Virus genome (UHGV): UHGV-1351772 | Direction: 5' to 3' (one strand) | DNA from: a virus | Length of the DNA stretch: 64,000 nt | Part shown: positions 1-64,000 of the stretch, piece by piece | Numbering within the stretch: position 1 is the first letter of the stretch | Layout of the letters: each line of letters starts with the position of its first letter | Notes under the pieces: model-generated | What the model was told of the DNA's origin: nothing | The model's input: the letters and a program-made list of their open reading frames with translations, nothing else | The model's database searches: none | Made by a program: the position numbers and the translations under genes

Positions 1-646
1 AAGTAATGTCGTCAAATTCAAAATGAATCATTCGACTGCCTTCCACCCTCGTTCCACCTCCTATTATCATGTAAACGCCCGGTTCATAATAGCGTGACGT
101 TATTGGCTCGATTTTCATTTTCGTGCCGTAGAAACGTAGCCACCGATAGTTGTCAGGCTCATCGTAGCGCTGCACAACAACAACACCCAATGTAAATTCA
201 GTGCGCTCACCTCCAGGGCGCATAGTTGGGGGTTTACTATCTAAGCGTATTGGTGTTGTTGAGAAAGCAAAGCCTAATTGCTTTAGTACAACCAAATCTC
301 CTCGCAGCAACGCGCCAACATCGTTTACTGCATACTCTAACGTTACCTCTCCTTTTTCTTTCAATTGGGCGCAAAAGCGAGAAAATTGTTTTCCCGGCAT
401 CAGTTCAGCAAACCCATTGAGATTCGCGCATCTTCCGTATGATTGATACGTCACGTAAACGATAACCCCATGCTCATCAGCGGGGTTTTTCGAAGCATTT
501 AAAATAAAGCTACCGCCACTGGTTTCAGTGACGTGGATAGGCACGCCAGTGTTATTTTCAAACGTAACAAGTTTCCTCAATCCAGACGTTTGACATAACG
601 AGCGTTCAGAGATACTGGGCACCACATCAATATCAAGACGTTTCAT
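1..646 (-). CDS. hypothetical protein, partial (gene runs off window start); possible virion protein
   Basis: Manual translation from ATG at 646 down to base 1 gives an open frame with no stop (MKRLDIDVVPSISERS...); lies after the terminator of the large structural-like gene. Confidence 0.45.
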   Translation of the reverse strand, partial: MKRLDIDVVPSISERSLCQTSGLRKLVTFENNTGVPIHVTETSGGSFILNASKNPADEHGVIVYVTYQSYGRCANLNGFAELMPGKQFSRFCAQLKEKGEVTLEYAVNDVGALLRGDLVVLKQLGFAFSTTPIRLDSKPPTMRPGGERTEFTLGVVVVQRYDEPDNYRWLRFYGTKMKIEPITSRYYEPGVYMIIGGGTRVEGSRMIHFEFDDIT

Positions 647-743
647 GGGAACCCAAGCTAAATTTTAATGATGACACATATCTTTAGTTTAAACTGTATT
701 TTTTCCATACATACTCCTTTAAAACCAACTGGCCGTCTCCCAT

Positions 744-758
744 TAATAATATCTATCC
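744..758. promoter_or_regulatory. palindromic promoter-like motif TAATAATATCTATCC followed by AT-rich box
   Basis: Variant of recurring AGATAATATCT element; intergenic, next to terminator. Confidence 0.4.
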
Positions 759-780
759 AAAAAATAATAGAAAGAAAAAA

Positions 781-816
781 AATAAAAGGTCTAAGCCCCG
801 AAGGGCTTAGACACTT
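781..816. terminator. rho-independent terminator hairpin (UUCG-type loop) with flanking A/T runs
   Basis: ggtctaagccc-cgaa-gggcttagac stem-loop then T-run; sits just after stop of 828..3122. Confidence 0.6.
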
Positions 817-827
817 TTTATTCGGTA

Positions 828-3122
828 TTATTTACCAGCAGCAGCTTTGCCTTCGCCAGCAACGTTACCTGCTACACCACCTTCGGTTTGTTTCTGACCG
901 TTCTGTTCAACAGAAACATTGTAAGCCAGTTTTTCTTCAACCAGTTTGGTGATGCCTTTAACCCAGATCAGACCAGTGATCGGGCAGTGGCAGATGTGCG
1001 CGTTACGTGGCTGTACGGCCAGCTCTTTAGAGGTAGAACCGTTACGCTGAATGTTGATGTTGGTAACCATGATCGGAGACCAGAAGTGGTTACCCCAGTT
1101 CAGCACGTTGTAGGAACCATCGTCCGCAGTCGGAACTTTCAGGAACCATTGCAGACGACGAGTCCAGGAACCGTCAGCTGCGTTGTAGATACGCCAGCGG
1201 TCATCGTTGGTGGTGATCACTTCGTATTCGTAGCGATCGCCCAGCAGACGTTGGTCGCCCTGTACCAGCAGCAGCATAGATGCAGTCGGTTCGTCAGTTG
1301 CAATAACAACTTTCGGCAGAATGTCCGGATCGGCAGTGTACAGACGCAGCGCAGGAATGAAGCGAGATTCCTGGATAGCCTGAGTTACCTGATTACCGAT
1401 ACGCTGTACCAGGCCCTGACGAGCGTTGATCAGTGCATCTTTGGTATCCAGGGACTGTACAACTTCATCAACGTTGTAGTCAGACTCTTTGAACCACGGA
1501 GCAACCCAGTGACGTCCCAGACCACGAATGGCCGGTTTGTCCCACGGAGTGATCATGCTTGCAGCAGCGTTACGTACCGCTTCGGTGTAAGACAGCGTCT
1601 GAGTGATAGCCAGCTGTTCGTTACGGATGTTAACTGCGGAAATCAGGTCGTCCAGACGTTCGGTATCGTCGTATTCAACTCCAACCGGAGACTTGGTCAG
1701 GATCGGAGAACCGTATTGCAGTTTGTAGTTTTCTTGTTCCCAGATTGGGTCAAGCAGCAGACCCTGGGTACGACGGTTTTCGTTGGTACGAGTACCATCG
1801 AAGCGCCAGCCCATCAGTTCAAGTTTCAGACCGTCCAGGATAACTTTGCCGGTACCAGATTTGGTATCAACTTTGTTACCGGTAGCGTCGTACAGACCTT
1901 CGATTTCCAGTTTGTGACCAGCGATGTCAACTTTACCACCGAACTGACCGGTAGTGAACAGAGACATGTTGATGGTGATCACATAACGCAGGGTGTAGGA
2001 GTTCTGACCAAGCGCTTGCAGTGCCGGAATAGCCGCACCAGTCCAGTCGGTAGTTTTCGCGTTCAGAGAGAACGCAGTACGACGGAATTGCAGTACCAGC
2101 TCACGGCCATCACCTTCAGCAGGACGCTGGAAGGTTGCGAACTGCATGTCACGAACGTGCAGTTTGATGAATTTACCTGCTTTTGCTTCTTCGGTCGGTT
2201 TACGTACGGAAATCAGCAGGCTGCCCAGAGCACAACCCGGTGCGATTTCATCAGTTTCGTCGTAACCTTCCTGAACGATACCCGGATGCGCAGACAGCTG
2301 GAACAGGTTCAGAGTGTCTTTAGCAAAGCTCAGGTAGTTAGTCGGGTACGGAGGTACACGACCCAGGCGAACAGATTCGTTCGGTACCAGTTCTTCGCTT
2401 ACGAAGTATTCAGCGTTTTCACCGGTTTCCATTACGTAAGGAACGATGTTGATCGCTTCGTCCTGAAGAACGGTGTGGTCAGTCAGCGCTTCGTGCAGGT
2501 TACGACGATGATCTTCAACAACGTCTTTGGTCAGTAACGCGTGCATGACACCACGAGAAACGGTGGTCACTTTGGTACGTACGGTAATACCAACGTCATT
2601 GGTGTCAACGGTGATGGTCGGGAACAGAGTCTCAGCGAAACGAGACTGAGTTTCCAGAGCACGTACGTTCAGCGTCCAGGTCAGACCCAGGTTTTTGTCG
2701 TAATCTTTGTTGGTGTAGTATTCCTGAGCAACAACCATACGCTCTTTGCCCCAGTCGCCGTTACCAGCTTGGGAACCAGGAATCGCAACGTCCAGGTTAA
2801 AACGGCTATGGAATTCTGGCTTAGCGTATTCTTGCGCTACTTTTTCTTGCAGGTCCATACCGTGACCAGCAGCACCCAGAATCATTGCAGAAGCAACTTC
2901 CGCAGCGTGGGACATTTTCTTGCCGCCAGCAAACGCGTTTGCGTAGTGCTGTGCAGCATCGTCACGCAGGGTACCAAAAACTTTCGTGTTGCTACGTACA
3001 GACTCACCAGCAACGATGGTGTTCCACATTTCGCCAGCACTGTTGTTACTAATGACGCTTTGTACCAGCGAGTTACCAGCTTGTACGAGTTTCTCCAGAT
3101 TAGAGATTCGGGTATCTTTCAT
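828..3122 (-). CDS. major virion structural protein, putative (major capsid or tail sheath)
   Basis: 764-aa ORF with strongly biased, highly-expressed-like codon usage; natural-looking composition; own terminator; size typical of jumbo-phage capsid/sheath proteins; product is inference. Confidence 0.55.
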   Translation of the reverse strand: MKDTRISNLEKLVQAGNSLVQSVISNNSAGEMWNTIVAGESVRSNTKVFGTLRDDAAQHYANAFAGGKKMSHAAEVASAMILGAAGHGMDLQEKVAQEYAKPEFHSRFNLDVAIPGSQAGNGDWGKERMVVAQEYYTNKDYDKNLGLTWTLNVRALETQSRFAETLFPTITVDTNDVGITVRTKVTTVSRGVMHALLTKDVVEDHRRNLHEALTDHTVLQDEAINIVPYVMETGENAEYFVSEELVPNESVRLGRVPPYPTNYLSFAKDTLNLFQLSAHPGIVQEGYDETDEIAPGCALGSLLISVRKPTEEAKAGKFIKLHVRDMQFATFQRPAEGDGRELVLQFRRTAFSLNAKTTDWTGAAIPALQALGQNSYTLRYVITINMSLFTTGQFGGKVDIAGHKLEIEGLYDATGNKVDTKSGTGKVILDGLKLELMGWRFDGTRTNENRRTQGLLLDPIWEQENYKLQYGSPILTKSPVGVEYDDTERLDDLISAVNIRNEQLAITQTLSYTEAVRNAAASMITPWDKPAIRGLGRHWVAPWFKESDYNVDEVVQSLDTKDALINARQGLVQRIGNQVTQAIQESRFIPALRLYTADPDILPKVVIATDEPTASMLLLVQGDQRLLGDRYEYEVITTNDDRWRIYNAADGSWTRRLQWFLKVPTADDGSYNVLNWGNHFWSPIMVTNINIQRNGSTSKELAVQPRNAHICHCPITGLIWVKGITKLVEEKLAYNVSVEQNGQKQTEGGVAGNVAGEGKAAAGK

Positions 3123-3134
3123 TTGTTTAATACC

Positions 3135-3659
3135 TTAATGAGATAAATGACATGCGTATAATTGCGTCAGCACTTCGTTAGCGGCAAACTGCGTTGAGGT
3201 ACTGAAGCAGTCATCCACGACGCGAGTCTTGGTACGCATATATTTAAAAAGTTCTGCGCAGAACATCTTTTTCGCAGCGTGGTCTTCACCCGAAGAAAAA
3301 CCCGAACCGGACTTCGCTTCTGCAAATGACGCCACAATCGTATCACCACGTTGAGTAAACACCCAACGTACGCGACAAGGAATTGTTTCCCCATATAAAT
3401 CGTCAAGGGAAACCTTTTCGCCTGATTCGACCAGACGTAACACCTGATCATAATATTTACCTGGAAGCACAGGCGGAGCCATTAACGCTTTATAAATAGC
3501 AGAACGACTTACTTCAGGTAAGATAATAGAACTGAAACCATTCGGACAGTCATATAACCAGTTAAAGAACCCTGCCTGGAGCAATTCTATACTTTTAACG
3601 GCAGCGCCTTTATCTATGTTAGGTTGAACTTCCCACGGTGGACTAAAACGAATTTGCAT
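3135..3659 (-). CDS. hypothetical protein
   Basis: 174-aa ORF, same strand as and tightly spaced with neighbours. Confidence 0.5.
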   Translation of the reverse strand: MQIRFSPPWEVQPNIDKGAAVKSIELLQAGFFNWLYDCPNGFSSIILPEVSRSAIYKALMAPPVLPGKYYDQVLRLVESGEKVSLDDLYGETIPCRVRWVFTQRGDTIVASFAEAKSGSGFSSGEDHAAKKMFCAELFKYMRTKTRVVDDCFSTSTQFAANEVLTQLYACHLSH

Positions 3660-3672
3660 TTAAGGATGCTCC

Positions 3673-5235
3673 ATGAATAACAAAATGATGTTGATAACCG
3701 CCTTAGCCACATTATACGCTGAAAGTCTTCTGACCGATCCTGAAAAGGACCACGACATCATAAGAAAAGTGCTGTTAGAGGCTAAGCTTCCTGATTACGC
3801 AGAAGAAGGTGACGAACGTGCCGCCCTCGTCGAAATCAAGGATATCATCACATCCATCATAGACGGCGGTATGCCTTACGACCACACAAACGTCATGAAA
3901 CGTTTGAAACTGGCCACTACGCAAATACGTCCTCTATACGATACGATTACCAAATTCCTGGAAGATGATATTCCAGAAGAACCAGAAGCACGCATCGAGC
4001 ATCTTAATCGCCAAGTAGCACAATACTACTTTCAGTTACGTCAAGCTATTCAAGGCGTACAACTGAAACAAAAATTGGGTCGTACGTTAGGCGCACTGAA
4101 CGGCACTGAAACGCGTGTTGATTTACAAACGGCGCTCAACGACCTTAAGGATACCTTATCCACGTTCAGTGAACGCTCTCATAATAAGATTCCTTCTCTG
4201 GTAGGGGAATTGATTACTGATAATAAAGCACCTTTCGTGCATGTATTCGACTCTATCAGTAAGAAAGCGGCAGGGAACGGGTTGCGTACGGGGTGGAAAG
4301 CAATTAACCAAATGCTCGGTTGTAACAAAGGGATCACCGAAGAACTCTGGCTGATGCCTGCTCTTCCCTTTAACTGTAAATCATTATTCAGTTTATTGCT
4401 CTCTATTAGCATTCCTGTATTCAACACTCCAGAAAAGGTGATGGCGAATGTTAAAGGTGACCTACAACCGGTTATTCTGGATTTAAGTTTAGAAAACGAA
4501 TTGGATGTTAACTTGGCTTACGCGTATCAAGCACTTTACGGACACTTTGAAGGTACAGCTCCGGTAATGGTTGCACCTGAAACGGCAACTGACGAAGAAA
4601 AAGCGCTACACAATGCACAAATGTCAGATTACCTCTGTAGTAAAATGCGGGCAAACGGTTGGGAGTATATTTTCCAAAAACACACAAACTCCGATTTTAA
4701 AATTCACTATTTGAATGATTTGATTTTAGATTTAAAACGTCGAGGTTATCATGTAGCTGGAATACGCGGAGACTATTTCGGTACTATCAGCAAAGCAGGA
4801 CACGGTAACGGCATTGCGGGTAGTGACATTAAAGAAATTTATCGTATCGCGCGAAACATCCAAGTGGTACGTAATCGTGGTTTCCTCTTAGCACCACACC
4901 AAATCTCACCTGAAGGCAAAAAATTAAAAGCACTCGACCCAGCAAGTTTCTGTAAGAGCTTACCTGGTCGTGGTCTTTACGACAACTGCTCTAGCTTAGA
5001 CAACGAAGCTGACGGTGAGATGTATTTTAACAAACGTGTCGTCAGCGGACACAGCTATTTAGAAGTACAACGCGGTAAACACCGTACCATTATTGATACC
5101 AAAGAAGCTTATCATTATACTGTAATACCTTTCCGTGATGTTGGCATTTTGCCATGGGATTGTGATAAAGAAGAAACTGTAACAGCCTCGTCGATTAACG
5201 TATTTACCGGCGGCATGGGTGACGAACTCTTTTGA
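3673..5235 (+). CDS. hypothetical protein
   Basis: 520-aa ORF divergent from 3659; followed by hairpin terminator at 5236..5262. Confidence 0.6.
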   Translation: MNNKMMLITALATLYAESLLTDPEKDHDIIRKVLLEAKLPDYAEEGDERAALVEIKDIITSIIDGGMPYDHTNVMKRLKLATTQIRPLYDTITKFLEDDIPEEPEARIEHLNRQVAQYYFQLRQAIQGVQLKQKLGRTLGALNGTETRVDLQTALNDLKDTLSTFSERSHNKIPSLVGELITDNKAPFVHVFDSISKKAAGNGLRTGWKAINQMLGCNKGITEELWLMPALPFNCKSLFSLLLSISIPVFNTPEKVMANVKGDLQPVILDLSLENELDVNLAYAYQALYGHFEGTAPVMVAPETATDEEKALHNAQMSDYLCSKMRANGWEYIFQKHTNSDFKIHYLNDLILDLKRRGYHVAGIRGDYFGTISKAGHGNGIAGSDIKEIYRIARNIQVVRNRGFLLAPHQISPEGKKLKALDPASFCKSLPGRGLYDNCSSLDNEADGEMYFNKRVVSGHSYLEVQRGKHRTIIDTKEAYHYTVIPFRDVGILPWDCDKEETVTASSINVFTGGMGDELF

Positions 5236-5262
5236 GTCTGGGGAGCTTCGGCTCCCCCTTAT
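5236..5262 (+). terminator. rho-independent terminator
   Basis: ggggagc-ttcg-gctcccc hairpin directly after stop of 3673..5235. Confidence 0.5.
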
Positions 5263-5378
5263 GACCCCTTATGCGTCTCGAAAAACAAAAAAAAACAGAA
5301 GGCTATTAATTATGAACGGGAAACAACTACTGAACTAAGTAGGGGGTGGTGACAACACCCCCTTTATTAGTTAGTAAC

Positions 5379-5540
5379 TTATCTCCTTACAGGTGGTTGG
5401 TGAACATTGTGGTTGTTAACCGTTTTCGGTGCCGCAACGAGGCCGAGACGAACATATTCGTCCATGCGTTGGTTAAACTGAATTTGTTTTTCACGATTTC
5501 GCATCGCGGTATTGGACATCTGTATTTGATATTCGTTCAT
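5379..5540 (-). CDS. small protein, paralog 1 of 3 (about 53 aa)
   Basis: Below ORF-track size cutoff; manual translation MNEYQIQMSNTAMRNREKQIQFNQRMDEYVRLGLVAAPK...; shares xFNxRxxExxxLGL core with 5695..5865; RBS-like aaagg upstream. Confidence 0.4.
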   Translation of the reverse strand: MNEYQIQMSNTAMRNREKQIQFNQRMDEYVRLGLVAAPKTVNNHNVHQPPVRR

Positions 5541-5600
5541 TTTTCATTACCTTTCGTAATGTTGTAAAAACGTCAACAACTTTATGTGTTGACACCGTAC

Positions 5601-5690
5601 AGCAGAGACTGTTCCGCCAGTCTCTGCTGCTTTAACTTCTCTTTCGAAAAGTTAAAGCTATGAAAAGGGGTGCTTCACCACCCCTTTATT
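5601..5690 (-). repeat. three-hairpin RNA module, copy 1
   Basis: Tandem stem-loops: cagcagagactg/cagtctctgctg, gctttaac...gttaaagc (loop ttctctttcgaaaa), ggggtg/cacccc + T-run. Confidence 0.55.
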
Positions 5691-5694
5691 TTAT

Positions 5695-5865
5695 TTAGTA
5701 GTTACTTCTCCTTTCGGTGAAGATTTGTACTCGAGGATTATTAGAAGGTTTAAGCCTTTTATTTAATCCTAGCTGTTGAACTTCTCTTAATCGTTCATTA
5801 AACCTCGCTTGTTCTGCATAGCTGTTTGAGATAGAAGTAAAGATACGTGTATTGTTGTTAGTCAT
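5695..5865 (-). CDS. small protein, paralog 2 of 3 (about 56 aa)
   Basis: Manual translation MTNNNTRIFTSISNSYAEQARFNERLREVQQLGLNKRL...; similar core to paralog 1. Confidence 0.4.
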   Translation of the reverse strand: MTNNNTRIFTSISNSYAEQARFNERLREVQQLGLNKRLKPSNNPRVQIFTERRSNY

Positions 5866-5922
5866 GTTAAAACCTCACACGAGTTGGGGATTAAGCTATT
5901 ACGCGGGTGTAATAGCAACAAG

Positions 5923-6005
5923 TAGGGACTGTACCGGCAGTCCCTACTGCTTTATCTTCTCTTTCGAAAAGATAAAGCGCCTATGGGGAGTGTTGGCGCA
6001 CTCCC
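5923..6005 (-). repeat. three-hairpin RNA module, copy 2
   Basis: Same architecture as copy 1; middle hairpin gctttatc...gataaagc has the identical loop with compensatory stem change (aac/gtt to atc/gat). Confidence 0.55.
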
Positions 6006-6015
6006 CTTTAGGTTG

Positions 6016-6168
6016 TTACCTCCTCTCAACTGCCAACTGGGTGTTTCTTGAATATGCAACTTTGGGCTGTGTTAACGTTGGTTGCGCTATTTCACTAACC
6101 CTTCGCTGAAACTCAAGTTGTTTTGTTGACAACTCGTTTAACCGTCGAAACAGCAGTTCATGTTTCAT
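6016..6168 (-). CDS. small protein, paralog 3 of 3 (about 50 aa)
   Basis: Manual translation MKHELLFRRLNELSTKQLEFQRRVSEIAQ...; weaker similarity to paralogs 1 and 2. Confidence 0.3.
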   Translation of the reverse strand: MKHELLFRRLNELSTKQLEFQRRVSEIAQPTLTQPKVAYSRNTQLAVERR

Positions 6169-6244
6169 GAACTCATCACCTATGTCGATTTTGCGAAAAT
6201 AAATAAAGTGTACCCCTAATCCTTTTCGGGATTAGGGGTTGCTT

Positions 6245-7060
6245 TTATTTAGTCGCTACGTATTGAACATGGCCACATTCCTTACATTCCACGTTGGCTT
6301 TCGGGATTGTCAGGCCGGTTAAAGGAACACGTATTTGGTACTGTGCTCCACATTCTTCACAAACAAAATCGTGTTCTGGATAAACACGACCTTCTAATTT
6401 CTCTTCTTTCCTTAGTGTGCCTGCTAAGAACAGCATCGCACCTAACGCTTCATTAATCTGCTGTTCCCATTCTCCGTCTAACGGGTAAGCGAACGCACGA
6501 GTCAACGTTTCCACCATCTCTGGAGTATTACTTACATAAACGTGTTTCAGTTCAAACTCAACACGCTGTAAGCCAAACAATACGCGTGCTGTTACAGTAA
6601 CATTATCCAACGTTTGTGCAAATACAACGGGATTATCGTCGCCGTACATCGCGAATAACGCAGCACGTTCGTATTCGATATCACTCCACTCGATTAGTTC
6701 TACAGATTTAATCTCTTCCGCAATCGTAGCATTACCGAACGTTTCATGTTCCAATAATCCGACGATAACTTCATTCAACGATTTCAATTGCTGTAAACGA
6801 ATCACAGGATCGGTGTTCACGATAAGCAAACGATGCATTCTGGATTTCAACCAATTAATCGTTCCTTCTACACCGCCCCCAAACGAGCAGATGCTTATCA
6901 CTTCAGGTTCGCGAAGGATAAGAGTGGATTTTCCTGCTGCCGTACTCAAGTAGAGTTTAAAAGACTTATCGCTGGACTCTGCAACGATGGCAATGTCTTC
7001 AGTTGGAACAAAGTTTTCATTGCTCAGTCCACGCGGAAAATAATCTTTAATGGTAATCAT
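6245..7060 (-). CDS. hypothetical protein with C-terminal CxxC...CxxC zinc-ribbon; possible P-loop-like segment
   Basis: 271 aa; CEECG...CKECG near C-terminus; STAAGKST segment resembles a deviant Walker A but is not canonical. Confidence 0.5.
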   Translation of the reverse strand: MITIKDYFPRGLSNENFVPTEDIAIVAESSDKSFKLYLSTAAGKSTLILREPEVISICSFGGGVEGTINWLKSRMHRLLIVNTDPVIRLQQLKSLNEVIVGLLEHETFGNATIAEEIKSVELIEWSDIEYERAALFAMYGDDNPVVFAQTLDNVTVTARVLFGLQRVEFELKHVYVSNTPEMVETLTRAFAYPLDGEWEQQINEALGAMLFLAGTLRKEEKLEGRVYPEHDFVCEECGAQYQIRVPLTGLTIPKANVECKECGHVQYVATK

Positions 7061-7113
7061 CTTTTATGCTCCAATTAATAAAAAATTAAGGGCACCCGAA
7101 GGTGCCTTATACA

Positions 7114-7257
7114 TTAACCACGACCAGTGCACTGTGCAACGGAGTTACCGTTGTCGATGCAAGTGTCGTAGCCTTTGTCGATGTCCAGATACAGGCAACC
7201 CAGAACAACAGCGATAACAACAGCGAAAATAGCTTTTTTGTGTTTTACAGAAATCAT
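7114..7257 (-). CDS. small putative lipoprotein (47 aa)
   Basis: Manual translation MISVKHKKAIFAVVIAVVLGCLYLDIDKGYDTCIDNGNSVAQCTGRG; hydrophobic signal-like segment ending in lipobox-like VLGC; followed by hairpin terminator 7089..7105. Confidence 0.45.
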   Translation of the reverse strand: MISVKHKKAIFAVVIAVVLGCLYLDIDKGYDTCIDNGNSVAQCTGRG

Positions 7258-7460
7258 GATATAACTCCTAATTAGGTATTCGATAAATGAGTATTACGTA
7301 AACTCTCACCTAGGTAATATATATCTGAAATCTTTTTGAATCCATATACCCTCTAGAACGCTCTAAAACGCATTCTGACGCAATTTTCTTTTTAAAGGGT
7401 AATTAGTCGTCTTAGCGGTTAAATGACTTCTGCGTGTCGTTTAGGAATAAATAAAAGGTA

Positions 7461-7494
7461 TTCCCGTTACCCATAGAGGTAACGGGAAGTTTTT
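7461..7494. terminator. rho-independent terminator
   Basis: ttcccgttacc-catagag-gtaacgggaa hairpin plus T-run just after stop of 7493..8299. Confidence 0.55.
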
Positions 7495-8299
7495 ACAGAC
7501 CTTGCATCTTATCCATTACAGCGATTTCAGGATCGTTAATGCCCGTCTTCGAAGAAATCATAAAGCGCTTATCGCTAATAGCTTCTACAGATTCGCGAAT
7601 AAACAATGACTTTTCTTCCGCAACAGGGAGAATAGAATCGTTATCCTGCGGACCCACAAGCTGACAACTGAATGGCACATAGCTGTTGAAAGTCACATAA
7701 GGACCTAACTGCAAGACCGGATACACTTCATTAAAGTTATTTGATGTACCGCTGTCTGTAGAAATAACAGAATAGCGCACCACCGCACGAACCGCTGTTG
7801 TGTATTCAGGATCGCGGGCTTCACCCACCACGGTAAAACGAAACGCATTGAAGTCGTAGTCTTCCGACTCACTAAAGTGTGAAGGGAGAATACGTTCAAT
7901 ATACTGAGGATAGGTTTCTTGTTGCCCTGGAATAACCGCTGCAGCTAATTTCTGAGCATAGAAGTAACAATAAGCAAAGCCGTATTGCGCTTCTAAAGCA
8001 CCAGACACCACGGCAGTTGTGATCGCGTGCAGGAACAACAAATGGCCTAACGTCCCTTTTTCTTCGATTGGTAATAAGCGACAATTCTGTACACCGTCTA
8101 CGGTATAAATAACAGAAATCGTTTTGTCAGCACTGGACGCCATGATGTAGTCCAACTGGCGTTGTTCGCCACCAGGAATAACATTAAGGCAACGTTCTAA
8201 CAACTTCGACGGTTTCGAAAAATTCTCTTCTTCGAACTTGTCGATTTGAATTAACGTTTGGCCAGACATTCTGAAAGTAAGTAGATTACTCATTAACAA
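7493..8299 (-). CDS. hypothetical protein
   Basis: 268-aa ORF. Confidence 0.55.
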   Translation of the reverse strand: MLMSNLLTFRMSGQTLIQIDKFEEENFSKPSKLLERCLNVIPGGEQRQLDYIMASSADKTISVIYTVDGVQNCRLLPIEEKGTLGHLLFLHAITTAVVSGALEAQYGFAYCYFYAQKLAAAVIPGQQETYPQYIERILPSHFSESEDYDFNAFRFTVVGEARDPEYTTAVRAVVRYSVISTDSGTSNNFNEVYPVLQLGPYVTFNSYVPFSCQLVGPQDNDSILPVAEEKSLFIRESVEAISDKRFMISSKTGINDPEIAVMDKMQGL

Positions 8300-8325
8300 A
8301 TCCTTTAGGTTACGGACGACATAAT

Positions 8326-9645
8326 TTACGTAGCGGTTGTAAATTTTTCATTAGTCAACCACAACGTCAATTGACTAATGGTATTAAATTGTGGGGACGC
8401 CATCGAACCACCGTCAACGGCAGCTTGGAAAACTTCACCAACCAACGTCCCATAACGAGTGTATACACCGTAATTATTCGCATACAGATATTTTACTGCC
8501 ATACCCGGCTGCAATAAACCGTACGCTGAACGGTTCCAGGTCGTTGCGGTCAGTGTCCCTCTGGCGGCAGCCAACTTAGAACGACGAGGCTTATCTGTGT
8601 CGCTGAAGTGCTCATTTGGATCAATAGGCGCATTAACAACACCACCGGGGTACTGTGTAGGGTCTGCTGCCGAAACAAACGAATCTGACGTCGTTGCTGA
8701 AACGTCGCCTGGAGAGAAAGAACTTGCACGACCATCTAAGGCACGGATTGAACCCACGCGGTAACCCGTTCCCTGGTTTAACGCAAGAGCGTCTTTGTCT
8801 TCGAAGGTGTGAACATCACCACCACAAATCAGATAAATGACGTCACCTGCAATGTGACACGTTTTATCTAAATAGGCAACTTTCTCTCTTGGAAGGTTAA
8901 TTACCACCAGTTTCTTTTTTGCCGTAGAGAATTTCTTAGAATCCCACGGTTGAAAGATATGCCAACGGTGTTTATACAAAAAGACACCTAATCCTTGGCT
9001 ATACACACCGTAGCGGTTTTGAATGAAATCGAAAACCGAAAGAAAACTTTGCGAATCGGGAATCAAAATGTCGCGATAAGGCTGTTGTTCTTCTTCCTCG
9101 TATTCCACACCAACCAACTGACCTTCTGGTGCATCCCCAGTAGGTAACGTATCAGCAAGTAATGCACGAACGACACTTAATCCGTCGGTTTCGTGATAAA
9201 TCCCTCCTACCTGACGGCAACGAAGGAACCACATCGATTCGTCCATCAACTCCAACGTCACCACACCCAACCCTTTTTGGTCAGATTCACCCAAGAACAT
9301 CGTGGGCGATTCCATATCAGGATCGTGATTGTTAACTACGATTCCTCGGTAGTTCAGTTGCGCAATGGTTTTCTTGTTCATTGTCCGCATCAGGATTTTA
9401 ACTGATAAATCCCCTTCTGCCGACGACGTAAGAATACGTTGCTGGCTCAGTGGAATCACCACACTGAGGTGCGTGATGGTCGTTAAATCCTGAGCGAAAT
9501 TACTGGCATGGATTATCGACATGGTTTTGTAAACGTCAATCGTCACCCCACGAACCGTGATAAGGGGTACGTAGTCGATGGCCGGTAATCCCGCCGCTTG
9601 TGCAATGTGCACGTTTGCTATGTTCTGTAACCGACCAAACGACAT
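8326..9645 (-). CDS. hypothetical protein
   Basis: 439-aa ORF. Confidence 0.55.
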   Translation of the reverse strand: MSFGRLQNIANVHIAQAAGLPAIDYVPLITVRGVTIDVYKTMSIIHASNFAQDLTTITHLSVVIPLSQQRILTSSAEGDLSVKILMRTMNKKTIAQLNYRGIVVNNHDPDMESPTMFLGESDQKGLGVVTLELMDESMWFLRCRQVGGIYHETDGLSVVRALLADTLPTGDAPEGQLVGVEYEEEEQQPYRDILIPDSQSFLSVFDFIQNRYGVYSQGLGVFLYKHRWHIFQPWDSKKFSTAKKKLVVINLPREKVAYLDKTCHIAGDVIYLICGGDVHTFEDKDALALNQGTGYRVGSIRALDGRASSFSPGDVSATTSDSFVSAADPTQYPGGVVNAPIDPNEHFSDTDKPRRSKLAAARGTLTATTWNRSAYGLLQPGMAVKYLYANNYGVYTRYGTLVGEVFQAAVDGGSMASPQFNTISQLTLWLTNEKFTTAT

Positions 9646-10286
9646 TACAGAATTCCTCCACGTCTACGGTATATCTGTTCAATACGGTGCATAATCGTAT
9701 CGTTGAACTGATGCCGCTCTGTTTCCAATCGGACTTCGCCAAATAACGCTTGTACGGAAACCGCCATTGTTACTTCAGGTTTCTTAAAGTAACCGTAACG
9801 GTTCGCTACCGGGAACAGTTTACGCGCTAACGCATTAAACTGACGCAAGCCCTCCATAGGGACTTTACGTGTTGTCAGGTGTGGGGTCTGCATGTAATTT
9901 AGCCAATCGGCTAAGTGTTCCATGATATACCCGTACACGATAATCCCGTCATGTGGGTCGTGGACGTCTAACGCCGCGCCAGATTCTGCATAAACCGCAA
10001 CTTCGAAAGGTCGCATGTATACGGTCTTTTTATTGAGCAGTATCGCGCGTGCTTTTTTCTCGTCTTCCGGTAAGAACAACCCATGTTCCTGAGACATGTA
10101 CGTTGAAATCGTCGTCCATTCAGGGACACGCCACCCCACCCACTTGTGAAACAGCATAAATGCTGCGCTACGTTTTTCAGCCACGTTAATCCCTCGCATA
10201 CCGTAACAACAAATACACCATCGGAATATAGTAGAACTGCGCATCCTTCGGCAAACGGTAAACTTCTTCAAACAACCGTAATGCAA
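9645..10286 (-). CDS. hypothetical protein (true start possibly internal Met near 10199)
   Basis: 213-aa ORF; longest-ORF start overlaps upstream gene by about 100 nt. Confidence 0.45.
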   Translation of the reverse strand: MHYGCLKKFTVCRRMRSSTIFRWCICCYGMRGINVAEKRSAAFMLFHKWVGWRVPEWTTISTYMSQEHGLFLPEDEKKARAILLNKKTVYMRPFEVAVYAESGAALDVHDPHDGIIVYGYIMEHLADWLNYMQTPHLTTRKVPMEGLRQFNALARKLFPVANRYGYFKKPEVTMAVSVQALFGEVRLETERHQFNDTIMHRIEQIYRRRGGIL

Positions 10287-11556
10287 TTACCGTTGACAGT
10301 GGGCGTTTATTCAGATAGAGATATAAACCGTATTCTAATAACGAACTGTACGAACCCTCGTAGAACGTTGGGCTTAACAAATACGGTTCGTAAGTCAGTG
10401 GTAGAAATGCAGGGATTGATTCACCTTCATTACCCCGATAATTCTCCACTTCAACCGGTTCAAACTCCGTCCACTTCGGCCACTGTCCAGGGAAACGTTG
10501 CGCCATCCCATAGCCCGGTTTTAATTCATCGGTAAAGAATCGGGTATCCGAAATTAATGACCAGGTCACAGAATTCCGATGCTGCATCGTACGGAAGGTT
10601 TTTACCTGCCAGACACTAGAATCACGTTTGTAATCCGCTAAGAACGTTGGCGATTGATTTAACAACGCAGTCCAGACCGTTTCAATATCTTCCACACGCA
10701 TTGGTGGATGCGGATAAATTTGAATATCTTTACCAACGGTGCGTAAGCCTACAGAGCGTACGAACTGTGCCAAGAACACATCGTAGTACGCACGACTACG
10801 CAACCCATCGCTGTGTCGATCGTGCGGGAAAAGCAACGTTGCCGTTTCCCCATCGTAAAACCGTTTTACGTAAGTCTGTTCAATGTCTGCAATCGCATCA
10901 ACGACCTTCAAAAACGCACGATATTCTTTCGGTGTCAGTAACGTATCACCGCCCGTCCAGGCACGCTCAGAAACGTAATAATACTCACGGACCGTACACC
11001 GGCGAATGGTTTCTGCAACTTCTGGATCAACTTCAAACAACAGCGTATATTCAATGTTATACGTTGCAATTTTGTTATTGGACATCCGTATGACGTTCGT
11101 GACATTGAACAACGCGAACCGTCCGTCTCCAATCGGTGCAACGAAAAAACACCCTTCGTTGGGAATCACCGAGTTCGCCATTGTTGCGGCACCGGACATG
11201 GTAAACGTTTTGTTTGTTGTGTCCTGAGAACGATCTAACGGTGTGGTAACCCGCAATTCTAACCCGATGATTTTCTCTACTTGCTGGTCAGGCGTAAGTA
11301 CCTTCGAATCGAAGAATTTCTTCGCGTCGTTACGCCCTTTCAGGAAATTAAAGAAATCCACTGTCCAGGAAGACCCTTCCAGGTATTTCATCAGGTACTG
11401 TTTCGGTATACGCTCTAAATCCGTCACCGTTGTACGTGTCGGTTGTGTCACCACGTTCGTGGTTTCCTTCACACCGTCTTGTGGTTTATTCAACTCAGGG
11501 ATCGGGCGTTCCACCGGTTCGAAAGAAGACGGTTTATCACGCTTCGCTTTGAGCAT
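10186..11556 (-). CDS. hypothetical protein
   Basis: 456-aa ORF. Confidence 0.55.
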   Translation of the reverse strand: MLKAKRDKPSSFEPVERPIPELNKPQDGVKETTNVVTQPTRTTVTDLERIPKQYLMKYLEGSSWTVDFFNFLKGRNDAKKFFDSKVLTPDQQVEKIIGLELRVTTPLDRSQDTTNKTFTMSGAATMANSVIPNEGCFFVAPIGDGRFALFNVTNVIRMSNNKIATYNIEYTLLFEVDPEVAETIRRCTVREYYYVSERAWTGGDTLLTPKEYRAFLKVVDAIADIEQTYVKRFYDGETATLLFPHDRHSDGLRSRAYYDVFLAQFVRSVGLRTVGKDIQIYPHPPMRVEDIETVWTALLNQSPTFLADYKRDSSVWQVKTFRTMQHRNSVTWSLISDTRFFTDELKPGYGMAQRFPGQWPKWTEFEPVEVENYRGNEGESIPAFLPLTYEPYLLSPTFYEGSYSSLLEYGLYLYLNKRPLSTVIALRLFEEVYRLPKDAQFYYIPMVYLLLRYARD

Positions 11557-13045
11557 TCTCTGTTCCTCGCATGGTAATAATGGTCGAGTTCAGCACCGTC
11601 AATAACACACGGGCTTCTACGTTCGGAATCAGTTTATTAATGTCATCGATAACACTCGGCGGTAACACCGGCTTATCCCACCACCAATCAGGAACGTCCC
11701 ATTTCGGGAATAACCACTCAATTAATACTTTCGCTGCCTTCGGATATAACTGTAATGGCCAGAGGTTCATTCCACGCCAGTCAAACATGACCGATTCGGT
11801 TAAGTAATAACCCTTATTTACTTTCAGGTCACGACCTTTAAGCGAAAACGTATTTCCTTCCCAATGGTAGAAACGCGGTTCGATAATCTGTCCCTCTTCG
11901 AACAGCTCGATACGGAAAACACCCGTCTGTCCTGTCGGGTCGATCGCACGACAATGTTCGATATACGGTAGCAACGCTTCGTTCCACTCGTAAGGTAAAT
12001 CTTCCGTAGACATCACCTTCGGCGATAACATGTTGTCCGGTTCAAAAACAACATCTGTACCGAAAATCGGTAGGAGTTTATCTTTCAACGGGGAATGTGT
12101 ACGGTGGAACTGTTCTGTCGGTGACAGTAAATACGGTAAACGAATATACTGACGGGTTTCGTTAATCCACCAGGTTGAATCGAGATTCTTCTGTTGTGGA
12201 TGACGATACACCAGTTCTTCGTTAGACACCCACGGTGGGTCTATCTCTGGCCAATATTCATCAGGCAGCGGTGTCTGATTGATGATATACGGATACGAAA
12301 CCACAATCTCTTCAGGGCGCTGATAAGAGAAACGGATAACGAACGTTGCTTCCCAGTGGTTTTCATCTTTATCCCAAGCCGGTGTTTGAACATCGTATAC
12401 CGTTTCTAAACGCGTAGGTGCGTAACGTACCGCAATGGTTTCCTGACCGCCAGCAACATTAGCTGCGCGAAATACATCGGGCGTAAAATACGCTTTCAAA
12501 TAGGCTTTAAAATCGTCAAACGTTGATACTCGCGTTCCCGCAGCAACGTAGCAGGCATTCAACAATTTTAAAGCAGGTTTAGGGATATAATAGAACGCTT
12601 CTGACTCCGTCATAGTCGAATAACGACCCATGTCCACTAACGAGTCTAAACGGTTCGTCCAGCGCAATAACTCGTCACGTGAGGCACTGGTACGTCGTAA
12701 CGTTACTGTTACGTTATACATCGTTCTAACGGGCCAGGCGCGTACCTGATCGACGGAGTTTTCAAAGAAGTACGGTTCAGCCTGCTGACCAACCTGACGA
12801 TTGATTCTGGCCCACTCATCGCGTTCTTCTTCTACTTCAACGTAAACCTTTTCAGGTGAACTGTACTCTACTTCAGTACCGTCACCTAAAGTAGAATCCG
12901 GTTGATGGGCGCTATTGAATTCATCGAGGAAAACAACCGCTGCTGTATCAATACCAGACTCATTAAGTACACGTTGTATAACACCATCGATTATTGGTTT
13001 GCGAATGGTCGCGTCTAACGACGGAATTTCAAAATACTGTTGCAT
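11537..13045 (-). CDS. hypothetical protein
   Basis: 502-aa ORF. Confidence 0.55.
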   Translation of the reverse strand: MQQYFEIPSLDATIRKPIIDGVIQRVLNESGIDTAAVVFLDEFNSAHQPDSTLGDGTEVEYSSPEKVYVEVEEERDEWARINRQVGQQAEPYFFENSVDQVRAWPVRTMYNVTVTLRRTSASRDELLRWTNRLDSLVDMGRYSTMTESEAFYYIPKPALKLLNACYVAAGTRVSTFDDFKAYLKAYFTPDVFRAANVAGGQETIAVRYAPTRLETVYDVQTPAWDKDENHWEATFVIRFSYQRPEEIVVSYPYIINQTPLPDEYWPEIDPPWVSNEELVYRHPQQKNLDSTWWINETRQYIRLPYLLSPTEQFHRTHSPLKDKLLPIFGTDVVFEPDNMLSPKVMSTEDLPYEWNEALLPYIEHCRAIDPTGQTGVFRIELFEEGQIIEPRFYHWEGNTFSLKGRDLKVNKGYYLTESVMFDWRGMNLWPLQLYPKAAKVLIEWLFPKWDVPDWWWDKPVLPPSVIDDINKLIPNVEARVLLTVLNSTIITMRGTENAQSEA

Positions 13046-13133
13046 TGGCTTGTTCCTTCGTTATAGTCATATCACAGGCGCGAAATGAAAAAAAATAAAA
13101 GGGAACCGAAGTCCCCTTTTACGTTTATCCTAC

Positions 13134-13466
13134 CTATAACAGATAAGGTATACCTTCAAAGATAATCTCGTCGTTAGCGAAGCCAACAGACGCTTCCTCA
13201 CCCCCAGAGGTGGTTGCCCAAATCTCTGCCGCAAAACGCTGATTGTTAATCAACAGCCCACGGTTGTTTTCGAACAACACTATCAAGACCAACCTGACGC
13301 TTTTATCTTGATGTAAACGGCGTATAAAGGCGTGCTTTACAGAGGAAGGATACCAGGTGAAGCGTGCTATTTTCCCTTTCGCAACTCTACCTAAAAAGAG
13401 CTTTTCTAAGGTTACAAACTCAGTGCCCATCTCTTTTCCAAATCTGATAATGCCAACGTGGGACAT
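13134..13466 (-). CDS. hypothetical small protein (start uncertain)
   Basis: 110-aa ORF overlapping 3-prime end of DHFR gene; internal Met at about 13430 would remove most of the overlap. Confidence 0.3.
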   Translation of the reverse strand: MSHVGIIRFGKEMGTEFVTLEKLFLGRVAKGKIARFTWYPSSVKHAFIRRLHQDKSVRLVLIVLFENNRGLLINNQRFAAEIWATTSGGEEASVGFANDEIIFEGIPYLL

Positions 13467-13956
13467 CGCTATCCGGTTTGGAAGCGTGCGTTAAGTTATA
13501 AACCAGTCTAAACTTGTTACGATCGATTTCAGGAAAGAACGCATCTGCACCATCGACTTTAACTTCTACGCGTGACAAGTAAATCTTATCCACATAAGGT
13601 AACGCCTGATGGTAAATTTCTGCGCCGCCGATAATAAAGATTTCCTTAGGATAACCCTTTTTCTCAACCTCGGTTTTGAGGAATTCAATAATCGAACCCA
13701 TTTCACCCTTAAGGTTAAGCACCCCATCGATATCGGGCACACCACCAGGTCTTCTCGTTAACACGACATGGTGGCGATTTGGTAGGGGTTTATACCCTAA
13801 CGATTCCCATGTCTTGCTTCCCATCACAATAACTTTACCTGACGTAAGAGCCTTAAAATTCTTTAAGTCATCGGGAATACGCCACGGCAGTTTATTGTCT
13901 TTCCCAATTTCGTTATTCAACCCAGCAGCAGCTATCATCGAAACTGTAATTGTCAT
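13420..13956 (-). CDS. folA: dihydrofolate reductase
   Basis: Classic DHFR sequence: MTITVSMIAAAGLNNEIGKDNKLPWRIPDDLKNF...VIVMGSKTWESLG...PLPNRHHVVLTR...IFIIGGAEIYHQALPYVDKIYLSRVEV; start moved from ORF-track 14145 to ATG at 13954..13956, which has a GGAG RBS. Confidence 0.85.
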   Translation of the reverse strand: MTITVSMIAAAGLNNEIGKDNKLPWRIPDDLKNFKALTSGKVIVMGSKTWESLGYKPLPNRHHVVLTRRPGGVPDIDGVLNLKGEMGSIIEFLKTEVEKKGYPKEIFIIGGAEIYHQALPYVDKIYLSRVEVKVDGADAFFPEIDRNKFRLVYNLTHASKPDSDVPRWHYQIWKRDGH

Positions 13957-14258
13957 TTCTTTATCTCCAGTGAGCCTCTTAAATGGCGTATAAAATCTTT
14001 TCGGGTATACCGACTCGTTTTGTACTGATCGGCTAAATGGTAAACGGTAACGTACCGCCCTTTGGCTTCCATATGCAAATGCGTTATATTGCCATCGTTC
14101 GTAGGGAGTGGTCTGATCAGAGGAATCATCAAATCCCCATTCCAACCAGGTTCATTAAGTCTCGGTATCAGTAATCGAATGTCTAGCCGTTTTACGCAGT
14201 ACACCACATTACTTTCCGGCAACTTAACAACACATATCGCATCGGCTTTGAGTTTCAT
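13953..14258 (-). CDS. hypothetical protein
   Basis: 101-aa ORF; stop overlaps DHFR start (coupled ATGA-type junction). Confidence 0.5.
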   Translation of the reverse strand: MKLKADAICVVKLPESNVVYCVKRLDIRLLIPRLNEPGWNGDLMIPLIRPLPTNDGNITHLHMEAKGRYVTVYHLADQYKTSRYTRKDFIRHLRGSLEIKK

Positions 14259-14260
14259 TT

Positions 14261-14812
14261 TTAACCTTCCTGGTATTGTCTAATTCCGTAATCAGGTAGA
14301 ATGTTTTCTACTGTGGTTTTCGGTACAACTGAAAGCTGGTTGTATAAATTCAACAAATCCTCGCGCAGTAACTTCTGCTCGATATCAAGTTTATAACAAG
14401 CCAGTTCTTTTTCTAGCGGTTTAAGTAATACAACGCGTGTTTGAAAACCGTCAATAGGCTCAGGAACACGATAACCGCGACGACGATAGAACGTTTCCAG
14501 CTTCGAATAATCACGAATGTATGTTTTCGTCAGTGTAGAATAACCTGCGTCTAACATAAACTTGTAGAACGGACGTAAAGCGATGAAACGATTATATTCC
14601 AGGTGCACCGGAATATAGAATTCGTAATTGCCGTAAGTGAGCGTGGAGAGTTGGGAACCATTACAATGCACACAGTTAATAAAAATAGCCAGTCCAATCA
14701 TTACCGGGCGTGGGACGATAAGAGTTTTATCGCCAAACTGAATGCGGAAAATTTCCTGCTGCAGGCTGGTTTCAGATACGACTTCAGCGTCTAAGATATT
14801 AAATTTGTTCAT
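14261..14812 (-). CDS. hypothetical protein
   Basis: 183-aa ORF upstream of DHFR operon. Confidence 0.5.
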   Translation of the reverse strand: MNKFNILDAEVVSETSLQQEIFRIQFGDKTLIVPRPVMIGLAIFINCVHCNGSQLSTLTYGNYEFYIPVHLEYNRFIALRPFYKFMLDAGYSTLTKTYIRDYSKLETFYRRRGYRVPEPIDGFQTRVVLLKPLEKELACYKLDIEQKLLREDLLNLYNQLSVVPKTTVENILPDYGIRQYQEG

Positions 14813-14870
14813 TTCTATTCTCCTAAAGGTAATAAACTGGTCGTTAAAAGATTACAATGTAATCTCACTA

Positions 14871-14886
14871 AGATAATATCTATCTG
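14871..14886. promoter_or_regulatory. palindromic promoter-like motif AGATAATATCTATCTG with AT-rich box
   Basis: Consensus copy in intergenic region between minus-strand genes. Confidence 0.45.
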
Positions 14887-14919
14887 TGATTATTTTTAAT
14901 AGAAAAAAAAAAGAAAAGG

Positions 14920-14952
14920 GAGAACCACCCCATTACAAGGTGGTTCTCTTAC
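14920..14952. terminator. rho-independent terminator
   Basis: gagaaccacc-ccattacaa-ggtggttctc hairpin flanked by A-run and T-run; just after stop of 14967..16229. Confidence 0.6.
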
Positions 14953-14966
14953 TAAACAATCAGGGA

Positions 14967-16229
14967 TTATTTAGATTTTTCGTAAGCAGCGATACCTGCG
15001 GAGATATAGCCGTTCAGACCGCTGGCCAGGTGTTTCTGGGTAGAAGCAATAATTTTCTCATTAAAAGAGAGACTACGTTGAACACTGGTAATGTGGCGAC
15101 GTAACTTACGCACATTGTCGGTCAGTTCTGGTTTTTCATCGATCTTGACTTTATCGATTTCTTTCAACAGATTACCGATTTTATCTTCAAAGGACTTACG
15201 TGCGCTTTCGACTTTACGATAAGCCTGAACGTTTTTCTCGATCTGTTTACCCACTTCGTTGAAGAAGGCATTGATCTTAGCCAGTTCGCCAACAGACGGA
15301 GTTTTCACGCTGGTTTCAACGCTTTTCTCAGCTTCGACAAAGGTATAACTAAAGCCACCTTCTTCATCGTACTCGACTTTCGCAGAGACGTTGCCGAGAT
15401 GATATTCGATAACTTCTTTTTTGGCGATCGCTTCGAAAACTTTCTTCAGTTCTCCATCAAAAGAAGCATCGCCTTTAAGGGCTTTATCAACCATGCCAGC
15501 AGCATCAGTGGCTAAAGAAGGGACTTCATTACTATAGAAATTAGAAACTCTGTGCAGATCGTCTTTCAGTGACGGGATATCGTTGCCAACGAACTTGCCA
15601 TCGATAGACAGAGACTTGATAAAGCCACCAGAGATTTCATCTTTCTTCTGTTTGCCCAGCTTACGAATAACTTCATCGTATTTCTTAGCACGCGCCTGGA
15701 TAGATTTACCCTGGTTGTGGAATTTCAGCCAGCGATCTTTGATCTTACGACCCTGTTCTTTCAGCCAATCCCAGATACGACCAATGAAGGCTTTAATGTC
15801 TTCCCACAGGGATTCACGAGCAACCTGACGACGGTTACGAGAACCGTAGGATTCGTGAGCAACAGAAGAACGGTGTTCGAAGTTCCAACGAGAACGGATA
15901 GATTCCTGAGCAACGTCCAGCGCAGTCGCAGCGTCGTCCGGCATATCTTCTTCGGCGTCCATCGGTTCTTCACCGTCTTCGCCAGCACCTTCACCGTCAG
16001 CAGCAGCCTGAGCTTCATCCAGAACATCCAGCTGAGCGTCAGTTTCGTCGCCGTCTTCTGCCAGCAGTTCAGCGTCAGCGTCCAGAGCTTCGATCGGTTT
16101 GGTGTCATGCTCGATATCGGCCAGAGTGCCTTCTACGGATTCTGCTGGCAGTTCGATGCCGTCTGGAACTACAGTAGAAGTAGACTCCATAGACTCACGA
16201 GCAATTTTGTTTTTGTAGAAATTCGCCAT
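14967..16229 (-). CDS. acidic protein, tandem paralog A (possible scaffold or internal virion protein)
   Basis: 420 aa; MANFYKNKIARESMEST N-terminus, acidic D/E-rich region, shared LRKLGKQKKDEISGGFI motif and ...NGYISAGIAAYEKSK C-terminus with 16312..17583; biased codon usage; GAGGA RBS. Confidence 0.6.
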   Translation of the reverse strand: MANFYKNKIARESMESTSTVVPDGIELPAESVEGTLADIEHDTKPIEALDADAELLAEDGDETDAQLDVLDEAQAAADGEGAGEDGEEPMDAEEDMPDDAATALDVAQESIRSRWNFEHRSSVAHESYGSRNRRQVARESLWEDIKAFIGRIWDWLKEQGRKIKDRWLKFHNQGKSIQARAKKYDEVIRKLGKQKKDEISGGFIKSLSIDGKFVGNDIPSLKDDLHRVSNFYSNEVPSLATDAAGMVDKALKGDASFDGELKKVFEAIAKKEVIEYHLGNVSAKVEYDEEGGFSYTFVEAEKSVETSVKTPSVGELAKINAFFNEVGKQIEKNVQAYRKVESARKSFEDKIGNLLKEIDKVKIDEKPELTDNVRKLRRHITSVQRSLSFNEKIIASTQKHLASGLNGYISAGIAAYEKSK

Positions 16230-16247
16230 TTTAAGCTTTTCCTCTAA

Positions 16248-16270
16248 GGGGAACGTATTGTTCCCCTGAT
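16248..16270. terminator. terminator hairpin between the tandem paralogs
   Basis: ggggaac-gtatt-gttcccc. Confidence 0.45.
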
Positions 16271-16311
16271 GATTTATTTCAAGAACTGTACGGAACTACG
16301 AATCTAAATGA

Positions 16312-17583
16312 TTATTTAGATTTTTCGTAAGCACCGATACCAGCACCCAGGTAGCCATTCAGACCGCTAATAACGGTGTTAGCAACATAGCTAACTGCGC
16401 GGTTCAGGGTCTGGTAGTTCTTAACAGACCAATCGGCAGCTTGACGTGCGTTACGCAGGCCATCCCACTTGCTATCGTCTTTTTCGTTGTTCAGCGCCTT
16501 AGCAGCATTCTCAGCAGCCTGTTGCAGCTTCACGATTTCAGAATCGTAAGCACGGAAATCTTTCAGTACGGCTTCGAAGCCTTTACCGATCGCTTCCAGA
16601 GCAGAAGCAGCGCCAGCCATTTCAGAAACAGACGGAGTTTTCACGTCTTTATCGTCAGAAGCGTCGCCGGTGCTCATGAATGCGATTGCAGTGAACTTGT
16701 GGCCGCCAGCCAGTTCTTTAGTACCAGCCTGAATGTAAGCGTTGCCCGGCAGTGCCAGCAGTTTAGACGCATCACCTTTTTCAAAGTTCGGCAGAGTGTG
16801 TAGTTTAGAAGCAGCTTTACCAAACAGTTCTACCGGCTGATCACCACGCATTGCCTTGAATGCGTCATCGTCACCTTTGGTAACGGCAGTCACAGCTTCA
16901 CCAGCTTGTTTTTCCAGAGCACCGATGGAACCTTTAGCTTTACCAGCGGTAACTTCTTTCGCAATAGCGATAGAGCCAGCAGCATCGAATTTACCTTCGA
17001 TAGACAGCTTGGTGATAAAGCCACCAGAGATTTCATCTTTCTTCTGTTTGCCCAGCTTACGCAGCATTTCCTGATATTTCTTCGCACGTTTCTGTGCGGT
17101 CTTACCGACGTTGAAATATTTCAGTTTCAGGTCTTTGATCTTCGCAATCACTTCTTTACAGAACTGAATGAAACGATCGTAAAGATCTTTCAGGGTTTCT
17201 TTCCAACCTTCCTGTGCAGCAGCAGTCATACCACGACCACGGCGATAGGATTCGCGAGCCAGTTTAGTACGTTCCAGGCACCAACGACGTGCGATGGATT
17301 CCTGTGCCACTTCGTGCAGGGCAACCGCTTCTTCCGGCATTTCTTCACCGTTAGCAACGGCTTCTTCCGCCTGTTCGATAGCGTCTTCAGTACGCTCGGT
17401 ATCGGCAGCCAGGGTTTCACCGTCGGTTTCCAGCTGATCGAGCTGACCGTCGATAGATGCTACGTCCGCAAGTTGGACGTCCAGGTTCTCTTCTGCCGGT
17501 TCAACGTTGCTGATACCGTCGATTACTTCATCGGCCGCTTCCATCGATTCACGAGCGGCGCGAGTTTTTGCGAAATTTGCCAT
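16312..17583 (-). CDS. acidic protein, tandem paralog B
   Basis: 423 aa; MANFAKTRAARESMEAAD..., same shared motifs and C-terminus ...NGYLGAGIGAYEKSK. Confidence 0.6.
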   Translation of the reverse strand: MANFAKTRAARESMEAADEVIDGISNVEPAEENLDVQLADVASIDGQLDQLETDGETLAADTERTEDAIEQAEEAVANGEEMPEEAVALHEVAQESIARRWCLERTKLARESYRRGRGMTAAAQEGWKETLKDLYDRFIQFCKEVIAKIKDLKLKYFNVGKTAQKRAKKYQEMLRKLGKQKKDEISGGFITKLSIEGKFDAAGSIAIAKEVTAGKAKGSIGALEKQAGEAVTAVTKGDDDAFKAMRGDQPVELFGKAASKLHTLPNFEKGDASKLLALPGNAYIQAGTKELAGGHKFTAIAFMSTGDASDDKDVKTPSVSEMAGAASALEAIGKGFEAVLKDFRAYDSEIVKLQQAAENAAKALNNEKDDSKWDGLRNARQAADWSVKNYQTLNRAVSYVANTVISGLNGYLGAGIGAYEKSK

Positions 17584-17642
17584 TTCGTTTATTTCCTTTG
17601 GTTATATAACCCAATTACACGCCCCTAGAATGAGGGGCCCCC

Positions 17643-18203
17643 TTAGGGACGTGCGATTTTCAAAAACACTGCTAACGACGAGATCATGTCGGACAACCCG
17701 TTCGGGCGCGTCATCCAGCGTGCCAGCAGTTCATGGTCTGCATAAGATAAAAGACGTTTGCTACACTCAACGGATTGGTGAGCAGAGCCCATATTACGTA
17801 CAGTACCTCGGCGACCAAACGCAGCAGCTAATAGACGCGAGCCTAATGCACCCGTCTGTTCAACATTCTTCGTGTTACGAACATCGTTCATATACGACGA
17901 CAGCAAAGTCGACCACTGCCCTAACGTCACATTACGTCGCTTACCATCCAGCAAGAAATCTACACTTTCGTTATAAAACGTATTAAAGGTAAATCCGACC
18001 TGCGGATATTCGTCATATAATACTTGCTGCAAAGAATCAGCAGCCATCAGACGAAAGTACGGTAAAATAACGGCGGCGGCTTCCAGTGTTTTGTGAATAA
18101 CCTCGTCATCGTGTGTGTCGATTGGGTTTTTCGATAAAATCGACATGTAGGATTTAATGCGCTCTACAGCAACATTAAATTCAGGACTATCGTGCTCAAA
18201 CAT
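17643..18203 (-). CDS. hypothetical protein
   Basis: 186-aa ORF. Confidence 0.5.
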   Translation of the reverse strand: MFEHDSPEFNVAVERIKSYMSILSKNPIDTHDDEVIHKTLEAAAVILPYFRLMAADSLQQVLYDEYPQVGFTFNTFYNESVDFLLDGKRRNVTLGQWSTLLSSYMNDVRNTKNVEQTGALGSRLLAAAFGRRGTVRNMGSAHQSVECSKRLLSYADHELLARWMTRPNGLSDMISSLAVFLKIARP

Positions 18204-18220
18204 TCGCCTCTCCTAACGGT

Positions 18221-19156
18221 TTACGCTAAACCGTATTTCTTTTCAAGACGCTCACGCTTGTGCTTGAGTTCCATCAGATGCTTTTCACTGATTTCAATCA
18301 GTTTCTCAATGTAGGCATCACCCTTACCTTCTGCGACTTGCTTTTTGTAAAGTAAGATACGCAGTTCCGCCGCTTTCGCCGCTTCTACACACTCGTCGTA
18401 CTTATCCATCTGCCGTTCAGCGATATTCAAACGTACGCGCAATATCAGCGAGATTGGGAACGGTACACTGCTCATTCCCAGTGGGTCAACGGAGCTCGAA
18501 CCGAACTGTTGCGCCAACTCACCGTAAGTTTCGTCGTTAAAGATCGCTTCAGGAATTTCCGCATAATCCGCTTTCAGTTTATTCAGCGGCGTTGCCAGCA
18601 CACGGACAGCAATGCAGTAAGAAATAGAACGAGTATTGAGGTATTGAAGGTCATTCGGACCGACGCCTTTTACTTCAATATTCGAGCCTTCTACGGCGGC
18701 TATTTCTTCCGCGGTTACGTAGTTAAGTAAGGTGGCACTGTAACCTGTAAAGAAGTCAATCAGGTCAAGCAGTCTGAGCACCGTTAATTTATTAAACGTC
18801 ATTGAAGACGTGACTAACGCTTTACCAATGTCACGCGTAATACATTGGTCTAAGAAAGAACGCAATTGTAGCGTGTTTTCCATCGAGGCAACGATGTATT
18901 CCAGCATCGAAGGATTACGGAGACCTTTGGCTTCCAGACCGGAATTCCGCAGGTATTTAACCAAATCATCCGACATGTCCTGCACCGTTTTCGATTTAAA
19001 CGGCTTGCCTTCTTTCGACGCTACCAGCTCTTGCAGAGACTGGAAACGCGGTAAAAGTTGTTCACCAATCGCATCGCAGTTTGATGAGAGTTGGTTTTTC
19101 AAGTTTGTTGCTTCAAAGCTCGGCAACAACATAGCGAGCATATTCGGGATTGCCAT
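18221..19156 (-). CDS. hypothetical protein
   Basis: 311-aa ORF. Confidence 0.55.
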   Translation of the reverse strand: MAIPNMLAMLLPSFEATNLKNQLSSNCDAIGEQLLPRFQSLQELVASKEGKPFKSKTVQDMSDDLVKYLRNSGLEAKGLRNPSMLEYIVASMENTLQLRSFLDQCITRDIGKALVTSSMTFNKLTVLRLLDLIDFFTGYSATLLNYVTAEEIAAVEGSNIEVKGVGPNDLQYLNTRSISYCIAVRVLATPLNKLKADYAEIPEAIFNDETYGELAQQFGSSSVDPLGMSSVPFPISLILRVRLNIAERQMDKYDECVEAAKAAELRILLYKKQVAEGKGDAYIEKLIEISEKHLMELKHKRERLEKKYGLA

Positions 19157-19166
19157 GCCTTACCCC

Positions 19167-20273
19167 TTAAAGAACTGGCTGAGCGCCAGAGCGATACGCT
19201 TCGATGATTTTATTTACATCGGCGCTACCAGACTTCGATTTACTAAAGTCAGATTTATCGAGTTCCTGAGAGCCGTTCTGACCACGGGTATAAATAGTGA
19301 CGCGATTCCAGGTGGTGTCCACAACAACGTAGTAGACGGTCAAGGTGTCTTTGAACACACGCTGACGGATATTGAAATCGTCAAATTCGCCACCTAGCTG
19401 TGCGGTCAAACCGTCGATGGTGTCTTGAGAAACCACCATAACGGAAGAAGCGTTATTGATAGACGGTGCCAGAGACAGCAAACCAGATAACCAGTTACCG
19501 TTCTTCTTCTCCACCATCTTACGGTAATAACCGGACTTATCGCGATAACGGTTCTTACGATATTCTTCTACCAGGTCGTTACAGAACGCAATGTCTTTTA
19601 CGTAACTCAACGCGCCAACGCGTGCACGCAGCCAACGTTCCCAGAATGTTTTCGTCTGGTCACTGAACGCAATCAGTGTTTCAATTTGTTCGGTCGGTAA
19701 GGATTTCACATCCAAACGTAAACGCATTGGGAGTTCGACTTTATTACCGTCACGTTCGAATGTTACTGAGAACATCTTCCCGTTGGACAACCCTTCTTGA
19801 TCGAAAAGCTGTTTAATCGGATCACCTTTCCCACCACTGACTGAACCTTTTGATTCTTGGGCAACCCGTCGGGAAGATTCACCGACCGCAATGCCGATTT
19901 TATCGTATGACGGTAAACCATAACGGGCAGATTCGCCGACCGCAAGCGCTGCTAAGCGGGAACCGCTGCGGACTGCATTATCGAGCGCACTACGACGTGT
20001 GCTGACCTGATCCAGTGTGCCGATAATATCGACATCCGGTACACCAGTTAACAGGGAGATAGCCGTTAGTTGGTTTCCTGCCAGCAAAATTTGGATTTTC
20101 TCCAGAATTCCCGGAAGGTAATCTAAACCCAGCAGGCTTTGTTCGACTAAGGTAATGTGCTCGTTATAGAGCACTGAGTTAAATTCCTCCATCGACTCCG
20201 CACGTGAACGAAACAGCATGGGAAGTCTGGAGAGGAAAGAGACAACGCTTGTCTCAAACGTTTTTTCTAACAT
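19167..20273 (-). CDS. hypothetical protein
   Basis: 368-aa ORF. Confidence 0.55.
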   Translation of the reverse strand: MLEKTFETSVVSFLSRLPMLFRSRAESMEEFNSVLYNEHITLVEQSLLGLDYLPGILEKIQILLAGNQLTAISLLTGVPDVDIIGTLDQVSTRRSALDNAVRSGSRLAALAVGESARYGLPSYDKIGIAVGESSRRVAQESKGSVSGGKGDPIKQLFDQEGLSNGKMFSVTFERDGNKVELPMRLRLDVKSLPTEQIETLIAFSDQTKTFWERWLRARVGALSYVKDIAFCNDLVEEYRKNRYRDKSGYYRKMVEKKNGNWLSGLLSLAPSINNASSVMVVSQDTIDGLTAQLGGEFDDFNIRQRVFKDTLTVYYVVVDTTWNRVTIYTRGQNGSQELDKSDFSKSKSGSADVNKIIEAYRSGAQPVL

Positions 20274-20299
20274 TTTCCTAATGAACTCCGGAGTTAAAG

Positions 20300-21598
20300 A
20301 TGAGTGACGAGACAGATAAGAACGATCCGGGGTATGACCCGAATACTGATTACGACGATTCTCTCCACAATCCGAATAATGCGGACGCAGTGCCTTCGGT
20401 CGCAGGGTATTTCGACGGACGGATTAGTAATGCTAACCCCCCGACGCCTTACGACGCTAATACTGAACTTACGGCATGGAACGATCGTATCCGTCTTACT
20501 GTAGGTTTGGGTCTTGCTGCGCAGCGTTTGACCAACCCCTACATGGGGTTCAACCATATGATGGCGTCTAACCCCACGCCAATCAACCGAGAATACGGTG
20601 GACTAACTTTTATTACCCGGCCCGATTTTAACCTGTGCTACGACAACATTGCTAAGTCTCGTAAAATGTCGAACATGGCAATGCAGCCAAAGGACTCCAT
20701 AGATTATTCGATTTTAGCTGCGCTTGACCCCGATTTTGAACTCGGATTTACGGACGCACCTATGGAAAACGGTAGGCGGAAGAATCGCTTAGGTACGCCG
20801 TTTATGCCTCAAGTAAAATTCGATAATCTACAAGCGTTCATACCAATACTCAGTACGCAGCTGATTAGCCTTAGTGGTGCACCCGATCAATCTATTGATA
20901 ACTGGATGGCAAGTGAAGGTTTAATGCGTGAACAGTGGGGGATGGTTGACTCTACCCACGAAGTTAACAACAGCTTTTCCATCAGCATGTCATTAAACAA
21001 CCCCTATGGCGACCCATTGATGAAAATGATGGGTGTGTGGCTGGAGTATATGTCTGGTGTGAAAATGGGTAAATTCCGTCCGAAAATGCGTAACTCCATT
21101 CAACGCAGAATCGATTATCAGTCGCGAATCTACGGGATGCGTTACGATGCCTTAGGGAACATCACCCGTTTCTGGACGATTTGCGTCGCTTGGCCGATGA
21201 ACGATAACGCGGGACAAATGGCGAACGTTGATAACTCCAAACCGCAGTTAAACGACGACGTTACGATTACTATTAACTGGCAAGCTATCGGTGCGCGGTT
21301 TAACGATCCATTATACATGGAAATGTTTAACCGCACCGTTTCCATTTTTAATCCGGATATGCTCCCGCAGCCAGGCTCTATTCAATCGGGCAACTTCATC
21401 CCGATTGCTAGTGACCAATTAGTACCCATCGCGCCACAATTGCTGCCGTTGTTTAACTATTACGGTTATCCACACATCGATTCCGTGCGACGCAAACTTA
21501 CCTGGTATGTTTACCAGGCAGACTACCAACATATTCTCAAGAAAGCGGGATTACTGGATAACGCTAATGCCGCTTCACTACCGACAGGTAATAACTGA
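20300..21598 (+). CDS. hypothetical protein (possible virion protein)
   Basis: 432-aa ORF; divergent from 20273; stop overlaps start of next gene. Confidence 0.6.
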   Translation: MSDETDKNDPGYDPNTDYDDSLHNPNNADAVPSVAGYFDGRISNANPPTPYDANTELTAWNDRIRLTVGLGLAAQRLTNPYMGFNHMMASNPTPINREYGGLTFITRPDFNLCYDNIAKSRKMSNMAMQPKDSIDYSILAALDPDFELGFTDAPMENGRRKNRLGTPFMPQVKFDNLQAFIPILSTQLISLSGAPDQSIDNWMASEGLMREQWGMVDSTHEVNNSFSISMSLNNPYGDPLMKMMGVWLEYMSGVKMGKFRPKMRNSIQRRIDYQSRIYGMRYDALGNITRFWTICVAWPMNDNAGQMANVDNSKPQLNDDVTITINWQAIGARFNDPLYMEMFNRTVSIFNPDMLPQPGSIQSGNFIPIASDQLVPIAPQLLPLFNYYGYPHIDSVRRKLTWYVYQADYQHILKKAGLLDNANAASLPTGNN

Positions 21599-24552
21599 TG
21601 AGTTCTACGACTTACGATACTTTGGCAAAGAACATATTGTTGTTTGCCCACCATCCGGCAGCGATGCAAACACTGCTCTTGAATCAGCTTCTGGATGTAG
21701 AAGACGCCGAAGGCCAAATAGTGTTACGTGACCCAACAGACCCTGTTGTTTATTTGGCGGAAATGGGGACAATGTTGGGCCATGCAACGCTTATGGGGTT
21801 GCAGGAATCAGTGCCAAAGACATTTCCATCGATGGCGCAAACGTACGATGACCTGTTCCGACATATGTCCGATGTGGACTACGTTGATGTGTTCGCCCAA
21901 CCTTCAACCACCGAGCTGTTGTTATTAATCGATGTTGATAGTTTAATCTCCAAGGCGTACCCTTTACAGATTGCGGGTGTGCGTAAAGTTGTTATCCCAC
22001 GAGACACAGTTTTCACGGTGTCAGGTTACACCTTTGCCATCCAGTACCCGATTGAAATCAGGGTACTTCCTTACGGTACCAATGAAAACCCGGCGTTTCA
22101 GGTTCTTTGGATTACCGAAACACAGTCACCTATTTCTCCTGTGTCGACGAATGCGCTGGATTGGGAGTTGACGTCGTCTAACACCACGGCCTCGCAACTA
22201 CTGGCAATCCATATCCCGGTCATGCAGTATGCGGTGAAAAACGAAAGTGACACCGTTGCTGGGAAAAATACCTTTGTCATGACCCGTCATTACACTAACA
22301 AATTTTTCTACGTAAGGGTATGGATGAAATCAACCAACGATAACAAGTGGGTTGAAATTCAGCATACGCACAGTCGTGACGTTTACGACCCCAACACCCC
22401 AACCGCGTTAATCCAGGTCGGTGACGGTGTTATACGGTGTACTATCCCCTCGATCTACATGGCGAAGAACTTGGTCAGCGGCGAAATTCGTATGGATATC
22501 TACACGACCTTAGGGCCTTTAAGTGTCGATATCTCGGCTTATCCGTCTGACGAATACACGTTCACGTTGCGTGATTTAAACGGCGAATATGACGAAAACT
22601 ACGTTAACCCGATTAAGAGTTTTTCCATCAAACAGATGGCTGCAAAAGCAGGTAAAATGTTGTCAGGTGGTCGTAGCCAGCTCACCTTCGAAGATTTACG
22701 TACACGTGTAGTCAATAACGCTGTAGGTGCACGAAAACTCCCTGTAACGGAGAAACAATTAGAAGCAACGGTTTCTGACTACGGTCTAACGTTGTCGAAA
22801 CCAAACGACTATGTTACTAGCCGTACATACTTCTTAACGGCACCGATGCTCGAATCGACAATTCCCAATGTCAGTTCTCCCATCGGGACAATCACGGCAC
22901 CGTTCTATTTCTCCTGGAATGAATTGGTTAATCTACCAACGGTAAAGGTTAACGGTAATCGCCTGACGATTCTTCCTGACACACTTTATCGGTTCACCGA
23001 CACCAGCTTGACGGTTGATGCGGAGATGACGGTCTTGGCAAAAACCATGCGTAAAGAAGATTTGATTAATGCGGCCAACGCTAATCGTTATCTCTTTACA
23101 CCATTCCATTACGTTGTGGATATCAACAACAAAGCCATTGACGTTCGTATTTATCAATTAGATAAACCGACGTTAAACTCCAAACGCTTTATCGCCACTA
23201 ACGTAAGCACGGAACTCAGTGTGGTAACAGCCGACTACACTATCGAAAAGACCGAAGCCGGTTATGTATTGCGTACCGTAACGAAGTCAGAGGCACCTTA
23301 TCAAGCACTGACCGACGATCAAGTTTTTGCACAGCTATCGTTCCGTCCACGTAACGCAGACAACACTTTAGCGTACATCAACGGTACGTTAGTCGGTAAA
23401 CAGGGTAGTGAGCGCGTATGGGAATTCCTGCTGGAAACCAACCTAGACGTTGACCGTAACGACGAATTAATGCTAACGAATACACGCATTAGTAGTAGCA
23501 CACCCACGGAAACGCCTGTACCGCTGATGACGGACTTCAACCTGTTCTACGGCTGCACCGGTTATTATCCTGGTAATTACGAACGTGCGGAAATGGATGC
23601 GTTAATCACTGCCCCGTCACGCGATGCTATTGGTATTACTCACGAGATTTTCAAAATCGAATTGGGTAAAGCAATGACGTACTACTGGCGTAAAGCGCGT
23701 GCTGTTACTGACAGCATTAACTACCAGTATTACGAAAAAGACGTGATGGCAACGTGGGAAATCGATGTGGTTAAACGCGATGAGAACGGTGTACCAATCT
23801 ACACCTACGACGCAGGTCGCACGCCACCACTTCAGATTACGTACGAGCATCGTAAAGGTGATCCTAAACTTGACGAGGCTGGACAACAGATCGTCCTACA
23901 TCGTGAAGGAGACTTAGTTAAAGACGAATTCGGCAATCCGAAAATTGCGAAATCGCGTTCTATCAAATTCCGTAGTGAGATGGCGGTATTCGATGCGCGA
24001 TATAAATTCGCGACGACGCCTTCTGCAAAATCGTATCTGAACGAGGTTATCGAAAACATCGTTAACTACGTTACGGTAATACTGCCAACTTTGAAGCCTA
24101 TGTTGTTAGAACGTACCGAAGGTTACTTTGTGCCGATTACAACAATGGGGTATATCGACGCCCGTACCGAGGACGGGGTAGTAACGCCTGTCCCTGCGGA
24201 AAACCAGTTCACCGTGCGTTATTACCTAACAGCTGCTAACCGTAATAACACCGAGCTCTTAACGCAGATTCGTAAGAAAACGTCTCAGGTTATCAATGAT
24301 TACTTGGGTAGTCATCTAACAATCTCTGCAACAGAAATCGGTAATGCATTGAGTGAAACCCTCGATGCGTCTATTATCGGTGTTGAACTCGATGCTATGG
24401 GACCAGATAAAGACATGCGTCTCTTTACCGTTGTTTCGGAAGCATCAAGAGCAACTATAGGTAAAAAGCTGGACATTGAGGCCAGCGGCGACATCGGACT
24501 TAAAGACGATATCGTTATTGTCTATAACCGTCACGATACTACCGCCGATTAA
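21598..24552 (+). CDS. hypothetical large protein (possible virion structural protein)
   Basis: 984-aa ORF translationally coupled to 20300..21598; followed by strong terminator. Confidence 0.6.
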   Translation: MSSTTYDTLAKNILLFAHHPAAMQTLLLNQLLDVEDAEGQIVLRDPTDPVVYLAEMGTMLGHATLMGLQESVPKTFPSMAQTYDDLFRHMSDVDYVDVFAQPSTTELLLLIDVDSLISKAYPLQIAGVRKVVIPRDTVFTVSGYTFAIQYPIEIRVLPYGTNENPAFQVLWITETQSPISPVSTNALDWELTSSNTTASQLLAIHIPVMQYAVKNESDTVAGKNTFVMTRHYTNKFFYVRVWMKSTNDNKWVEIQHTHSRDVYDPNTPTALIQVGDGVIRCTIPSIYMAKNLVSGEIRMDIYTTLGPLSVDISAYPSDEYTFTLRDLNGEYDENYVNPIKSFSIKQMAAKAGKMLSGGRSQLTFEDLRTRVVNNAVGARKLPVTEKQLEATVSDYGLTLSKPNDYVTSRTYFLTAPMLESTIPNVSSPIGTITAPFYFSWNELVNLPTVKVNGNRLTILPDTLYRFTDTSLTVDAEMTVLAKTMRKEDLINAANANRYLFTPFHYVVDINNKAIDVRIYQLDKPTLNSKRFIATNVSTELSVVTADYTIEKTEAGYVLRTVTKSEAPYQALTDDQVFAQLSFRPRNADNTLAYINGTLVGKQGSERVWEFLLETNLDVDRNDELMLTNTRISSSTPTETPVPLMTDFNLFYGCTGYYPGNYERAEMDALITAPSRDAIGITHEIFKIELGKAMTYYWRKARAVTDSINYQYYEKDVMATWEIDVVKRDENGVPIYTYDAGRTPPLQITYEHRKGDPKLDEAGQQIVLHREGDLVKDEFGNPKIAKSRSIKFRSEMAVFDARYKFATTPSAKSYLNEVIENIVNYVTVILPTLKPMLLERTEGYFVPITTMGYIDARTEDGVVTPVPAENQFTVRYYLTAANRNNTELLTQIRKKTSQVINDYLGSHLTISATEIGNALSETLDASIIGVELDAMGPDKDMRLFTVVSEASRATIGKKLDIEASGDIGLKDDIVIVYNRHDTTAD

Positions 24553-24568
24553 GAAAAAAATAATAAAA

Positions 24569-24606
24569 GTTACCCTACTCCTTCGGGAGTAGGGTAATCT
24601 TTTTTA
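24569..24606. terminator. bidirectional terminator, repeated element copy 1
   Basis: gttaccctactcc-ttcg-ggagtagggtaat, UUCG loop, T-run; between convergent genes; identical 30-nt copy at 29929. Confidence 0.65.
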
Positions 24607-26337
24607 ATCAATCAATTTATTGAACTTCCCACCTTTCACAAGTGGGTTGGACTTGGCACGCTTCAACACCGTTGCCATAGACCCTGCGGCCTTGCACCAC
24701 ATGTTAATCATGTTTGCACTGTGCGCAACAGAATCCCAGACATTGCGGTCAGGGTTTAACACCATCATCGTGGTCAGCTCACGACCGTGAAGGTTAAAGT
24801 TTTCCCCTCGCGTCACTTGGTCTTTAAACGCCTGTTCCATCGCCTGCCATTTCTGACTGTCGACGCCAGAACGTGATTGGCGTGCCATCTCTTTCAAGGT
24901 TTTTACAACCTGATCGACACGTTTCTCCAACACCTTATACTTGTCTAGCGCAGTATTCGCTACGCCATCAGAGATACCACTACGTGCCAGTGTAATCAGA
25001 CATGCCAACAGCTCACGGTAATCCCCGTTACTTAAGCTCAACTCCTGGCGCATCATCTCCAGGTTTGTTGTGGAGCCAAAGAAAGAGTTAGCACCGATTG
25101 ATGCAATCATCCAACCGTTGTCTAATTCACGTGTGGTATAACCGAGAAGCTCAACCTTGTCTTTTACACGCAAAATTGGACCAGGACTACCTTTCTGTCG
25201 TCCAAATTCCGTGGCAGTATATTCAATTCGGCCATTGATCTCGCCTAACGCACGAACCAGATGCACAGCGGCGACTTGGTTCTCTTGCGATGTGCCTACC
25301 TTCGGATTATTCGACAGGTAATACGTTTTGATGTCTTTCAGCGACTGGTCTAAGTCCTGAAGCGCACCGGCAAAACTGTCAAGAATCGTGCTCATTAAGT
25401 TGAACTGAATATCTGACGGAATGTTCACCCCAGCACGTTTCACATCAGGCGGCAAACCGTTATAGACTTCCTCAGCAACCCCGAAGTCAAATACACCGTA
25501 ACCGATGTTCGTCCGAAGCAGCGTATCGAGCAGATCCTGAATAACCTGCAGCTCATTCTGCCGACGTTTAAGATGGTTCTTAAACGTATCGATAAACGGT
25601 GATTTACCTAACGCAGCGGCGAGTTTATTTAGAAACTCTTCAGCTTCCATGTTCACGAAAACGTCGTCAGCCAGCGAAAGAGATAACTCCAGGTTGCTTA
25701 ACTCGCTGTCTTTCAAACCTTTTGACAGTACCAGATAAACTTCTTTCAGTACGGTTGTTTTCAGGCGCTCTGTGAAAGGAACATCGGCCAACTTCTCTTC
25801 CAGTTTCTCGCGATAGTCGTTCCCGTCAATGTTCGCAGCACCTGCAAAAGGAACGGCGTTGCTGATAATCCAACTGAGGATTTTCATTATCCCCATCATC
25901 ACCATCACGATGAGGCTAATCTTACCAAAATTAGCGTAAGACTCTAATGCCACCACCGTTTCTTTCTGGTGTGTTTTGGAATAATTCGACGTCAGGACAC
26001 TTTGTACAGCCTTTGGGATCGTACCAGGACGCAACGATTCAGTCGCTACAGCAACATCACGGTTCAACCCTGCTTTACGTATTTCCCGTAAGATCGCTTC
26101 AATCTGCGCGATAAGGCGAGAGCCGTAAATCAGGTCTGCTTCATTACGTTGCATGTAGAGATTGAGTTGGCTAACAGAATCGATGCGTTCTTCCATGCGC
26201 TGTTCTAACAGTGCAGGAAGTTCATCGAGTTTCCATTGCGGTTGCGCAATGTTTGCTGTCATCTCCATACTCATACCAGCTCGCCTCGCGTTTCTTCCAT
26301 ATAGAATTTCACCGTTTCCATGAAACGTTCCAGCCAC
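24604..26337 (-). CDS. hypothetical protein with one predicted hydrophobic (membrane-like) segment
   Basis: 577 aa; hydrophobic stretch ISLIVMVMMGIMKILSWIISNAV. Confidence 0.55.
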   Translation of the reverse strand: MAGTFHGNGEILYGRNARRAGMSMEMTANIAQPQWKLDELPALLEQRMEERIDSVSQLNLYMQRNEADLIYGSRLIAQIEAILREIRKAGLNRDVAVATESLRPGTIPKAVQSVLTSNYSKTHQKETVVALESYANFGKISLIVMVMMGIMKILSWIISNAVPFAGAANIDGNDYREKLEEKLADVPFTERLKTTVLKEVYLVLSKGLKDSELSNLELSLSLADDVFVNMEAEEFLNKLAAALGKSPFIDTFKNHLKRRQNELQVIQDLLDTLLRTNIGYGVFDFGVAEEVYNGLPPDVKRAGVNIPSDIQFNLMSTILDSFAGALQDLDQSLKDIKTYYLSNNPKVGTSQENQVAAVHLVRALGEINGRIEYTATEFGRQKGSPGPILRVKDKVELLGYTTRELDNGWMIASIGANSFFGSTTNLEMMRQELSLSNGDYRELLACLITLARSGISDGVANTALDKYKVLEKRVDQVVKTLKEMARQSRSGVDSQKWQAMEQAFKDQVTRGENFNLHGRELTTMMVLNPDRNVWDSVAHSANMINMWCKAAGSMATVLKRAKSNPLVKGGKFNKLID

Positions 26338-26714
26338 AGATTAACGGTATCCCATACATCGTCGCCCAAGGCTTCATTGAAAATCTCACGGACAGAGAAG
26401 TTTTCAATAGCGCGACGGCCGCCCCAAGCGCTATCGTAGCGGTTACAAAACAGTGCCACTGTCAAATCTTCAATACTGCCCAGATCGACACAATAAAGCT
26501 CGTTTACGTCCGAAACAACATTTTTCATCAGCGGGCGAAGCTTTAGCTGCGACACTTCATTCGACCCAAACGGGCCATTATCGGGCATATCGGTATTATA
26601 AGCCAAAGCGAATGCGACCAGGCCAGTCAGCGCGCGTTGTGCCTGTACACCTTTACCCTCGTTCGTACGTTTAAAGTCCAGAACCAGGGAATTTAAAGAA
26701 ACTTTATGCGTCAT
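26271..26714 (-). CDS. hypothetical protein
   Basis: 147-aa ORF. Confidence 0.45.
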   Translation of the reverse strand: MTHKVSLNSLVLDFKRTNEGKGVQAQRALTGLVAFALAYNTDMPDNGPFGSNEVSQLKLRPLMKNVVSDVNELYCVDLGSIEDLTVALFCNRYDSAWGGRRAIENFSVREIFNEALGDDVWDTVNLWLERFMETVKFYMEETRGELV

Positions 26715-26728
26715 GATTTTACCTTTAC

Positions 26729-28096
26729 TTATTCGACATTAAACATGGCTGAAGCAATACGAAGATCGTTCGACATATACTTCCCAATCGCACGCTGGTA
26801 ATCAACTGCAGCACGTGAGCGACGACCCTTCGGCGTTAAAGTATTCCAGATAAACTGATACAAGTTATCTTTATCTTTTACGGTTTCTAATAACTTGTCG
26901 ATAACCGCAATACCATCTAAAATACGTTTACGTTGCTCGTTAGCCGCCTTCGTATTTTTGTCTTTAATCGTATTGAGTTCTTCAACGAGTGTACGTCGCA
27001 TTGCCTCAAAACGCTGCTGCGGCGGATCGTAAATGGTGTTATCCGGGTCATTTAAGATCATTCCGAACGTCACGGAAATCACTGGAATAATTGGAATCGT
27101 AGAAGAGACTATTAACGCGGTCACGCGGAAAAGTTCTACTGTCAAATGGACACCCATGTTCATATACGCTGAGTTCCGCAGCAAATAGAACGAACTGGTT
27201 TCCATTTTATACAGTGCAGAGGCCAGATAAGGAGCGCCTCCGAAACGGGAAGCAAAATCATCCGCAGCACGTTCCCACGTCCTGTTAGCAAAGCCTTGAC
27301 TACCGCTAATGAACGGACGATCTAATAACAGCTGTGTGACCAAGTGCATGTAGACGTTTTCTTTTTTGTACTCAGTACAAATCGTTTCTGGCTGATTCAC
27401 TTTCGTGTTCAGCATCTTCTCTACGTCTTTAACAATGCGCAAGCGGACAGTTTGGTCTTCTGTTTCCATGATGCGGTTAGCCGCAGCATCTGCCAGCAAA
27501 TCAGTCACCACGGTACGCATTAGCGTACGGAAATAATAATAGATGTGGCCGACTTCATGAAGAATCACCGAGGCGATTTCCAGATCGGTCAGATTTAATT
27601 TTTCCAGCAGCACCGGGGTAAGATAAAGCGGAGAACCCACTTTGCTTAAATCGCCACTGATTTTTGCGCTGCTGTCATCGATTGATGTGTTCAGTTCGTT
27701 TTCTTTGATGAACTTACTGTACATATCCAGGTCTTTGTTACCTGCGTACAGTGCGCGAGTCATCGATGCAATGATTGGACTGTTTGCATCCAATTTCGGT
27801 GGTTCTACGCCTGCAAAAGCAACGTCAACAAGACCCAGTTCGCTACCGTTCTTAAAGTGAATCGTAATGCCGATATTCTTAAATACCCAATCCGAAACCC
27901 CGGCACTTTCGTAGCCAGCAGGACTGAAATCGCCTGCTCCACGAAACTTAGCAATAATATCAGCCAATTCTGCCAGCTTCTTTTTGTCTTGGAATTTAAT
28001 CGATTCTGCGGCTACAACCTTTGCATCCGCAACTGATGCAATGTGATTTTGCCAATATCCCATTTGTGTTTCCTTTTGAGAAATTACATTACCCAC
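26729..28096 (-). CDS. hypothetical protein
   Basis: 455-aa ORF. Confidence 0.55.
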   Translation of the reverse strand: MGNVISQKETQMGYWQNHIASVADAKVVAAESIKFQDKKKLAELADIIAKFRGAGDFSPAGYESAGVSDWVFKNIGITIHFKNGSELGLVDVAFAGVEPPKLDANSPIIASMTRALYAGNKDLDMYSKFIKENELNTSIDDSSAKISGDLSKVGSPLYLTPVLLEKLNLTDLEIASVILHEVGHIYYYFRTLMRTVVTDLLADAAANRIMETEDQTVRLRIVKDVEKMLNTKVNQPETICTEYKKENVYMHLVTQLLLDRPFISGSQGFANRTWERAADDFASRFGGAPYLASALYKMETSSFYLLRNSAYMNMGVHLTVELFRVTALIVSSTIPIIPVISVTFGMILNDPDNTIYDPPQQRFEAMRRTLVEELNTIKDKNTKAANEQRKRILDGIAVIDKLLETVKDKDNLYQFIWNTLTPKGRRSRAAVDYQRAIGKYMSNDLRIASAMFNVE

Positions 28097-28134
28097 AAAT
28101 CAGTATAGCAGCCGCTAGATTTGAGAGTGAAATC

Positions 28135-29916
28135 ATGAATAACTATTACGCACCGGAAGACGTTATTGCCAAGGAGTGCAAGTTTGTTTCTTACGCAACC
28201 GATCAGCAGAAAGAAAACGACTTCGTGCTCATAAAGGAGGTCGTCCATACTAAAGATGGCAGATATATCCCACGAATTGTCATGCGTGAAAATCTGAAAC
28301 GGCCCATCTACATTACTTTACCACAACATCGTAACCACAAGGAAAAGAAAGAATACGAAGAACGTAGTAAGTGCCAGGAATATTTAACAACGGACGTAAT
28401 GATGTCCTCAACCATACAGATGGGTCTGGGGATTCGTTTTCCCGATAAAAAGAAACCACTCCGTCAGGTTTGTACTTCACCGTATGTTTACTGGGCTGAT
28501 TTGCCCATTACTAGCTGGATTAAAGAAAAGTACATACGTAAATGGCCTAATGCTGTTTCACCTAACCGCATCTGTGTATACGACGTGGAAACTCGAGAAG
28601 AAGACAAGTCTCGAGACCCCTGGATTATGAGTTTTGTTTTAGACGACGAAATTCATTTCTTTGCTACGAAAGACTACGTCACCCGTTGCGGACGTGAAAA
28701 CTTTGAAGCGCGACTCGTCAAACGTGCTCAAGAATTGCTTTCTAAAATCGCTTTTCGTGGAAAAGACGAGAACGACAACCCTATCGTTAAATACAAAAAC
28801 GTTATCGACGGTTACAAAATCTTCGTTTACGAATGTCTCAATTCGGGTTGTTGTATTCAACGGATGTTTGAGGAAATTCACCCTCGTCTCCCTGACTTAC
28901 TCGTCGCATGGAACCACGAGTTCGATATTTCACGTATGTTAGAAGCTTTAGAAGCAGCGGGCATTCCACCGGAAGACGTCTTCTGTCATCCAGACGTGCC
29001 GAAACAGTACCGTCGTGTCTACTTTAAGAAAGACGAAGCATCGAAGAAAACGGAATCAAAGTCATTAACAAAAGCGCCTTCGCAACAGTGGCACATTCTT
29101 TATTGTACGGCGTCATTCTACTGTGTAGATGCAATGTGTCTATTCCGTTCATTGCGTGTACACGAGGGACAACGCCCCTCTTACAAACTTAACGCGATAC
29201 TGGAAACCGAGTTGGGTTTAAACAAGTTGGACTTACCAGAACTACCCTACGAGGAAAAGTTGGAATGGCACTTAAAGGCGCAGAAAGATTTCCCGTTAGA
29301 ATACTGCGTTTATAACATCTTCGATAACTTGATGATTGTTCTGCTGGATAAAAAGACGAACGATCTGTCTTCTGCTATTTCAGTTTTGGCGGGTTATTCG
29401 ATGTATGATATTTTCCCTTCTCTACCGAAGCGAATCTGTATTGCATACACGTATTACCTCTATGAACAGGGTCTGGTTATCGGTTGTGTGGGTAGCGCGA
29501 TGCGTAACGATTTCGACAATGAAGTCATTGGGACGGATGGTTGGATTGTTACATTGACTGCGTGTATGAACGCAGAGAATGGGCTACGAAACATCATCAA
29601 GGAAGTTGATGATTTCTACACGGCTTTCCGTGGGCAAACTGCGGATGCTGACTTAACCCAGGCATACCCATCTGCAACGAACATGATGAACCAGTCTCGT
29701 GAAACAACGTTAATCGAGCTATTGAGCATTCACGGTGTTCCTGAAGAGGTGCGGCGTCGTGTCGGTATTAACCTTACTGCGGGGCGTGTCAATGCAATGG
29801 AAATCGCGACAGATTTCTTCCTGTTGCCCGATAAAAACGACGTCTTAGAAGCTTTTCTACGTAGACAAGGAGAAACGATTACCGATCCTTTTGAATATAT
29901 CAAAGCTGCAAAGTAA
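28135..29916 (+). CDS. family-B DNA polymerase, N-terminal part (3-5 exonuclease domain plus motif A)
   Basis: Exo I VYDVETRE, Exo II WNHEFDI, YKLNAILETELGLNKLDL block, Exo III YCVYNIFDNL, motif A DLTQAYPS; start moved to ATG 28135 to avoid overlap with convergent gene. Confidence 0.7.
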   Translation: MNNYYAPEDVIAKECKFVSYATDQQKENDFVLIKEVVHTKDGRYIPRIVMRENLKRPIYITLPQHRNHKEKKEYEERSKCQEYLTTDVMMSSTIQMGLGIRFPDKKKPLRQVCTSPYVYWADLPITSWIKEKYIRKWPNAVSPNRICVYDVETREEDKSRDPWIMSFVLDDEIHFFATKDYVTRCGRENFEARLVKRAQELLSKIAFRGKDENDNPIVKYKNVIDGYKIFVYECLNSGCCIQRMFEEIHPRLPDLLVAWNHEFDISRMLEALEAAGIPPEDVFCHPDVPKQYRRVYFKKDEASKKTESKSLTKAPSQQWHILYCTASFYCVDAMCLFRSLRVHEGQRPSYKLNAILETELGLNKLDLPELPYEEKLEWHLKAQKDFPLEYCVYNIFDNLMIVLLDKKTNDLSSAISVLAGYSMYDIFPSLPKRICIAYTYYLYEQGLVIGCVGSAMRNDFDNEVIGTDGWIVTLTACMNAENGLRNIIKEVDDFYTAFRGQTADADLTQAYPSATNMMNQSRETTLIELLSIHGVPEEVRRRVGINLTAGRVNAMEIATDFFLLPDKNDVLEAFLRRQGETITDPFEYIKAAK

Positions 29917-29928
29917 AAAAAAATAAAC

Positions 29929-29966
29929 GTTACCCTACTCCTTCGGGAGTAGGGTAATACTTTTAT
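29929..29966. terminator. bidirectional terminator, repeated element copy 2
   Basis: Identical gttaccctactccttcgggagtagggtaat; between convergent genes. Confidence 0.65.
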
Positions 29967-30472
29967 GCCGCGTTGAAGCAGTAAGCCAGTAAGTGTTGCA
30001 GCTCTGGATCGGTCACACGTTGTACCAAACGTCCAACGTTGTCACGCTGAGCAAAGTTTGCTTTATCCTGAGAATTTGCGAAACGTACTAACATGTTGAT
30101 AAACACGACGTATGTTTCACGTTCAGCGGAATCGTAAAACCAATCTAAATGGTAGTTCACATTCGGATAGTAGAAGATACCACGTTTGTGTTTAATTGCA
30201 GCTTCAACGAACACGTTGAACGCATCAATGAATGCTTGGCCACGCAGTTCAAATAACGTACGGAACGATTGATGCAGCTTACGGAAAGCGTCGTCAGCTT
30301 CTGGGGTATCTTTCGGTTTATTTTGGCTAATTGCCCCGCCAGCCTCATCGAGCTGAGTAGCAATAAGTCGCACCTGGTACGCATCATCCTGACTGTAAGT
30401 TACCGCATTTTCCTCAGCGCGTCTTACCGCTGATGGGCGTTCATCTTGTGTCGAAATATCTTTAGTTGCCAT
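29963..30472 (-). CDS. hypothetical protein
   Basis: 169-aa ORF. Confidence 0.5.
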   Translation of the reverse strand: MATKDISTQDERPSAVRRAEENAVTYSQDDAYQVRLIATQLDEAGGAISQNKPKDTPEADDAFRKLHQSFRTLFELRGQAFIDAFNVFVEAAIKHKRGIFYYPNVNYHLDWFYDSAERETYVVFINMLVRFANSQDKANFAQRDNVGRLVQRVTDPELQHLLAYCFNAA

Positions 30473-30485
30473 TGGCTAATAATCC

Positions 30486-31805
30486 TTACGTAATGTGGAT
30501 CGATGGATTAAATTCGTGTACCACTGTCTCTTTACCGTGCATCGCGGCCATTGCCACGGACATAACGTTAGAGAACGCCGAGGATATATCCGCAGCGATT
30601 GCGCGAGGTTCTTCCCCTTTATTCGCAGACGAACACGCTGTGCAGGTGTCGATGTGGCCATACTGACATAAGATGGGTCGGCGTAACCGCACCACTTTAC
30701 CTAACTGCTGTTTTAAATATTCCTCAGTCAGTGGTGTCAGTTTACCATTAACCATCGCATTCATCCCAACGTAACGTTTTACGTTATCATCGGTAATCAC
30801 AACCGGATACGTTAGTTTCGTTCCACAGTCACCAGGGACGATTCGGTGGTTCTGGAAAATCATCTGGATAATACGTACCTGCTCACCCCCTTTCGCTGTT
30901 TCCGCACCACGAGAGAACGAACCTTCACGGATAGAGTTGAATTTCGCGACCAGGTTTTCCATCCCCGCCTTATCAACTTCAACTAATGCGTTCGGAATGA
31001 GCGTGTAATGGCCCCCTTCCTGAAAAGACGATTCAATACCGTACATCAGCATTAATTTACGTCGACGCATCCGCGATTTCGGCGAGTTATAAAACTCAAT
31101 AGATTGGTCACCCGACAACCACTCTTTATCTAACTCATCCAGCGCTTTTTCAATCTTAACGATAACGGCAGGATCGTCTAACTCGTCTTTGTGCTTCAAC
31201 AGTAACGCATCGCGGATTTTATACGCATCAGGATGCACCGTGAGGCTTCGTAACGTACCTGTTGGTGCAATACCTGACGTGAGCGGTGCGAGCTCGTGTA
31301 AGCCGCTTACAAAGCGCTCAATCATACTCGGTCGAATTGCACCTTCGTTTTCTGGCTCATCGGTTTCATGGTCTAAACAACGACGATGCATCTCTTTGCG
31401 ATATTCCAACGGGTTTTGTGAAATCGCCAGATAAGGTAAGCGTGTACCAAATGCATACCAGATAACAATCCAGTTAAAAACGTATCGTCCTACTGTCGTG
31501 GGAATAGGACCGTCTAAACCGGGATAATCGTCAGGGCGTAGCTCGAACTGTTCTTCAGGGACAAACAGCTCCTGGTCCTTTACACCGTCAGTAATCGGTT
31601 CCCAACTGCCCTTACCGTCTTCTACAGCGTAATAATGCGGTAAGCCGTCGATATACGTTATATCAAACACTTCGGGTTCTTCGCGCCCTGTTGGAAACAC
31701 CGACATGTTAAAAATAGCAATACGCCAAACCAATCGACGCCAAGCTTCTGCTTTACATGCCGCTACTAAGAACTCAAACCTCGTCATCGTGCTCTGCCTC
31801 CTCAA
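30486..31805 (-). CDS. hypothetical protein
   Basis: 439-aa ORF. Confidence 0.55.
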   Translation of the reverse strand: MRRQSTMTRFEFLVAACKAEAWRRLVWRIAIFNMSVFPTGREEPEVFDITYIDGLPHYYAVEDGKGSWEPITDGVKDQELFVPEEQFELRPDDYPGLDGPIPTTVGRYVFNWIVIWYAFGTRLPYLAISQNPLEYRKEMHRRCLDHETDEPENEGAIRPSMIERFVSGLHELAPLTSGIAPTGTLRSLTVHPDAYKIRDALLLKHKDELDDPAVIVKIEKALDELDKEWLSGDQSIEFYNSPKSRMRRRKLMLMYGIESSFQEGGHYTLIPNALVEVDKAGMENLVAKFNSIREGSFSRGAETAKGGEQVRIIQMIFQNHRIVPGDCGTKLTYPVVITDDNVKRYVGMNAMVNGKLTPLTEEYLKQQLGKVVRLRRPILCQYGHIDTCTACSSANKGEEPRAIAADISSAFSNVMSVAMAAMHGKETVVHEFNPSIHIT

Positions 31806-32640
31806 CCTGATAAATCAGCCGTAGGCTTTTTAATGCAGGTTGTAAAACAGTAATGGGTTGTAACCCATCATTATTAAGTTTCTCTAAGTTCGTCGAAAGA
31901 TCGGCATAGGCGTCATCGAAGTCATCGTTATCGATAATCGAAAGCCCTACCGTGTACATCTCGAGCAATTCTGTTTCGCTATAATCCTCGACGTCAAACA
32001 CTAACGATTGTTGAACAACCGTCAAATCGGGATCTTCAGGTAAGTTTAGGAATACGAACGCAGAGGGGTTTTGCGGATAAAGGCGCAAGTATTCTGCAAT
32101 ACGTGACAGACGTGCATCGTTACCTACTGCGAGTTGTTCATCCACAACCATAGCTGAGAGATAGTTACGCATCACTGTCATTACACGGGGTGAAACACGA
32201 ATGACCAAATCTTCAAAATGGATATTGTCATCGCCGTATACGTAACGGCAGATACTTTCCAGGATAAACTCTGGCGTCTCTCCAGACATCACGAGACCGT
32301 ATAGCGTATCGGTGTCTTCGAACTCTTCGAATTTAGACGTAATGCCATCCAGAATACGCACGGTCTCTTTCGGTTTACGGAAAACTTCTTGTGGGTTTAA
32401 AGCGACGCCTAAACGGTTGCCTAACGCCACGGCACATTTTACAATAATCCCTTCCAGTCTTACGGTTTCGTCGGCAGGATCAGACGACGGTTGCCAATAC
32501 ACATCGCTTAGCGCAACATCGTAACCGTAATCCATGCACAGCGTTACTAAGTCCAGGAAAGGCGCAGCACGTTCTTCCGCACGATTGACGGTAAGAACGG
32601 CGGCGTAATCGGTATAAATGTCAATCATAGCCTTTTCCAA
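31774..32640 (-). CDS. hypothetical protein
   Basis: 288-aa ORF. Confidence 0.5.
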   Translation of the reverse strand: MEKAMIDIYTDYAAVLTVNRAEERAAPFLDLVTLCMDYGYDVALSDVYWQPSSDPADETVRLEGIIVKCAVALGNRLGVALNPQEVFRKPKETVRILDGITSKFEEFEDTDTLYGLVMSGETPEFILESICRYVYGDDNIHFEDLVIRVSPRVMTVMRNYLSAMVVDEQLAVGNDARLSRIAEYLRLYPQNPSAFVFLNLPEDPDLTVVQQSLVFDVEDYSETELLEMYTVGLSIIDNDDFDDAYADLSTNLEKLNNDGLQPITVLQPALKSLRLIYQVEEAEHDDEV

Positions 32641-32707
32641 TACAAGGGGTTCATACCAAAGCGAAAAAAAAGAAAAAGCTAAGGGAGTCGTAAAGACTCC
32701 CTTACAT

Positions 32708-33013
32708 TTAATTTTTCAGCTTAAGTTCTTTCTCCAAACCTTGTAGCTCTGGGTCACCGGCAGTAACGTCACTCATGACTTTCTTAATCGCGGCTTTACG
32801 ACGATTAAGCACACGGAGCATCATCATAATCTCCCACCGTGGCCGATCTAACCACTCGTCGAAGGTCATTCTGAAATGCTCGCCTATCTGCTCACGCAGA
32901 TACACTTCCATCCAGATTTCATACAGACTCCCGTATTCGGGGTTTTCAAAATCTGATAAGCCAACGTGTCTCGTCCCGGTGTCTAGGCCGACCGATAAGT
33001 CGTACGCACCCAA
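32708..33013 (-). CDS. hypothetical protein
   Basis: 101-aa ORF. Confidence 0.45.
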   Translation of the reverse strand: MGAYDLSVGLDTGTRHVGLSDFENPEYGSLYEIWMEVYLREQIGEHFRMTFDEWLDRPRWEIMMMLRVLNRRKAAIKKVMSDVTAGDPELQGLEKELKLKN

Positions 33014-33129
33014 AAGCTCATCGTGAGCTTCCTGATAAGTTATCGGGCGCGTGCTACGTTGTTTGAACAGAGAGGTGGTATCAAGCTTAAGCGTATTAAT
33101 GACGTGATCCGAAGGAATCTCGTTCGGGT

Positions 33130-35088
33130 CTAGCCAATAACGGCGTATTGATCCCTCAGATACCGCTGAATCTCGGACACCACTCGAGATAGCTCGAAAA
33201 AAACGCGGTCCGGTGAGATCGTCACGATACCACGGTAAGTTCCTTCTTTTTCGCCCTCATGGGTTTTACCGCAAGACGGACATTTCTGACCCATATATCC
33301 GAACACCGCCAAACGACTACGTTCGTTATAGTTCGCCGCAGCCGCCTCAAACTCGTACACATAGTGACGATCGGAAGACAGCTCCTCCAGAATCTGGATA
33401 ATCTTATCGGTATCCGTTTCTGTGGTGCTTACCTCACGAATTTCATCGTCCTGCATAACTTCTTCAGTTACCGTAATGGATTCCACCATATACGCATAAC
33501 GTGTTAAGCGACGTGCTTCGGTAATGAGGCGAAGGTGATCTTCACGCTCCCGCTCGGTGCCTTTCTCAGCCAACGCAGATGTAGACGCGGTGTTGTTCTC
33601 TTCCACCCAACGTTCTGTATTATCAAAGAACTTACCTAACGTCGAACGACCGAATTTAACGGTAATACCGTCGCTTACGAATGTCGCAGACGGATCTTTC
33701 AGGTGTTCTTCAACAAACTTACGTTGTTCCAAACGACTGATCGTAACGTCTTCTTTACCACGCTGTTGGGCCCACAGGCTACGCTGCATATCGGTGTAAA
33801 GCGACGTACCCATGCGGATACAACGGGCCAGGTTCAGACGAATATCTTCTTGATAACCACATCCCTCATGACCACAGATTAACGTCCATGGCAAACCGCC
33901 GGGATATTTCGCTTGCATCACACCAATCAGCAACAGCCAATAATCCGCAAGATCGATAGTATCCAGCAACACGGTCTTCATGTCGTTCCCTTCGCAATCC
34001 AACGTGCAGTCGGTAACGAAGCGTAACGCAAATTCAACCATATGGCTTAAATAGATACCCGAAGATGCGGATAACATCAGACCGTAGGTCTGCATACCGA
34101 TTTTTGCAGTTTCCAGGGTCAGCTGAATATCAAAATCACAGATTTCGCGTTCTAACGGTGCACGGAAGCCTACAAAGATACCCGTTGCGGGTAACCATAC
34201 CCAGTTAGGGATACCTGACTTACGACGACGACGAAGTGCCGCAATAGCACCAGTGTGCTGACTGTTACGTGGTGTAATGAAGCCAACCGGCTTAGACATT
34301 CCCGGCAACTGTACACGCTGTTCCCAGGCGGTATCTTCACGAGACAATGCACCATCGAATGCTTGCTGTTGGTTTTGTAAACGCGGTGGCATCATGTTCA
34401 GGGCGCGATACAAACGCTCGTACAGGTCACGCTGTTCTTCCGATTTAAACAGGAGCCGACCGTCACTACCGCGCGGAACACTGGAAAAGAATTTCTTCAG
34501 TTCACTACCGATGAGATTCGGGTCTTCACGCAAACCAATCAGTGTATTGAACTCCGTCAGAACTCGACCTGGATCGTCTTCGGGCAATTCACTGATTTCC
34601 TCGTGTGGTGCTTGCGTACCAAAATTCACATGGTGCTCAGCTGGTTGTTCTTTCACTGCCGGGGATGCTTCAGGTTCGTGATCAGCGGCAATCTGTGAAC
34701 CTTCGATCGCTTGAGGAACGTAAGGTTCTTCGGCTTTCTTCTCTACCACCGGCGCAGGTTTGTCTGCGACAGGGGCAGGATCAGGTTGCTGAATAACCGG
34801 CTCAACGACAACGGGTTCTGGCTCAGCAATCGTTACTACCGGAGCAGGCTCTTCTTCATAAACCGGTTTAGGTAGAACGGGTTCTTCAGCAGGTTTCACT
34901 TTTACGAGATTGTGATACATCTCTTCTGCTTGGGCAAATGAAAAATGGGGATTACTGCGTTTGATTGCCATAATCCCATCGTCGGCGGACATCGTAGACA
35001 AGTCAGCCTCAGGTACGACGACATGAGGTGTGTCTTCCTGAACCCGACGACGCCCATTACCTGGGCGTTGGTCTAAAGTATCTGACAT
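33130..35088 (-). CDS. hypothetical protein with Pro/Glu/Val-rich N-terminal linker and Cys clusters
   Basis: 652 aa; PEPVxxEP repeats in first third; CGHEGCG and CPSCGKTHEG motifs. Confidence 0.55.
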   Translation of the reverse strand: MSDTLDQRPGNGRRRVQEDTPHVVVPEADLSTMSADDGIMAIKRSNPHFSFAQAEEMYHNLVKVKPAEEPVLPKPVYEEEPAPVVTIAEPEPVVVEPVIQQPDPAPVADKPAPVVEKKAEEPYVPQAIEGSQIAADHEPEASPAVKEQPAEHHVNFGTQAPHEEISELPEDDPGRVLTEFNTLIGLREDPNLIGSELKKFFSSVPRGSDGRLLFKSEEQRDLYERLYRALNMMPPRLQNQQQAFDGALSREDTAWEQRVQLPGMSKPVGFITPRNSQHTGAIAALRRRRKSGIPNWVWLPATGIFVGFRAPLEREICDFDIQLTLETAKIGMQTYGLMLSASSGIYLSHMVEFALRFVTDCTLDCEGNDMKTVLLDTIDLADYWLLLIGVMQAKYPGGLPWTLICGHEGCGYQEDIRLNLARCIRMGTSLYTDMQRSLWAQQRGKEDVTISRLEQRKFVEEHLKDPSATFVSDGITVKFGRSTLGKFFDNTERWVEENNTASTSALAEKGTEREREDHLRLITEARRLTRYAYMVESITVTEEVMQDDEIREVSTTETDTDKIIQILEELSSDRHYVYEFEAAAANYNERSRLAVFGYMGQKCPSCGKTHEGEKEGTYRGIVTISPDRVFFELSRVVSEIQRYLRDQYAVIG

Positions 35089-35091
35089 TAA

Positions 35092-35664
35092 TTAACCCTC
35101 TGCTTCAACGACGGTGTCTGGTTGTTTTACAGCCTGCTCAGCCTGCTGTAGAAGTTCGTACGCTTCGGCGAACGTGCTACCTTGCTGCATTGCACGTTTT
35201 ACAAAATCGGCGCGACTATTGTACAATGACAAGATTTCAATCGCGGCACCCTGAATATCTTTGCCCAGGAAGATCGCATCGGTTTCCAGGTTAGTCACCA
35301 GCAGAGTATCCAGCTCGTATTGCTCTTTGACATTGGCCCAATTTGTGCTTTCCAACATCGTTTTGGTTTTGGTTGCCACTTCATCGATCGCAATCAATTT
35401 AGCACCCAGCTTTTCTTTCCCCTCTGCCATCAGTCCCACGAAAGCCGCTTTCGCTTCGTCTAACGCGTTAATGGCAAACTCTTTGTATTCTGGTTCTTGC
35501 AGCGCGTCCAGAATCTCGCGTTCTTTGTCGATACGCTCAGCCAAAATTTTCATTTGGTCTTCGAACAGAATGACCAGTTTATACACGTTCTTCACGCTAT
35601 CACGAAGGGTTTTCTTCGCCAGAGCACGTGGATTATAAGCGGGTTTCTTTTTACGACGTGACAT
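35092..35664 (-). CDS. hypothetical protein
   Basis: 190-aa ORF, charged and helical-looking. Confidence 0.5.
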   Translation of the reverse strand: MSRRKKKPAYNPRALAKKTLRDSVKNVYKLVILFEDQMKILAERIDKEREILDALQEPEYKEFAINALDEAKAAFVGLMAEGKEKLGAKLIAIDEVATKTKTMLESTNWANVKEQYELDTLLVTNLETDAIFLGKDIQGAAIEILSLYNSRADFVKRAMQQGSTFAEAYELLQQAEQAVKQPDTVVEAEG

Positions 35665-35725
35665 TTTTATATTCCTTTAGCAAAAAAAGAAAGGGTGTAC
35701 ACAATATACACCCGTTCTGTTCTTT

Positions 35726-36109
35726 TTAACCGTTATCATGAGGAACGGTTACCCAACTGTGCCATTTCTCGGAGTATAACCGATAGGCCACTTTCGGGTT
35801 TTGGTCTACATTACCTGCGGGGTTTTCAGACCACAGAACCCAACTGTACAATTCATAAGACGAAGTATTACGAATACTGGAGTTACGTGTGATATAATAG
35901 CATTTACCACGTTGGAAAATCTGCATTCCTGCATAGTGTTCATTCACCATGTAATAGTGAAATGCGACACTCATTACAGGATCGGTACAGAGTCTATTTA
36001 CGACGTCTAAAACGTCGGGATACGCCTTTAAAACTTTTTCGAGAAAACTTGCTAAGTTCAGACCGGCATACGGCGCGGTTGGCTCTGTTGGCTGCGGCGG
36101 TAGTAACAT
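35726..36109 (-). CDS. hypothetical protein (start probably internal Met near 35974)
   Basis: 127-aa ORF; longest form overlaps helicase 3-prime end. Confidence 0.4.
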   Translation of the reverse strand: MLLPPQPTEPTAPYAGLNLASFLEKVLKAYPDVLDVVNRLCTDPVMSVAFHYYMVNEHYAGMQIFQRGKCYYITRNSSIRNTSSYELYSWVLWSENPAGNVDQNPKVAYRLYSEKWHSWVTVPHDNG

Positions 36110-37703
36110 CAGCTTTCCTTACAATATACGGTGAGGTGGCTATCTTAAACGACAACACAGAATCACTCAGTGATTTTTGACGCGCATTCAAGTAATTGCA
36201 ATGCTTCGGTATCGAATAAGAATGGAATAACCACACAACGGGATCGAGTTCACCCCAGTCGTTGTGGAGAATCTTACGTGGACGTCCGGCCATCTGGCGG
36301 TTTAACTGCTGGTCTTCCACAGGAGTAGTAATGTACATGTGCACCAGCCCCGGTTTGTCAACCGCAGTACCTGCTTTCCCTGGTGTTGAAATAGAGAAAT
36401 CCGCTTGAATAAAGTCGTCATACGAATCCCCTGCGTTATATTTCGCAACCATCAACGCATGGAACTTATCAGATTGTGCAAGCTTCTCTCGCACGTAATC
36501 CGTAAAGAACTCACACATTGCGACAGTTGCGAACAACACCAACACTTTCTGACCAGGTTGATAACCTGCCAGATACGTCCGTTCTATTACATCCCAGACC
36601 ATATCCGCGTACGACTGATGAAGGTTTTCGCTAATCAGCTTCCCTTCAAACAGTTTGTGGTTATACGGGGTCATCTTCGTTGCCCACCACGCAAACCGTT
36701 TATTCTCAATTCGGTAATACAACGCTTTCACATGTACCGCAGGAATAATCGGAATGGTGATACGTGCCTCTTGTGGGAAACGTTCTTTATACCGTTCTGC
36801 CAAGAACGCTTTCGATTCACCCGGTTGGAGTGTAGCCGACATCTCAACAGAGGGCGGCGGATTCAACATAATTCCAGCCATGTACACCAAGTGGAAATGT
36901 TCGTGCACTTCATCCATCGATAAGAACCCAACACCTAGCGTGTTATAGAAATCATCGATGTTCACTGGGTTAGTCGCAGCGGTGTTGATATATTCTTTCA
37001 AAAACCGCTGTAACGTCACTGTAGAGACGATAATAACTTTGATGCCACGTTTATCCAACTCACCACTTTCACCCATTTCTAGCGCTTCGTAGACCGCTTG
37101 TACGCCCTGTATAACCAAGACGTCCTCTTTCGATTCACGAAGTCCAGTAGGATCTTCCGTTAAGTCGAATAACCATTTAGAGATGTACGTGGGTCGATGA
37201 ATCAATAACGTTCTTACCCCTTTACGAACCATCACTTTCATGTTCGTCTTCGACTTACCCATCCCTGTACCAATCTCAAAGATGGTTTGTAAGCGGTTAG
37301 GCTGGCACGCCGTTTCTACAACGCCATTCTGATAAAAGAAGCGTGACGACTCATCTTCTTCTATCATGTTAAAGCCGTAGTTTTCAAACGTACAGCGGTA
37401 AGGTGTTCCCTGGGTTAAGTGATGCTCGTAGAGTTTAAAGTCAATTGCAAACTCAGCGGCCGTTCGGTTAATAATGATTCGTAAACGTTCGGAAAAATTC
37501 CGGTGGAATATAAAGGTACGGATAGAAGGAATATGTGCGTAATACGGATCGCCACGTTCGGTGATGATTCTTCCGTATTGTTTACCCATTTTCGGGGCGT
37601 GCATATTCTCTTCTGCCCACTTTAGGATTGCCGACTCTATAGGTCGACAAGGGACTTCGACCCTCACACCCATACTCGTAAAGGTCATGTGGAATTCGTA
37701 CAT
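35994..37703 (-). CDS. SF2 (DExH-type) helicase, putative
   Basis: Walker A GTGMGKSKT and DEVH box (FLSMDEVHEHFH) in correct order. Confidence 0.65.
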   Translation of the reverse strand: MYEFHMTFTSMGVRVEVPCRPIESAILKWAEENMHAPKMGKQYGRIITERGDPYYAHIPSIRTFIFHRNFSERLRIIINRTAAEFAIDFKLYEHHLTQGTPYRCTFENYGFNMIEEDESSRFFYQNGVVETACQPNRLQTIFEIGTGMGKSKTNMKVMVRKGVRTLLIHRPTYISKWLFDLTEDPTGLRESKEDVLVIQGVQAVYEALEMGESGELDKRGIKVIIVSTVTLQRFLKEYINTAATNPVNIDDFYNTLGVGFLSMDEVHEHFHLVYMAGIMLNPPPSVEMSATLQPGESKAFLAERYKERFPQEARITIPIIPAVHVKALYYRIENKRFAWWATKMTPYNHKLFEGKLISENLHQSYADMVWDVIERTYLAGYQPGQKVLVLFATVAMCEFFTDYVREKLAQSDKFHALMVAKYNAGDSYDDFIQADFSISTPGKAGTAVDKPGLVHMYITTPVEDQQLNRQMAGRPRKILHNDWGELDPVVWLFHSYSIPKHCNYLNARQKSLSDSVLSFKIATSPYIVRKADVTTAAANRANRAVCRSELSKFSRKSFKGVSRRFRRRK

Positions 37704-37745
37704 GCTCCCCTCTTACAAAAAAAGAGGGGCGCAGGCCCCTCTCGT

Positions 37746-39845
37746 TTACTCAATGATAGTCGCGGCCACCGTATTGTCGTATAACGACGCCGGACGTTTA
37801 CGTGACGTGTAGAAACGCACGTTGTCCAGGTTTTTCTGTTGGCCTTCGAATAACAACATCGGTACAGCTGAACGCATCGCAATCAACGTGTTGTGATCCT
37901 CGAAACGTTTGCCATCCATCACATCAGCATCTTCACTATCAAACCCAACCGCCGGGAAAGGATTGGTCGGTGATTCAACGCGTGATATCGCCAGCATAAT
38001 CGCGATGTGTGTCATCGGAATACCACCGAGCTTACGTTGGATATATTTAAACACATCAAATAACGCGTGCGTACATTGTTTCTCCGTAGCACCGCGCATC
38101 TGAACCAGTGTCGTTGGTTTTACCTTACCTGACTTCTTGCTCAAACGCATTGAGTCATCAGAGAACTGTTCGAAAGTATCCGATTTATCAGACGCAACCG
38201 AACGAAGTTTCAATTCTAACCCTGCTACAAACTCCGCCATAGATTCAGACCGATTCGTATAAATTAGTATCGGCCAACTCGGTTTCCATCCTTTCAGGGG
38301 AATCCGTACCAGCTTCTTCGACGGGAAGGTAATGTTATCGCGCTGTTTCAGGAAGAAATGTAAGAAGGCTTTCGAGAAGTTACCACAAACCCCCATACGG
38401 ACGTCAATGGGATCTTCGGCCAACACATTCCCAGCTTCATCCAACCGCAAAAAGGTCAGTTCGTTAATCTCCGGCAATGCCGTTTCGTCGATCACTTCCA
38501 AATCATCGTGATACGCGATTTGGCTGATTTCAGAATAGACTTCATCGGAAATAACGAGTTGGTATTCATCCCAATTACCGTACTGCGGTTTCTCCCGTAA
38601 ACTCAATCCTTTTACGGAGTTGTGTTTATACTCACCAAGATAATCCCGCATTCTTGGAGTCAGCACCAGATTCAGCAGATAGCGTAAGAAGTCCAGGTGT
38701 TTCGTTGAGAGAATCCCCTGTGTACCCTTTTCAGATATCGAGGTTGAGGCCAAGTGGCCTGGTGACGTTCCCGGCGAAAGGTTATAAATCAAATCACCCA
38801 TGCAGGTTGCACAAATGCTTTGACGCGCCATCCCCTTACAACACATCGCGGTACGAAACTCAATAGGTTTGCCTAAGACTTTCTCAAACTCCCCTTTCTC
38901 GAATCGTAACCACGGGCCACCCACACCTTCAAAACGATAACGCATTCCCACCATCGCATCGTACTTCTTACGCTCCAGTTTACTTTCTGTAAACGTGTGG
39001 CGATGAACGTGATGTGTACCACAATCGTCGTATTCGAAATACATTAACACGTTGGCTGCTAACTGTAGCTTACGTGACGCATATTCCGCATCGGCGATTT
39101 TATCGGTATTATACAGGTGAGTACGTGACGTCGCTCCCGCTTCTTTCAGACGGCTAATTACAGAATGTAGACCCGTAAAGAAACCTTCCCATACCTGGTT
39201 GGAATAAACGCGAGAATCAATCTCTGATGTTTTCCCACGTATATACGCCTGAAGAACCTGGTTCATTTTGATGGTCTTATCCAAGACCGACATCACCACA
39301 GGGTTTAAACGAAGTTGTGGGTCTTTGAAGATATCTTCGATAAGAAGATACGCTTCTTCGATCATATCCCGACCTTCTTCGTCGTACCCAGTAGGATACA
39401 TTTGTGCCCACTGATGAATCTGCGTAAAATTTCGGTGTTGGTAAATTTCCATCATCGTATCGTAGTCAATCGTGACGCAATACGACAACAGATTTTTCAC
39501 CGATAAGTTAAACGCATCCGCATAGACGTGCTGCTGCAATAAATAGCGGGTATCTGCTAAATCCACACCCGCTTTACGTGCTGCCACAGCTGCCAATGAC
39601 ATAAACTTCAGATGTGCGTCATCTGTAGCGGTGTCGCCATGTTTATACGCCATTTGCGAACTGATTGGGATCTGCGGATAAAATCGTGTTAGCCCCCAAT
39701 AAGGCCAACTGATTTTAATGTGGCGTCCTGACATGTTTAAGGTTATCCCGTCATCGAACGTCACTTCATATCTGCCGCGCAATAGCCACACCTGATCCGA
39801 GTTCAGTTTACACAGATCACGCACGTGAACTGGAGTGCCCTTCAT
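37746..39845 (-). CDS. multisubunit RNA polymerase beta-prime-like subunit, C-terminal portion
   Basis: CATCMGDL...ISEKGTQGILSTKHLD resembles bacterial beta-prime CAKCYGRDL...IGEPGTQLTMRTFHIG region; immediately downstream of and coupled to the beta-like gene. Confidence 0.6.
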   Translation of the reverse strand: MKGTPVHVRDLCKLNSDQVWLLRGRYEVTFDDGITLNMSGRHIKISWPYWGLTRFYPQIPISSQMAYKHGDTATDDAHLKFMSLAAVAARKAGVDLADTRYLLQQHVYADAFNLSVKNLLSYCVTIDYDTMMEIYQHRNFTQIHQWAQMYPTGYDEEGRDMIEEAYLLIEDIFKDPQLRLNPVVMSVLDKTIKMNQVLQAYIRGKTSEIDSRVYSNQVWEGFFTGLHSVISRLKEAGATSRTHLYNTDKIADAEYASRKLQLAANVLMYFEYDDCGTHHVHRHTFTESKLERKKYDAMVGMRYRFEGVGGPWLRFEKGEFEKVLGKPIEFRTAMCCKGMARQSICATCMGDLIYNLSPGTSPGHLASTSISEKGTQGILSTKHLDFLRYLLNLVLTPRMRDYLGEYKHNSVKGLSLREKPQYGNWDEYQLVISDEVYSEISQIAYHDDLEVIDETALPEINELTFLRLDEAGNVLAEDPIDVRMGVCGNFSKAFLHFFLKQRDNITFPSKKLVRIPLKGWKPSWPILIYTNRSESMAEFVAGLELKLRSVASDKSDTFEQFSDDSMRLSKKSGKVKPTTLVQMRGATEKQCTHALFDVFKYIQRKLGGIPMTHIAIMLAISRVESPTNPFPAVGFDSEDADVMDGKRFEDHNTLIAMRSAVPMLLFEGQQKNLDNVRFYTSRKRPASLYDNTVAATIIE

Positions 39846-42082
39846 TATTCATCGCCCCTTTTCATTTTCACCAATTCAAACCCTTCACAGCTGTGAATGT
39901 TTTTCATCATCCTGTCAATCTGTGAATCCCCTAACGGGAATTTATTTCGGTCTACCAGTGGACCCGGATTAGACGGGGTTTGAGATCGATAAAGCCCTAC
40001 TAAAATCTCACGATGCACCGCAGGGTTATTTGCCCTGTCGTGAACTTCTTCGTAGTTACCTGGACCATAACCCGCTAACAGTCGTTCTTCCGAAGGACCA
40101 GCCCATTTTAGCGTTTTATAGTTTATCGGATACGAACCGCGGCCTTGGTTAGACGCGTCTATCGTACCCAGATAATTCAGATACATTGACGAGATACTGG
40201 AAAACTCACGACCTGTTTTATCCAGACGTAATGTTTCCACACCACCTACGTAAAACTCATTTTTTGTCCATTCCTGTTTACCATCGAAATTAGTAATCAG
40301 GAGTTTGGATTTACGCGGTTTAAATTCACCCAACCGTTCACTGATATCGACTGGCGTGTCGTCAAGTTCATGTGGTAAGTAAATACGGATTGTAAAATCG
40401 TAAATCTCTTTGAAAAGTTCGCGTTGTAAATCCTCCGTAGGATGCGTTGCCTGTAGTGTATTGGCCCATTCTGGATTATAGCGTGATAGATAATCCATCA
40501 GGATTTCCCAGCTCTCGCTGATACGTCCTTCATCCAGCAATGGTTTGAGACGCATTTTCAACTGTTCAGACGCAGCTGACCAATACATGTGGAATAATGC
40601 TGCATAAGTCGAGCGACGAATTACAGCGTTCATCGAACGTAAAACGTGAACACGTTCACCGAATTCGTTAATCGGCATCTGTTCAACGGGTAATACACGT
40701 CCAACAATCCCTTTCGTACCCGAGCGGTCGGTAATCTTAGACGACACCGTTACCGGGATCGGATAACGAACAGCAATACGAATGGTATACGTGTTGATGG
40801 GATCGCTGAGTCCACGTTGTACTGGCGAGGTCAACTTAGAAAGAATCTGCTGACTGACATTTTCTTTACCGTATTCACCACGACGAATTGCTTCATCAAT
40901 CACCACGCGTATCTCTTCACGAAACTCGTGATAGACCTCGTACGTTTCAGAAGCGAACGCTTTTTCCAACAACACACACGCTTTCGGCGACCAGATAATA
41001 TTTTTGTCACGGGACATCGAGAAATAGAATCGTACGATGGCATTGTAATAGTCTTTCAATGCTAATGCGTATTTATCCAGTTCTCGTTTGTTCTCTTCGG
41101 TACAAGAAATATTGTTAGCACCATTCGCGCAAGACGTTTCATCACGCCACACCTGGATATCGACGATACGTGTACCGCTACGCTCCATCAGTTCTTTGTC
41201 GCCTGCAAGACGTGCTTTATAATGGACGGGATCGGCATCCACATATTCGCAACTATCAAAGAACGGAGAGACGTGTTGAGTTTCCCCAAGCGACGCATCA
41301 ATTGCACCGTAAAGCTCATCGAAACGACGCGATGCAATGACCAACCCATCGTCACGAATAGCCTCTCCTACATCCGGGAAATACCGTGGGACGCGATTAC
41401 CGTTCGGATCGATGTAACCGTAAGTATCCAGTAAAAACTCGTCTTCACGTAGCGTCTTTTCAACGATTTTCAAACCATAACCGTGGAGTTTTTGGGCGGC
41501 GTACTCAGAGATGGTGTAAGAATCCTCGATGATATCAGAATGCGAAATCGTAACGGTTGGTAGCACGACGCTATCGGCGTACTCGCCTTCCACCATACAC
41601 GACATCGTTGTAAGGATTTCATCCTTTTCCAACTGATCGGTTTCGCCACGTAAAATACTACGCAGTTTCATCGACTCACGTTTCTCAGATGAGAAGATGT
41701 TGTCGTGGTTAGTATAGAAGTTAATCTCTAGCACATCTATCATGGTTTTACCGCCCTTCATTTCTGCACGGCGGAAGAAGATAGCATGTTCTAACGCTTT
41801 AGAATCCCCACGACGACCATAACGTGTAAACGTCGCGCGGCGCTGACGACCGTCTTTGGTCATATAGTGGCAGATGCTACCGGGATCTTCTACAACGTCG
41901 TTGAACAGAAAATCGTGGTAGTTTATATCTGCCCCTGTAAAATGCGGCGATGGTTCAGGATTGTCGATAGGGACCGCAGACTTCATATGGTTGCCTACCA
42001 TCGATGCCCTTGCACCTGATACTTCGGTGATATTAATCTCACGGTCAGCCACACTGCTCATTAGCTCTACTGGCGTTTTCAT
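39845..42082 (-). CDS. multisubunit RNA polymerase beta-like subunit, C-terminal portion
   Basis: DRSGTKGIVG...MP matches beta GDK..GRHGNKGV...MP motif; PDVGEAIRDDGLVIA matches PNVGEAALSKLDESGIV. Confidence 0.8.
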   Translation of the reverse strand: MKTPVELMSSVADREINITEVSGARASMVGNHMKSAVPIDNPEPSPHFTGADINYHDFLFNDVVEDPGSICHYMTKDGRQRRATFTRYGRRGDSKALEHAIFFRRAEMKGGKTMIDVLEINFYTNHDNIFSSEKRESMKLRSILRGETDQLEKDEILTTMSCMVEGEYADSVVLPTVTISHSDIIEDSYTISEYAAQKLHGYGLKIVEKTLREDEFLLDTYGYIDPNGNRVPRYFPDVGEAIRDDGLVIASRRFDELYGAIDASLGETQHVSPFFDSCEYVDADPVHYKARLAGDKELMERSGTRIVDIQVWRDETSCANGANNISCTEENKRELDKYALALKDYYNAIVRFYFSMSRDKNIIWSPKACVLLEKAFASETYEVYHEFREEIRVVIDEAIRRGEYGKENVSQQILSKLTSPVQRGLSDPINTYTIRIAVRYPIPVTVSSKITDRSGTKGIVGRVLPVEQMPINEFGERVHVLRSMNAVIRRSTYAALFHMYWSAASEQLKMRLKPLLDEGRISESWEILMDYLSRYNPEWANTLQATHPTEDLQRELFKEIYDFTIRIYLPHELDDTPVDISERLGEFKPRKSKLLITNFDGKQEWTKNEFYVGGVETLRLDKTGREFSSISSMYLNYLGTIDASNQGRGSYPINYKTLKWAGPSEERLLAGYGPGNYEEVHDRANNPAVHREILVGLYRSQTPSNPGPLVDRNKFPLGDSQIDRMMKNIHSCEGFELVKMKRGDE

Positions 42083-42110
42083 TTTAATGCTCCTTTAGGT
42101 TGAATCAGTA

Positions 42111-42126
42111 GGATAATATCTATCTC
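42111..42126. promoter_or_regulatory. palindromic promoter-like motif GGATAATATCTATCTC with AT-rich box
   Basis: In divergent intergenic region, upstream of ATG 42146. Confidence 0.5.
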
Positions 42127-42145
42127 ACTTATTTTAGGAACGATT

Positions 42146-42469
42146 ATGTTAGACAATTTTATTACCCTAGAAGAATTCATACCTGCGCCTTACACCACGA
42201 CGTGGAAAGTGATGCACGATTACACAGACTATCTGCGTAAACACCCGAAAACTAAAATAGAAAATGTTGACCCACGCTACAGTTGGCCTGAGGTCCACAA
42301 TTTCTACGCCTACTGTAAACTCAAAGGTTACGCCGATATCATTATCTATCCGATGATGCTATTAAACGGGCTAGAAGACCCCATGAATTTCACCCCTGAA
42401 ATCACGCAACTAATCGTACCCGACGTCGGAACGGTTAGTGAGATTATTAGCACCATCGGTAATGATTAA
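42146..42469 (+). CDS. hypothetical protein
   Basis: 107-aa ORF preceded by motif, followed by terminator. Confidence 0.5.
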   Translation: MLDNFITLEEFIPAPYTTTWKVMHDYTDYLRKHPKTKIENVDPRYSWPEVHNFYAYCKLKGYADIIIYPMMLLNGLEDPMNFTPEITQLIVPDVGTVSEIISTIGND

Positions 42470-42473
42470 AAAA

Positions 42474-42497
42474 AGAAGGGACCGAGTCCCTTCTTTT
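42474..42497. terminator. bidirectional terminator
   Basis: gaaggga-ccga-gtcccttc with A-run before and T-run after; between convergent genes. Confidence 0.6.
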
Positions 42498-42506
42498 ATA
42501 CTTCAC

Positions 42507-43886
42507 TTAGCGCGTAAATGGCGAAGTTGCAAATCCACCGAAGCTGCTTTGCGGCTGTCCGCCAAAACTGCTATTCGTTGCAAATGCTGAACTCGTGCTA
42601 AACGCGCTAGTCCCTCCTACGTTCCCGCTAAAAGAATTATTCCCTCCGCCAAAGGTACTTGCCAAAGAACCTCCGGTATTCCCTACACCGAAGTTACTCT
42701 GACCACCGAAAGGTGACACCTTGCGCTCTCCACCAAACGCATCCACAACAGAAATTCGACTTACCATACCGTTGGCAGGGTTAGTTGTTCCGTGCTGCTC
42801 GGCGTAACGTTGCATCGCTGGCGTCAAATTCCCATAAGGACTATGCGTGGCCATGTTACGTTCACGTGCGCGGAAGAATTCCATCGGATCGGACTTATCT
42901 GCTTTATCTGCATCCGATGCACGTTTTTGTGGAATCTGCTGTGGTGCCTGTGCACGATCAATACGGAAATCATGCGCCGTGGTATCACGTTCAGGGCTGT
43001 CAGAACGTGGGCCGGTGTTATACGGTAAGGTCTGAATGACGTTATCGTAAATATCCATATTGTCCAGCTGAGAAATCCATTCATCTTCCAACGGACGTAA
43101 AGAAGTGTGGTCGCGCAATCCCTTAACGACGTTGTTATAGTTCACAACGTACTGCGCCCAACCACGCGCTAAGCAACCGAAATACGGACGCGAATCATTA
43201 GACCCCGTTACGCTCGGATACCAACCGAACACGGTGGTCAATAAACGATGGATAATGATTTTGTCTTGTTTACGTTGAAGCTTCGCAGAGAAGTACATTG
43301 CAGTACCATCTAACGATTCTTCTTCGAACATATTCCGATAATTAGCTACACGGTTAAACTTCACGCCGTCGATAACTAAATCAGACGCAATAAAAAGCTG
43401 GGTGATCTTGTGCTTTTTATCTTTTTCCAATTGTGCATAAACGAACGCCTTAACCGCTTCCCAGGATTTTACCAAACGTTCATCGAACGTCGGATCTTTC
43501 ATCCCTTCGCAAATCTGTTCTGTTAAGAATTTCTTGTAGGATGCAGAACGTACTGCTTTACCACTTGCCCCCGTTTCCAGAATCGCGTCGATTAATGCAA
43601 AGGAACGAATGAACAGGTTCGCATTAATGGATTTCTTCAGGAAACGAATTGTACCTGATTCACCTGCCAGTACCGATTCACACAGCGGATGAAATGCCTG
43701 ACATTCACGACCATCGTCGTCTTCCATGCCACGCTTAATCATCGCTGGGGTGGGAAGCGCCAAACGGCGCTTCACTTTGTTATACGTAAACTCTGCCGGT
43801 TCACCACCGTCACGAGTGAGTAAATCGTTTTCAAAATCGAATCCTTGTGATTTAAGAAACGATTTGTAGAATTCAATAATTTTCAT
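42507..43886 (-). CDS. hypothetical protein with C-terminal FG(G)-repeat low-complexity tail
   Basis: 459 aa; C-terminal ~70 aa contain AFGG, PFGG, NFG, TFGG, SFGG, SFGGF repeats in a Gly/Ser/Asn-rich context. Confidence 0.55.
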   Translation of the reverse strand: MKIIEFYKSFLKSQGFDFENDLLTRDGGEPAEFTYNKVKRRLALPTPAMIKRGMEDDDGRECQAFHPLCESVLAGESGTIRFLKKSINANLFIRSFALIDAILETGASGKAVRSASYKKFLTEQICEGMKDPTFDERLVKSWEAVKAFVYAQLEKDKKHKITQLFIASDLVIDGVKFNRVANYRNMFEEESLDGTAMYFSAKLQRKQDKIIIHRLLTTVFGWYPSVTGSNDSRPYFGCLARGWAQYVVNYNNVVKGLRDHTSLRPLEDEWISQLDNMDIYDNVIQTLPYNTGPRSDSPERDTTAHDFRIDRAQAPQQIPQKRASDADKADKSDPMEFFRARERNMATHSPYGNLTPAMQRYAEQHGTTNPANGMVSRISVVDAFGGERKVSPFGGQSNFGVGNTGGSLASTFGGGNNSFSGNVGGTSAFSTSSAFATNSSFGGQPQSSFGGFATSPFTR

Positions 43887-43908
43887 TTAAGAGTCCTTGA
43901 TTAATCTT

Positions 43909-45615
43909 TTACTCGCCGAATGCACCAAAACCAGACACTGGCGCAGGAGTTGACATATCGCTGCCGCCAAAGCTACCGAAGCTACCCAGGCTCGTAGGTG
44001 CAGACACAGGGGCAGTTGGAATATTCGACAGGATATTCGAACGGTTCTGACCACGGTTGAATTCTTGGTACCCTTCTTCCACTTTATTCATCAGCTGCGC
44101 TGTTTCTGCAGCTAACTGGTTCGTGTACTGAAGGTCAGTTGTTGTACCACAATGCAGACGTGCTTTCATGAACGACGCATGAGTATAATACTCAGGCAGC
44201 TCACCATCGATTTCAATTTCAATACGTGAAACCACCCCGACGATACATGTTACGGTCATCTTACAACGAATACGGTTGTGTTTAGTCACTTGCAAGAATA
44301 CGCCTTGTAAGTCACTTAAGAAGCGACGCGCTAACACATCCGGTAATCCGTCTTCAGTTAATGCCCCAACGTTGTGTTTTGACACTTGCAGCAGAGGAGG
44401 TGTTGCAATATCCGCCATACGGTTATCGTAGAAGAAAGTCACTTCACCGATAAGGTTACGAGTGACCACAGGCCCCAGTAACATGGCTAAATCAAATGCC
44501 ACCAACGAACCCTGAGTAGAATAGTTATTACGTCCTACCCAATCATCGGTGCGTTCAATTTCACCAAAACCACGACGAGCCGCGACAGCCAGCGAGTGCG
44601 CAATTGCAGCGTCCACGTCTTCGGGATTAATCACCGCATTACGCAAGTCGCACAGTTTGAATGCTGCACGGTTCGCAACGTTCCAACCGCTAGTCATATC
44701 GGACGTGGCGTTGGATATGGCTGTTCTAAAAGCCTTCACCAACTCGTAACTGTTGAAATTACGCATCACACCGATCTGGCTAAGTTCAGATTCTACCCCA
44801 AGAGAATGATCTCCTGCGAAGAAACTGTCTACTGCGCTCAACTCCGTTTCAATCCCCATGGTATTAATGAAGGAATTGGAGATCGCTGTCACGAAAGATT
44901 CTGGTCGGGTTAATTGACTAGACATCAACTGTGGCGCACGCTGGCAATTAGCGGAGATAACGGTGTTGTTATCCAGCTCAATCTGCTCACCAGCTTTCAC
45001 CACTTTACGTACCATATCAGCTGCTTTCGCGGTAGAAATAACGTCAATGGTGTGCTCTACATAGCTGTCTGCGGTTAATGTCTTGGACAACACATAGTTG
45101 TCTATCAAACGGAAGGAATCCGGGTTGATACGACGTCCACCGAACGCATCAGTGATATACGTACATTGTAACCCGTATATTTCGTTGATATACAGAACCA
45201 TGTCGTCCGGCAGGTGATTAAACATGGATCGCTCTGCCTGGGACGTATACCCGGAAACAACATAACGCGTTTCCTGAGTCCGTGTGTCGTTTAACGAGTT
45301 CGAAACAATAATCGCCACGAAGTTATACACACCAGTATCGCGAGAATTATACGCAAATTGGATTGGTTGCGATTCGTTATCACTCACGTTAATGAATGGA
45401 CGTTCAATGCCTGTTGGGGTATTGTCGAAACCCACAATCTGCCCCAGGGCTTCTTGATAAGCCCGAGAACCTGTTGCTTTATCACCGTGTTCTGCAACCA
45501 CATCCACTAACTCATCCAAAGCGTGCTGCGATTCAAAGAACCCAATACGACGACGAATCTGCTCTGGGATTTCGTACACTGGATACATTTGTAGTTTCAA
45601 AAGTTTCATTGCCAT
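43909..45615 (-). CDS. hypothetical protein with C-terminal FG-repeat tail
   Basis: 568 aa; C-terminus ...SLGSFGSFGGSDMSTPAPVSGFGAFGE. Confidence 0.55.
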   Translation of the reverse strand: MAMKLLKLQMYPVYEIPEQIRRRIGFFESQHALDELVDVVAEHGDKATGSRAYQEALGQIVGFDNTPTGIERPFINVSDNESQPIQFAYNSRDTGVYNFVAIIVSNSLNDTRTQETRYVVSGYTSQAERSMFNHLPDDMVLYINEIYGLQCTYITDAFGGRRINPDSFRLIDNYVLSKTLTADSYVEHTIDVISTAKAADMVRKVVKAGEQIELDNNTVISANCQRAPQLMSSQLTRPESFVTAISNSFINTMGIETELSAVDSFFAGDHSLGVESELSQIGVMRNFNSYELVKAFRTAISNATSDMTSGWNVANRAAFKLCDLRNAVINPEDVDAAIAHSLAVAARRGFGEIERTDDWVGRNNYSTQGSLVAFDLAMLLGPVVTRNLIGEVTFFYDNRMADIATPPLLQVSKHNVGALTEDGLPDVLARRFLSDLQGVFLQVTKHNRIRCKMTVTCIVGVVSRIEIEIDGELPEYYTHASFMKARLHCGTTTDLQYTNQLAAETAQLMNKVEEGYQEFNRGQNRSNILSNIPTAPVSAPTSLGSFGSFGGSDMSTPAPVSGFGAFGE

Positions 45616-45645
45616 TGTAAATGCTCCTTTAGGTCAAGCCGAAAA

Positions 45646-47358
45646 TTATTGATTAAACCATGCTACTTCTTCGCATTTCTTTCTGTTTTGAATTAACAGA
45701 AATTCTGCTAACATGTTCTGAAGTCGCGGATGAGGTGAATAGTCCAACATCACTGTCCCACACCGTAACATTCTGGCTGCTTCCGGTGTTGCCCTGAGAT
45801 TGAAGTTGAACGGTGCAATATGTTCACGAACCAACAAGCTGAGAGAATCCTTCAATGTTGATTGTTCGTAAGTATTACGATGCTTACGGTATGCTTGTGG
45901 ATAATATCTATCCGTTTTTATTTTAATCTCATTATCGATTGGCTCGATAGGATACCCGCCATTTAGCGGTGCCCGGATCATTTCACAACTTAACAACTGT
46001 GCAATCTCAGGCATTCCGTAATAGATGTAAACGGCTTGGGATATACCCATCGCGTTCTTAAACGCTTCTGCGTCGATTTCCTTGTATGTACGACGATCTG
46101 CAAATCGGTGCATCACTGCCGCCACCAACCATTCGTAGAGTTCGTAGAAAGGATATTGATGGTTAATGTTGATGGAATCTATCAACACTTTCACATCAGC
46201 GGGAGCAATATCGAGATTCAAAGCACGCACCGCACGACGATAGTCATTAAAGAATTCTTGAGTACGAACGAATTCCTTCATTGGTGCTTTAGTCCGAGCT
46301 TGAACCAGGTCAATCGACGAAGTTTTCCCCTTCTCGCCGTTGAACATGATTTTCTCAGGATTCGCTTTTAGCATCACGTTTTGACCGGAAATTTTTCCCG
46401 CGAAGCCCGTTTCAATTTCTTGCCGAATATTGAAATACATCCCCGCCACGATGTTGTTTTCAACCATCGTACCTGGTGGTAGTTCGGCACCGATTAACTT
46501 CATCGCAATTAAACGGATAACGGCGAACGCTATGATGTATTCCTCTACCATATCCGTACCGTAGCCGCAGATAGATGCCAGGACGGTAAGGTTTGCAGTA
46601 TTAGGTCCTTTACTCCCCCCGTCCTGAACTTTCGAAATCACCGACACTAAAAACTCACGCAACTTTGTAATGGCTGGCAGTGTAGCAATCTCGGTATCAG
46701 ACAACAGTTCCATGCAGTAGGTCAGGTTATAAACACTTTTGCGCTTCGACTCAACAGAAGCACGTGTTGCAGGAAAAGCGTCCAAAATCAAGAATACGGG
46801 AATAAACGGTTTTGTCATCAAAGACAAAATCACCAATTCGTAATAATCTTGTACGATATACGTCATCTCTTTTGGATAATTCGACGACATCTCTTCGTAC
46901 GTTTCGTGGACGTTTTGAGGAATCCACACCGAACCGTGTGGATAAAGCTGGCGGAATCTATCTGCGTGATGAAATTTAGCAATTCTCGCGACGAGCGTGG
47001 GGACGTGTTCACGAATAACTTCTGGGGGTTCATTAGCTAACAACTCTAATTCTTCGTAAACTGAAAACAGTTCGCTTTTCTCTTCAGGTGTTAAAGTTGA
47101 CCAATAACGCTCGATTTCCATGAACATGATTTTATCGTGCGTTACGATCTGTCCGAAACTATCGCGTACGTCTGGCACATTCACGTCTTTACGTCCATTT
47201 CGGAAACCATTAAACGCGACCTCTTTTTCGCCGTACTTTATCACTAAACGGTCACGATTCTTTTCAATGCGCATTTTAAAATCTCCAGGAATAACATAGT
47301 CGTCCACTAAGATAAAATCTATCTCAGATAACTTCGACTGTATTCTACACACATACAC
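45646..47358 (-). CDS. hypothetical protein
   Basis: 570-aa ORF. Confidence 0.55.
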   Translation of the reverse strand: MYVCRIQSKLSEIDFILVDDYVIPGDFKMRIEKNRDRLVIKYGEKEVAFNGFRNGRKDVNVPDVRDSFGQIVTHDKIMFMEIERYWSTLTPEEKSELFSVYEELELLANEPPEVIREHVPTLVARIAKFHHADRFRQLYPHGSVWIPQNVHETYEEMSSNYPKEMTYIVQDYYELVILSLMTKPFIPVFLILDAFPATRASVESKRKSVYNLTYCMELLSDTEIATLPAITKLREFLVSVISKVQDGGSKGPNTANLTVLASICGYGTDMVEEYIIAFAVIRLIAMKLIGAELPPGTMVENNIVAGMYFNIRQEIETGFAGKISGQNVMLKANPEKIMFNGEKGKTSSIDLVQARTKAPMKEFVRTQEFFNDYRRAVRALNLDIAPADVKVLIDSININHQYPFYELYEWLVAAVMHRFADRRTYKEIDAEAFKNAMGISQAVYIYYGMPEIAQLLSCEMIRAPLNGGYPIEPIDNEIKIKTDRYYPQAYRKHRNTYEQSTLKDSLSLLVREHIAPFNFNLRATPEAARMLRCGTVMLDYSPHPRLQNMLAEFLLIQNRKKCEEVAWFNQ

Positions 47359-47407
47359 GATAAAGAGCCCCAGGATATCCTGGGGCTATGTTATAGTTTT
47401 ACATTAT

Positions 47408-48052
47408 TTAGATAATATCGTCAAAATCGTTAGTTGGTGTTGGGGCTTTTGCAGCAGATTGGTTGTTATAACCTCCGCCGTTGCCGCCGTTATTGTAACC
47501 GCCGCGACCGTAACTACCACCACCCGCATTATTAAACTCACGCGGTTTGTAGTTGTCACGGAAATCTTCCAGGAATACATCCGCATTTTTCAGGAACGCG
47601 CGTAGCTGACGCTCTGCCAGTTCCAGATCGGAGACCAGTTGTCCATTACGGAAAACACGATAACCTTTCGGATAAGTGAAATAGAATTTCTTCTGACGCG
47701 CACCAACCCCTGGGATCTCGCCGCTCAGTGCAAAGAACGGTGTCAGATTTTCATCACGACCTACGTGTAAGCTAACCGGTGCCTTCTTACCTTTTGTATC
47801 TTCCCATTTGAAAACAACTTTTTCGGGTTTCTGCATCACCGTACGCAGGGTTTCAAAGATATCAACACAGACAGTATAACCTGCGGTGAAATAAAGACCT
47901 TCGCCTTTACCAAAGGAATAGTGGAATTTCATCAGTTCCACATCACCATTGAACTCGTTCAATTCAATGCCCAGTTTACGAGTACGGCCCTGTTGATCCG
48001 GCTCAGTCTGCGGGTAAAGCCATTTCTCTTTAAGGAAGTTTTTATTGACCAT
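47408..48052 (-). CDS. hypothetical protein; possibly SSB-like (Gly-rich linker plus acidic C-terminal tip)
   Basis: 214 aa; C-terminus GGGSYGRGGYNNGGNGGGYNN...NDFDDII resembles the Gly-rich linker and DFDDDIPF-type tip of bacterial SSB; N-terminal fold not verifiable by eye. Confidence 0.35.
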   Translation of the reverse strand: MVNKNFLKEKWLYPQTEPDQQGRTRKLGIELNEFNGDVELMKFHYSFGKGEGLYFTAGYTVCVDIFETLRTVMQKPEKVVFKWEDTKGKKAPVSLHVGRDENLTPFFALSGEIPGVGARQKKFYFTYPKGYRVFRNGQLVSDLELAERQLRAFLKNADVFLEDFRDNYKPREFNNAGGGSYGRGGYNNGGNGGGYNNQSAAKAPTPTNDFDDII

Positions 48053-48110
48053 TTACTTATCCTATTTTTACATTTTCGGAGTGCTCAAACTAACAAAACG
48101 ATCTGTAAAA

Positions 48111-48947
48111 TTAGCGAGACAATCTACGAAGGAACTCAATGACAAAGGGCTCGTTAACCAACTTCAAGCAACTGTAAATACGATCCATGGTCGTATCTTG
48201 TCGCCAGTGGTATTTCTCGGCGGTATTCAACACCACCTTACGAACCTTTCTGTCAAGTGGGGAGAACATATACCCATCGCCAAATAGCGTTAGAAACGCC
48301 TTGTTAAACGGGATCTGTTCGGGTTTACCGTAAAGCTTCGTGTACCATTCTAACCGACCTTTAATCTTGCCCGTGTGTGATTCTAGCAGATTCAACAGCG
48401 GGAAATCTTTGTAGGCCAGCAGATCGGCGGGGTAATGGGTTAAAATCAATGTGTCATGCTGCCCTTTCGGAAACACATCGAAGCTTTTGAATTGCTCAGG
48501 GTATTTTTCACCGTATAACTTTAACGTATCGTGTTCTAACGCATTAAAGTGGTGCTGGTTAGGTGTCATCTTTTCCTGCCCTCCCGCAATCGTACGGAAC
48601 GCTGCTTCGGGGAAGATTCTGTTCGCACTTTTATACGTACAGATATAGGGGACACATAGCACCGAAGGCGCTACCGCTTTCGCGGTAGCGTTAATAGAAG
48701 CAATATCTTCTTCAATCGATGCCAGCAACACTTCAGGTGTTAATCGTTCACGATTCGTTTCAAACGCGTAAAACGCGTTACGGAACAACGTCCGTAGATT
48801 CAGGTAAATATCCTGATACTTGTGGATAGGGACAGGACCCTTCCAATCGGCATATTCTCCTTCATGGAGAAGCCCTTCAAAAGCCAACGATGTAGCAATT
48901 GACATTTGATAAAACCCAAACGTGCGATCAACACTGATTGGGGTCAT
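48111..48947 (-). CDS. hypothetical protein
   Basis: 278-aa ORF. Confidence 0.5.
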   Translation of the reverse strand: MTPISVDRTFGFYQMSIATSLAFEGLLHEGEYADWKGPVPIHKYQDIYLNLRTLFRNAFYAFETNRERLTPEVLLASIEEDIASINATAKAVAPSVLCVPYICTYKSANRIFPEAAFRTIAGGQEKMTPNQHHFNALEHDTLKLYGEKYPEQFKSFDVFPKGQHDTLILTHYPADLLAYKDFPLLNLLESHTGKIKGRLEWYTKLYGKPEQIPFNKAFLTLFGDGYMFSPLDRKVRKVVLNTAEKYHWRQDTTMDRIYSCLKLVNEPFVIEFLRRLSR

Positions 48948-50092
48948 TTGATGCTCCTGATAATGTCAGTGACAATTTGTGCATCGTATTTAAACGGCAC
49001 TAATGCTTCTAACAAAATCGCTTCCACATTCTCTTCAGAGATGGTTTCCTCGACCTCTGCGTCGATGGCAAAACCGGCTGCGAGAATTTGCTCCTCTTCA
49101 GGCGTACGTATACGCGTACCTGAAATATGGAATGAATATTGTGATTTCCAACGAGTGATGGCTTCCGCCAATGGAGAATCAGGGTAATATTCAATTTCCA
49201 ATCGTCCTATCATTGAGGACGGATGAGTATCGATGTACTCAAGCGCAGAGAGACATTTCGCGTACTGCGATTCATAGTCCTCCTCCGCAGCAATTTTAAT
49301 CTGCGGGCAAGCGCGTTCATTAACCAAGAAATAATCTCTGGCTAAATCAGGAGTGAAATCGACAATAGCAAAGCCTTTGTCCTCTTCTTCACCCATTGCC
49401 AGGCGATCAGGGCTGCCTGGTACACGAATCTTACCCAATTGTTTCCTACGATGATCGTGATGGATGATAATCAAATGCTTGACTAACGGTTCCCAAAAAT
49501 CCGTATGGAAAAAGCGGGTAGACTCAACGGGAACTTGGAACTGAAAGCAGCCATGCATAAAGCAGAAATCCATCTGCTGTATACCACGCGTGGCTAATAA
49601 TTCAGCCATTTCCTGTTCTGTTGCGGTAGCATCAATGGATTCAGAACCCAGGGCTTTATACTCGTCCTGGACCCAACCGACTGTCGCTTCTAACGCCTCG
49701 TCGTAAAACACGCCAATCTTATCCAGATACAAACAATCTGCACCCACCGCCTGATTTAACTCTTCGACGATTTTCGATTGTTTGTGATCGTGGGAGGGTG
49801 TTCCTTCCAAGACACGAATAGCAGTATTCGTCTGTTTGGCCCAGAGCAATAACCAAGTTAAAAACCCTATGGCTTCCTGAGAATCTTCTTGCCGCAAATG
49901 CCGGGAATCATCAAATAAATCACCAGCTATATAAATAGCGTCAATCGTATTATCGAACCGTTCTAAGGTTTCCTTGAGCACGTTAACAATGTGCCACGTC
50001 GGTACACGACGGTGCAGTAAATGTACATCGCCCGTTGAGAAAATGCGCTTAACGCCAACTGGTTTCGGTGGCGGATTAGTAATCCTCTTCAT
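48944..50092 (-). CDS. calcineurin-like metallophosphoesterase, Mre11/SbcD-like nuclease (putative)
   Basis: Phosphoesterase motifs in order: GDVHL, GDLFDD, SHDH, HGCF, HHDH. Confidence 0.55.
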   Translation of the reverse strand: MKRITNPPPKPVGVKRIFSTGDVHLLHRRVPTWHIVNVLKETLERFDNTIDAIYIAGDLFDDSRHLRQEDSQEAIGFLTWLLLWAKQTNTAIRVLEGTPSHDHKQSKIVEELNQAVGADCLYLDKIGVFYDEALEATVGWVQDEYKALGSESIDATATEQEMAELLATRGIQQMDFCFMHGCFQFQVPVESTRFFHTDFWEPLVKHLIIIHHDHRRKQLGKIRVPGSPDRLAMGEEEDKGFAIVDFTPDLARDYFLVNERACPQIKIAAEEDYESQYAKCLSALEYIDTHPSSMIGRLEIEYYPDSPLAEAITRWKSQYSFHISGTRIRTPEEEQILAAGFAIDAEVEETISEENVEAILLEALVPFKYDAQIVTDIIRSIK

Positions 50093-50744
50093 CGATGATT
50101 CTTCTTCCCTTAGCAGGGGAGGACTGTTCAGGTTGTGCCGCCGTTACAGATTTCTTTTGTCCCTGGATACGATTGCACAATTCTTCAAGTCCTTCAGGAT
50201 AAGGTAATTGTCCTGACACGTTATAACGACGGAAGATCCAGTTTAACAGGTCGATAGTCTGTTTCGCACGAAGTGCATTTTCTTCGTACGACAACTGCTC
50301 GATACCGTCCAACGTATAGTCGATCATCTGATACATCTGCCGTTCACCGACCTCGGAAATGATATCGGCTTGTTGGCGAATCATCTCTGTTTCTTCAGTG
50401 AGCGACGGTTGACCGTCGACGTGTTGGAGTGACCGACCAGTATTAAGCAGAGGCGGGATCGTAAAGAGTAGTTTTGAATTATCCGAATCCGAAACAATCT
50501 GTAACGGAACGAAAGCACTACCTACATAATCCGTCCAGGTATCTTCGTTAAACGTACCGTCCAACATCCCCGACAACAACGGCAAACCTTGTCGACGGAA
50601 CATCGATTCAGTAAACACGCTGCACACACCCTGGCCCTGTTTAAGCATCTCTTCCATTTCAAGAAGTTTCTCAAACTCAAACTTAGCACGGCCAGAAAGT
50701 TCTTCAATGGGTACACCATTAAATTTTCCCGGTTCTTGATCCAT
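50076..50744 (-). CDS. hypothetical protein
   Basis: 222-aa ORF. Confidence 0.5.
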   Translation of the reverse strand: MDQEPGKFNGVPIEELSGRAKFEFEKLLEMEEMLKQGQGVCSVFTESMFRRQGLPLLSGMLDGTFNEDTWTDYVGSAFVPLQIVSDSDNSKLLFTIPPLLNTGRSLQHVDGQPSLTEETEMIRQQADIISEVGERQMYQMIDYTLDGIEQLSYEENALRAKQTIDLLNWIFRRYNVSGQLPYPEGLEELCNRIQGQKKSVTAAQPEQSSPAKGRRIIDEEDY

Positions 50745-50746
50745 CC

Positions 50747-51130
50747 TTACTCATCCTCAATGACTGATGATTCAGTTTCAACGTATCGTTCCACATCATA
50801 CCACACCCCGCCCGACATAACGCGAGCTTGGATGATGATACGGTAACGTACATCGGTATCCGGCAAATATTCCCAGGTTGTCTCTACTTCAACCCCCTCA
50901 GGAAAAATATGTTCGTAAAGCGTGGTTAAGTCTGTTTTCACCCGATTGGCTAAACCGTCGGGATCTTGAGCAAACATTTGCTTTGCTTTCGCAAGTGACC
51001 GGACATTGCCTTGATAAATTTGCGATTGGCTGTACCCTGCTTCCGTGTAATGATTCATCATCTCACGAATACGTTCACGGGGAGTTTTTGCCCAGCCGCG
51101 TGTAGAAACCGTGCCTACTGCAATCGCCAT
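50747..51130 (-). CDS. hypothetical protein
   Basis: 127-aa ORF. Confidence 0.5.
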   Translation of the reverse strand: MAIAVGTVSTRGWAKTPRERIREMMNHYTEAGYSQSQIYQGNVRSLAKAKQMFAQDPDGLANRVKTDLTTLYEHIFPEGVEVETTWEYLPDTDVRYRIIIQARVMSGGVWYDVERYVETESSVIEDE

Positions 51131-51177
51131 TCTCTACTCCTATCACATTGATAGCTGCTGCTGTAAATAAGAAAAAA

Positions 51178-51204
51178 GAAGGGGGTGCCCAATCCCCTTC
51201 TTTT
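51178..51204. terminator. bidirectional terminator
   Basis: gaagggg-tgcccaat-ccccttc with A-run and T-run. Confidence 0.5.
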
Positions 51205-51207
51205 CGA

Positions 51208-51795
51208 TTAACACGAAGCGCCGAGTTCAGAACACGGATCTTCGTCTTCCCAATCAAAACTCCGCATACGTGCCCAGTTGATTTGCATGTCAACTTGCTC
51301 TACACGCGTGAGTTTGTTGGATCGATCTTCGTTGGATACCCAGTTCCAAATACGATCTTCATCGTACTCGTTGGACATACCCGACGTTACTTCGCGGAAG
51401 TTATCGTCCGTATGCATATACGCCGAACCACGGAAGTTATCGATTTTCGAATACCCGTTCTCGTAACCGGTCGCCATGTTGTTATTGTACAATTGTCGAT
51501 ATTCCGGCAACGCCATTAGCAACGGCTGTAAGGTTGCGTTTGCAAACTGGAATTGTCCTATCTTCTCCAATTGTCGTACAACGTCAGTCGCATCGCTGTG
51601 CTGTACTTTGCGTGCGGCTGCATACATCTCGCGGAAACGCTCTAATGAAATTAACTCATTACATTTTCGTTTAACGCTTTCGATCATGTCAGGAGCAAAG
51701 GCGTTAATATCGAAATTGTCTCTGAAATAGCGATACATCCCGCTATTTTCAGTTTGTCGCGTCCAGATGGTTCCGCCTAAGTTCCACATGCCCAT
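51208..51795 (-). CDS. hypothetical protein
   Basis: 195-aa ORF immediately downstream of beta-prime exon 2, in a different frame. Confidence 0.5.
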   Translation of the reverse strand: MGMWNLGGTIWTRQTENSGMYRYFRDNFDINAFAPDMIESVKRKCNELISLERFREMYAAARKVQHSDATDVVRQLEKIGQFQFANATLQPLLMALPEYRQLYNNNMATGYENGYSKIDNFRGSAYMHTDDNFREVTSGMSNEYDEDRIWNWVSNEDRSNKLTRVEQVDMQINWARMRSFDWEDEDPCSELGASC

Positions 51796-51801
51796 GTTTC
51801 A

Positions 51802-53759
51802 TTACCCCGCCAATTTTAATAATTCCGAGTCAAGCGCGATACCGGCTTCCAAGTCCTCTTCAGTATCCTGGAAGAAACTGTTTATGTTGCTGATATTCTC
51901 GTTATGGAGAATCATGCAACTCGAAACCTCGTCCACATTCGTGCTTGACATAAACCCGTTGTCTGGGCGATAAGCCATGCCCAGTTCCATTTCAATCTGG
52001 TCGATTGCCAATCTACATTGTAACTGGTCGCCATCGAAATCCTGTTTGTCCACTCCATTCCTTTTGGAGCAGGTGTGCAATGACACCCTCCCATGCTTTC
52101 ACATGGGCACAGACTATATCATAACCGTAGGTATTGCTACCCGTAGGTCTCCCCCACTTCGCCGCTAAACTAAGCAGCTACTCTACTCGGTTTTACCCTT
52201 TCGATAGTCGTTGAACGATTTTCATCGCTGCTGGTTATCCATTATCACAACCCTTAGCATTATTGGTTAGCATAGGTTATCTTACGAATTGTTTCTGACT
52301 TTCGCCACCCTGTCGGGATCGTAAGCTTTAGGGGTTTCCAGCAATTCGAGGGATACGCACTAGAGGTTTCCCGTCTAGTGGGCCAGTGTTTAGCATTAGG
52401 TGCTTTGATGACGCGATCAGAAATACGCAGAGAACATTGTGTTACATCTGTCAGTACCGCTGAGATGAACAATGTCTGAATAGAAAGTTGAACCAATGTT
52501 GGGTTACGCAGAACTTCCAACATTAAGCCGAATCCGCCGGGGGATTCTTTAATCAACTCATTAATAATTTCATGTACCAACGGTACATACTGCATTGCCG
52601 CAAATGCAATGATGCGCTCACATTGTCGAGGTGTATAATCACGTCGACCTAACTTGTTCTCAATGTGAACACTCGCCAACGGAACCAACCAACGCCAAGG
52701 CGCAATAACTTTCAACGCATCATGAGGTTCAGAGATAGGAGAGATAGTCACACGTCCGCCCCACGGTACGTGTGTTGACCCGAGTTTTGCCCGATAGAAC
52801 CCAGGTTTACCTTCCATCACTTCCTGACGATGGTCAATATAGAAATACGCAAGCTGTCGATTCGCTTTGATCGCACGACGAATAATAAATCGTGGTTCGA
52901 TACGGCGTGCATTCGTGTACAACAACGCCACATTTTTTACTGCGTCGATAGCGCTGGTATAAACCGGATCGATAAAAATACCTTGTCGGCGCTCCTCCGT
53001 AACGATCAGTTTTGATGAAATAATCGGAAGGTGTCTTGGAAAGAATGAGAACGATTGTTCCTGAAAGAACTCACGCCATTCTAAGCGCACGCGCTCACTC
53101 TCATAACGGTTATTTTTCGTTGGTGGATAAATCTCCTTCCAAGCTTCCGGAGACGTAAGGATATTAAAGACGGTTCGATGGTGGTCGATAAAGTTTCGAA
53201 TTCCCCGTTCGAAGCCATGTTCGCCGAGTATTCTTTTCACCACGCGAGCACGTGTTCCCTCGTCCTTTTCTGGATGGTAGTACGGATCGATTAGCCACAG
53301 CAGTAAATCAGACCCGCGTTCTACCGTCACTTTGTTACGATTAAATTTTTTCAGCTTAGAGCCAAAGAAGGCATTAAAGAGAGACCAAAAACGTGGATTG
53401 ATAAAGTTACCCATCTCATCGGGAGCGCGTAACCAGACATCAGACGTAATCCGATGTTCAGAAACAACATGTCCGCAATGTGGGCAACGAAGCCCAAGAT
53501 TATAACGATGGGTAATAGGTGATTCGCAGGTCAGACTGCAAATAGGAGCCGAGTTGAGTGTTTCATCAACGATTCGGTTTTGGAGTATTTGGTTAATCAT
53601 CTCCGACGCTTCGATGGTATCCATCGTTGCAGCAACGTCATTGATAATAATCGGTGGTTTGTAGCCTTTTTCCTCCGCTTCTTGTATACAGTCACGTAAC
53701 ATCTTGTCGTGACTAATTAGTCGCCCCGAAATCCCGTAATATTCTAGTTTATGTTCCAC
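51802..53759 (-). CDS. multisubunit RNA polymerase beta-prime-like subunit, N-terminal portion with catalytic DFDGD; interrupted by a group I intron (exon 1 about 52446..53759, exon 2 about 51802..52087)
   Basis: Exon 1 has zinc ribbon CSLTCESPITHRYNLGLRCPHCG, GKPGFYRAKLG...GGRVTISP (cf. [20 protein letters not shown]) and LRNPTLVQLSIQ (cf. [12 protein letters not shown]); exon 2 has LHTCSKRNGVDKQDFDGDQL (cf. [18 protein letters not shown]); ORF-track splits this into two ORFs and reads through the intron. Confidence 0.75.
52088..52446 (-). other. group I self-splicing intron (ORF-less), boundaries approximate within about 10 nt
   Basis: On the gene strand, in order: P-like gaattgctggaaac (52331..52350), Q-like aaccagcagcg (52226..52236), R-like gttcaacgactat (52204..52216), S-like gatatagtctg (52110..52120), then a P9-like hairpin cccatg-tgaaag-catggg; P3 (ctgg/ccag) and P7 (gacta/tagtc) pairings possible. 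Confidence 0.7.
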
Positions 53760-53789
53760 GCCGAATCCTCAACAAAAAAAGAGAGGGAA

Positions 53790-53814
53790 GGGACAGGGGG
53801 TTTTCCCCTGTCCC
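53790..53814 (-). terminator. rho-independent terminator after 53844..55691
   Basis: gggacagggg-gtttt-cccctgtccc hairpin followed by T-run on minus strand. Confidence 0.6.
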
Positions 53815-53843
53815 TCAACTACTGCTTACTACTTACCAACTTA

Positions 53844-55691
53844 TTAGAAAGTCGGACGCCAGTCAGTTGCAGCGAAGGACATACCGAAATCGCTACCAAA
53901 TGCGTTAGGACCGCTACCAGACAGCGCGAAGTTCTCATTACCCGTGTTAACAAACACAGAGTGAGTGAGGCTGTTCGCTGCGGTAACACCATTCACCTGG
54001 AAGTTGCAGTTTTCAGTAATGTATTCCACCAGTGCTTTACCAAACAGCGGATTGATCGCCAGGTCAGACGCTTCACCCGTTACCTGCGGCTGTTTGCTAC
54101 CGAACATGGACGCAGCCATTTTCAGCAGGTACAGACGCTGGTCACGCGCATTCAGATAGCGGTGAGAGTAGGACTGTGCACTGATGTAGTCGATCGCATC
54201 GCGTTGGTTATCACCCACTTTAGTCAGAGCGGAAACCAAGTCCATATCCTGGAAGCTGCGTTTCTGGCTGTTGCTGAAATACTGACCAGAGATGGTCGGG
54301 CAACCGGCAATAACAACGTGTTTGCACTCGAAGTTGGTGACATTGCCCAGCAGTGCTTTGAAGCGAGTGCTGAACTTAGTCGCGCCGTTGCTGGCCATGT
54401 TATCCAGGATATTGAACAGGGTGTACAGTGCGTTGGTGTTACCCATCCCGATTTCGCTCAGGAGAGTAGACAGGCCACCGATACCGTTACCTGCACGATG
54501 GTTCACCACCAGGGCCGCAGTCGGGTTAGCGAAGGTGTCCAGGCATTTCTCGATAACTTCACGGTTACCGTCGATTTTGCTCAGGTCAGGTTTTTCGCTG
54601 CCCCATTCTACATACTCCAGAACGCGGGAGAAGCGGCGATCGGTTTTGTTCAGCGACTGCATGAAACGTTCACGCCAGCCACCAATAGTGGCGATTTGTG
54701 CGAACGCGGCCAGTTCAATCAGCTGACGCTCGATAGGTGCCATTGCCCCAGAGGACTGAGAATCCATCAGGGAAACAACCACTTCGGCTTCCAGCTGACG
54801 CAGGTCCTGAGTACCGTTAGTCAGGGTTTGAGGTTTACCTTTATGGCGGAGGTTGATGTAACCAACACCTGCAACGCTCGGATAATTCTGGAGGCGTTCA
54901 GAAGAGAACAGCGTCGGGTTATTATCGTTGTTGCCAGTGCGAGTGTGGTCAACCACAACCATCAGGTCAGCACGTTGTGCAGAACCGTTAACGTCAGTTA
55001 CAGAACCTTCTTCAACTACGCTGACTTGCGCGGTGAAGCGATCAGAACGGGTCATTTTCAGGTAGCCCAGGTAGCCGGAATGACGACCGAAGATACCCAA
55101 TGCAATCTGGCCCATGAGCTGGTTAGCCCATTCTTCGTTCATGGTTTTACCCAGTTCCGGTACGCAGTTCATTACCATGAACTGTACGCTTGGCAGATTG
55201 TGCTGAGTTGCAATCTGGTTAGTGATGTTGTTCATCACACCTTCTTGACTGAACAGCTGCGCCAGGGTGTAGTAGTTTTCTTTACCGTTGATTTCGTAGA
55301 AACGGATGGACTGGCCATGTTCAAAGAACAGGATACCATAGAGCCATTCGTTATGGTTATCGCCGGACGGACCAGCCACGTATGCAGCAGAACCCATTTC
55401 AGAGTTGATGCCGTCAATAACACCCCAACGGAAGTTACGCAGGTATGTGTTCTTCTCCGCCATCTTCTCAATCAGGCTAGTGAACTGAGAAGCAGTGGAC
55501 ACGAAAGACATGTATCCGAAAGCTTTATCGAAAGTAGAGATGTTTTTAGACATCCCACCAAAAGCGTTGGCCGCATTGGTATTATCCACAGTAGCAGCTC
55601 CCGCGCCACCGAAAGACGGAATTGGATCTGCAGCGGAACCAGCAGCACCAGTCACAACGTCGTTTTGATTGTCAATAAACTCTTTAGCCAT
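53844..55691 (-). CDS. abundant 615-aa protein; candidate phage nuclear-shell protein (chimallin), alternatively a virion structural protein
   Basis: Strong codon bias; AAGGA RBS; two tandem consensus promoter motifs upstream; own terminator; size and extended N/C tails are compatible with chimallin, but no direct sequence verification is possible here. Confidence 0.4.
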   Translation of the reverse strand: MAKEFIDNQNDVVTGAAGSAADPIPSFGGAGAATVDNTNAANAFGGMSKNISTFDKAFGYMSFVSTASQFTSLIEKMAEKNTYLRNFRWGVIDGINSEMGSAAYVAGPSGDNHNEWLYGILFFEHGQSIRFYEINGKENYYTLAQLFSQEGVMNNITNQIATQHNLPSVQFMVMNCVPELGKTMNEEWANQLMGQIALGIFGRHSGYLGYLKMTRSDRFTAQVSVVEEGSVTDVNGSAQRADLMVVVDHTRTGNNDNNPTLFSSERLQNYPSVAGVGYINLRHKGKPQTLTNGTQDLRQLEAEVVVSLMDSQSSGAMAPIERQLIELAAFAQIATIGGWRERFMQSLNKTDRRFSRVLEYVEWGSEKPDLSKIDGNREVIEKCLDTFANPTAALVVNHRAGNGIGGLSTLLSEIGMGNTNALYTLFNILDNMASNGATKFSTRFKALLGNVTNFECKHVVIAGCPTISGQYFSNSQKRSFQDMDLVSALTKVGDNQRDAIDYISAQSYSHRYLNARDQRLYLLKMAASMFGSKQPQVTGEASDLAINPLFGKALVEYITENCNFQVNGVTAANSLTHSVFVNTGNENFALSGSGPNAFGSDFGMSFAATDWRPTF

Positions 55692-55740
55692 TTTACTTAA
55701 TCCTTATAAGGTTTAATACAATTGTAGTGTTGGTTCACGT

Positions 55741-55754
55741 AGATAATATCTAGC
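55741..55754. promoter_or_regulatory. palindromic promoter-like motif AGATAATATCTAGC with downstream GATATTTT
   Basis: First of two tandem copies in the divergent region between 55691 and 55900. Confidence 0.55.
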
Positions 55755-55820
55755 TAAGATATTTTAGAATACACGTAAAACACACATAGCTTAAAATGAT
55801 TAACTACCGAACCATCACAT

Positions 55821-55834
55821 AGATAATATCTTTC
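55821..55834. promoter_or_regulatory. palindromic promoter-like motif AGATAATATCTTTC with downstream GATATTTT
   Basis: Second tandem copy, 80 nt from the first. Confidence 0.55.
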
Positions 55835-55899
55835 TCAGATATTTTTCAATGTGAGTGAGACTGTGACCGTTTCCTATGTGTAACCCCAAGGAGTAAGTC

Positions 55900-56961
55900 A
55901 TGTTCAGTCAAGCCGAGTTAAACCAAGCAGCCATAAAGGGTAAATTCGAAGACCCTTCCGCTATACAATTGGTCAGTGCCGTAAAAAATAATAATCAGCG
56001 CATTCGCAACTATTTAGAGTCCATTCAAACCCGTGTTGTTTCAGGCCATCTGGTACTCAAAATCTTAGCGGCTATCGGATATGCGGGTGAACCCAGCTAC
56101 GAAGAGATCGAGTGGGCATGTCGACGCAAGCTTTCCGATATCGGTAATGCGCTACACCTAACTTCTGTGGGGGAGTATGGTCAAGTTTTCAACGGGATCT
56201 TTATCGAGGGGCAAGATGAGATTATTTCACTCGTCGCACGTCCTATTGATCCTGAACTGTCTTTTCGTGACTACACACCTGCAGTTTATCTTTATCACGA
56301 GTACACGAATCTTAACTGGAGTCTCGGGAACGGCAAACCCCGTGGCATCAGTATTATTGAAATTAATCTGGTTGCACTGCTATGGCAATACGTTCTTGCA
56401 GAACAATACTACCGAACGCAATCCGAACCGATTAACCGTGTAGTTTACGCGCAACGACACATCATTTACCGTATGTTACCCAGCTACATGAATATTGCTT
56501 TTTTAAATATTCATCGCGCTGTCGCAACGGGTAAAGAAGTCGAACCCGAAACGCCACTTCGTGTTATCCCTACACCACCTTTGCGTGAACTTTCAATTAA
56601 ACACGCAACGCAAGTTTGTAAAGCACTTCGTGCAGGTAAACCTTTACCTGGTGTGGTCATGGCACACATTCCACAGTTCTTTGATGATCCGACACACCCT
56701 ACCACTGCGGTAGACCGCATCCTTTTTAAAGACCCAGGCTCAACCATTCAAGGTAGTTGGCATCGAAACATCGTGAACTGGTATTGGGCGTTGTTCTGCT
56801 TACAGTTCGACAATTCGAGTATGAGCAAATACAAATCCAATTTAATGGTGCGTATAGCCAGATTCGAAGATGCGAAGATATTGGAAAAACTTACACGGTC
56901 GGCTAGAAATTACTATCGACACGAGTTAATTTTACCATTATATCACGCATTAGAAAATTAA
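55900..56961 (+). CDS. hypothetical protein
   Basis: 353-aa ORF downstream of the tandem motifs; terminator hairpin at 57014..57040. Confidence 0.6.
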   Translation: MFSQAELNQAAIKGKFEDPSAIQLVSAVKNNNQRIRNYLESIQTRVVSGHLVLKILAAIGYAGEPSYEEIEWACRRKLSDIGNALHLTSVGEYGQVFNGIFIEGQDEIISLVARPIDPELSFRDYTPAVYLYHEYTNLNWSLGNGKPRGISIIEINLVALLWQYVLAEQYYRTQSEPINRVVYAQRHIIYRMLPSYMNIAFLNIHRAVATGKEVEPETPLRVIPTPPLRELSIKHATQVCKALRAGKPLPGVVMAHIPQFFDDPTHPTTAVDRILFKDPGSTIQGSWHRNIVNWYWALFCLQFDNSSMSKYKSNLMVRIARFEDAKILEKLTRSARNYYRHELILPLYHALEN

Positions 56962-57013
56962 GACTTACTCTCCCCCGCTGAGGATTCTTTCGAATCCCCA
57001 TATAATAGAGTTA

Positions 57014-57045
57014 AAACGTTGCACCAAAGTGCAACGTTTACTTTC
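57014..57045. terminator. bidirectional terminator
   Basis: aaacgttgcac-caaa-gtgcaacgttt plus T-run; between convergent genes. Confidence 0.55.
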
Positions 57046-57193
57046 TTTTTACCGTAATTCGTATCCCATGACAAAAACATTCTGTCCGGTTACGTGAGCT
57101 AACCACCCGTTTAACTGATCGTCATAGTAGATTTCGAAACTGACAACGGGCTTCAGTCGGAACCAACGTTCGTTACACGGGATCGAATTAATC

Positions 57194-59506
57194 TCATTCG
57201 TCGTCAAAAACCTCTTCTTCGTCTTCATCTTCTTCGTCATCCCCTGCCCTCTCCGATTTCTTAACGTATTGTACTTCCGCCAATTCCTTGTACAATTCGT
57301 CTTTCTCCTCGGCCTTGTCGTAGAAATCTGACAACAACCTCATCCTGTTTTTATCCATCATGAACACACCTAAGCATTCGAGAATGTGATAGTACGGTTC
57401 AACCGTAGAGAAAGCAGTACGACGGATATCTGCAATATCGATCAGTTCTTTAGGGATACCATAGTTTTCCACCAAATGTTCTGGCAGAATCAGTGTTTTA
57501 TATTTACGGAAGTTTGTCTCCTCAAACCACGCCGATGCACCGTTCTTGATAATCGGATCTTCGATACTGTCAATCCACTCTTTAATCTTCGTTTTGTTTT
57601 CCAATGTTACCGGAAGCTTCACTGCATCATACGGCGGTTCTTCCAAATAACCAAACTTCGGACCAAAGATAGCATTATACATTCGGTGGTAATGGTAGTT
57701 CTTCTCATCCTTCTCGTTATAAGCGCTACGTTCCTTGATGTTCGTCGTTTTCAAATACCCTGGATTCCCAGAACGAATAGAATCCATAATCGTGTGTTCG
57801 ATTTGGGCAACCTTTTCCAGCAACGGAATGATTTCGATCTGATCGCCACGGGCAACAACTTCACATAACCCTTTGATGGTGTTCTTAAACTCCTTCATGA
57901 TAATCGGAGGAATGTTAGACGTACGTAAAGACACACCTTTTACTTCCAGCTCGGGATCTTTTTTCAGCTGGCCTTCCTGTCCAGTAATCAATGAGAAGTA
58001 ATGTTTTGCTTTAGTGGTTAATGCAAACGAATCAAACTTAAATTCATTCTTCATTGCATACAGGAACAAACGCTCCTTCGCCACACCGATGTTTGCTGAC
58101 ATACTCGCCATCAAGTGCCGTAAGTGCTGTGTCGCAATATAGATCATCGCATTGGAAACACGGGTAGCTACCTCACCGTAATGTTTACCGGTGTACCAGA
58201 TTGCCCACCATTGCGCAGTCATCATTGTAGAGTCAGTATCAGATACTACCCCTACACGACGAACCACATCCGGCATTCGAGCAATATTGATTGGTAAGTT
58301 TTTCGTGGTAAGAATATTGCGAATCAGTAGCGCGTATTTACCGATCGTTTTCTGTAAGAACACTGCGGAACGAATTAATTCTTTATACCCATCCTGCTGT
58401 TCCCACGGCAACGGTTTTTTATTACCATCAAGTTTCTTAACGTCACTGAACGCTTTACCCATCGGTACTACGTCGGTACGGAACTGCGAGATAATAATCT
58501 GCATATCACCATCGATGGTCTTCTCAGCAGCAACCCAGTCCGTATCAGTCCAGCCTTCGGTATCAACACGCACATCTGGGGTAATTAATGCGCCAATAAA
58601 GTCGCGCATGAATTTATCGTTGTATTTAGCCAGGTGGAAAAAATCACCCATGTAAACAAACGCCGCTCGCGTCAACGCTGATACATTACTAACGTAATGC
58701 TCAACGAACTCCATCCCCTCTTCGTTCTTAAAGTAGAAATCGGCAGAATAATGAATAACCTCCATCACCTCTTCTACCGACGGATAATGAAGCTCATACG
58801 TCTCCATACATTTCTTAAAGCTATTCCAATCGGTTAAAGTACCGATAGATAAGAAATGATCGATAATGCGTGACGGGGTTTCGTAATGTCTATTACCTCC
58901 TAATAAACGCTCATTTCCAGCATTGCCGAACGAAGTTGCAGTACGACAAGTGGACGTCAGTGTGGAGTGTGAGGACTGATTAAAAAGGATCGTGAACGGG
59001 GAGGAAAATGCGCCCGACATACCGTTGTTCAGCGTCTTGACCGCATTCTGTTCGTTCTTTTTGTTGATATTTAATACTACATTGCCCGCTGCTGCTGCTG
59101 CAAACATTTCCTTTTTTACCGCATCACGTTTCGCTACGTTAGCTGCTGTGAATTCAGACAACTTAGAACGTTTGACATGTTCGGGCAAATAAAAAGTTAA
59201 CGAAGGTGCGGAGATAATCTGTTTGTCAATGACGGTTTTAAATAACTTATCGACGGTAGTGTATTTTTCCTCACGATCGCCCGTTTTCTGATTACGCACC
59301 CACATCTTACACACGGGTGATTCGGTTGCTAACTCACCGCCAGGTGCAATAAGAGCATCAACTTCCTGACGACAAAACTCTAAAGGGTATTTTTGTGCGG
59401 TCACGTTATGAATGTATAACGCGACTTGTTCGCGGTAGGCATCGTTGACATCGATATCACGATGGTATTCATCTACCGTTAAACGAAAAGGAGAAATGTA
59501 TTCCAC
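57194..59506 (-). CDS. family-B DNA polymerase, C-terminal (polymerase) part, putative
   Basis: Motif C-like VVSDTDS, downstream KxY-like TKAKHYF, possible motif B-like KTLNNGMSGAF; highly acidic C-terminal tail; complements the exonuclease/motif A gene at 28135..29916. Confidence 0.5.
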   Translation of the reverse strand: MEYISPFRLTVDEYHRDIDVNDAYREQVALYIHNVTAQKYPLEFCRQEVDALIAPGGELATESPVCKMWVRNQKTGDREEKYTTVDKLFKTVIDKQIISAPSLTFYLPEHVKRSKLSEFTAANVAKRDAVKKEMFAAAAAGNVVLNINKKNEQNAVKTLNNGMSGAFSSPFTILFNQSSHSTLTSTCRTATSFGNAGNERLLGGNRHYETPSRIIDHFLSIGTLTDWNSFKKCMETYELHYPSVEEVMEVIHYSADFYFKNEEGMEFVEHYVSNVSALTRAAFVYMGDFFHLAKYNDKFMRDFIGALITPDVRVDTEGWTDTDWVAAEKTIDGDMQIIISQFRTDVVPMGKAFSDVKKLDGNKKPLPWEQQDGYKELIRSAVFLQKTIGKYALLIRNILTTKNLPINIARMPDVVRRVGVVSDTDSTMMTAQWWAIWYTGKHYGEVATRVSNAMIYIATQHLRHLMASMSANIGVAKERLFLYAMKNEFKFDSFALTTKAKHYFSLITGQEGQLKKDPELEVKGVSLRTSNIPPIIMKEFKNTIKGLCEVVARGDQIEIIPLLEKVAQIEHTIMDSIRSGNPGYLKTTNIKERSAYNEKDEKNYHYHRMYNAIFGPKFGYLEEPPYDAVKLPVTLENKTKIKEWIDSIEDPIIKNGASAWFEETNFRKYKTLILPEHLVENYGIPKELIDIADIRRTAFSTVEPYYHILECLGVFMMDKNRMRLLSDFYDKAEEKDELYKELAEVQYVKKSERAGDDEEDEDEEEVFDDE

Positions 59507-59580
59507 GGCTGACCTCTAAAAAGGCAGTTTAACTCGGCTATAAGGAGGGTGGGTAACGTGAAAAAAAAAGAAAGAAGTAT

Positions 59581-59604
59581 GTCCTCTCCGAAGAGAGGAC
59601 ATTT
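59581..59604. terminator. bidirectional terminator
   Basis: gtcctctc-cgaa-gagaggac flanked by A-run and T-run. Confidence 0.55.
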
Positions 59605-59608
59605 TCGA

Positions 59609-60028
59609 TTAACCCGCAGCGTTTTCAATGATCTCGATTTCCACATCATTAAACCCGCGTGCTGCCAACGCAGCTTCCAGGTCTTCTTTCTCTTGCTTGT
59701 TATCGAGCTGTACAACAAAACGTGCTGTCAAACTGGTAATTACCCTTACTTCGCGTACCCACGCATCAGCCGCAACGCCTACCTTACCTGTAGAATCGCG
59801 GAACAGCATATAGTTATACGCAGTGAGGTCATTTGAAGGTTGTGCTACTAACGACGAATAAATATTCTTCTGGATAGCAGCCAGATCTTCGCCTGCGGTT
59901 TTTGCAAACTCATAGCCGACTTTAGACGCGAGTACACGCACTCGCGTTTCATTACCTTTTAACGGAGTATCGTAAACAATATTTACGATAGACCCTGGTT
60001 CAATGTTACTAAAATCAAACATTATCAC
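59609..60028 (-). CDS. hypothetical small protein
   Basis: 139-aa ORF; first of a same-strand array of short genes. Confidence 0.45.
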   Translation of the reverse strand: MIMFDFSNIEPGSIVNIVYDTPLKGNETRVRVLASKVGYEFAKTAGEDLAAIQKNIYSSLVAQPSNDLTAYNYMLFRDSTGKVGVAADAWVREVRVITSLTARFVVQLDNKQEKEDLEAALAARGFNDVEIEIIENAAG

Positions 60029-60629
60029 TCCTCAACATTGTGATGTCCAGATGGAACGTAGCGTAAACACCTGAAACGGTACCTAAGTCATCATGTAACG
60101 ATAAGTTTAAACACAGGCTCTCAATACCACATTTGTGTGCGGTACGAAAGAGCTGGATAGCGGGTTCGCAATCATTCTCGTAAATCTGGAGAATATTATC
60201 GCGAAGAATTTCTATCGCGTGTTCACGCAACACGTCCCAAGAAGACCCGCCTTGTATTTTACATAACTCATAGATTTCCAGGAGTGGTCGCATATCCTCA
60301 ATCATGTCTTCCGTATAACTGGTTTCCATCATTGAGTTAAATTCCCACTGCCGGTATTCGTCGTTTAACCGTTTCAGGTAACTGTCTAACTCTTTCAGTT
60401 CCCTTTTATTGCCAGGAAAGTTACACGCTTTCGATAACTCGCTAATCGCGGTATTGATATATCGCGTTGCTTCATCCGTCGTCTCTATCGTTGTAGGAAA
60501 AGACACTCGCATACAGCGAAAGCGCATTAGGGTTCTTACTAACTTATCTTTATAGAAATCGCCATCTGTGGCGTATTCCAGTAACCCTAAGTTCGGACGG
60601 ATGAAATGATCACCCCGTACTTTGTACAT
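60015..60629 (-). CDS. hypothetical protein
   Basis: 204-aa ORF. Confidence 0.45.
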   Translation of the reverse strand: MYKVRGDHFIRPNLGLLEYATDGDFYKDKLVRTLMRFRCMRVSFPTTIETTDEATRYINTAISELSKACNFPGNKRELKELDSYLKRLNDEYRQWEFNSMMETSYTEDMIEDMRPLLEIYELCKIQGGSSWDVLREHAIEILRDNILQIYENDCEPAIQLFRTAHKCGIESLCLNLSLHDDLGTVSGVYATFHLDITMLRSDNV

Positions 60630-61097
60630 TCAAACCTCTATGCAAATAAAACCACTCCCAATCTCATTCATAAACAAAGATACTTTGGTTTTCTTCGATC
60701 CTTCTTCCGGCGTTAACCCAGACTGTTGCCAGAGCGTTTCGACCAGATTACGGATACGAAAATAGTCCACATCCTTTTCTATTTCAAACTGCAACAAAGA
60801 ATGGGAGAATATACGCACTTCATCGACTGAGAACAGTTGTGCTAGTTGTGTGAAAATAAATTGGTGATTGGGTGGGATGAACGTCAGAAACGTTTCACCC
60901 TCACCCAAACGACGCACCACCGAACGTACAGATTCCTCTGCATACTTCGCCAGGAACCAGTACGCCATATACGGTGCTACCGAACCAATATCCGCATTCT
61001 CAACCCGCGAATGTAGGCGTTCCGGGAGATACACTTCCGAAATTTCCATAAACAGTTTCATAGCAGACCAACACCAGATCGCTGAATGTTTCCCCAA
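60630..61097 (-). CDS. hypothetical protein
   Basis: 155-aa ORF. Confidence 0.45.
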   Translation of the reverse strand: MGKHSAIWCWSAMKLFMEISEVYLPERLHSRVENADIGSVAPYMAYWFLAKYAEESVRSVVRRLGEGETFLTFIPPNHQFIFTQLAQLFSVDEVRIFSHSLLQFEIEKDVDYFRIRNLVETLWQQSGLTPEEGSKKTKVSLFMNEIGSGFICIEV

Positions 61098-61506
61098 TCC
61101 AACGTGTCAATGAACCAGGAAACATCGAATTAATTAACGCAGCCAATCCTGTCTGCGACAGAAGTTCACGCTGTAGAATATCCGCCGCGTGACAAATTGC
61201 CGCCAGATGACTGTCTTCATCACCTATCGTAGAAAGGAAGGTGATACTTTCTACAGTTTCGCCTGGAATAGCATTTTCGTCGTATGCAGTGACAGTAAGC
61301 AGTTCTTTTAACAACTCAGGATTATGGGACTTCGCCGCGATAATGTATGCGGTACCGAAGTCTTCATAGAGTCGCCGAATATCGTGCTCGAAAACGTCTA
61401 AACGATTCGTTTCTAAAACGTCCACCAACACGTCACGTACTGCTTCGTAAAAACGGGTTCTACCGTAACTTTGTACCTCTTGCGCGACGTAATAAACATA
61501 CTGCAT
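61000..61506 (-). CDS. hypothetical protein
   Basis: 168-aa ORF; overlaps next gene start by 98 nt. Confidence 0.4.
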   Translation of the reverse strand: MQYVYYVAQEVQSYGRTRFYEAVRDVLVDVLETNRLDVFEHDIRRLYEDFGTAYIIAAKSHNPELLKELLTVTAYDENAIPGETVESITFLSTIGDEDSHLAAICHAADILQRELLSQTGLAALINSMFPGSLTRWIGETFSDLVLVCYETVYGNFGSVSPGTPTFAG

Positions 61507-62015
61507 TATAAAACCTTCCCAGCCAGATTACCCAGCAACATTTCTGTAAGCGTTTGTATTTTTGGGGTGATTTGTTGTAACAAAGCGGGTTCCTCGTATT
61601 CAGGATACTTCACCTCCTCGTACCTTACAAGGAACTCTACCGCGCCAGGCTTTTGTGCACAATAACGTGCACCTATCCACTGGCCGTATCGTGTAAACCA
61701 GTACGGCTCTGTCGACACCGCTGTCACAAAAGCCTTCGCCACTTCCTGCGTCGCCTTTACATACTCCAACGCACGCTCACCCTCCAACAAGACGCCATGG
61801 CTGTTAAGTTCCCGTCCAATAAAATCAAACGTTTCTTGTAACGCGTAACGATCTAACCGCGGGAAGTACCCCGTTAACGCGTACTCCCAGACATAATTCA
61901 GTACCGTATTTAAATCGGTACAGACTTCGCGCAATATCGCATTCGGATCAAACTCCGTCAGCGGTCCGCAAATAAATTGATAGTCAGGTATGATAAAATA
62001 ACTCTCACGCACCAT
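61506..62015 (-). CDS. hypothetical protein
   Basis: 169-aa ORF. Confidence 0.45.
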   Translation of the reverse strand: MVRESYFIIPDYQFICGPLTEFDPNAILREVCTDLNTVLNYVWEYALTGYFPRLDRYALQETFDFIGRELNSHGVLLEGERALEYVKATQEVAKAFVTAVSTEPYWFTRYGQWIGARYCAQKPGAVEFLVRYEEVKYPEYEEPALLQQITPKIQTLTEMLLGNLAGKVL

Positions 62016-62412
62016 ACGCTACCCCTCCTGTTGTAAACATTCGCCAAACGCCAGAACCTGTGTGGAACAGAAGAAAACCTTCATTCGGTAAAACGACCAC
62101 TTCTTCTTCAAGTCGCGCCCATAACGACACTGAATTCAGAAGCTCAACTTCAATAACATGATTAATACAGTAACTGTTCGGACTCTCCGATTCTACAATC
62201 GGATACCGCCGAATAATGTCCGCAAACAGCTCACGTACTGTAAGTTCGTCGATGCAATACTTTCGACGTAACACCTCCAGCCTAACGAGCTGTTCTACGT
62301 AATAATCTACTGTATCCGAAACATCCAGGTATTGAAGATACGCGGCGCGTTTTATTACCTTCAGAATTTCTGCAGTTGTCCACGGAAACTCAATAAAGAT
62401 CGTCATAAACAT
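62005..62412 (-). CDS. hypothetical protein
   Basis: 135-aa ORF. Confidence 0.45.
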   Translation of the reverse strand: MFMTIFIEFPWTTAEILKVIKRAAYLQYLDVSDTVDYYVEQLVRLEVLRRKYCIDELTVRELFADIIRRYPIVESESPNSYCINHVIEVELLNSVSLWARLEEEVVVLPNEGFLLFHTGSGVWRMFTTGGVAYGA

Positions 62413-62821
62413 CCGTTACCTTCTTTGGAATAAAACGAAGAAAATGTCCGTCTATCCGATAATAAAAACGCCACCCTTTGGGAGGAATGCCCATTTCCTC
62501 ACATAGAGCACCACGGACGTAAGATGTTATCAGACGAACATCTTCCTCTGTAGACCGAGGTCGATAAGACCGTACTATCGTTGCAGCACAGTTAGCATCC
62601 CACATTCCCGATTCCGTAAAATTAGGAATGAGATACTCCAGTAGGGACAGTATGACATATTTTAACTGTTCAGCATCTGTCCCTGAATACGATGACAACC
62701 TTTCGTCCGCGAGTATACGCTGGTACGCCTTATACGTCACGTGATCGAGTAAGGTAATCCGGATCGTATCTTTTATCCGGGAAACAGTTCCGGTAGTGGA
62801 TAAATCGGATATCTTCTCCAA
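62390..62821 (-). CDS. hypothetical protein
   Basis: 143-aa ORF. Confidence 0.45.
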   Translation of the reverse strand: MEKISDLSTTGTVSRIKDTIRITLLDHVTYKAYQRILADERLSSYSGTDAEQLKYVILSLLEYLIPNFTESGMWDANCAATIVRSYRPRSTEEDVRLITSYVRGALCEEMGIPPKGWRFYYRIDGHFLRFIPKKVTDVYDDLY

Positions 62822-63356
62822 GACGAAGCTCCATCATCGCAATTTGACCTCTCGGTGTAAGGTGTGGTTCAATCTCAACCGTTAAATAAGGATTGAAAAC
62901 TTCCCCGACAGCCTCAAACCCTTCCCTAACTAAAGATTCGACCTCACACAACAAACCGTCGTAACAGTCATCAAACGCCAACCCCAGGAGATATGTCTTC
63001 GAACGTAGGACACAAACCTCACGTTCCTGTTCTGTTGCAACTTCACCAAACGCTGAACGATGGACAAGAACCTGACGACACTTCATGGTTTTAGGTGGTT
63101 TTACACGACCATCTGCAACCAGTAAATTCGTTAGGGTGTAAGCATCCGTGAACTGGTCTAAAAAATCCGGCAGCCGACTATTCGGCATTCTGGGAATTGA
63201 GTGAAAAATATCCTCTAATGCTGTGTGTATCAGTTGTACAGTAACGGCCTGTTTTTCTTTTACTGTCATCCGCAAAGCGGAAGCGTAGGATGTTTTTTCC
63301 ATCGCTGCCCAGAAGTTATGATAAACTGTAGCTGGATTGAAGTGTATTTTGACCAC
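62730..63356 (-). CDS. hypothetical protein (start possibly internal)
   Basis: 208-aa ORF; overlaps next gene start by 92 nt. Confidence 0.4.
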   Translation of the reverse strand: MVKIHFNPATVYHNFWAAMEKTSYASALRMTVKEKQAVTVQLIHTALEDIFHSIPRMPNSRLPDFLDQFTDAYTLTNLLVADGRVKPPKTMKCRQVLVHRSAFGEVATEQEREVCVLRSKTYLLGLAFDDCYDGLLCEVESLVREGFEAVGEVFNPYLTVEIEPHLTPRGQIAMMELRLGEDIRFIHYRNCFPDKRYDPDYLTRSRDV

Positions 63357-63589
63357 GTTTGCACAACTCCATTTTTATAAGAGAAAGGACTACTGTGGTC
63401 ACGACCCAACGCACTGATCATAAACCACGCATCCGAACCAAAATATCTTTCTGCCACCTTCAACCGATCTCCAGGTAAATTGTGAACACCCGGAAAAATC
63501 AGTTCTTGTATCGCTTCTAAAATCTCCTCAGGACGATAGCGAACTGAATGGCTAGAGTCTAGCAGAAAACCAAATAGCACGCGCGTCAT
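63266..63589 (-). CDS. hypothetical protein
   Basis: 107-aa ORF. Confidence 0.4.
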   Translation of the reverse strand: MTRVLFGFLLDSSHSVRYRPEEILEAIQELIFPGVHNLPGDRLKVAERYFGSDAWFMISALGRDHSSPFSYKNGVVQTWSKYTSIQLQFIITSGQRWKKHPTLPLCG

Positions 63590-63622
63590 TAACGTTAATA
63601 CTCCTTTAAGGGAACATCATTA

Positions 63623-63637
63623 AGATAATATCTATAC
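63623..63637. promoter_or_regulatory. palindromic promoter-like motif AGATAATATCTATAC with downstream AAATATT
   Basis: Consensus copy in divergent region upstream of ATG 63756. Confidence 0.5.
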
Positions 63638-63755
63638 AAAAAATATTCGAGTATAGTGCGCACAGGAAGGGCACAGAGTGTATTTTTTAGTAAGGCAGGG
63701 TTGGACTATTACCCGATCCTATGAACCGTTTTACAGAGCCTATTAGGAGCACGCA

Positions 63756-64000
63756 ATGAGCGTCATCGACTACTGTCTACGGAGAATACGTCGCGAAATT
63801 CCCGAACCGATTCTTCGTGCGGCTTTTGTACCTCAAAATCTTCGCAACTTTGGTGTTGCCAGTTCGCTGGACAATGAAATCACTCAAAAGGTTTTTCGAG
63901 AATACTTAATTCCTGAAGTCTCTCGTTTAGGTCAGTACACAGAGATCGATTTACAGGGTCTCCCTTTTGAAAATGACACACAGGATTACTATTCACGCAT
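63756..64000 (+). CDS. hypothetical protein, partial (runs off window end)
   Basis: ATG at 63756 with AGGAG RBS about 7 nt upstream; open to end of window (MSVIDYCLRRIRREIPEPILRAAF...). Confidence 0.5.
   Translation, partial: MSVIDYCLRRIRREIPEPILRAAFVPQNLRNFGVASSLDNEITQKVFREYLIPEVSRLGQYTEIDLQGLPFENDTQDYYSR

What the first reader, a model, noticed from the sequence alone, without database searches (positions are those of the whole stretch)
744..816. Promoter-like motif sits directly beside a bidirectional terminator in two junctions between minus-strand genes
At 744..816 and again at 14871..14952 the motif is followed, after an A-rich spacer (aatagaaagaaaaaaaa / aatagaaaaaaaaaagaaaa), by a GC-rich hairpin and a T-run. 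The module is conserved as a unit. Read on the plus strand it would give a very short (~50-70 nt) transcript ending at the hairpin; read on the minus strand it is terminator then promoter for the next gene. Either a compact terminator-promoter cassette or a tiny structured RNA is plausible.
Basis: seen in the sequence. Interest (0 to 1): 0.4.

Follow-up and report, generated by a model that had tools for sequence, protein, structure and literature searches.

The report
Terminator followed by phage early promoter
These two spots are ordinary gene boundaries in a giant (phiKZ/SPN3US-like) phage: a hairpin terminator ends a capsid gene, and about 30 bases later the phage's own conserved early-promoter motif starts the next operon.

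Summary
The sequence features are real. The window is a jumbo phage related to Salmonella phage SPN3US and Erwinia phage Asesino, with most genes on the minus strand.

Read on the minus strand, both junctions have the same layout:
- the stop codon of a late head gene (major capsid protein, or a phiKZ-type internal head protein);
- a 10-12 bp GC-rich hairpin;
- a long U-tract;
- an AT-rich stretch, then GATAGATATTAT(CT);
- a 5'UTR, a Shine-Dalgarno site and an ATG.

The motif occurs 9 times in the window, always in that orientation, and 23 times in the SPN3US genome, all co-oriented with genes. It fits the published early-promoter consensus of phiKZ-related phages (OBP/N1M2 type ...RRYAKATATTATYWWADTG) nearly base for base.

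The capsid-gene junction is kept in eight phages. The motif stays near-invariant, while the hairpin stem changes through compensatory substitutions.

The plus-strand "tiny RNA" reading fails:
- junction 2 has no plus-strand T-run;
- the two hairpins are unrelated in sequence;
- no Rfam family reaches threshold;
- most motif copies have no hairpin next to them.

Only junction 1 looks bidirectional, and that is not conserved.

Verdict: an intrinsic terminator followed by a promoter for a phage-encoded RNA polymerase, probably the virion enzyme. It is a new instance of a known kind, of low interest. No transcript data were available.

The parts
828..3122 (-). Major capsid (head) protein gene, the upstream gene of junction 1. 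Its stop codon is at 828-830.
   Evidence: ORF list. phrog_3231 major head protein, E 8.5e-280. About 83% nucleotide identity to SPN3US gp75 and Asesino gp91.
789..812 (-). Junction 1 terminator hairpin GUCUAAGCCC-UUCG-GGGCUUAGAC, 15 nt after the capsid-gene stop codon.
   Evidence: Terminator scan. Fold energy -17.3 kcal/mol. Eight phages carry five different stem sequences; 100% of cells pair and 9 of 10 pairs show changes on both sides.
775..788 (-). U-tract of the junction 1 terminator (minus strand CTTTTATTTTTTTT).
   Evidence: Read directly from the sequence.
736..769 (-). Junction 1 promoter: AT-rich upstream stretch, then core GATAGATATTATTA (757-744), then ATGGGAGA. The inferred transcription start is near 739-741.
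   Evidence: Exact 12-mer. PWM score 32.9. Matches the published OBP early-promoter consensus with 3 mismatches, 0.00 expected by chance. The start position is inferred from 'motif centred at about -10'.
658..708 (-). 16-codon ORF with a strong Shine-Dalgarno site (AAAGGAG), the first reading frame after the junction 1 promoter.
   Evidence: SPN3US has a different short ORF at the same place.
1..646 (-). Homologue of SPN3US gp76, cut by the window edge. [quoted passage not shown]
   Evidence: phrog_7286, E 6.6e-67. The N-terminus MKRLDIDVVP resembles SPN3US gp76 MNRYDLDVQP. The gp77 assignment is from PMC5105663.
14967..16229 (-). phiKZ-type internal head protein gene, the upstream gene of junction 2.
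   Evidence: Pfam PF12699 phiKZ_IP, E 4.7e-55. phrog_2497 internal head protein. Orthologues are SPN3US gp54 and Asesino gp71.
14920..14948 (-). Junction 2 terminator hairpin GAGAACCACCUU-GUAAU-GGGGUGGUUCUC, 18 nt after the stop codon.
   Evidence: Fold energy -18.1 kcal/mol. The orthologous position in SPN3US and Asesino holds a different hairpin, AAUCCCCCA-CUUCG-GUGGGGGAUU, followed by a T-run.
14903..14919 (-). U-tract of the junction 2 terminator (CCTTTTCTTTTTTTTTT). There is no T-run on the plus-strand side of this hairpin.
14863..14896 (-). Junction 2 promoter: AAAATAATCACA, then core GATAGATATTATCT (14884-14871), then TAGTGAGA. The inferred transcription start is near 14866-14868.
   Evidence: PWM score 44.6. 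Matches the OBP consensus with 2 mismatches. The orthologues carry the variant GATATATATTACCTAGGTGAGA.
14848..14866 (-). Small stem-loop at the inferred 5' end of the junction 2 mRNA (GAGAUUAC-AUU-GUAAUCUU).
   Evidence: Folds of -5.9, -7.1 and -6.9 kcal/mol in the window, SPN3US and Asesino. The stem is kept through a G-U pair in SPN3US and a compensatory change in Asesino.
14261..14812 (-). First gene of the operon started at junction 2. A dihydrofolate reductase gene follows at 13420-14145.
   Evidence: phrog_12369. DHFR: PF00186, E 2.6e-45.
7312..7325 (-). Further motif copy (variant GATATATATTACCT), before a 47-codon ORF.
42111..42124 (-). Further motif copy, 29 nt before an RNA polymerase beta-like subunit gene (39845-42082).
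   Evidence: phrog_3295, E 1e-250, and PF00562.
45899..45912 (-). Further motif copy inside gene 45646-47274. SPN3US has a copy at the same relative place.
47310..47323 (-). Further motif copy, before gene 45646-47274.
55741..55834 (-). Two tandem motif copies, 80 nt apart, before the 615-aa gene 53844-55691. The arrangement is also tandem in SPN3US.
63623..63636 (-). Further motif copy, before the 107-aa gene 63266-63589.

Best explanation
Each junction is an operon boundary on the minus strand of a phiKZ-related (SPN3US/Asesino-like) jumbo phage.

1. Transcription of a heavily expressed late head gene (major capsid protein at junction 1, internal head protein at junction 2) ends at a Rho-independent terminator. 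This is a 10-12 bp GC-rich hairpin followed by a long U-tract.
2. About 31-35 nt further on lies the phage's own conserved promoter, aAAATAtcTgaGATAGATATTATCTtAgTGA. It belongs to the early-promoter family of phiKZ-related phages. In phiKZ, AR9 and phiR1-37 that motif sits at about -10 of early transcripts attributed to the injected virion RNA polymerase.
3. The promoter starts a new mRNA with a 30-60 nt leader and a Shine-Dalgarno site. The operons it starts hold early functions: the gp76 homologue (followed in SPN3US by the non-virion RNA polymerase beta N-terminal fragment) at junction 1, and a dihydrofolate reductase operon at junction 2.

**Shown here:** the anatomy, the motif's orientation and copy number, its fit to the published consensus, its conservation, and compensatory changes in the hairpin.

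**Inferred:** that transcripts really start and stop at these points, and that the virion RNA polymerase is the enzyme that uses the promoter.
For: **Identity of the phage**
- The capsid gene is about 83% identical to those of SPN3US and Asesino.
- The window encodes a phiKZ_IP internal head protein and four RNA polymerase beta/beta'-like subunit genes.

**The motif behaves like a promoter**
- All 9 copies in the window point the same way as the genes. All sit 29-60 nt before an ATG with a ribosome-binding site, except the copy inside gene 45646-47274 and the upstream copy of the tandem pair.
- The SPN3US genome has 23 copies. All are on its coding strand and all but one are intergenic. Shuffled genomes give 0-1.
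- The published OBP early-promoter consensus finds 5 window sites, including both junctions, all on the minus strand, with 0.00 expected. The consensus table is in PMC7058600.
- Reviews and transcript maps place this motif class at about -10 of early transcripts.

**Downstream genes fit early expression**
- An RNA polymerase subunit gene follows the copy at 42111.
- SPN3US gp77, which follows gp76 downstream of junction 1, is the non-virion RNA polymerase beta N-terminal fragment.
- A dihydrofolate reductase gene lies in the junction 2 operon.

**The hairpins behave like terminators**
- They lie 15-18 nt after co-oriented stop codons and are followed by U-tracts.
- Junction 1 has the same layout in 8 phages. 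The motif is near-invariant, while the stem takes 5 different sequences that always pair.
- Junction 2 has the same layout in SPN3US and Asesino.
- Intrinsic terminators are used in vivo by related phages.
Against: - No transcript 5' or 3' ends are available for this phage or for any SPN3US-group phage in the library searched.
- The 'early / virion polymerase' label rests on motif similarity to phages where it was mapped, not on data from this group.
- In 201phi2-1, not all non-virion polymerase genes have early promoters, so downstream gene function is only weak evidence of timing.
- One motif copy (45899-45912) lies inside a coding region.
- The core AGATA-T-TATCT is nearly palindromic, so a DNA-binding regulator cannot be excluded on sequence alone.
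Confidence: 0.85

Rival explanations
1. The motif is a real phage promoter on the minus strand, but it is used by the non-virion RNA polymerase (middle class, or throughout infection) rather than by the injected virion polymerase.
For: No timing data exist for this phage group. In 201phi2-1 some polymerase and structural genes are driven by middle promoters. AR9 has genes with both early and late promoters.
Against: In phiKZ-related phages the only strongly conserved motif found by bioinformatics is the early one; middle and late motifs are weak (TATG, or a weak AT-rich element). The window motif fits the early consensus of OBP/N1M2/201phi2-1/phiKZ. The copy number, about 23 per genome, is like the 28-32 early promoters of phiKZ.
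Confidence: 0.1
2. A short (50-70 nt) plus-strand RNA starts at the motif and ends at the hairpin.
For: The core is nearly palindromic, and its plus-strand image scores weakly at junction 2 (15.4 against 44.6). Junction 1 has a plus-strand T-run after the hairpin. Plus-strand folds have z-scores of -3.4, but these are driven by the terminator hairpin alone.
Against: Junction 2 has no plus-strand T-run. The plus orientation does not reach the PWM threshold at junction 1. Most motif copies have no nearby hairpin. The two hairpins are unrelated in sequence. In the orthologous junctions the plus-strand A-run/T-run symmetry is absent. No Rfam family reaches its gathering score; the best sub-threshold matches are generic terminator look-alikes.
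Confidence: 0.03
3. The motif is a host sigma-70 promoter (TATTAT as the -10 hexamer) and not a promoter for a phage polymerase.
For: TATTAT differs from TATAAT at one position. The region upstream is AT-rich.
Against: The sigma-70 scan found no -35/-10 pair using this hexamer at either junction, and sigma-70-like sites are fewer than in shuffles across 1-20000 (19 against 28.4). The conserved block extends well beyond a -10 hexamer on both sides and matches phage-specific consensus sequences. phiKZ development is independent of host polymerase.
Confidence: 0.03
4. The near-palindromic core AGATA-T-TATCT is an operator for a dimeric phage DNA-binding protein and not the promoter itself.
For: The core has dyad symmetry. 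The reverse-strand image scores above threshold at three sites.
Against: The orientation relative to genes is strict (9 of 9 in the window, 23 of 23 in SPN3US). The flanks are conserved and asymmetric: an AT-rich stretch upstream, YWWAGTGA downstream. The phiKZ form TATATTAC is not palindromic.
Confidence: 0.04

Closest known systems
Early (virion RNA polymerase) promoters of phiKZ-related jumbo phages: OBP, N1M2, 201phi2-1, EL and phiKZ (consensus table in PMC7058600; mapped starts in phiKZ and 201phi2-1)
   Same: - The core ...RRYAKATATTATYWWADTG matches, with an AT/T-rich stretch upstream.
- There are about 20-30 copies per genome, co-oriented with genes at operon starts.
- The phage encodes split multisubunit RNA polymerases.
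- Some copies precede RNA polymerase subunit genes.
   Different: - This is an SPN3US/Asesino-group phage of enterobacteria, for which I found no published promoter map.
- The preferred core is GATAGATATTATCT, with a minor variant GATATATATTACCT that contains phiKZ's TATATTAC.
- Start sites and polymerase dependence are untested here.
Rho-independent (intrinsic) terminators, including those mapped in 201phi2-1 and phiKZ
   Same: - A GC-rich stem-loop (often with a cUUCGg loop) is followed by a U-tract, just after the stop codon of a highly expressed gene.
- The structure is kept through compensatory changes.
   Different: - 3' ends are not mapped here.
- Which phage polymerase is stopped is unknown.
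- The junction 1 hairpin is flanked by A and T runs on both sides, but no converging gene needs that.
Terminator-promoter gene junctions of other lytic phages: insulated transcription units in compact genomes (general knowledge)
   Same: The terminator and the next promoter share one short intergenic region of about 120-155 nt. The terminator separates a late structural gene from a differently timed operon.
   Different: Nothing notable. The only local feature is that the U-tract runs directly into the promoter's AT-rich upstream region.
Phage N4 virion RNA polymerase hairpin promoters
   Same: A virion-carried polymerase transcribes early genes, and a hairpin lies near the promoter at two sites.
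   Different: The N4 promoter is itself a small DNA hairpin recognised by a single-subunit enzyme. Here 6-7 of the 9 motif copies have no hairpin, and the hairpin lies upstream, attached to the preceding gene. The resemblance is therefore superficial.

Membership tests
phiKZ-related jumbo phage early promoter | The host genome is a jumbo phage that encodes two sets of split multisubunit RNA polymerase beta/beta' subunits. | tested here: met
   Four beta/beta'-like subunit genes lie in the window (phrog_3295, 3015, 2962, 2987; PF00562), together with a phiKZ_IP head protein. The closest relatives are SPN3US and Asesino.
phiKZ-related jumbo phage early promoter | A highly conserved AT-rich block of about 10 nt (TATATTAC / AKATATTATY) with an AT/T-rich upstream stretch, matching the published consensus. 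| tested here: met
   The OBP consensus WWWWWTTTYARRYAKATATTATYWWADTG finds 5 sites at up to 3 mismatches, with 0.00 expected. The core RRYAKATATTAYYW finds 9 sites against 1.85 expected.
phiKZ-related jumbo phage early promoter | Tens of copies per genome, co-oriented with genes, at the start of operons. | tested here: met
   9 of 9 copies in the window and 23 of 23 in SPN3US are co-oriented. All but one per genome are intergenic, 29-90 nt before a start codon.
phiKZ-related jumbo phage early promoter | The motif is centred at about -10 of mapped 5' ends of early transcripts. | not testable with these tools
   No RNA data exist for this phage or its group in the searched literature.
phiKZ-related jumbo phage early promoter | Transcription is independent of host polymerase and of new protein synthesis (it depends on the virion polymerase). 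| not testable with these tools
   This needs infection experiments with rifampicin and chloramphenicol, or in vitro transcription.
Rho-independent terminator | A stable GC-rich stem-loop immediately followed by a U-tract on the transcribed strand. | tested here: met
   On the minus strand the stems are 10 and 12-13 bp, at -17.3 and -18.1 kcal/mol. The tails are CTTTTATTTTTT and CCTTTTCTTTTT.
Rho-independent terminator | Lies just downstream of the stop codon of a co-oriented gene. | tested here: met
   15 nt after the capsid-gene stop codon and 18 nt after the internal head protein stop codon.
Rho-independent terminator | Structure, and not sequence, is conserved among relatives. | tested here: met
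   Five distinct stems occur in 8 phages. 100% of cells pair, 9 of 10 pairs change on both sides, and 0 of 500 shuffles reach this. Caveat: some stems may be replacements and not descendants.
Rho-independent terminator | Transcript 3' ends map to the U-tract. | not testable with these tools
   No Term-seq or 3'-end data are available.
Bidirectional terminator | A U-tract on both strands, serving converging transcription. | tested here: not met
   Junction 2 has no plus-strand T-run. Junction 1 has one, but both neighbouring genes are on the minus strand, and the orthologous junctions lack the symmetric A-run. Hairpins at converging gene ends (candidate bidirectional terminators) do exist elsewhere in the window, at 24570-24597 and 29930-29957.
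Small structured RNA / known RNA family | A match to a curated RNA family, or a conserved sequence and structure with its own promoter and terminator on one strand. | tested here: not met
   No Rfam match reaches the gathering score at either junction. The two hairpins share no sequence. There is no plus-strand terminator at junction 2.

The most novel reading that the evidence does not exclude
The cassette could be more than two independent signals that happen to be neighbours. The terminator's U-tract might double as the T/AT-rich upstream element of the early promoter, giving a fused 'stop-and-restart' unit that is selected as one piece. This could also allow regulated read-through (antitermination) from the late capsid transcript into the polymerase operon late in infection.
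Probability: 0.08. Interest if true: 0.35.

Novelty: new member of a known kind. Interest (0 to 1): 0.15.

Why it matters
The practical value is for annotation.
- The motif GATAGATATTATCT (variant GATATATATTACCT) can be used to mark probable early transcription units in SPN3US-, Asesino- and Machina-like phages, for which I found no published promoter map.
- It gives precise, testable predictions of start and stop sites.
- It suggests that genes for the non-virion RNA polymerase sit directly behind early promoters, as the phiKZ model expects.

It does not reveal a new kind of element.

Tried and rejected
- **Literature on this phage group.** I searched for an SPN3US-group promoter or transcriptome. 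Nothing specific turned up. The primary phiKZ paper (PMC4178840) is not held, so phiKZ facts come from reviews and later maps and from the consensus table in PMC7058600.
- **Known RNA families.** I ran Rfam at gathering threshold on the whole window, and at E up to 1 on each junction. Only sub-threshold terminator look-alikes appeared.
- **Duplicated or mobile module.** Rejected. Outside the motif and the A/T run the two junctions do not align, and hairpin identity is at shuffle level.
- **N4-like hairpin promoter.** Rejected, because most motif copies lack a hairpin.
- **Host sigma-70 promoter.** The consensus scan gave nothing at the motif.
- **The 615-aa gene behind the tandem promoters.** I asked whether it is a solved-structure protein such as the nuclear-shell protein. 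No PDB sequence match was found, so this stays open.
- **My own terminator scan.** The strict version under-calls. It missed several visible hairpins with a spacer before the T-run, so the fraction of promoters preceded by a terminator (about one third in SPN3US) is approximate.

Full report
**1. What the window is**

The window is part of a jumbo phage related to Salmonella phage SPN3US (Seoulvirus) and to Erwinia phages Asesino/phiEaH2 (Erskinevirus) and Caitlin/Huxley (Machinavirus).
- The gene at 828-3122 (minus strand) is the major head protein. It is about 83% identical in nucleotides to SPN3US gp75 and Asesino gp91.
- The window also encodes a phiKZ-type internal head protein (PF12699), a DNA polymerase, dihydrofolate reductase, and four split RNA polymerase beta/beta'-like subunit genes.
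- Most genes lie on the minus strand (46 of 64 ORFs in a rough call that includes probable spurious plus-strand ORFs).
- No phage in the collection is closer than about 83% in the capsid gene, so this is a new relative of a well-known group.

**2. Checking the observation**

- ATAATATCTATC is at 746-757 and 14873-14884.
- With up to 1 mismatch there are 8 copies, all in one orientation, against 0.27 expected. A ninth variant copy is at 7312-7325.
- The quoted A-rich spacers are present at 766-782 and 14898-14917. The hairpins are at 789-812 and 14920-14948.
- Two details do not hold:
  - Only junction 1 has a plus-strand T-run after the hairpin. Junction 2 is followed by TTACTAAACAAT.
  - The two 'modules' share only the motif and the A/T run. 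The hairpins are no more alike than shuffled sequence (308 of 500 shuffles).

**3. Anatomy on the minus strand**

Both junctions read the same way:
- the stop codon of a head gene;
- 15-18 nt of spacer;
- a GC-rich hairpin (-17.3 and -18.1 kcal/mol);
- a long U-tract (CTTTTATTTTTTTT and CCTTTTCTTTTTTTTTT);
- an AT-rich stretch;
- GATAGATATTAT(CT);
- a 30-60 nt leader, a Shine-Dalgarno site and an ATG.

**4. The motif is the phage's own promoter**

- The nine window copies give the extended consensus aAAATAtcTgaGATAGATATTATCTtAgTGA. The flanks are asymmetric.
- All nine point the same way as the genes. Each lies 29-60 nt before a start codon with a ribosome-binding site, with two exceptions:
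  - One copy lies inside a gene.
  - One is the upstream member of a tandem pair.
- I fetched the whole SPN3US genome. The same model finds 23 sites there.
  - All 23 are on the coding strand, and all but one are intergenic.
  - Shuffled genomes give 0-1.
  - Sites orthologous to the window's junctions 1 and 2, the tandem pair, the intragenic copy and the copy before the RNA polymerase gene are all present.
- A paper on Klebsiella jumbo phage N1M2 (PMC7058600) tabulates predicted early promoters of phiKZ-related phages:

| Phage | Predicted early promoter |
|---|---|
| N1M2 | TBYAWWWWWTTTCARRYAKATATTATYWAAGTGWA (31 sites) |
| OBP | BSHAWWWWWTTTYARRYAKATATTATYWWADTG |
| 201phi2-1 | ...BTATATTACDWHDGTG |
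| phiKZ | TATATTAC |

- Searching the window with the OBP consensus at up to 3 mismatches returns 5 sites. Both junctions are among them, all are on the minus strand, and 0.00 are expected by chance.
- Reviews and transcript maps support the class assignment:
  - Every RNA-polymerase-encoding jumbo phage has such a conserved AT-rich block of about 10 nt.
  - It is centred near -10 of early transcripts.
  - It is attributed to the injected virion polymerase.
  - phiKZ has 28-32 of them.
- The downstream genes fit early expression:
  - The copy at 42111 precedes an RNA polymerase beta-like subunit gene.
  - Junction 1 precedes the gp76 homologue. [quoted passage not shown]
  - Junction 2 heads an operon with dihydrofolate reductase.
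- By analogy, the inferred transcription starts are near 739-741 and 14866-14868.

**5. The hairpins are terminators of the upstream genes**

- The junction after the capsid gene has the same layout in eight phages: the window, SPN3US, Asesino, phiEaH2, Caitlin, Huxley, SPAsTU and pEa_SNUABM_29.
- In all eight the motif GATAGATATTATCT is essentially invariant.
- The 10-bp stem takes five different sequences around a constant UUCG loop.
  - Every cell pairs, and 9 of 10 pairs change on both sides.
  - 0 of 500 shuffles reach this, and slid registers fall to 29-53% paired.
- This contrast is what a protein-read DNA signal next to an RNA-structure signal should look like: a fixed sequence for the motif, and a fixed structure with free sequence for the hairpin.
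- Junction 2 in SPN3US and Asesino has a different hairpin plus T-run, followed by the variant core GATATATATTACCTAGGTGAGA.
- In SPN3US about a third of the motif sites have a hairpin 20-70 nt upstream, so the pairing is a common design in these phages.
- It is not obligatory. In the window only 2 of 9 sites have a strict terminator adjacent, and one more has a weak hairpin.
- Intrinsic terminators are used in vivo by the related phage 201phi2-1.

**6. The plus-strand small-RNA reading**

- It needs a plus-strand promoter and terminator at both sites.
- The motif's core AGATA-T-TATCT is nearly palindromic, which probably made it look usable on either strand.
- With its flanks, the plus orientation scores 15.4 against 44.6 at junction 2, and falls below threshold at junction 1.
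- Junction 2 has no plus-strand U-tract.
- The symmetric A-run of junction 1 is absent from its orthologues.
- No Rfam family reaches its threshold.
- The favourable plus-strand fold z-scores come from the terminator hairpin alone.

**7. Comparison with what is known, and novelty**

- The promoter meets the sequence, copy-number and context criteria of the phiKZ-family early promoter.
- The two functional criteria could not be tested:
  - mapped 5' ends;
  - independence from host polymerase and from protein synthesis.
- The hairpins meet the sequence criteria of intrinsic terminators.
- 'Bidirectional terminator' and 'small RNA' fail their tests.
- I found no published promoter map for the SPN3US group in the library. 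The instance is therefore new, but the kind is well known.

**8. Verdict**

This is an ordinary terminator-then-promoter operon boundary.
- Confidence is about 0.85 for that reading.
- Within it, I put about 0.7 on the promoter being early and read by the virion polymerase.
- Interest is low.

Noticed in passing
window 52090-52407 (minus), with ORFs 52260-53759 and 51802-52086: A group I intron (Rfam RF00028, 56.9 bits, E 8.6e-12) splits an RNA polymerase beta-like subunit gene. The two flanking ORFs match consecutive parts of phrog_2987, at profile positions 1-417 and 412-477.
   Followed up: partly
window 24570-24597 and 29930-29957: An identical 28-nt hairpin, TTACCCTACTCCCGAAGGAGTAGGGTAA, occurs twice, each time between converging genes. 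One copy (24570-24597) has T-runs on both strands; the other passes the strict scan only on the minus strand. The same stem (ACCCTACTCC-TTCG-GGAGTAGGGT) follows the capsid gene in phage Huxley and precedes a promoter at SPN3US position 113975.
   Followed up: no
window 14848-14866 (minus): A small stem-loop lies at the inferred 5' end of the junction 2 mRNA. It is kept in SPN3US through a G-U pair and in Asesino through a compensatory change. It may be a 5'-end stabiliser.
   Followed up: partly
window 55741-55834 (minus); SPN3US 15603-15729: Two tandem copies of the promoter motif, 80-93 nt apart, precede a conserved 615-aa protein of unknown function (phrog_8316). The protein has no PDB sequence match. 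The tandem arrangement is conserved in SPN3US.
   Followed up: partly
window 45899-45912 (minus); SPN3US 25215-25248: A perfect core motif lies inside the 3' part of a coding region, about 285 nt before the next gene. SPN3US has a copy at the same relative place, which suggests a conserved internal promoter.
   Followed up: partly
window 658-708 and 646 (minus): The junction 1 promoter is followed by a 16-codon ORF with a strong Shine-Dalgarno site. The gp76 homologue then starts 12 nt after that ORF's stop codon, without a recognisable ribosome-binding site. SPN3US has an unrelated 27-codon ORF plus a second promoter copy at this place. Asesino and phiEaH2 have a full gene of about 270-280 aa there.
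   Followed up: no
window 5300-6250: About 1 kb after the plus-strand helicase gene holds six plus-strand terminator-like GC-rich hairpins and only very short ORFs.
   Followed up: no
terminator hairpins in the window and in loci L001-L014: Many terminator hairpins of this phage group use the same C(UUCG)G tetraloop, whatever the stem sequence.
   Followed up: no

What the first reader, a model, noticed from the sequence alone, without database searches (positions are those of the whole stretch)
5340..6240. Three tandem small paralogous genes, two followed by copies of a multi-hairpin RNA module with compensatory stem changes
Between convergent larger genes lie three short minus-strand ORFs (5379..5540, 5695..5865, 6016..6168), too short for the ORF track. 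The first two share a core (QFNQRMDEYVRLGL vs RFNERLREVQQLGL); the third is weaker (QLEFQRRVSEI). After paralogs 2 and 3 comes a near-identical three-hairpin block (5601..5690, 5923..6005). The middle hairpin keeps an identical 14-nt loop (ttctctttcgaaaa) while its stem differs by paired substitutions (gctttaAc/gTtaaagc vs gctttaTc/gAtaaagc), which indicates selection on RNA structure. The flanking hairpins also keep architecture (gactgt-ccg-cagtc core) with different stem sequence. A terminator alone would not need three hairpins with a conserved loop, so this may be a processing site, protein-binding operator or small structured RNA.
Basis: seen in the sequence. Interest (0 to 1): 0.75.

Follow-up and report, generated by a model that had tools for sequence, protein, structure and literature searches.

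The report
Hairpin linkers between shuffled phage micro-genes
In a giant (about 220 kb) phage of enterobacteria, three tiny related genes are separated by a conserved block of four DNA/RNA hairpins that most likely stops transcription between the genes and also serves as the joint at which related phages swap, lose and gain these genes.

Summary
The window is an SPN3US-like jumbo phage. ORFs 6016-6168, 5695-5865 and 5379-5540 (minus strand) are genuine paralogous micro-genes: pN/pS is 0-0.19, and an independent profile ranks them the top three of 1084 ORF segments. Each junction carries four hairpins, not three. The "14-nt loop" is really a 13-bp stem with a tetraloop (H2). These are the most structured 120-nt stretches in the 64 kb.

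Twenty-four module copies (23 distinct) from 15 related genomes or contigs show the following:
- H2 is almost invariant and is never inverted.
- H3 keeps 100% pairing, with 7 of 11 pairs changed on both sides.
- H1 travels with the upstream gene and H3/H4 with the downstream gene.
- Gene content differs between near-identical phages.
- H1, H3 and H4 loops are repeatedly exact reverse complements between relatives. This is DNA template switching, so paired stem changes alone do not prove selection on RNA.
- Seoulvirus and Machinavirus keep the same GC / AT-rich / GC hairpin triplet upstream of their homologous micro-gene.

Best reading: a terminator/insulator linker of a hyperplastic cassette array, analogous to T4 PeSLs. 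This is a new variant of a known kind. The molecular role of H2 is unresolved.

The parts
6016..6168 (-). Micro-gene ORF3 (50 aa), first cassette of the array
   Evidence: It is an ORF. Orthologs in 10 or more relatives show 4 synonymous and 0 non-synonymous differences. It is the top hit of the independent profile A4, E = 0.0024.
5695..5865 (-). Micro-gene ORF2 (56 aa), second cassette
   Evidence: It is an ORF. pN/pS is 0.03, from 8 synonymous and 1 non-synonymous differences between the window and L116. AlphaFold2 predicts a single long N-terminal helix (residues 2-35, pLDDT 81-92) and a disordered basic tail.
5379..5540 (-). Micro-gene ORF1 (53 aa), last cassette before the convergent helicase gene
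   Evidence: It is an ORF. It is conserved in L020-L023, L142 and L143. Its A4 profile E-value is 0.0064.
6212..6239 (-). T0: GC-rich terminator hairpin (CCCCTAATCC-CGAAAA-GGATTAGGGG) ending the upstream transcription unit (271-aa gene)
   Evidence: It is reported by the inverted-repeat and terminator scans. It is identical and never flipped in all relatives. The homologous hairpin in Seoulvirus/Machinavirus shows 8 of 10 pairs changed on both sides and U.G wobbles only on the sense strand.
6190..6208 (-). T-rich tract CTTTATTTATTTTCGCAAA after T0. It corresponds to the 5' arm plus loop of the ancestral AT-rich hairpin (H2 homolog). The 3' arm is missing here.
   Evidence: It occurs once in the window. 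In Machinavirus the same 17 nt continue into GAAAATAAA to form the hairpin. In L022 and L023, truncated ORF remnants start directly after this tract.
5985..6006 (-). Module A, H1: GGGGAGTG-CGCCAA-CACTCCCC, directly after the ORF3 stop
   Evidence: Fold. It is terminator-like on the + strand. The H1 type travels with the upstream ORF.
5949..5978 (-). Module A, H2: 13-bp AT-rich stem with a U.G pair and a GAAA tetraloop (variable pair is T-A)
   Evidence: Across the 20 aligned copies, 12 of 13 pairs are invariant. The element is never inverted in any copy.
5921..5948 (-). Module A, H3: AGTAGGGACTG-CCGGTA-CAGTCCCTACT, abutting H2 with no spacer
   Evidence: Pairing is 100% across 20 copies, with 7 of 11 pairs changed on both sides. 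It reads as an intrinsic-terminator-like site on the + strand.
5895..5916 (-). Module A, H4: GCTATTAC-ACCCGC-GTAATAGC, a cassette-specific leader hairpin of ORF2
   Evidence: Fold. The H4 type goes with the downstream ORF type.
5664..5687 (-). Module B, H1: AAAGGGGTG-GTGAAG-CACCCCTTT followed by TCAT, after the ORF2 stop
   Evidence: It resembles the phiKZ terminator motif, a CCCC/GGGG hairpin followed by TTAT (PMC10914365).
5629..5658 (-). Module B, H2 (variable pair is A-T)
5601..5628 (-). Module B, H3: AGCAGAGACTG-GCGGAA-CAGTCTCTGCT
5571..5594 (-). Module B, H4: GTCAACAC-ATAAAGTT-GTTGAC, a leader hairpin specific to the ORF1 cassette
   Evidence: Fold. The same H4 precedes ORF1 in L020, L022, L023, L142 and L143.
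5545..5561 (-). Small hairpin CATTAC-GAAAG-GTAATG that carries the ORF1 Shine-Dalgarno region
   Evidence: Read from the sequence. It is also folded in the L142 homolog.
5341..5363 (-). H1': terminal GC hairpin after ORF1 (GGGGGTG-loop-CACCCCC). No H2 or H3 follows it.
   Evidence: The whole hairpin is the exact reverse complement of the L023 version, and the L020 and L142 versions are also flips of each other.

Best explanation
The region is a hyperplastic array of paralogous micro-gene cassettes in an SPN3US-like jumbo phage. The repeated hairpin block is the conserved linker between cassettes.

Proposed working:
- Each cassette is [H3-H4 leader, RBS, roughly 50-aa gene, H1].
- H1 is a phiKZ-type intrinsic terminator or attenuator and a 3' stabiliser for the upstream cistron.
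- The AT-rich H2 plus the abutting GC hairpin H3 form a second barrier. Read on the opposite strand, H3 followed by the T-rich H2 arm is an intrinsic-terminator-like site facing the convergent helicase gene.
- On the sense RNA, H2-H3-H4 give the downstream cistron a strongly structured 5' end.
- The net effect is transcriptional insulation, and probably differential mRNA stability, of each tiny cistron in a stretch that lacks the phage's recurrent promoter-like motif.
- At the DNA level, the near-invariant H2 (with H3) is the patch of homology at which general recombination swaps, deletes and duplicates cassettes. The perfect palindromes also undergo replication template switching, which flips loops and can install paired stem changes.

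Shown here: the anatomy, the coding status of the ORFs, the conservation pattern, the cassette mosaicism, a crossover inside H2, and the loop flips.

Inferred: termination or insulation activity, and the RNA-level role of H2/H3.
For: Anatomy:
- Four hairpins per junction, z about -9.7; they are the most structured 120-nt windows of the 64 kb.

Terminator-likeness:
- H1 and T0 are GGGG/CCCC hairpins flanked by A-rich and T-rich tracts. H1 is often followed by TTAT, as in the 61-member phiKZ terminator motif (PMC10914365).
- H3 and H1 are reported as terminator-like on the + strand.
- T0 homologs show U.G wobbles only on the sense strand.

No promoter of the recurrent type:
- The motif GATAGATATTATCT (10 copies against 0.39 expected; those checked lie about 30-60 nt upstream of minus-strand starts) occurs at 7312-7325, ahead of the unit that ends at T0. 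It does not occur inside 5340-6240.

Conservation:
- In the 20 aligned copies, 99.6% of cells are paired. H2 has 12 of 13 pairs invariant. H3 has 7 of 11 pairs changed on both sides.
- Stems are almost unchanged between orthologous modules while loops change at 5-6 of 6 positions.
- H2 is never inverted in any of the 24 copies tabulated, although 4-nt and 6-nt loops of neighbouring hairpins flip.
- In H2+H3 there are 5 independent G.U events on the sense strand and 0 A.C.
- The same GC / AT-rich / GC triplet lies upstream of the homologous micro-gene in Seoulvirus and Machinavirus, with different GC stems.

Linker role:
- Fifteen related genomes or contigs carry arrays 3-2-1, 3-1, 3-4, 3-5-4, 3-2-4, 6-2-4 and 6-1, some with truncated remnants.
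- The H1 type follows the upstream ORF; the H3/H4 type follows the downstream ORF.
- Associations between spacer, loop and H3 type place crossovers on both sides of the H2 loop. L055/L116 carry a chimeric H2 with an A.A mismatch.
- The L020/L142 array (3-1) is what a crossover between the two window modules would leave.

Precedent: PeSL terminator/promoter cassettes of T4-type phages (PMC2839356, PMC4122927).
Against: - There are no transcript data for any SPN3US-like phage, so termination, read-through and processing are untested.
- T-runs after H1 and H3 are short (4 T or fewer in most copies), and the termination rules of these phage RNA polymerases are poorly known.
- Ordinary bidirectional terminators elsewhere in the window are single hairpins. 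This leaves the need for three or four unexplained.
- H2 is sequence-conserved far beyond what a T-tract would require. It occurs only at this locus: once per Huxley genome and twice in the window. That could instead indicate a specific cis-element.
- ORF3 is conserved without a complete H2/H3 upstream, so H2/H3 is not needed by every family member.
- The G.U strand asymmetry disappears when H1 and H4 are included (51 versus 47).
- H2 conservation could be due to gene conversion rather than to function.
Confidence: 0.5

Rival explanations
1. H2 (with H3) is a specific cis-regulatory element tied to this micro-protein family. It would be an RNA or DNA operator bound by a phage factor, possibly the micro-proteins themselves, for autoregulation or translational control.
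For: - The H2 stem sequence is nearly invariant in the 20 aligned copies.
- Its core, CTTTA..TTTTCG.AAAGA..TAAAG, is recognisable across three genera although the surrounding DNA is unalignable.
- It is locus-specific, occurring once in the 240-kb Huxley genome.
- It always lies upstream of a family member and always in the same orientation.
Against: - The micro-protein model is a single helix plus a disordered tail, with no recognisable nucleic-acid-binding fold and no Pfam or PHROG hit.
- The paralogs are only 10-40% identical, yet H2 does not co-vary with them.
- ORF3 and SPN3US gp194 lack a complete H2 upstream.
- The tetraloop varies.
Confidence: 0.15
2. The AT-rich H2 region is, or contains, a promoter for a phage RNA polymerase. 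The module would then be a true terminator-plus-promoter cassette (moron- or PeSL-like), with H3/H4 forming the 5' end of each monocistronic mRNA.
For: - vRNAP promoters of phiKZ-related phages are extended, highly conserved AT-rich sequences (PMC5312081).
- H2 sits between a terminator-like hairpin and the gene, at a roughly constant 82-89 nt from the ATG.
- In 201phi2-1 and phiKZ, starts followed closely by terminators give 5'UTR-derived small RNAs (PMC11512511).
Against: - H2 is not repeated anywhere else in the window or in a whole related genome, so it is not the general early, middle or late consensus.
- The recurrent promoter-like motif of this phage, GATAGATATTATCT, is absent from the array.
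- No convincing sigma-70 promoter was found.
Confidence: 0.15
3. The hairpins have no RNA-level function. They are DNA palindromes created, perfected and homogenised by template switching and gene conversion in a recombination hot spot, and they persist because they are neutral or self-propagating.
For: - Exact loop inversions are frequent in H1, H3, H4 and H1'.
- Template switching can create perfect stems and multi-base 'compensatory' changes (PMC8794818).
- A chimeric H2 exists.
- Rearrangement breakpoints lie in the loop of the ancestral AT-rich hairpin.
- H1 of module A and H3 resemble each other (GGGAGTG versus GGGACTG), and the loop CGCCAA is shared between H1 of the window and H3 of L021.
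Against: - The triplet architecture is kept across three genera, with T0 and H3 stems completely replaced.
- H2 and T0 never flip although their neighbours do.
- The single U.G in H2 persists in all copies instead of being 'corrected' to a perfect palindrome.
- H1 and T0 match an experimentally defined terminator class in a related phage.
Confidence: 0.15
4. The block encodes, or is processed into, a stable small structured RNA (sRNA), or it is an RNase III/RNase E processing site that releases monocistronic mRNAs.
For: - The structure is very stable.
- An AU-rich single-stranded spacer (UUAUCAUA) lies between H1 and H2, flanked by protective hairpins.
- Giant phages do produce intergenic and 5'UTR-derived sRNAs.
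Against: - No Rfam family reaches its threshold; the best score is 25 bits against a gathering score of 50.
- H2 (13 bp) and H3 (11 bp) are each shorter than classical RNase III substrates.
- No target complementarity or promoter was identified, and there are no expression data.
Confidence: 0.08

Closest known systems
PeSL (promoter-early stem-loop) regulatory cassettes of T4-type phages (Arbiol et al. 2010, PMC2839356; Comeau et al. 2014, PMC4122927)
   Same: Both are short conserved intergenic cassettes containing a GGGG...CCCC stem-loop terminator. Both flank small ORFan genes in a hyperplastic region and mark the insertion, deletion and replacement boundaries between near-identical phages. 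In both, crossovers are mapped inside the cassette, including the loop.
   Different: - No sigma-70 promoter is present, and the phiKZ-related group to which this phage belongs transcribes with its own RNA polymerases.
- The cassette has four hairpins rather than one.
- It is confined to one locus instead of being dispersed over many regions.
- The cassettes carry paralogs of one micro-gene family rather than unrelated ORFans.
- Mini-circles were not tested.
phiKZ-type conserved intrinsic terminators (Putzeys et al. 2024, PMC10914365) and the compound terminator motifs of 201phi2-1 (PMC11512511)
   Same: H1 and T0 are CCCC/GGGG-type hairpins followed by a T-rich tract that often contains TTAT. 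The phage lineage is related. The site lies between convergent genes, where bidirectional termination regions are known.
   Different: Here the terminator-like hairpin is followed by two or three further conserved hairpins. Termination activity has not been measured. The H2 sequence is not part of the published motif.
Integron gene cassettes with attC sites
   Same: Both are arrays of small, apparently promoterless ORF cassettes separated by imperfect palindromes, with gene content differing between close relatives.
   Different: No integrase lies next to the array. Crossovers are spread over H2 rather than fixed at one point. There are no R/L box architecture or extrahelical bases. The resemblance is one of logic only.
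Minute hairpin-loop inversions and template-switch mutations (Monttinen and Loytynoja 2022, PMC8794818)
   Same: Exact reverse-complement loops sit between unchanged stems, and paired stem changes appear in closely related sequences.
   Different: The published cases are mainly in rRNA and microRNA genes. Here the inversions occur at high frequency in the intergenic hairpins of a phage.

Membership tests
PeSL cassettes (T4-type phages) | Strong sigma-70-like early promoter (-35/-10 boxes with an AT-rich upstream region) inside the cassette | tested here: not met
   The sigma-70 scan of 4800-7300 found 3 weak sites against 4.6 expected. The only one near a module (5568-5539) matches 9 of 12 positions and overlaps the RBS. 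The phiKZ-related group uses its own RNA polymerases.
PeSL cassettes (T4-type phages) | Stable stem-loop (often GGGG...CCCC) acting as a terminator | tested here: inconclusive
   H1 is a GGGG..CCCC hairpin and is terminator-like by the consensus scan. Termination activity itself cannot be measured here.
PeSL cassettes (T4-type phages) | Flank ORFans and coincide with indel and replacement boundaries between closely related phages | tested here: met
   Fifteen related genomes or contigs with 97-100% identical helicase carry different cassette sets joined at the modules.
PeSL cassettes (T4-type phages) | Many copies dispersed through several hyperplastic regions of the genome | tested here: not met
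   There are only 2 copies in 64 kb. The pattern scan of whole IMG/VR genomes finds 1-2 copies each, all at this locus.
PeSL cassettes (T4-type phages) | Recombination between flanking cassettes yields mini-circles | not testable with these tools
   This needs inverse PCR or long-read sequencing of infected cells.
Intrinsic terminator of phiKZ-related phages | GC-rich hairpin followed by a T-rich tract containing TTAT | tested here: met
   H1 is followed by TTATCAT in about half of the copies and by TTTTCAT, TTTTCTT or TTTTTTAC in most others. T0 is followed by CTTTATTTATTTTCG. The motif is taken from PMC10914365.
Intrinsic terminator of phiKZ-related phages | Transcript 3' ends map at the site | not testable with these tools
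   No transcriptome was found for any SPN3US-like phage.
Any Rfam RNA family | Score at or above the family's gathering threshold | tested here: not met
   The best match is ylbH leader at 25.2 bits against a threshold of 50. All others are lower.
Integron attC / site-specific cassette system | Recombination at one fixed position of the palindrome, catalysed by an adjacent integrase | tested here: not met
   Crossovers fall on both sides of the H2 loop. The neighbouring genes are a helicase, a zinc-ribbon protein and structural proteins. The rest of the genome was not screened for recombinases.
Dispersed repeat elements (REP/BIME, MITE) | High copy number at many unrelated loci; terminal inverted repeats and target duplications for MITEs | tested here: not met
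   The element is locus-restricted.
SPN3US gp194/gp195-like micro-protein family (unnamed) | 47-61 aa; N-terminal helix with [FY]xQR[ILVM]xE; short basic C-terminal tail; encoded next to the 3' end of the DnaB-like helicase gene | tested here: met
   The family aligns colinearly. The independent profile A4 ranks the three window ORFs as the top 3 of 1084 segments. Sixty-seven clusters were found, all from jumbo-phage-sized contigs and all unnamed. Synteny is shared with SPN3US, Machina and Huxley.

The most novel reading that the evidence does not exclude
H2 is not just a terminator accessory. It would be a dedicated, strand-specific cis-element of this micro-gene family: either a recombination joint recognised by a phage factor, making the array an integrase-less, integron-like cassette exchanger in nucleus-forming-type jumbo phages, or an RNA operator through which the helical micro-proteins control their own array. 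The evidence leaves this open. H2 is nearly invariant, never inverted, locus-specific, and recognisable across three genera in otherwise unalignable DNA.
Probability: 0.12. Interest if true: 0.8.

Novelty: new variant of a known kind. Interest (0 to 1): 0.5.

Why it matters
Hyperplastic regions and conserved regulatory linkers that mediate gene shuffling are documented for T4-type phages, which use the host sigma-70 polymerase. I found no published equivalent for phiKZ/SPN3US-like jumbo phages, which transcribe with their own polymerases. This locus shows a compact, easily assayed case:
- one family of roughly 50-aa helical proteins of unknown function;
- six paralog types;
- 15 near-identical genomes or contigs with different cassette orders;
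- a 58-nt hairpin joint.

It also gives an unusually clean natural record of template-switch loop inversions. This is a practical warning that 'compensatory' stem changes in perfect palindromes are not by themselves proof of selection on RNA.

If H2 proves to be a specific element, it would be a new handle on gene regulation or recombination in jumbo phages. If it is an efficient bidirectional insulator for phage polymerases, it is a useful part for engineering.

Tried and rejected
1. Rfam scan at E up to 10: only sub-threshold noise.
2. blastn of the 1.1-kb region against 50,697 phage records: no match, so annotation could not be transferred by DNA similarity.
3. Genome-wide repeat or MITE idea: rejected. 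The H2, loop and H3 patterns and the covariance model R1 find only the two copies in the window and only this locus in relatives.
4. General promoter idea for the AT-rich hairpin: rejected. It occurs once in the whole 240-kb Huxley genome. The 24 other viral hits are on contigs other than those of the related phages collected here and were treated as chance matches without inspection.
5. The loose metagenome pattern returned 118 stretches, of which only about 10 loci were true modules. The rest were discarded with a stricter pattern.
6. Strand-asymmetry test over all hairpins: not significant (51 sense versus 47 antisense G.U). It is confounded by loop-closing and flank pairs. Only H2+H3 show 5 versus 0.
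7. Pfam, PHROG and structure prediction for the micro-proteins: no family. The model is a single helix, so no fold search was run.
8. tRNA scan: none found.
9. The structured region at 24.5 kb is an ordinary single-hairpin bidirectional terminator.
10. Literature search for SPN3US transcriptomes, or for proteomics of gp71-73: nothing usable.
11. The search for related loci with the small-protein alignment returned only loci already held.
Full report
**Where the window comes from**

The 764-aa ORF at 828..3122 (-) is a major head protein. It is 80% identical to that of Erwinia phage Asesino and 79% identical to SPN3US. Gene order matches those phages: head protein, a 174-aa protein, a DnaB-like helicase on the opposite strand, then a block of minus-strand genes. 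The window is therefore an undescribed SPN3US-like (phiKZ-related) jumbo phage. Near relatives are 220-225 kb IMG/VR and metagenome contigs. Two are 'circular plasmids' in assemblies of E. coli 98232 and Enterobacter ludwigii. The 1.1-kb region itself has no blastn match in 50,697 phage records.

**Check of the observation**

The three minus-strand ORFs exist. Between them lies a 58-nt direct repeat, 86% identical, at 5601-5658 and 5921-5978. The H2 pattern occurs twice against 0.00 expected.

Folding the gene-sense (minus) strand gives four hairpins per junction, not three. The z-scores are -9.7 and -9.8.
- H1 is a GGGG/CCCC hairpin right after the stop codon.
- H2 is a 13-bp AT-rich stem with one U.G pair and a GAAA tetraloop.
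- H3 is an 11-bp GC-rich stem that abuts H2.
- H4 is an 8-bp stem whose sequence differs between the two junctions.

In a sliding 120-nt fold of the whole window, these junctions are the most structured places on both strands. No Rfam family reaches threshold. The covariance model built from the modules finds nothing else in the window.

**The small ORFs are genes and paralogs**

SPN3US has two 48-aa genes (gp195, gp194) at the same position. Huxley, Machina and other Machinavirus and Seoulvirus phages have one. Asesino and phiEaH2 have none.

All align colinearly. Each has an N-terminal helix with [FY]xQR[ILVM]xE, a linker and a short basic tail. A profile made only from the Seoulvirus/Machinavirus proteins ranks the three window ORFs first, second and third among 1084 ORF segments. 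Their E-values are 0.0024, 0.0064 and 0.052; the next best is 2.4.

Orthologs in related genomes differ mostly at synonymous sites:
- ORF2: 8 synonymous, 1 non-synonymous, pN/pS 0.03.
- ORF3: 4 synonymous, 0 non-synonymous.
- ORF4: pN/pS 0.19.
- ORF5: pN/pS 0.13.

The family has 67 clusters in the 5.8-billion-protein database. All are unnamed, and all come from jumbo-phage-sized contigs of Escherichia, Shigella, Salmonella or Erwinia. There is no Pfam or PHROG hit. AlphaFold2 gives one long helix (residues 2-35, pLDDT 81-92) and a disordered tail. Their function remains unknown.

**Comparative anatomy of the module**

I collected 24 module copies (23 distinct sequences) from 15 related genomes or contigs. 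Twenty distinct copies were aligned for pair counting.

On that alignment, 99.6% of pair cells are standard pairs, against 89.1% in column shuffles and 40-54% when partners are slid. H2 has 12 of 13 pairs invariant. The single variable pair is A-U (11 copies), U-A (5), G.U (2) or A.A (2). H3 is 100% paired, with 7 of 11 pairs changed on both sides.

Between orthologous modules the H2 and H3 stems are almost unchanged, while H3 loops differ at 5-6 of 6 positions. The H2 tetraloop is GAAA, CAAA, CGAA or GAAAA, so the loop is not the conserved feature.

**The array is a shuffled cassette set**

Six paralog types occur. The observed orders are as follows.

| Genome or contig | Cassette order |
|---|---|
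| window, L021 | 3-2-1 |
| L020, L142 | 3-1 |
| L101 | 3-4 |
| L110, L126 | 3-5-4 |
| L055, L116 | 3-2-4 |
| L033 | 6-2-4 |
| L143 | 6-1 |
| L022, L023 | arrays beginning with truncated remnants of ORF2 or ORF4 fused to the tract after T0 |

These genomes share 97-100% identical helicase. The H1 type and the H1-H2 spacer go with the upstream ORF, and the H3 and H4 types go with the downstream ORF. H2 is common to all.

Spacer type and H2 loop type stay together while H3 type changes. For example, TTTTCTTA with CGAA occurs with two H3 types. Elsewhere loop type changes with the spacer held constant. Crossovers therefore fall on both sides of the H2 loop. L055 and L116 carry an H2 whose 5' arm is of the A type and whose 3' arm is of the T type, giving an A.A mismatch. 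This is the pattern expected for general homologous recombination on a short shared patch. It is not what a site-specific recombinase would give.

**Loop flips**

Between near-identical genomes, the loops of H3 are exact reverse complements in five independent pairs:
- TTTCGC and GCGAAA
- CGCCAA and TTGGCG
- TATAGG and CCTATA
- TTGTAG and CTACAA
- CGGTAA and TTACCG

The same holds for other hairpins:
- H1: TGACAG and CTGTCA.
- The terminal hairpin after ORF1: window versus L023, and L020 versus L142.
- The 4-nt loop of H4: GAAA and TTTC.

The stems are only 8-12 bp, far shorter than assembly k-mers. One flip is between an IMG/VR contig and a finished E. coli replicon. Assembly artefact is therefore unlikely (inference).

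Such inversions are the footprint of intra-strand template switching at palindromes. The same process can install multi-base 'compensatory' changes in one event (PMC8794818).

**Evidence that the structure is nevertheless functional**

1. Seoulvirus and Machinavirus phages carry the same triplet between the upstream gene and their micro-gene. It consists of a GC hairpin with a UUCG loop (T0), an AT-rich hairpin TTTATTTTC-GCAAA-GAAAATAAA, and a GC hairpin, followed by the RBS. The helicases are only 74-83% identical and the intergenic DNA is otherwise unalignable. In T0, 8 of 10 pairs change on both sides, with U.G wobbles only on the sense strand. The AT-rich hairpin is sequence-conserved. The third hairpin has entirely different stems in different subclades.
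2. H2 and T0 are never inverted, although neighbouring hairpins with 4-nt and 6-nt loops are.
3. The single U.G in H2 is kept in all copies rather than being corrected to a perfect palindrome.
4. In H2+H3, wobble pairs arise five times on the sense strand and never on the antisense strand. This asymmetry is not seen for H1 and H4, so it is only suggestive.

**What the hairpins most likely do**

H1 and T0 resemble the conserved phiKZ terminator, a CCCC/GGGG hairpin followed by TTAT (PMC10914365). H1 is followed by TTATCAT, TTTTCAT or TTTTTTAC in most copies. It is flanked by an A-rich tract, so it is terminator-like in both directions. H3 followed by the T-rich arm of H2 is reported as a terminator-like site on the + strand, facing the convergent helicase gene.

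A recurrent motif, GATAGATATTATCT, occurs 10 times against 0.39 expected. Nine of the ten copies are on the minus strand, and those checked lie about 30-60 nt upstream of minus-strand start codons. It is probably a phage promoter element. One copy at 7312-7325 heads the unit that ends at T0, and none lies in the array.

The simplest reading is that the micro-genes sit in a terminator-bounded island. They would be reached by read-through or from unrecognised weak starts, and each junction would be a multi-hairpin insulator that also shapes mRNA ends. None of this is measured. I found no transcriptome for any SPN3US-like phage.

**An ancestral half-hairpin**

In the window clade, T0 is followed by CTTTATTTATTTTCGCAAA. 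This is the 5' arm and loop of the Machinavirus AT-rich hairpin, but its 3' arm is missing. The sequences that follow differ between relatives:
- In the window it is the ORF3 leader.
- In L022 it is the middle of ORF2, joined at a TTCAACA microhomology.
- In L023 it is the end of ORF4.

The breakpoints therefore sit in the loop of that hairpin. In the PeSL study, one RB49 crossover was likewise localised to the stem-loop's loop (PMC2839356).

**Comparison with known systems**

The closest analogue is the PeSL cassette of T4-type phages. PeSLs are conserved terminator/promoter motifs that flank ORFans and mediate modular shuffling in hyperplastic regions.

The behaviour is the same, but membership is not. 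There is no sigma-70 promoter. There are four hairpins instead of one. The element occupies one locus instead of many. The resemblance to integron attC arrays is one of logic only. This is a new variant of a known kind.

**Open points**

I cannot say why H2 is so strongly sequence-conserved and strand-fixed. The candidates are a special termination tract for the phage polymerase, a binding site, or homogenisation by gene conversion. A specific cis-element (operator or recombination joint) is not excluded; I give it about 12%. The function of the micro-proteins is also unknown.

Noticed in passing
window 5341-5363, 5601-5628, 5921-5948, 5664-5687, compared with L020-L023, L033, L055, L056, L073, L110, L116, L126, L142: Hairpin loops are exact reverse complements between near-identical genomes while the stems stay the same. 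There are at least 5 independent H3 flips, plus flips in H1, H1' and H4. H2 and T0 never flip. This looks like frequent template-switch inversion at palindromes.
   Followed up: yes
window 744-757, 7312-7325, 14871-14884, 42111-42124, 45899-45912, 47310-47323, 55741-55754, 55821-55834, 63623-63636 (all minus strand): The AT-rich motif GATAGATATTATCT occurs 10 times against 0.39 expected. Nine of the ten copies are on the minus strand, and those checked lie about 30-60 nt upstream of minus-strand start codons. It is a candidate promoter consensus for a phage RNA polymerase. It is absent from the micro-gene array.
   Followed up: partly
L142 (NZ_CP173450.1, E. coli 98232, 221,873 bp circular) and L143 (NZ_CP134650.1, Enterobacter ludwigii, 222,441 bp circular): Close relatives of this jumbo phage are deposited as circular 'plasmids' in finished bacterial assemblies. 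This suggests a carrier state, pseudolysogeny, or phage DNA co-purified with the culture. It also points to Escherichia and Enterobacter as hosts.
   Followed up: partly
window 6190-6208 (minus strand), compared with L022, L023 and Machinavirus loci L144, L147-L150: The T-rich tract after T0 is the 5' arm plus loop of an AT-rich hairpin that is complete in Machinavirus and Seoulvirus. In the window clade the 3' arm is gone. Truncated ORF remnants are fused right there at 5-7 nt microhomologies (TTCAACA, TTCAC).
   Followed up: partly
window 24570-24597 and 29930-29957: The identical 28-nt terminator hairpin TTACCCTACTCC-TTCG-GGAGTAGGGTAA occurs at two convergent-gene junctions. Asesino carries a similar hairpin (CCCTACTCCTTCGGGAGTAGGG) after its gp88. 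It is a conserved terminator sequence class, as described for phiKZ.
   Followed up: no
window 7114-7257 (minus strand): A 47-aa ORF has a predicted membrane-spanning stretch and a conserved C-terminal C..NGNS...C motif (DKGYDTCIDNGNSVAQCTGRG). It is conserved in phiEaH2-, Asesino-, Huxley- and other SPN3US-like loci (L007, L008, L010-L012, L016). Its function is unknown.
   Followed up: no
window 6245-7060 (minus strand): The 271-aa protein immediately upstream of the array ends in a CxxC...CxxC zinc-ribbon, with only sub-threshold Pfam matches. It has homologs at the same position in SPN3US and Asesino. A nucleic-acid-binding role is conceivable but was not examined.
   Followed up: no
L055 and L116 (ORF3 homolog); L115 (ORF2 and ORF1 homologs): Some relatives carry frameshifted or truncated copies of the micro-genes. 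Examples are ORF3 ending ...TRPTLHTQETPSW in L055 and L116, and ORF2 truncated in L115. This means either individual cassettes are dispensable or the metagenome assemblies are of low quality.
   Followed up: no
window 5985-6006 versus 5921-5948; L021 H3: H1 of module A (GGGGAGTG-CGCCAA-CACTCCCC) resembles H3 (AGGGACTG-...-CAGTCCCT). Its loop CGCCAA is identical to the H3 loop of L021 and L073. The whole H1-H2-H3 block may therefore have arisen as an inverted duplication of a terminator around the H2 centre.
   Followed up: no

What the first reader, a model, noticed from the sequence alone, without database searches (positions are those of the whole stretch)
7114..7257. Unannotated small lipoprotein-like gene
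A 47-codon minus-strand ORF encodes a hydrophobic N-terminal segment ending in a lipobox-like VLGC followed by a short Cys-containing polar domain (MISVKHKKAIFAVVIAVVLGC...). It has its own terminator. Small phage lipoproteins often act in lysis (spanin-like) or superinfection exclusion.
Basis: inference. Interest (0 to 1): 0.4.

Follow-up and report, generated by a model that had tools for sequence, protein, structure and literature searches.

The report
Early jumbo-phage envelope microprotein gene
The 47-codon ORF is a real, strongly conserved gene of SPN3US-like jumbo phages, probably made early and in quantity, that tethers a tiny disulfide-stapled peptide to the periplasmic side of a membrane; it belongs to a catalogued family of unknown function, is not a lysis gene, and its lipoprotein signal is not conserved among relatives.

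Summary
The ORF at 7114-7257 (-) is confirmed: ATG, AGGAG 7 nt upstream, its own hairpin+T terminator. It is a real gene. dN/dS is 0.04-0.31, and the protein is 100% identical in relatives whose flanking proteins are only 69-78% identical.

It is the orthologue of Salmonella phage SPN3US gp66 (PHROG 8574, E 3e-23, function unknown), syntenic in all SPN3US-like jumbo phages examined. So it is annotated in relatives, as "hypothetical".

New here:
- It lies 56 nt downstream of a perfect phiKZ-type early (virion-RNA-polymerase) promoter motif, forming a ~225-nt monocistronic unit.
- Its codon adaptation (Fop 0.93) exceeds that of every long ORF in the window, the major capsid gene included.

Family invariants are an N-terminal K/R cluster, a 13-22-residue (mostly 15-20) hydrophobic segment, and a C-terminal Y-x-x-C-x2-N-G-N-S-x3-C-T-G-R-G hairpin.

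VLGC passes the permissive PROSITE lipobox and fails the strict one. The Cys is present in only 16 of 33 orthologues and was gained or lost at least 6 times.

Lysis roles are very unlikely: no partner gene, early promoter, and the SPN3US endolysin is 110 kb away.

Best reading: an abundant early membrane-tethered periplasmic microprotein acting on the envelope (exclusion or host-envelope modulation). The function is untested.

The parts
7114..7257 (-). Coding sequence, 47 codons plus TAA. Orthologue of SPN3US gp66 / PHROG 8574.
   Evidence: - ORF listing and sequence.
- phrog_8574 E 3.4e-23, full length 1-47 of 47.
- dN/dS 0.04-0.31.
- Fop 0.93, above all 48 long ORFs of the window.
7195..7233 (-). 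Codons 9-21: hydrophobic h-region (AIFAVVIAVV) ending in the lipobox-like L-G-C. The hydrophobic run continues to L24 (7186).
   Evidence: - Uncharged run covers residues 9-24.
- PROSITE-type lipobox matched at C21; strict lipobox not matched.
- Maximum KD19 is 2.30.
- AF2 models one continuous helix, residues 4-35.
7117..7170 (-). Codons 30-47: the conserved C-terminal module Y-D-T-C33-IDNGNSVAQ-C43-TGRG. Predicted helix-turn-helix hairpin with a probable C33-C43 disulfide, displayed in the periplasm.
   Evidence: - Invariant in 33 sequences: C33, G37, S39, C43, T44, G45, R46. Near-invariant: Y30, N36, G47.
- AF2 places a turn at 36-39 and a helix at 40-44; mean pLDDT 85.8.
- The disulfide and the periplasmic location are inferred.
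7265..7269 (-). Shine-Dalgarno AGGAG, 7 nt upstream of the ATG.
   Evidence: Read from the sequence. An AGGAG/AAGGA-type motif sits at the same place in orthologous loci.
7307..7330 (-). phiKZ-type early (virion RNA polymerase) promoter motif TTTCAGATATATATTACCTAGGTG. The TSS is inferred near 7308 +/- 3.
   Evidence: - Unique perfect copy in the window; 0 expected by chance.
- About 95% identical copies occur in SPN3US-like phages.
- It matches the published early-promoter consensus of phiKZ (TATATTAC) and of 201phi2-1 (PMC7058600; PMC7598289).
- SPN3US has 11 copies against 0.7 expected, all 40-150 nt upstream of + strand genes, gp66 included.
- Invariant across the locus alignment.
7343..7375 (-). 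Three tandem ~11-nt units (GCGTCAGAAT / GCGTTTTAGA / GCGTTCTAGAGGG) just upstream of the promoter. Conserved at this locus; role unknown (regulator site or upstream promoter element?).
   Evidence: - The GCGTT-N-TAGAGGGT block is invariant among 5 diverged loci.
- Similar clusters occur at SPN3US 65382, 137572 and 240065.
7081..7106 (-). Intrinsic terminator of the small gene: 6-bp GC stem, TTCG loop, T-run.
   Evidence: - Terminator scan.
- Identical hairpin in L008 and L010-L013.
- A different-sequence hairpin at the same place in phage Huxley.
7461..7488 (-). Terminator hairpin of the upstream gene (gp65 homologue, 7493-8299). It isolates the small gene as its own transcription unit.
   Evidence: - Terminator scan: 12-bp stem.
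- The hairpin is kept through compensatory changes in SPN3US, ChrisDB and Caitlin.

Best explanation
**What it is.** The ORF is the orthologue of SPN3US gp66 (PHROG 8574). This is a 45-51-residue envelope microprotein found in SPN3US-like (Seoulvirus/Machinavirus-type) jumbo phages of Enterobacterales.

**Expression.** In this phage it is a self-contained ~225-nt transcription unit:
- A consensus phiKZ-type early promoter, read by the injected virion RNA polymerase.
- A ~50-nt leader and a strong SD.
- 47 codons with the best codon adaptation in the window.
- Its own terminator.

It is therefore probably made in large amounts in the first minutes of infection.

**Topology.** The K/R-rich N-terminus stays in the cytoplasm. 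The 16-residue hydrophobic segment inserts in the inner membrane. The invariant C-terminal ~18 residues (Y-x-x-C-x2-NGNS-x3-C-TGRG) are displayed in the periplasm as a helix-turn-helix hairpin stapled by a Cys33-Cys43 disulfide.

**Anchor type.** In this member the G20-C21 junction may additionally allow Lgt/LspA processing to a 27-residue lipopeptide. Half of the orthologues lack that Cys. What is conserved is tethering of the hairpin at the periplasmic face, not lipidation.

**Proposed action.** The tethered hairpin binds a conserved envelope target soon after infection. That target could be the entry apparatus of a second phage (superinfection exclusion, working like T4 Imm/Sp or T5 Llp). 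It could instead be a host inner-membrane or periplasmic protein (working like the 47-aa MgrB on PhoQ). It is not part of the lysis machinery.

**Shown versus inferred.**
- Shown: gene reality, family membership, synteny, promoter-motif class, codon bias, conservation pattern.
- Inferred: early and abundant expression, topology, the disulfide.
- Speculative: the target and the phenotype.
For: **Real gene and family**
- phrog_8574 E 3.4e-23.
- 61 phage records carry a tblastn hit, all from Salmonella, Erwinia, Escherichia or Proteus jumbo phages.
- 32 protein clusters were found with a family profile.
- Synteny is conserved between the virion-protein block gp62-65 and the divergent helicase gp73.
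- dN/dS 0.04-0.31.
- The protein is 100% conserved where neighbouring proteins are 69-78% identical.

**Early and abundant**
- A perfect early-promoter motif ends 56 nt upstream of the ATG.
- The motif class is described as early, vRNAP-dependent, in phiKZ-like phages (PMC7058600; PMC7598289).
- SPN3US has 11 copies against 0.7 expected, all correctly placed upstream of genes.
- An early-type motif lies 56-900 nt upstream of the orthologue in 19 of the 22 loci scanned (21 related loci plus the window).
- Fop is 0.93, against a mean of 0.54 (SD 0.09) for the window's long ORFs and 0.86 for the major capsid gene. Only 1% of 47-codon chunks reach it.
- Orthologues have Fop 0.62-0.91; in 10 of the 11 loci this exceeds every long ORF of the locus (L009 only ties).

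**Topology and hairpin**
- 2-4 K/R residues precede a 13-22-residue (mostly 15-20) uncharged run in all members.
- Maximum KD19 is 1.8-2.9.
- AF2 on 33 sequences gives pLDDT 85.8, with helix 4-35, turn 36-39 and helix 40-44.
- The two Cys and TGR are invariant, and the final Gly is nearly so. A conserved Cys pair makes sense only in the oxidising periplasm (established DsbA biology; inference).

**Not lysis**
- See the first-reader verdict.
Against: - There is no experimental or omics evidence for expression timing, localisation or phenotype. The SPN3US proteomics paper could not be read.
- Early-promoter assignment rests on motif similarity, not on a mapped TSS in this clade.
- The hydrophobic run in this member is only 16 residues and ends in G-C. 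Cleavage by signal peptidase II (or I) is therefore a live alternative to a stable signal anchor.
- No sequence or fold similarity was found to any characterised exclusion protein or to MgrB:
  - Pfam and NCBIfam gave nothing at E<=0.1.
  - PDB sequence search gave 0 hits.
  - Foldseek gave E>4.
- The functional analogy is therefore architectural only.
- Reviews of nucleus-forming jumbo phages describe productive co-infection, and the two read here name no exclusion factor.
Confidence: 0.55

Rival explanations
1. It is a bona fide bacterial-type lipoprotein in this phage. Lgt and LspA process it at L-G-|-C21. The 27-residue triacylated peptide is sent by Lol to the outer membrane (Leu at +2, no Asp). 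There it masks a receptor or entry component, as T5 Llp or the Cor proteins do.
For: - Cys21 passes the PROSITE PS51257-type pattern, with 3 Lys in the n-region and an 11-residue h-region.
- In the family, Cys is concentrated at exactly this column: 16 of 33 sequences, against 1 of 979 residues elsewhere before C33.
- When Cys is present, the -1 residue is A or G in 15 of 16 members, against 7 of 17 when it is absent (Fisher p = 0.0024, not corrected for phylogeny).
- The Cys arose or was lost at least 6 times on a rough tree.
- UniProt's rule-based annotation calls the Kwan and Wellington orthologues 'Lipoprotein'.
Against: - The strict lipobox [LVI][ASTVI][GAS]C is met by none of the 38 sequences. 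All have a non-canonical -2 and/or -3 residue; in this one Leu is at -2.
- Residues +2 to +4 (LYL) are hydrophobic and are modelled as part of one continuous helix.
- Seventeen of 33 orthologues, with the same conserved tail, have V/S/A/T/W/I/L instead of Cys. They must work without lipidation.
- There is no similarity to the Llp, Cor or Bor families.
Confidence: 0.25
2. The N-terminal segment is a cleavable Sec signal removed by signal peptidase I (or II). The ~27-residue disulfide-looped peptide is released as a soluble periplasmic effector.
For: - Position -1 is mostly small (A/G/S/T in 28 of 33), and -3 is small or aliphatic (AFA, ALA and AAA are common). This resembles an AxA site at the same column in members lacking Cys.
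- The putative signal would be 20 residues long, which is typical.
Against: - There is no polar c-region or helix breaker before the site.
- The hydrophobic run continues 3-6 residues beyond it in all members.
- AF2 models one uninterrupted helix 4-35.
- Some members have I, V or L at -1.
Confidence: 0.08
3. It is a lysis-cassette component: an o-spanin, a unimolecular spanin, a holin or antiholin, or a single-gene lysis protein.
For: - It is a small membrane protein with a lipobox-like Cys.
- There is a weak PHROG hit to an Rz-like spanin family (phrog_4297, E 0.042), covering only the TM segment.
Against: - No adjacent, overlapping or embedded gene carries an N-terminal TMD. The flanking 268-aa and 271-aa proteins have none, and this is the only TM ORF in 64 kb.
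- There is no C-terminal TMD, which rules out a u-spanin.
- The mature part would be 26-27 residues, shorter than the 40-residue mature lambda Rz1 (established knowledge).
- It has an early-type promoter.
- In SPN3US the endolysin gp198 is at 175 kb and gp66 at 65 kb. A TMD protein (gp204) plus a canonical LLTGC lipoprotein (gp205) lie 4 kb beyond the endolysin.
Confidence: 0.04
4. It acts on membranes inside the infected cell rather than on the periplasm. Examples are insertion into the early-phage-infection (EPI) vesicle of nucleus-forming phages, or host shut-off by perturbing the inner membrane.
For: - Expression signals indicate early and abundant synthesis.
- Nucleus-forming jumbo phages (Chimalliviridae), the group to which the literature relates SPN3US, enclose the injected genome in a lipid vesicle (PMC10541120 abstract; PMC12908238).
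Against: - The family is restricted to the SPN3US-like clade. No hits were found in Pseudomonas phiKZ-like phages, so it cannot be a core EPI-vesicle factor.
- The invariant part is the extracytoplasmic hairpin, not the TM segment.
Confidence: 0.06

Closest known systems
SPN3US gp66 (SPN3US_0066, AEP83899.1) / PHROG phrog_8574, hypothetical protein of SPN3US-like jumbo phages
   Same: - Full-length HMM match, E 3.4e-23.
- Same length (47 aa).
- Same genome position between the gp65 homologue and the helicase.
- Same early-promoter motif 56-59 nt upstream.
- Identical NGNS...CTGRG C-terminus.
   Different: - 53% identity.
- SPN3US has AFAV where this phage has VLGC, so it has no lipobox Cys.
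- SPN3US gp66 is translationally coupled (TAATG) to gp67 (phrog_14868). That gene is absent here and is replaced by a terminator.
E. coli MgrB (47-aa inner-membrane regulator of PhoQ); sequence and properties recalled from the literature, not retrieved here
   Same: - Same size.
- Same architecture: a short positively charged N-terminus, one TM helix containing a lipobox-like ...LAC, and a short periplasmic tail whose two Cys (about 10 residues apart) are needed for activity.
- It acts by binding a membrane protein in the periplasm/membrane.
   Different: No detectable sequence relationship: no Pfam hit at E<=1. It is host-encoded, not phage-encoded. The analogy is one of working principle only.
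Phage T5 Llp and Cor-type lipoproteins; T4 Imm and Sp (superinfection exclusion proteins)
   Same: They are small, made early, and exported or anchored in the envelope. They act from the periplasmic side against incoming phage.
   Different: - No sequence or profile similarity.
- Those proteins are 60-100 residues with folded domains. Here the exposed part is ~20 residues.
- Llp and Cor have conserved canonical lipoboxes. Here the Cys is facultative.
Lambda Rz1-type o-spanins
   Same: Small phage proteins with an N-terminal lipoprotein-like signal and periplasmic Cys residues.
   Different: - No i-spanin partner.
- Not in a lysis cassette.
- Early rather than late promoter.
- Not proline-rich.
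- Only a TM-segment-level hit to a spanin PHROG, E 0.042.

Membership tests
PHROG 8574 / SPN3US gp66 family | Full-length profile match | tested here: met
   E 3.4e-23, residues 1-47 on profile positions 1-47 of 47. A family-profile search recovers it with 31 other clusters.
PHROG 8574 / SPN3US gp66 family | Invariant C-terminal C-x9-C-T-G-R-G/S module preceded by one hydrophobic segment | tested here: met
   C33, G37, S39, C43, T44, G45 and R46 are invariant in 33 sequences.
PHROG 8574 / SPN3US gp66 family | Conserved genomic position (after the gp62-65 virion-protein block, before the divergent DnaB-like helicase and the major capsid gene) | tested here: met
Bacterial lipoprotein (signal peptidase II substrate) | Positively charged n-region, then a 7-22-residue h-region, with Cys at position 15-35 | tested here: met
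   K5, K7, K8; A9-L19; C21.
Bacterial lipoprotein (signal peptidase II substrate) | Lipobox: permissive PROSITE PS51257-type pattern | tested here: met
   The regex matches at C21.
Bacterial lipoprotein (signal peptidase II substrate) | Lipobox: strict consensus [LVI][ASTVI][GAS]C | tested here: not met
   V-L-G-C has Leu at -2. None of the 38 family sequences matches the strict pattern.
Bacterial lipoprotein (signal peptidase II substrate) | Conservation of the lipidated Cys among orthologues | tested here: not met
   Cys is present in 16 of 33 sequences (18 of 38 in the larger set). At least 6 state changes occurred.
Bacterial lipoprotein (signal peptidase II substrate) | Dedicated predictor call (LipoP / SignalP 6 SPII) and biochemical lipidation / globomycin sensitivity | not testable with these tools
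   No such predictor or experiment was available.
Two-component spanin (o-spanin) | Adjacent, overlapping or embedding i-spanin gene encoding an N-terminal TMD protein | tested here: not met
   Flanking ORFs 7493-8299 and 6245-7060 have no TMD. There is no other SD-preceded TM ORF in the 64-kb window.
Two-component spanin (o-spanin) | Location in a lysis cassette with the endolysin/holin, and late expression | tested here: not met
   - An early-type promoter lies upstream.
- In SPN3US the orthologue is 110 kb from endolysin gp198.
Unimolecular spanin (T1 gp11 type) | N-terminal lipobox plus a C-terminal transmembrane domain | tested here: not met
   The C-terminal 23 residues are polar (DIDKGYDTCIDNGNSVAQCTGRG).
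Known exclusion / small-regulator families (Llp, Cor, Bor, Imm, Sp, MgrB, entericidin) | Profile similarity to the family model | tested here: not met
   - Pfam gave only sub-threshold noise (best E 0.16).
- NCBIfam gave 0 families for this protein.
- PDB sequence search gave 0 hits.
- Foldseek PDB gave E>4.
phiKZ-type early (virion RNAP) promoter | AT-rich conserved core (TATATTAC-type) with flanking TTTRA...GTG, intergenic, co-oriented with and close to a downstream gene, and over-represented | tested here: met
   - Exact TTTCAGATATATATTACCTAGGTG; 0 expected.
- Compared with published consensus sequences.
- SPN3US has 11 copies against 0.7 expected, all upstream of + strand genes.
phiKZ-type early (virion RNAP) promoter | Mapped early transcription start / vRNAP dependence | not testable with these tools
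   No transcriptome for this clade was accessible.

The most novel reading that the evidence does not exclude
The gp66 family could be the first envelope-acting early effector of nucleus-forming jumbo phages. It would be an abundant ~20-residue disulfide-stapled periplasmic hairpin with an invariant free C-terminus (CTGRG-COOH). Its action would be to block re-infection or disarm a conserved enterobacterial envelope protein. Its membrane anchor has repeatedly switched between a transmembrane helix and an N-terminal lipid during evolution.
Probability: 0.2. Interest if true: 0.6.

Novelty: new member of a known kind. Interest (0 to 1): 0.35.

Why it matters
- **An obvious knockout and expression target.** Very little is known about what SPN3US-like jumbo phages do to the cell envelope in the first minutes of infection. 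The two reviews I searched name no exclusion factor for nucleus-forming phages. This gene is tiny, single-copy and better conserved than its neighbours. It has the strongest expression signals in the region.
- **A natural series for anchor-type comparison.** The recurrent gain and loss of the lipobox Cys at a single column gives matched variants. These could test whether a transmembrane and a lipid anchor are interchangeable for a periplasmic effector.
- **Otherwise ordinary.** It remains a member of a catalogued family of hypothetical proteins.

Tried and rejected
- **Single-sequence homology searches.** The word-indexed search found only one 98%-identical cluster. The exhaustive HMMER scan found 7. 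A family profile was needed.
- **Family and structure libraries.** None gave a significant match:
  - Pfam and NCBIfam.
  - PDB sequence search.
  - Foldseek PDB. Its top hits were thionin and crambin-like mini-proteins at E>4, which I judged not meaningful.
- **Literature.**
  - 'SPN3US gp66' returned nothing relevant.
  - 'SPN3US spanin' returned nothing useful.
  - The 2026 jumbo-phage review has no mention of superinfection, lipoprotein, spanin or holin.
  - The phiKZ transcription paper (PMC4178840) and the SPN3US infection proteomics paper (PMC6384053) are not held.
- **Non-coding alternative.** I considered that the region might be a small RNA rather than a gene. I rejected this on dN/dS and the third-position substitution pattern. 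Rfam gave nothing above threshold nearby, and the window has no tRNAs.
- **Sigma-70 promoter.** None was found in 6800-7700.
- **Chimallin control.** I considered using the 615-aa high-Fop ORF (53844-55691) as the chimallin gene, to provide a positive control for 'early promoter'. PHROG gives no function for it. The literature numbers the SPN3US chimallin differently. The point is left unverified.
- **PHROG annotation of SPN3US gp204/gp205 as spanins.** The families have no assigned function. The spanin assignment is by architecture only.

Full report
**1. The observation**

It lies at 7114-7257 on the minus strand and has 47 codons: MISVKHKKAIFAVVIAVVLGCLYLDIDKGYDTCIDNGNSVAQCTGRG.
- AGGAG lies 7 nt upstream of the ATG.
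- A GC hairpin with a TTCG loop and a T-run follows at 7106-7081.
- The upstream gene ends with its own 12-bp terminator hairpin at 7488-7461. The ORF therefore sits in a 235-nt intergenic island.
- It is the only SD-preceded ORF of 30-200 aa in the whole 64-kb window with a strong hydrophobic segment.
- The permissive lipobox regex hits 10 of 2285 start/stop combinations. This is the only one with a credible signal.

**2. It is a real gene under strong constraint**

The window belongs to an uncultivated SPN3US-like jumbo phage.
- The region is ~98% identical to IMG/VR UViG 3300029126_000001, a 225-kb contig.
- Gene order matches SPN3US gp62-gp75: virion proteins, the small gene, a divergent DnaB-like helicase, then the phiKZ-type major capsid protein.

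The ORF is the orthologue of SPN3US gp66.
- The PHROG match is full length: phrog_8574, E 3.4e-23, function unknown.
- tblastn finds it in 61 phage records, all Salmonella, Erwinia, Escherichia or Proteus jumbo phages. Most annotate it as a hypothetical protein.
- A single-sequence scan of 1.8 billion cluster representatives gave only 7 hits. A family profile gave 32 clusters.

Evidence for purifying selection:
- Nei-Gojobori dN/dS over nine orthologous DNAs is 0.04-0.31. Close pairs show 5 synonymous to 1 non-synonymous, 11:2 and 17:6 changes.
- In relatives L010 and L012 the flanking proteins are 69-78% identical and a virion protein is 90% identical. The small protein is 100% identical, with 5 differences in 144 nt, all at third positions.

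**3. Expression signals**

The motif TTTCAGATATATATTACCTAGGTG lies at 7330-7307, ending 56 nt upstream of the ATG.
- It is unique in the window at up to 3 mismatches, with none expected by chance.
- It was the only part of the region that megablast matched to other phages, at 91-97% identity in most listed intergenic copies across SPN3US-like genomes.
- It matches the early-promoter consensus reported for phiKZ (TATATTAC) and 201phi2-1 (…WTTTRARR-BTATATTACDWHDGTG) (PMC7058600).
- Such AT-rich motifs, centred near -10, are the early promoters read by the virion RNA polymerase in jumbo phages encoding RNAPs (PMC7598289).
- A slightly relaxed pattern occurs 11 times in the complete SPN3US genome, against 0.7 expected. 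Every copy is on the coding strand, 40-150 nt upstream of a gene; gp66 is one of them.
- In 19 of the 22 loci scanned (21 related loci plus the window) the motif lies 56-900 nt upstream of the small gene, with 0-3 small genes between.

In this phage lineage the gene is monocistronic. In SPN3US and most others it is translationally coupled (TAATG) to a 60-aa gene (phrog_14868) that is absent here.

Codon usage points to high expression.
- 93% of codons are E. coli-type optimal codons. The optimal-codon list was recalled from the literature.
- The 48 long ORFs of the window average 0.54 (SD 0.09), and the major capsid gene scores 0.86.
- Only 1% of 47-codon chunks reach 0.93.
- Orthologues score 0.62-0.91; in 10 of the 11 loci this exceeds every long ORF of the locus (L009 only ties).

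Early, abundant synthesis is thus a well-supported inference, but it has not been measured.

**4. Anatomy of the protein family**

Thirty-three to 38 distinct sequences share the following:
- 2-4 Lys/Arg in the first 8-10 residues.
- One uncharged run of 13-22 residues (mostly 15-20), with maximum Kyte-Doolittle 19-residue average of 1.8-2.9.
- A semi-conserved x-Y/S-I/L-T-V/L-N-N linker.
- An essentially invariant C-terminus D-Y-N/D-x-C-x-x-N-G-N-S-x-x-x-C-T-G-R-G.

AlphaFold2 with this alignment gives mean pLDDT 85.8. It models a continuous helix over residues 4-35, a turn at N36-S39, and a short helix over 40-44. This places C33 and C43 on the two arms of a hairpin.

A conserved Cys pair and an invariant free C-terminus argue for display in the oxidising periplasm with N-in/C-out topology. 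That is inference.

**5. Lipoprotein or signal anchor?**

For lipidation in this member:
- The n-region, h-region, Cys position and the permissive PROSITE pattern are all satisfied.
- In the family, Cys occurs at this column in 16 of 33 sequences, but in only 1 of 979 other N-terminal residues.
- The -1 residue is A or G in 15 of 16 Cys members, against 7 of 17 others (p = 0.0024, uncorrected for phylogeny).
- UniProt auto-labels two orthologues 'Lipoprotein'.

Against:
- The strict lipobox fails in every member. All have a non-canonical -2 and/or -3 residue; in this one Leu is at -2.
- The residues after the Cys are hydrophobic and helical.
- Half of the orthologues carry V/S/A/T/W/I/L instead, SPN3US itself among them.
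- The state changed at least 6 times on a rough tree.

My reading is that the conserved function needs the hairpin tethered at the periplasmic face. Some lineages, possibly this one, may have swapped the transmembrane tether for a lipid. I put lipidation of this member at roughly 0.35-0.4.

**6. Not lysis**

- There is no partner gene with an N-terminal TMD, and no C-terminal TMD.
- The promoter is of the early type.
- The PHROG spanin hit (E 0.042) covers only the TM segment.
- In SPN3US the endolysin gp198 is at 175 kb, 110 kb from gp66.
- About 4 kb beyond that endolysin lies an adjacent pair that looks like a conventional two-component spanin. gp204 has an N-terminal TMD and gp205 has a canonical LLTGC lipobox. 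This is by architecture only, since PHROG gives no function.

**7. Mechanism proposed**

The protein is an abundant early microprotein whose periplasmic, disulfide-stapled hairpin binds a conserved envelope target. Two versions are about equally plausible:
- It blocks entry of a second phage, working like T4 Imm/Sp or T5 Llp.
- It binds and modulates a host inner-membrane or periplasmic protein. This would resemble the equally sized MgrB, which has a TM helix, a lipobox-like Cys and a periplasmic Cys pair, and acts on PhoQ.

Both are analogies of architecture. No sequence, profile or fold relationship to any characterised protein was detected. The two reviews of nucleus-forming phages that I searched name no exclusion factor.

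**8. Verdict**

It is partly wrong: the gene is annotated in relatives, it is not spanin-like, and lipidation is not conserved.
- It is a new member of a catalogued but uncharacterised family.
- Interest is moderate. The expression signals, the extreme conservation and the anchor switching make it a good, cheap experimental target, but nothing here overturns expectations.

Noticed in passing
window 5230-6260 (- strand): ORFs 6016-6168, 5695-5865, 5379-5540; repeat copies 5601-5658 and 5921-5978: - Three tandem small ORFs (50, 56 and 53 aa), each followed by a GC hairpin and a T-run. They align weakly with one another and with SPN3US gp71/gp72 through a shared KQxQFNQRV-type core.
- Between them a 58-nt element occurs twice at 86% identity. 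It folds on paper into two hairpins whose stems differ between the copies by compensatory changes.
- Rfam finds nothing above threshold.
- It may be a structured RNA or an operator. Function unknown.
   Followed up: partly
window 7343-7375 (- strand); SPN3US 65293-65395, 137545-137585, 240040-240075: - Three tandem ~11-nt units (GCGTYnnAGAG, ending in TAGAGGGT) sit just upstream of the early promoter of the small gene.
- They are invariant across otherwise diverged loci.
- Similar clusters occur in two other SPN3US intergenic regions, one at the genome end.
- Possibly a binding-site array for a regulator.
   Followed up: partly
window 53844-55691 (- strand), with motifs at 55736-55759 and 55816-55839: - A 615-aa ORF with high codon adaptation (Fop 0.77).
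- It is preceded by two early-promoter-like motifs.
- It is homologous to SPN3US gp22 (phrog_8316, no function), which also has an early motif upstream.
- It is a candidate abundant early protein. The nuclear-shell protein was considered, but the literature numbers the SPN3US chimallin differently.
   Followed up: partly
protein P0007 (381 aa, Logan metagenome contig of 1.9 kb): - The only non-phage-like hit of the exhaustive search (E 9e-4, 4 stretches).
- It has an N-terminal multi-TM region and four tandem repeats of A-Y-N/D-x-C-I-G-N-G-N/A-S-x-x-Q-C. This is nearly the phage hairpin motif (DYNKCIDNGNSVAQC).
- The hairpin may be a more widespread extracytoplasmic mini-module.
- Pfam gives only a sub-threshold thionin hit.
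   Followed up: partly
SPN3US 180017-180976 (L031 30017-30976), gp204/gp205: Adjacent genes encode a protein with an N-terminal TMD (gp204) and a 159-aa protein with a canonical lipobox MKLFLAAILVLLLTGC (gp205). They lie about 4 kb beyond the endolysin gp198. Both are annotated hypothetical and both PHROGs lack a function. By architecture they look like an unannotated two-component spanin.
   Followed up: partly
window 6245-7060 (- strand): The 271-aa protein immediately downstream has a C-terminal CxxC...CxxC zinc-ribbon-like end, with only sub-threshold Pfam Zn-ribbon hits. It has only distant relatives (22-27% identity) in phiEaH2, Stratton and Asesino. It diverges much faster than the small gene, at 69% identity in L010 and L012.
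   Followed up: no
loci L008, L009, L025-L027 (metagenome contigs): Several independent assemblies break within ~50-650 nt upstream of the small gene or of its operon. This is consistent with the multi-copy early-promoter sequence acting as an assembly-breaking repeat.
   Followed up: no
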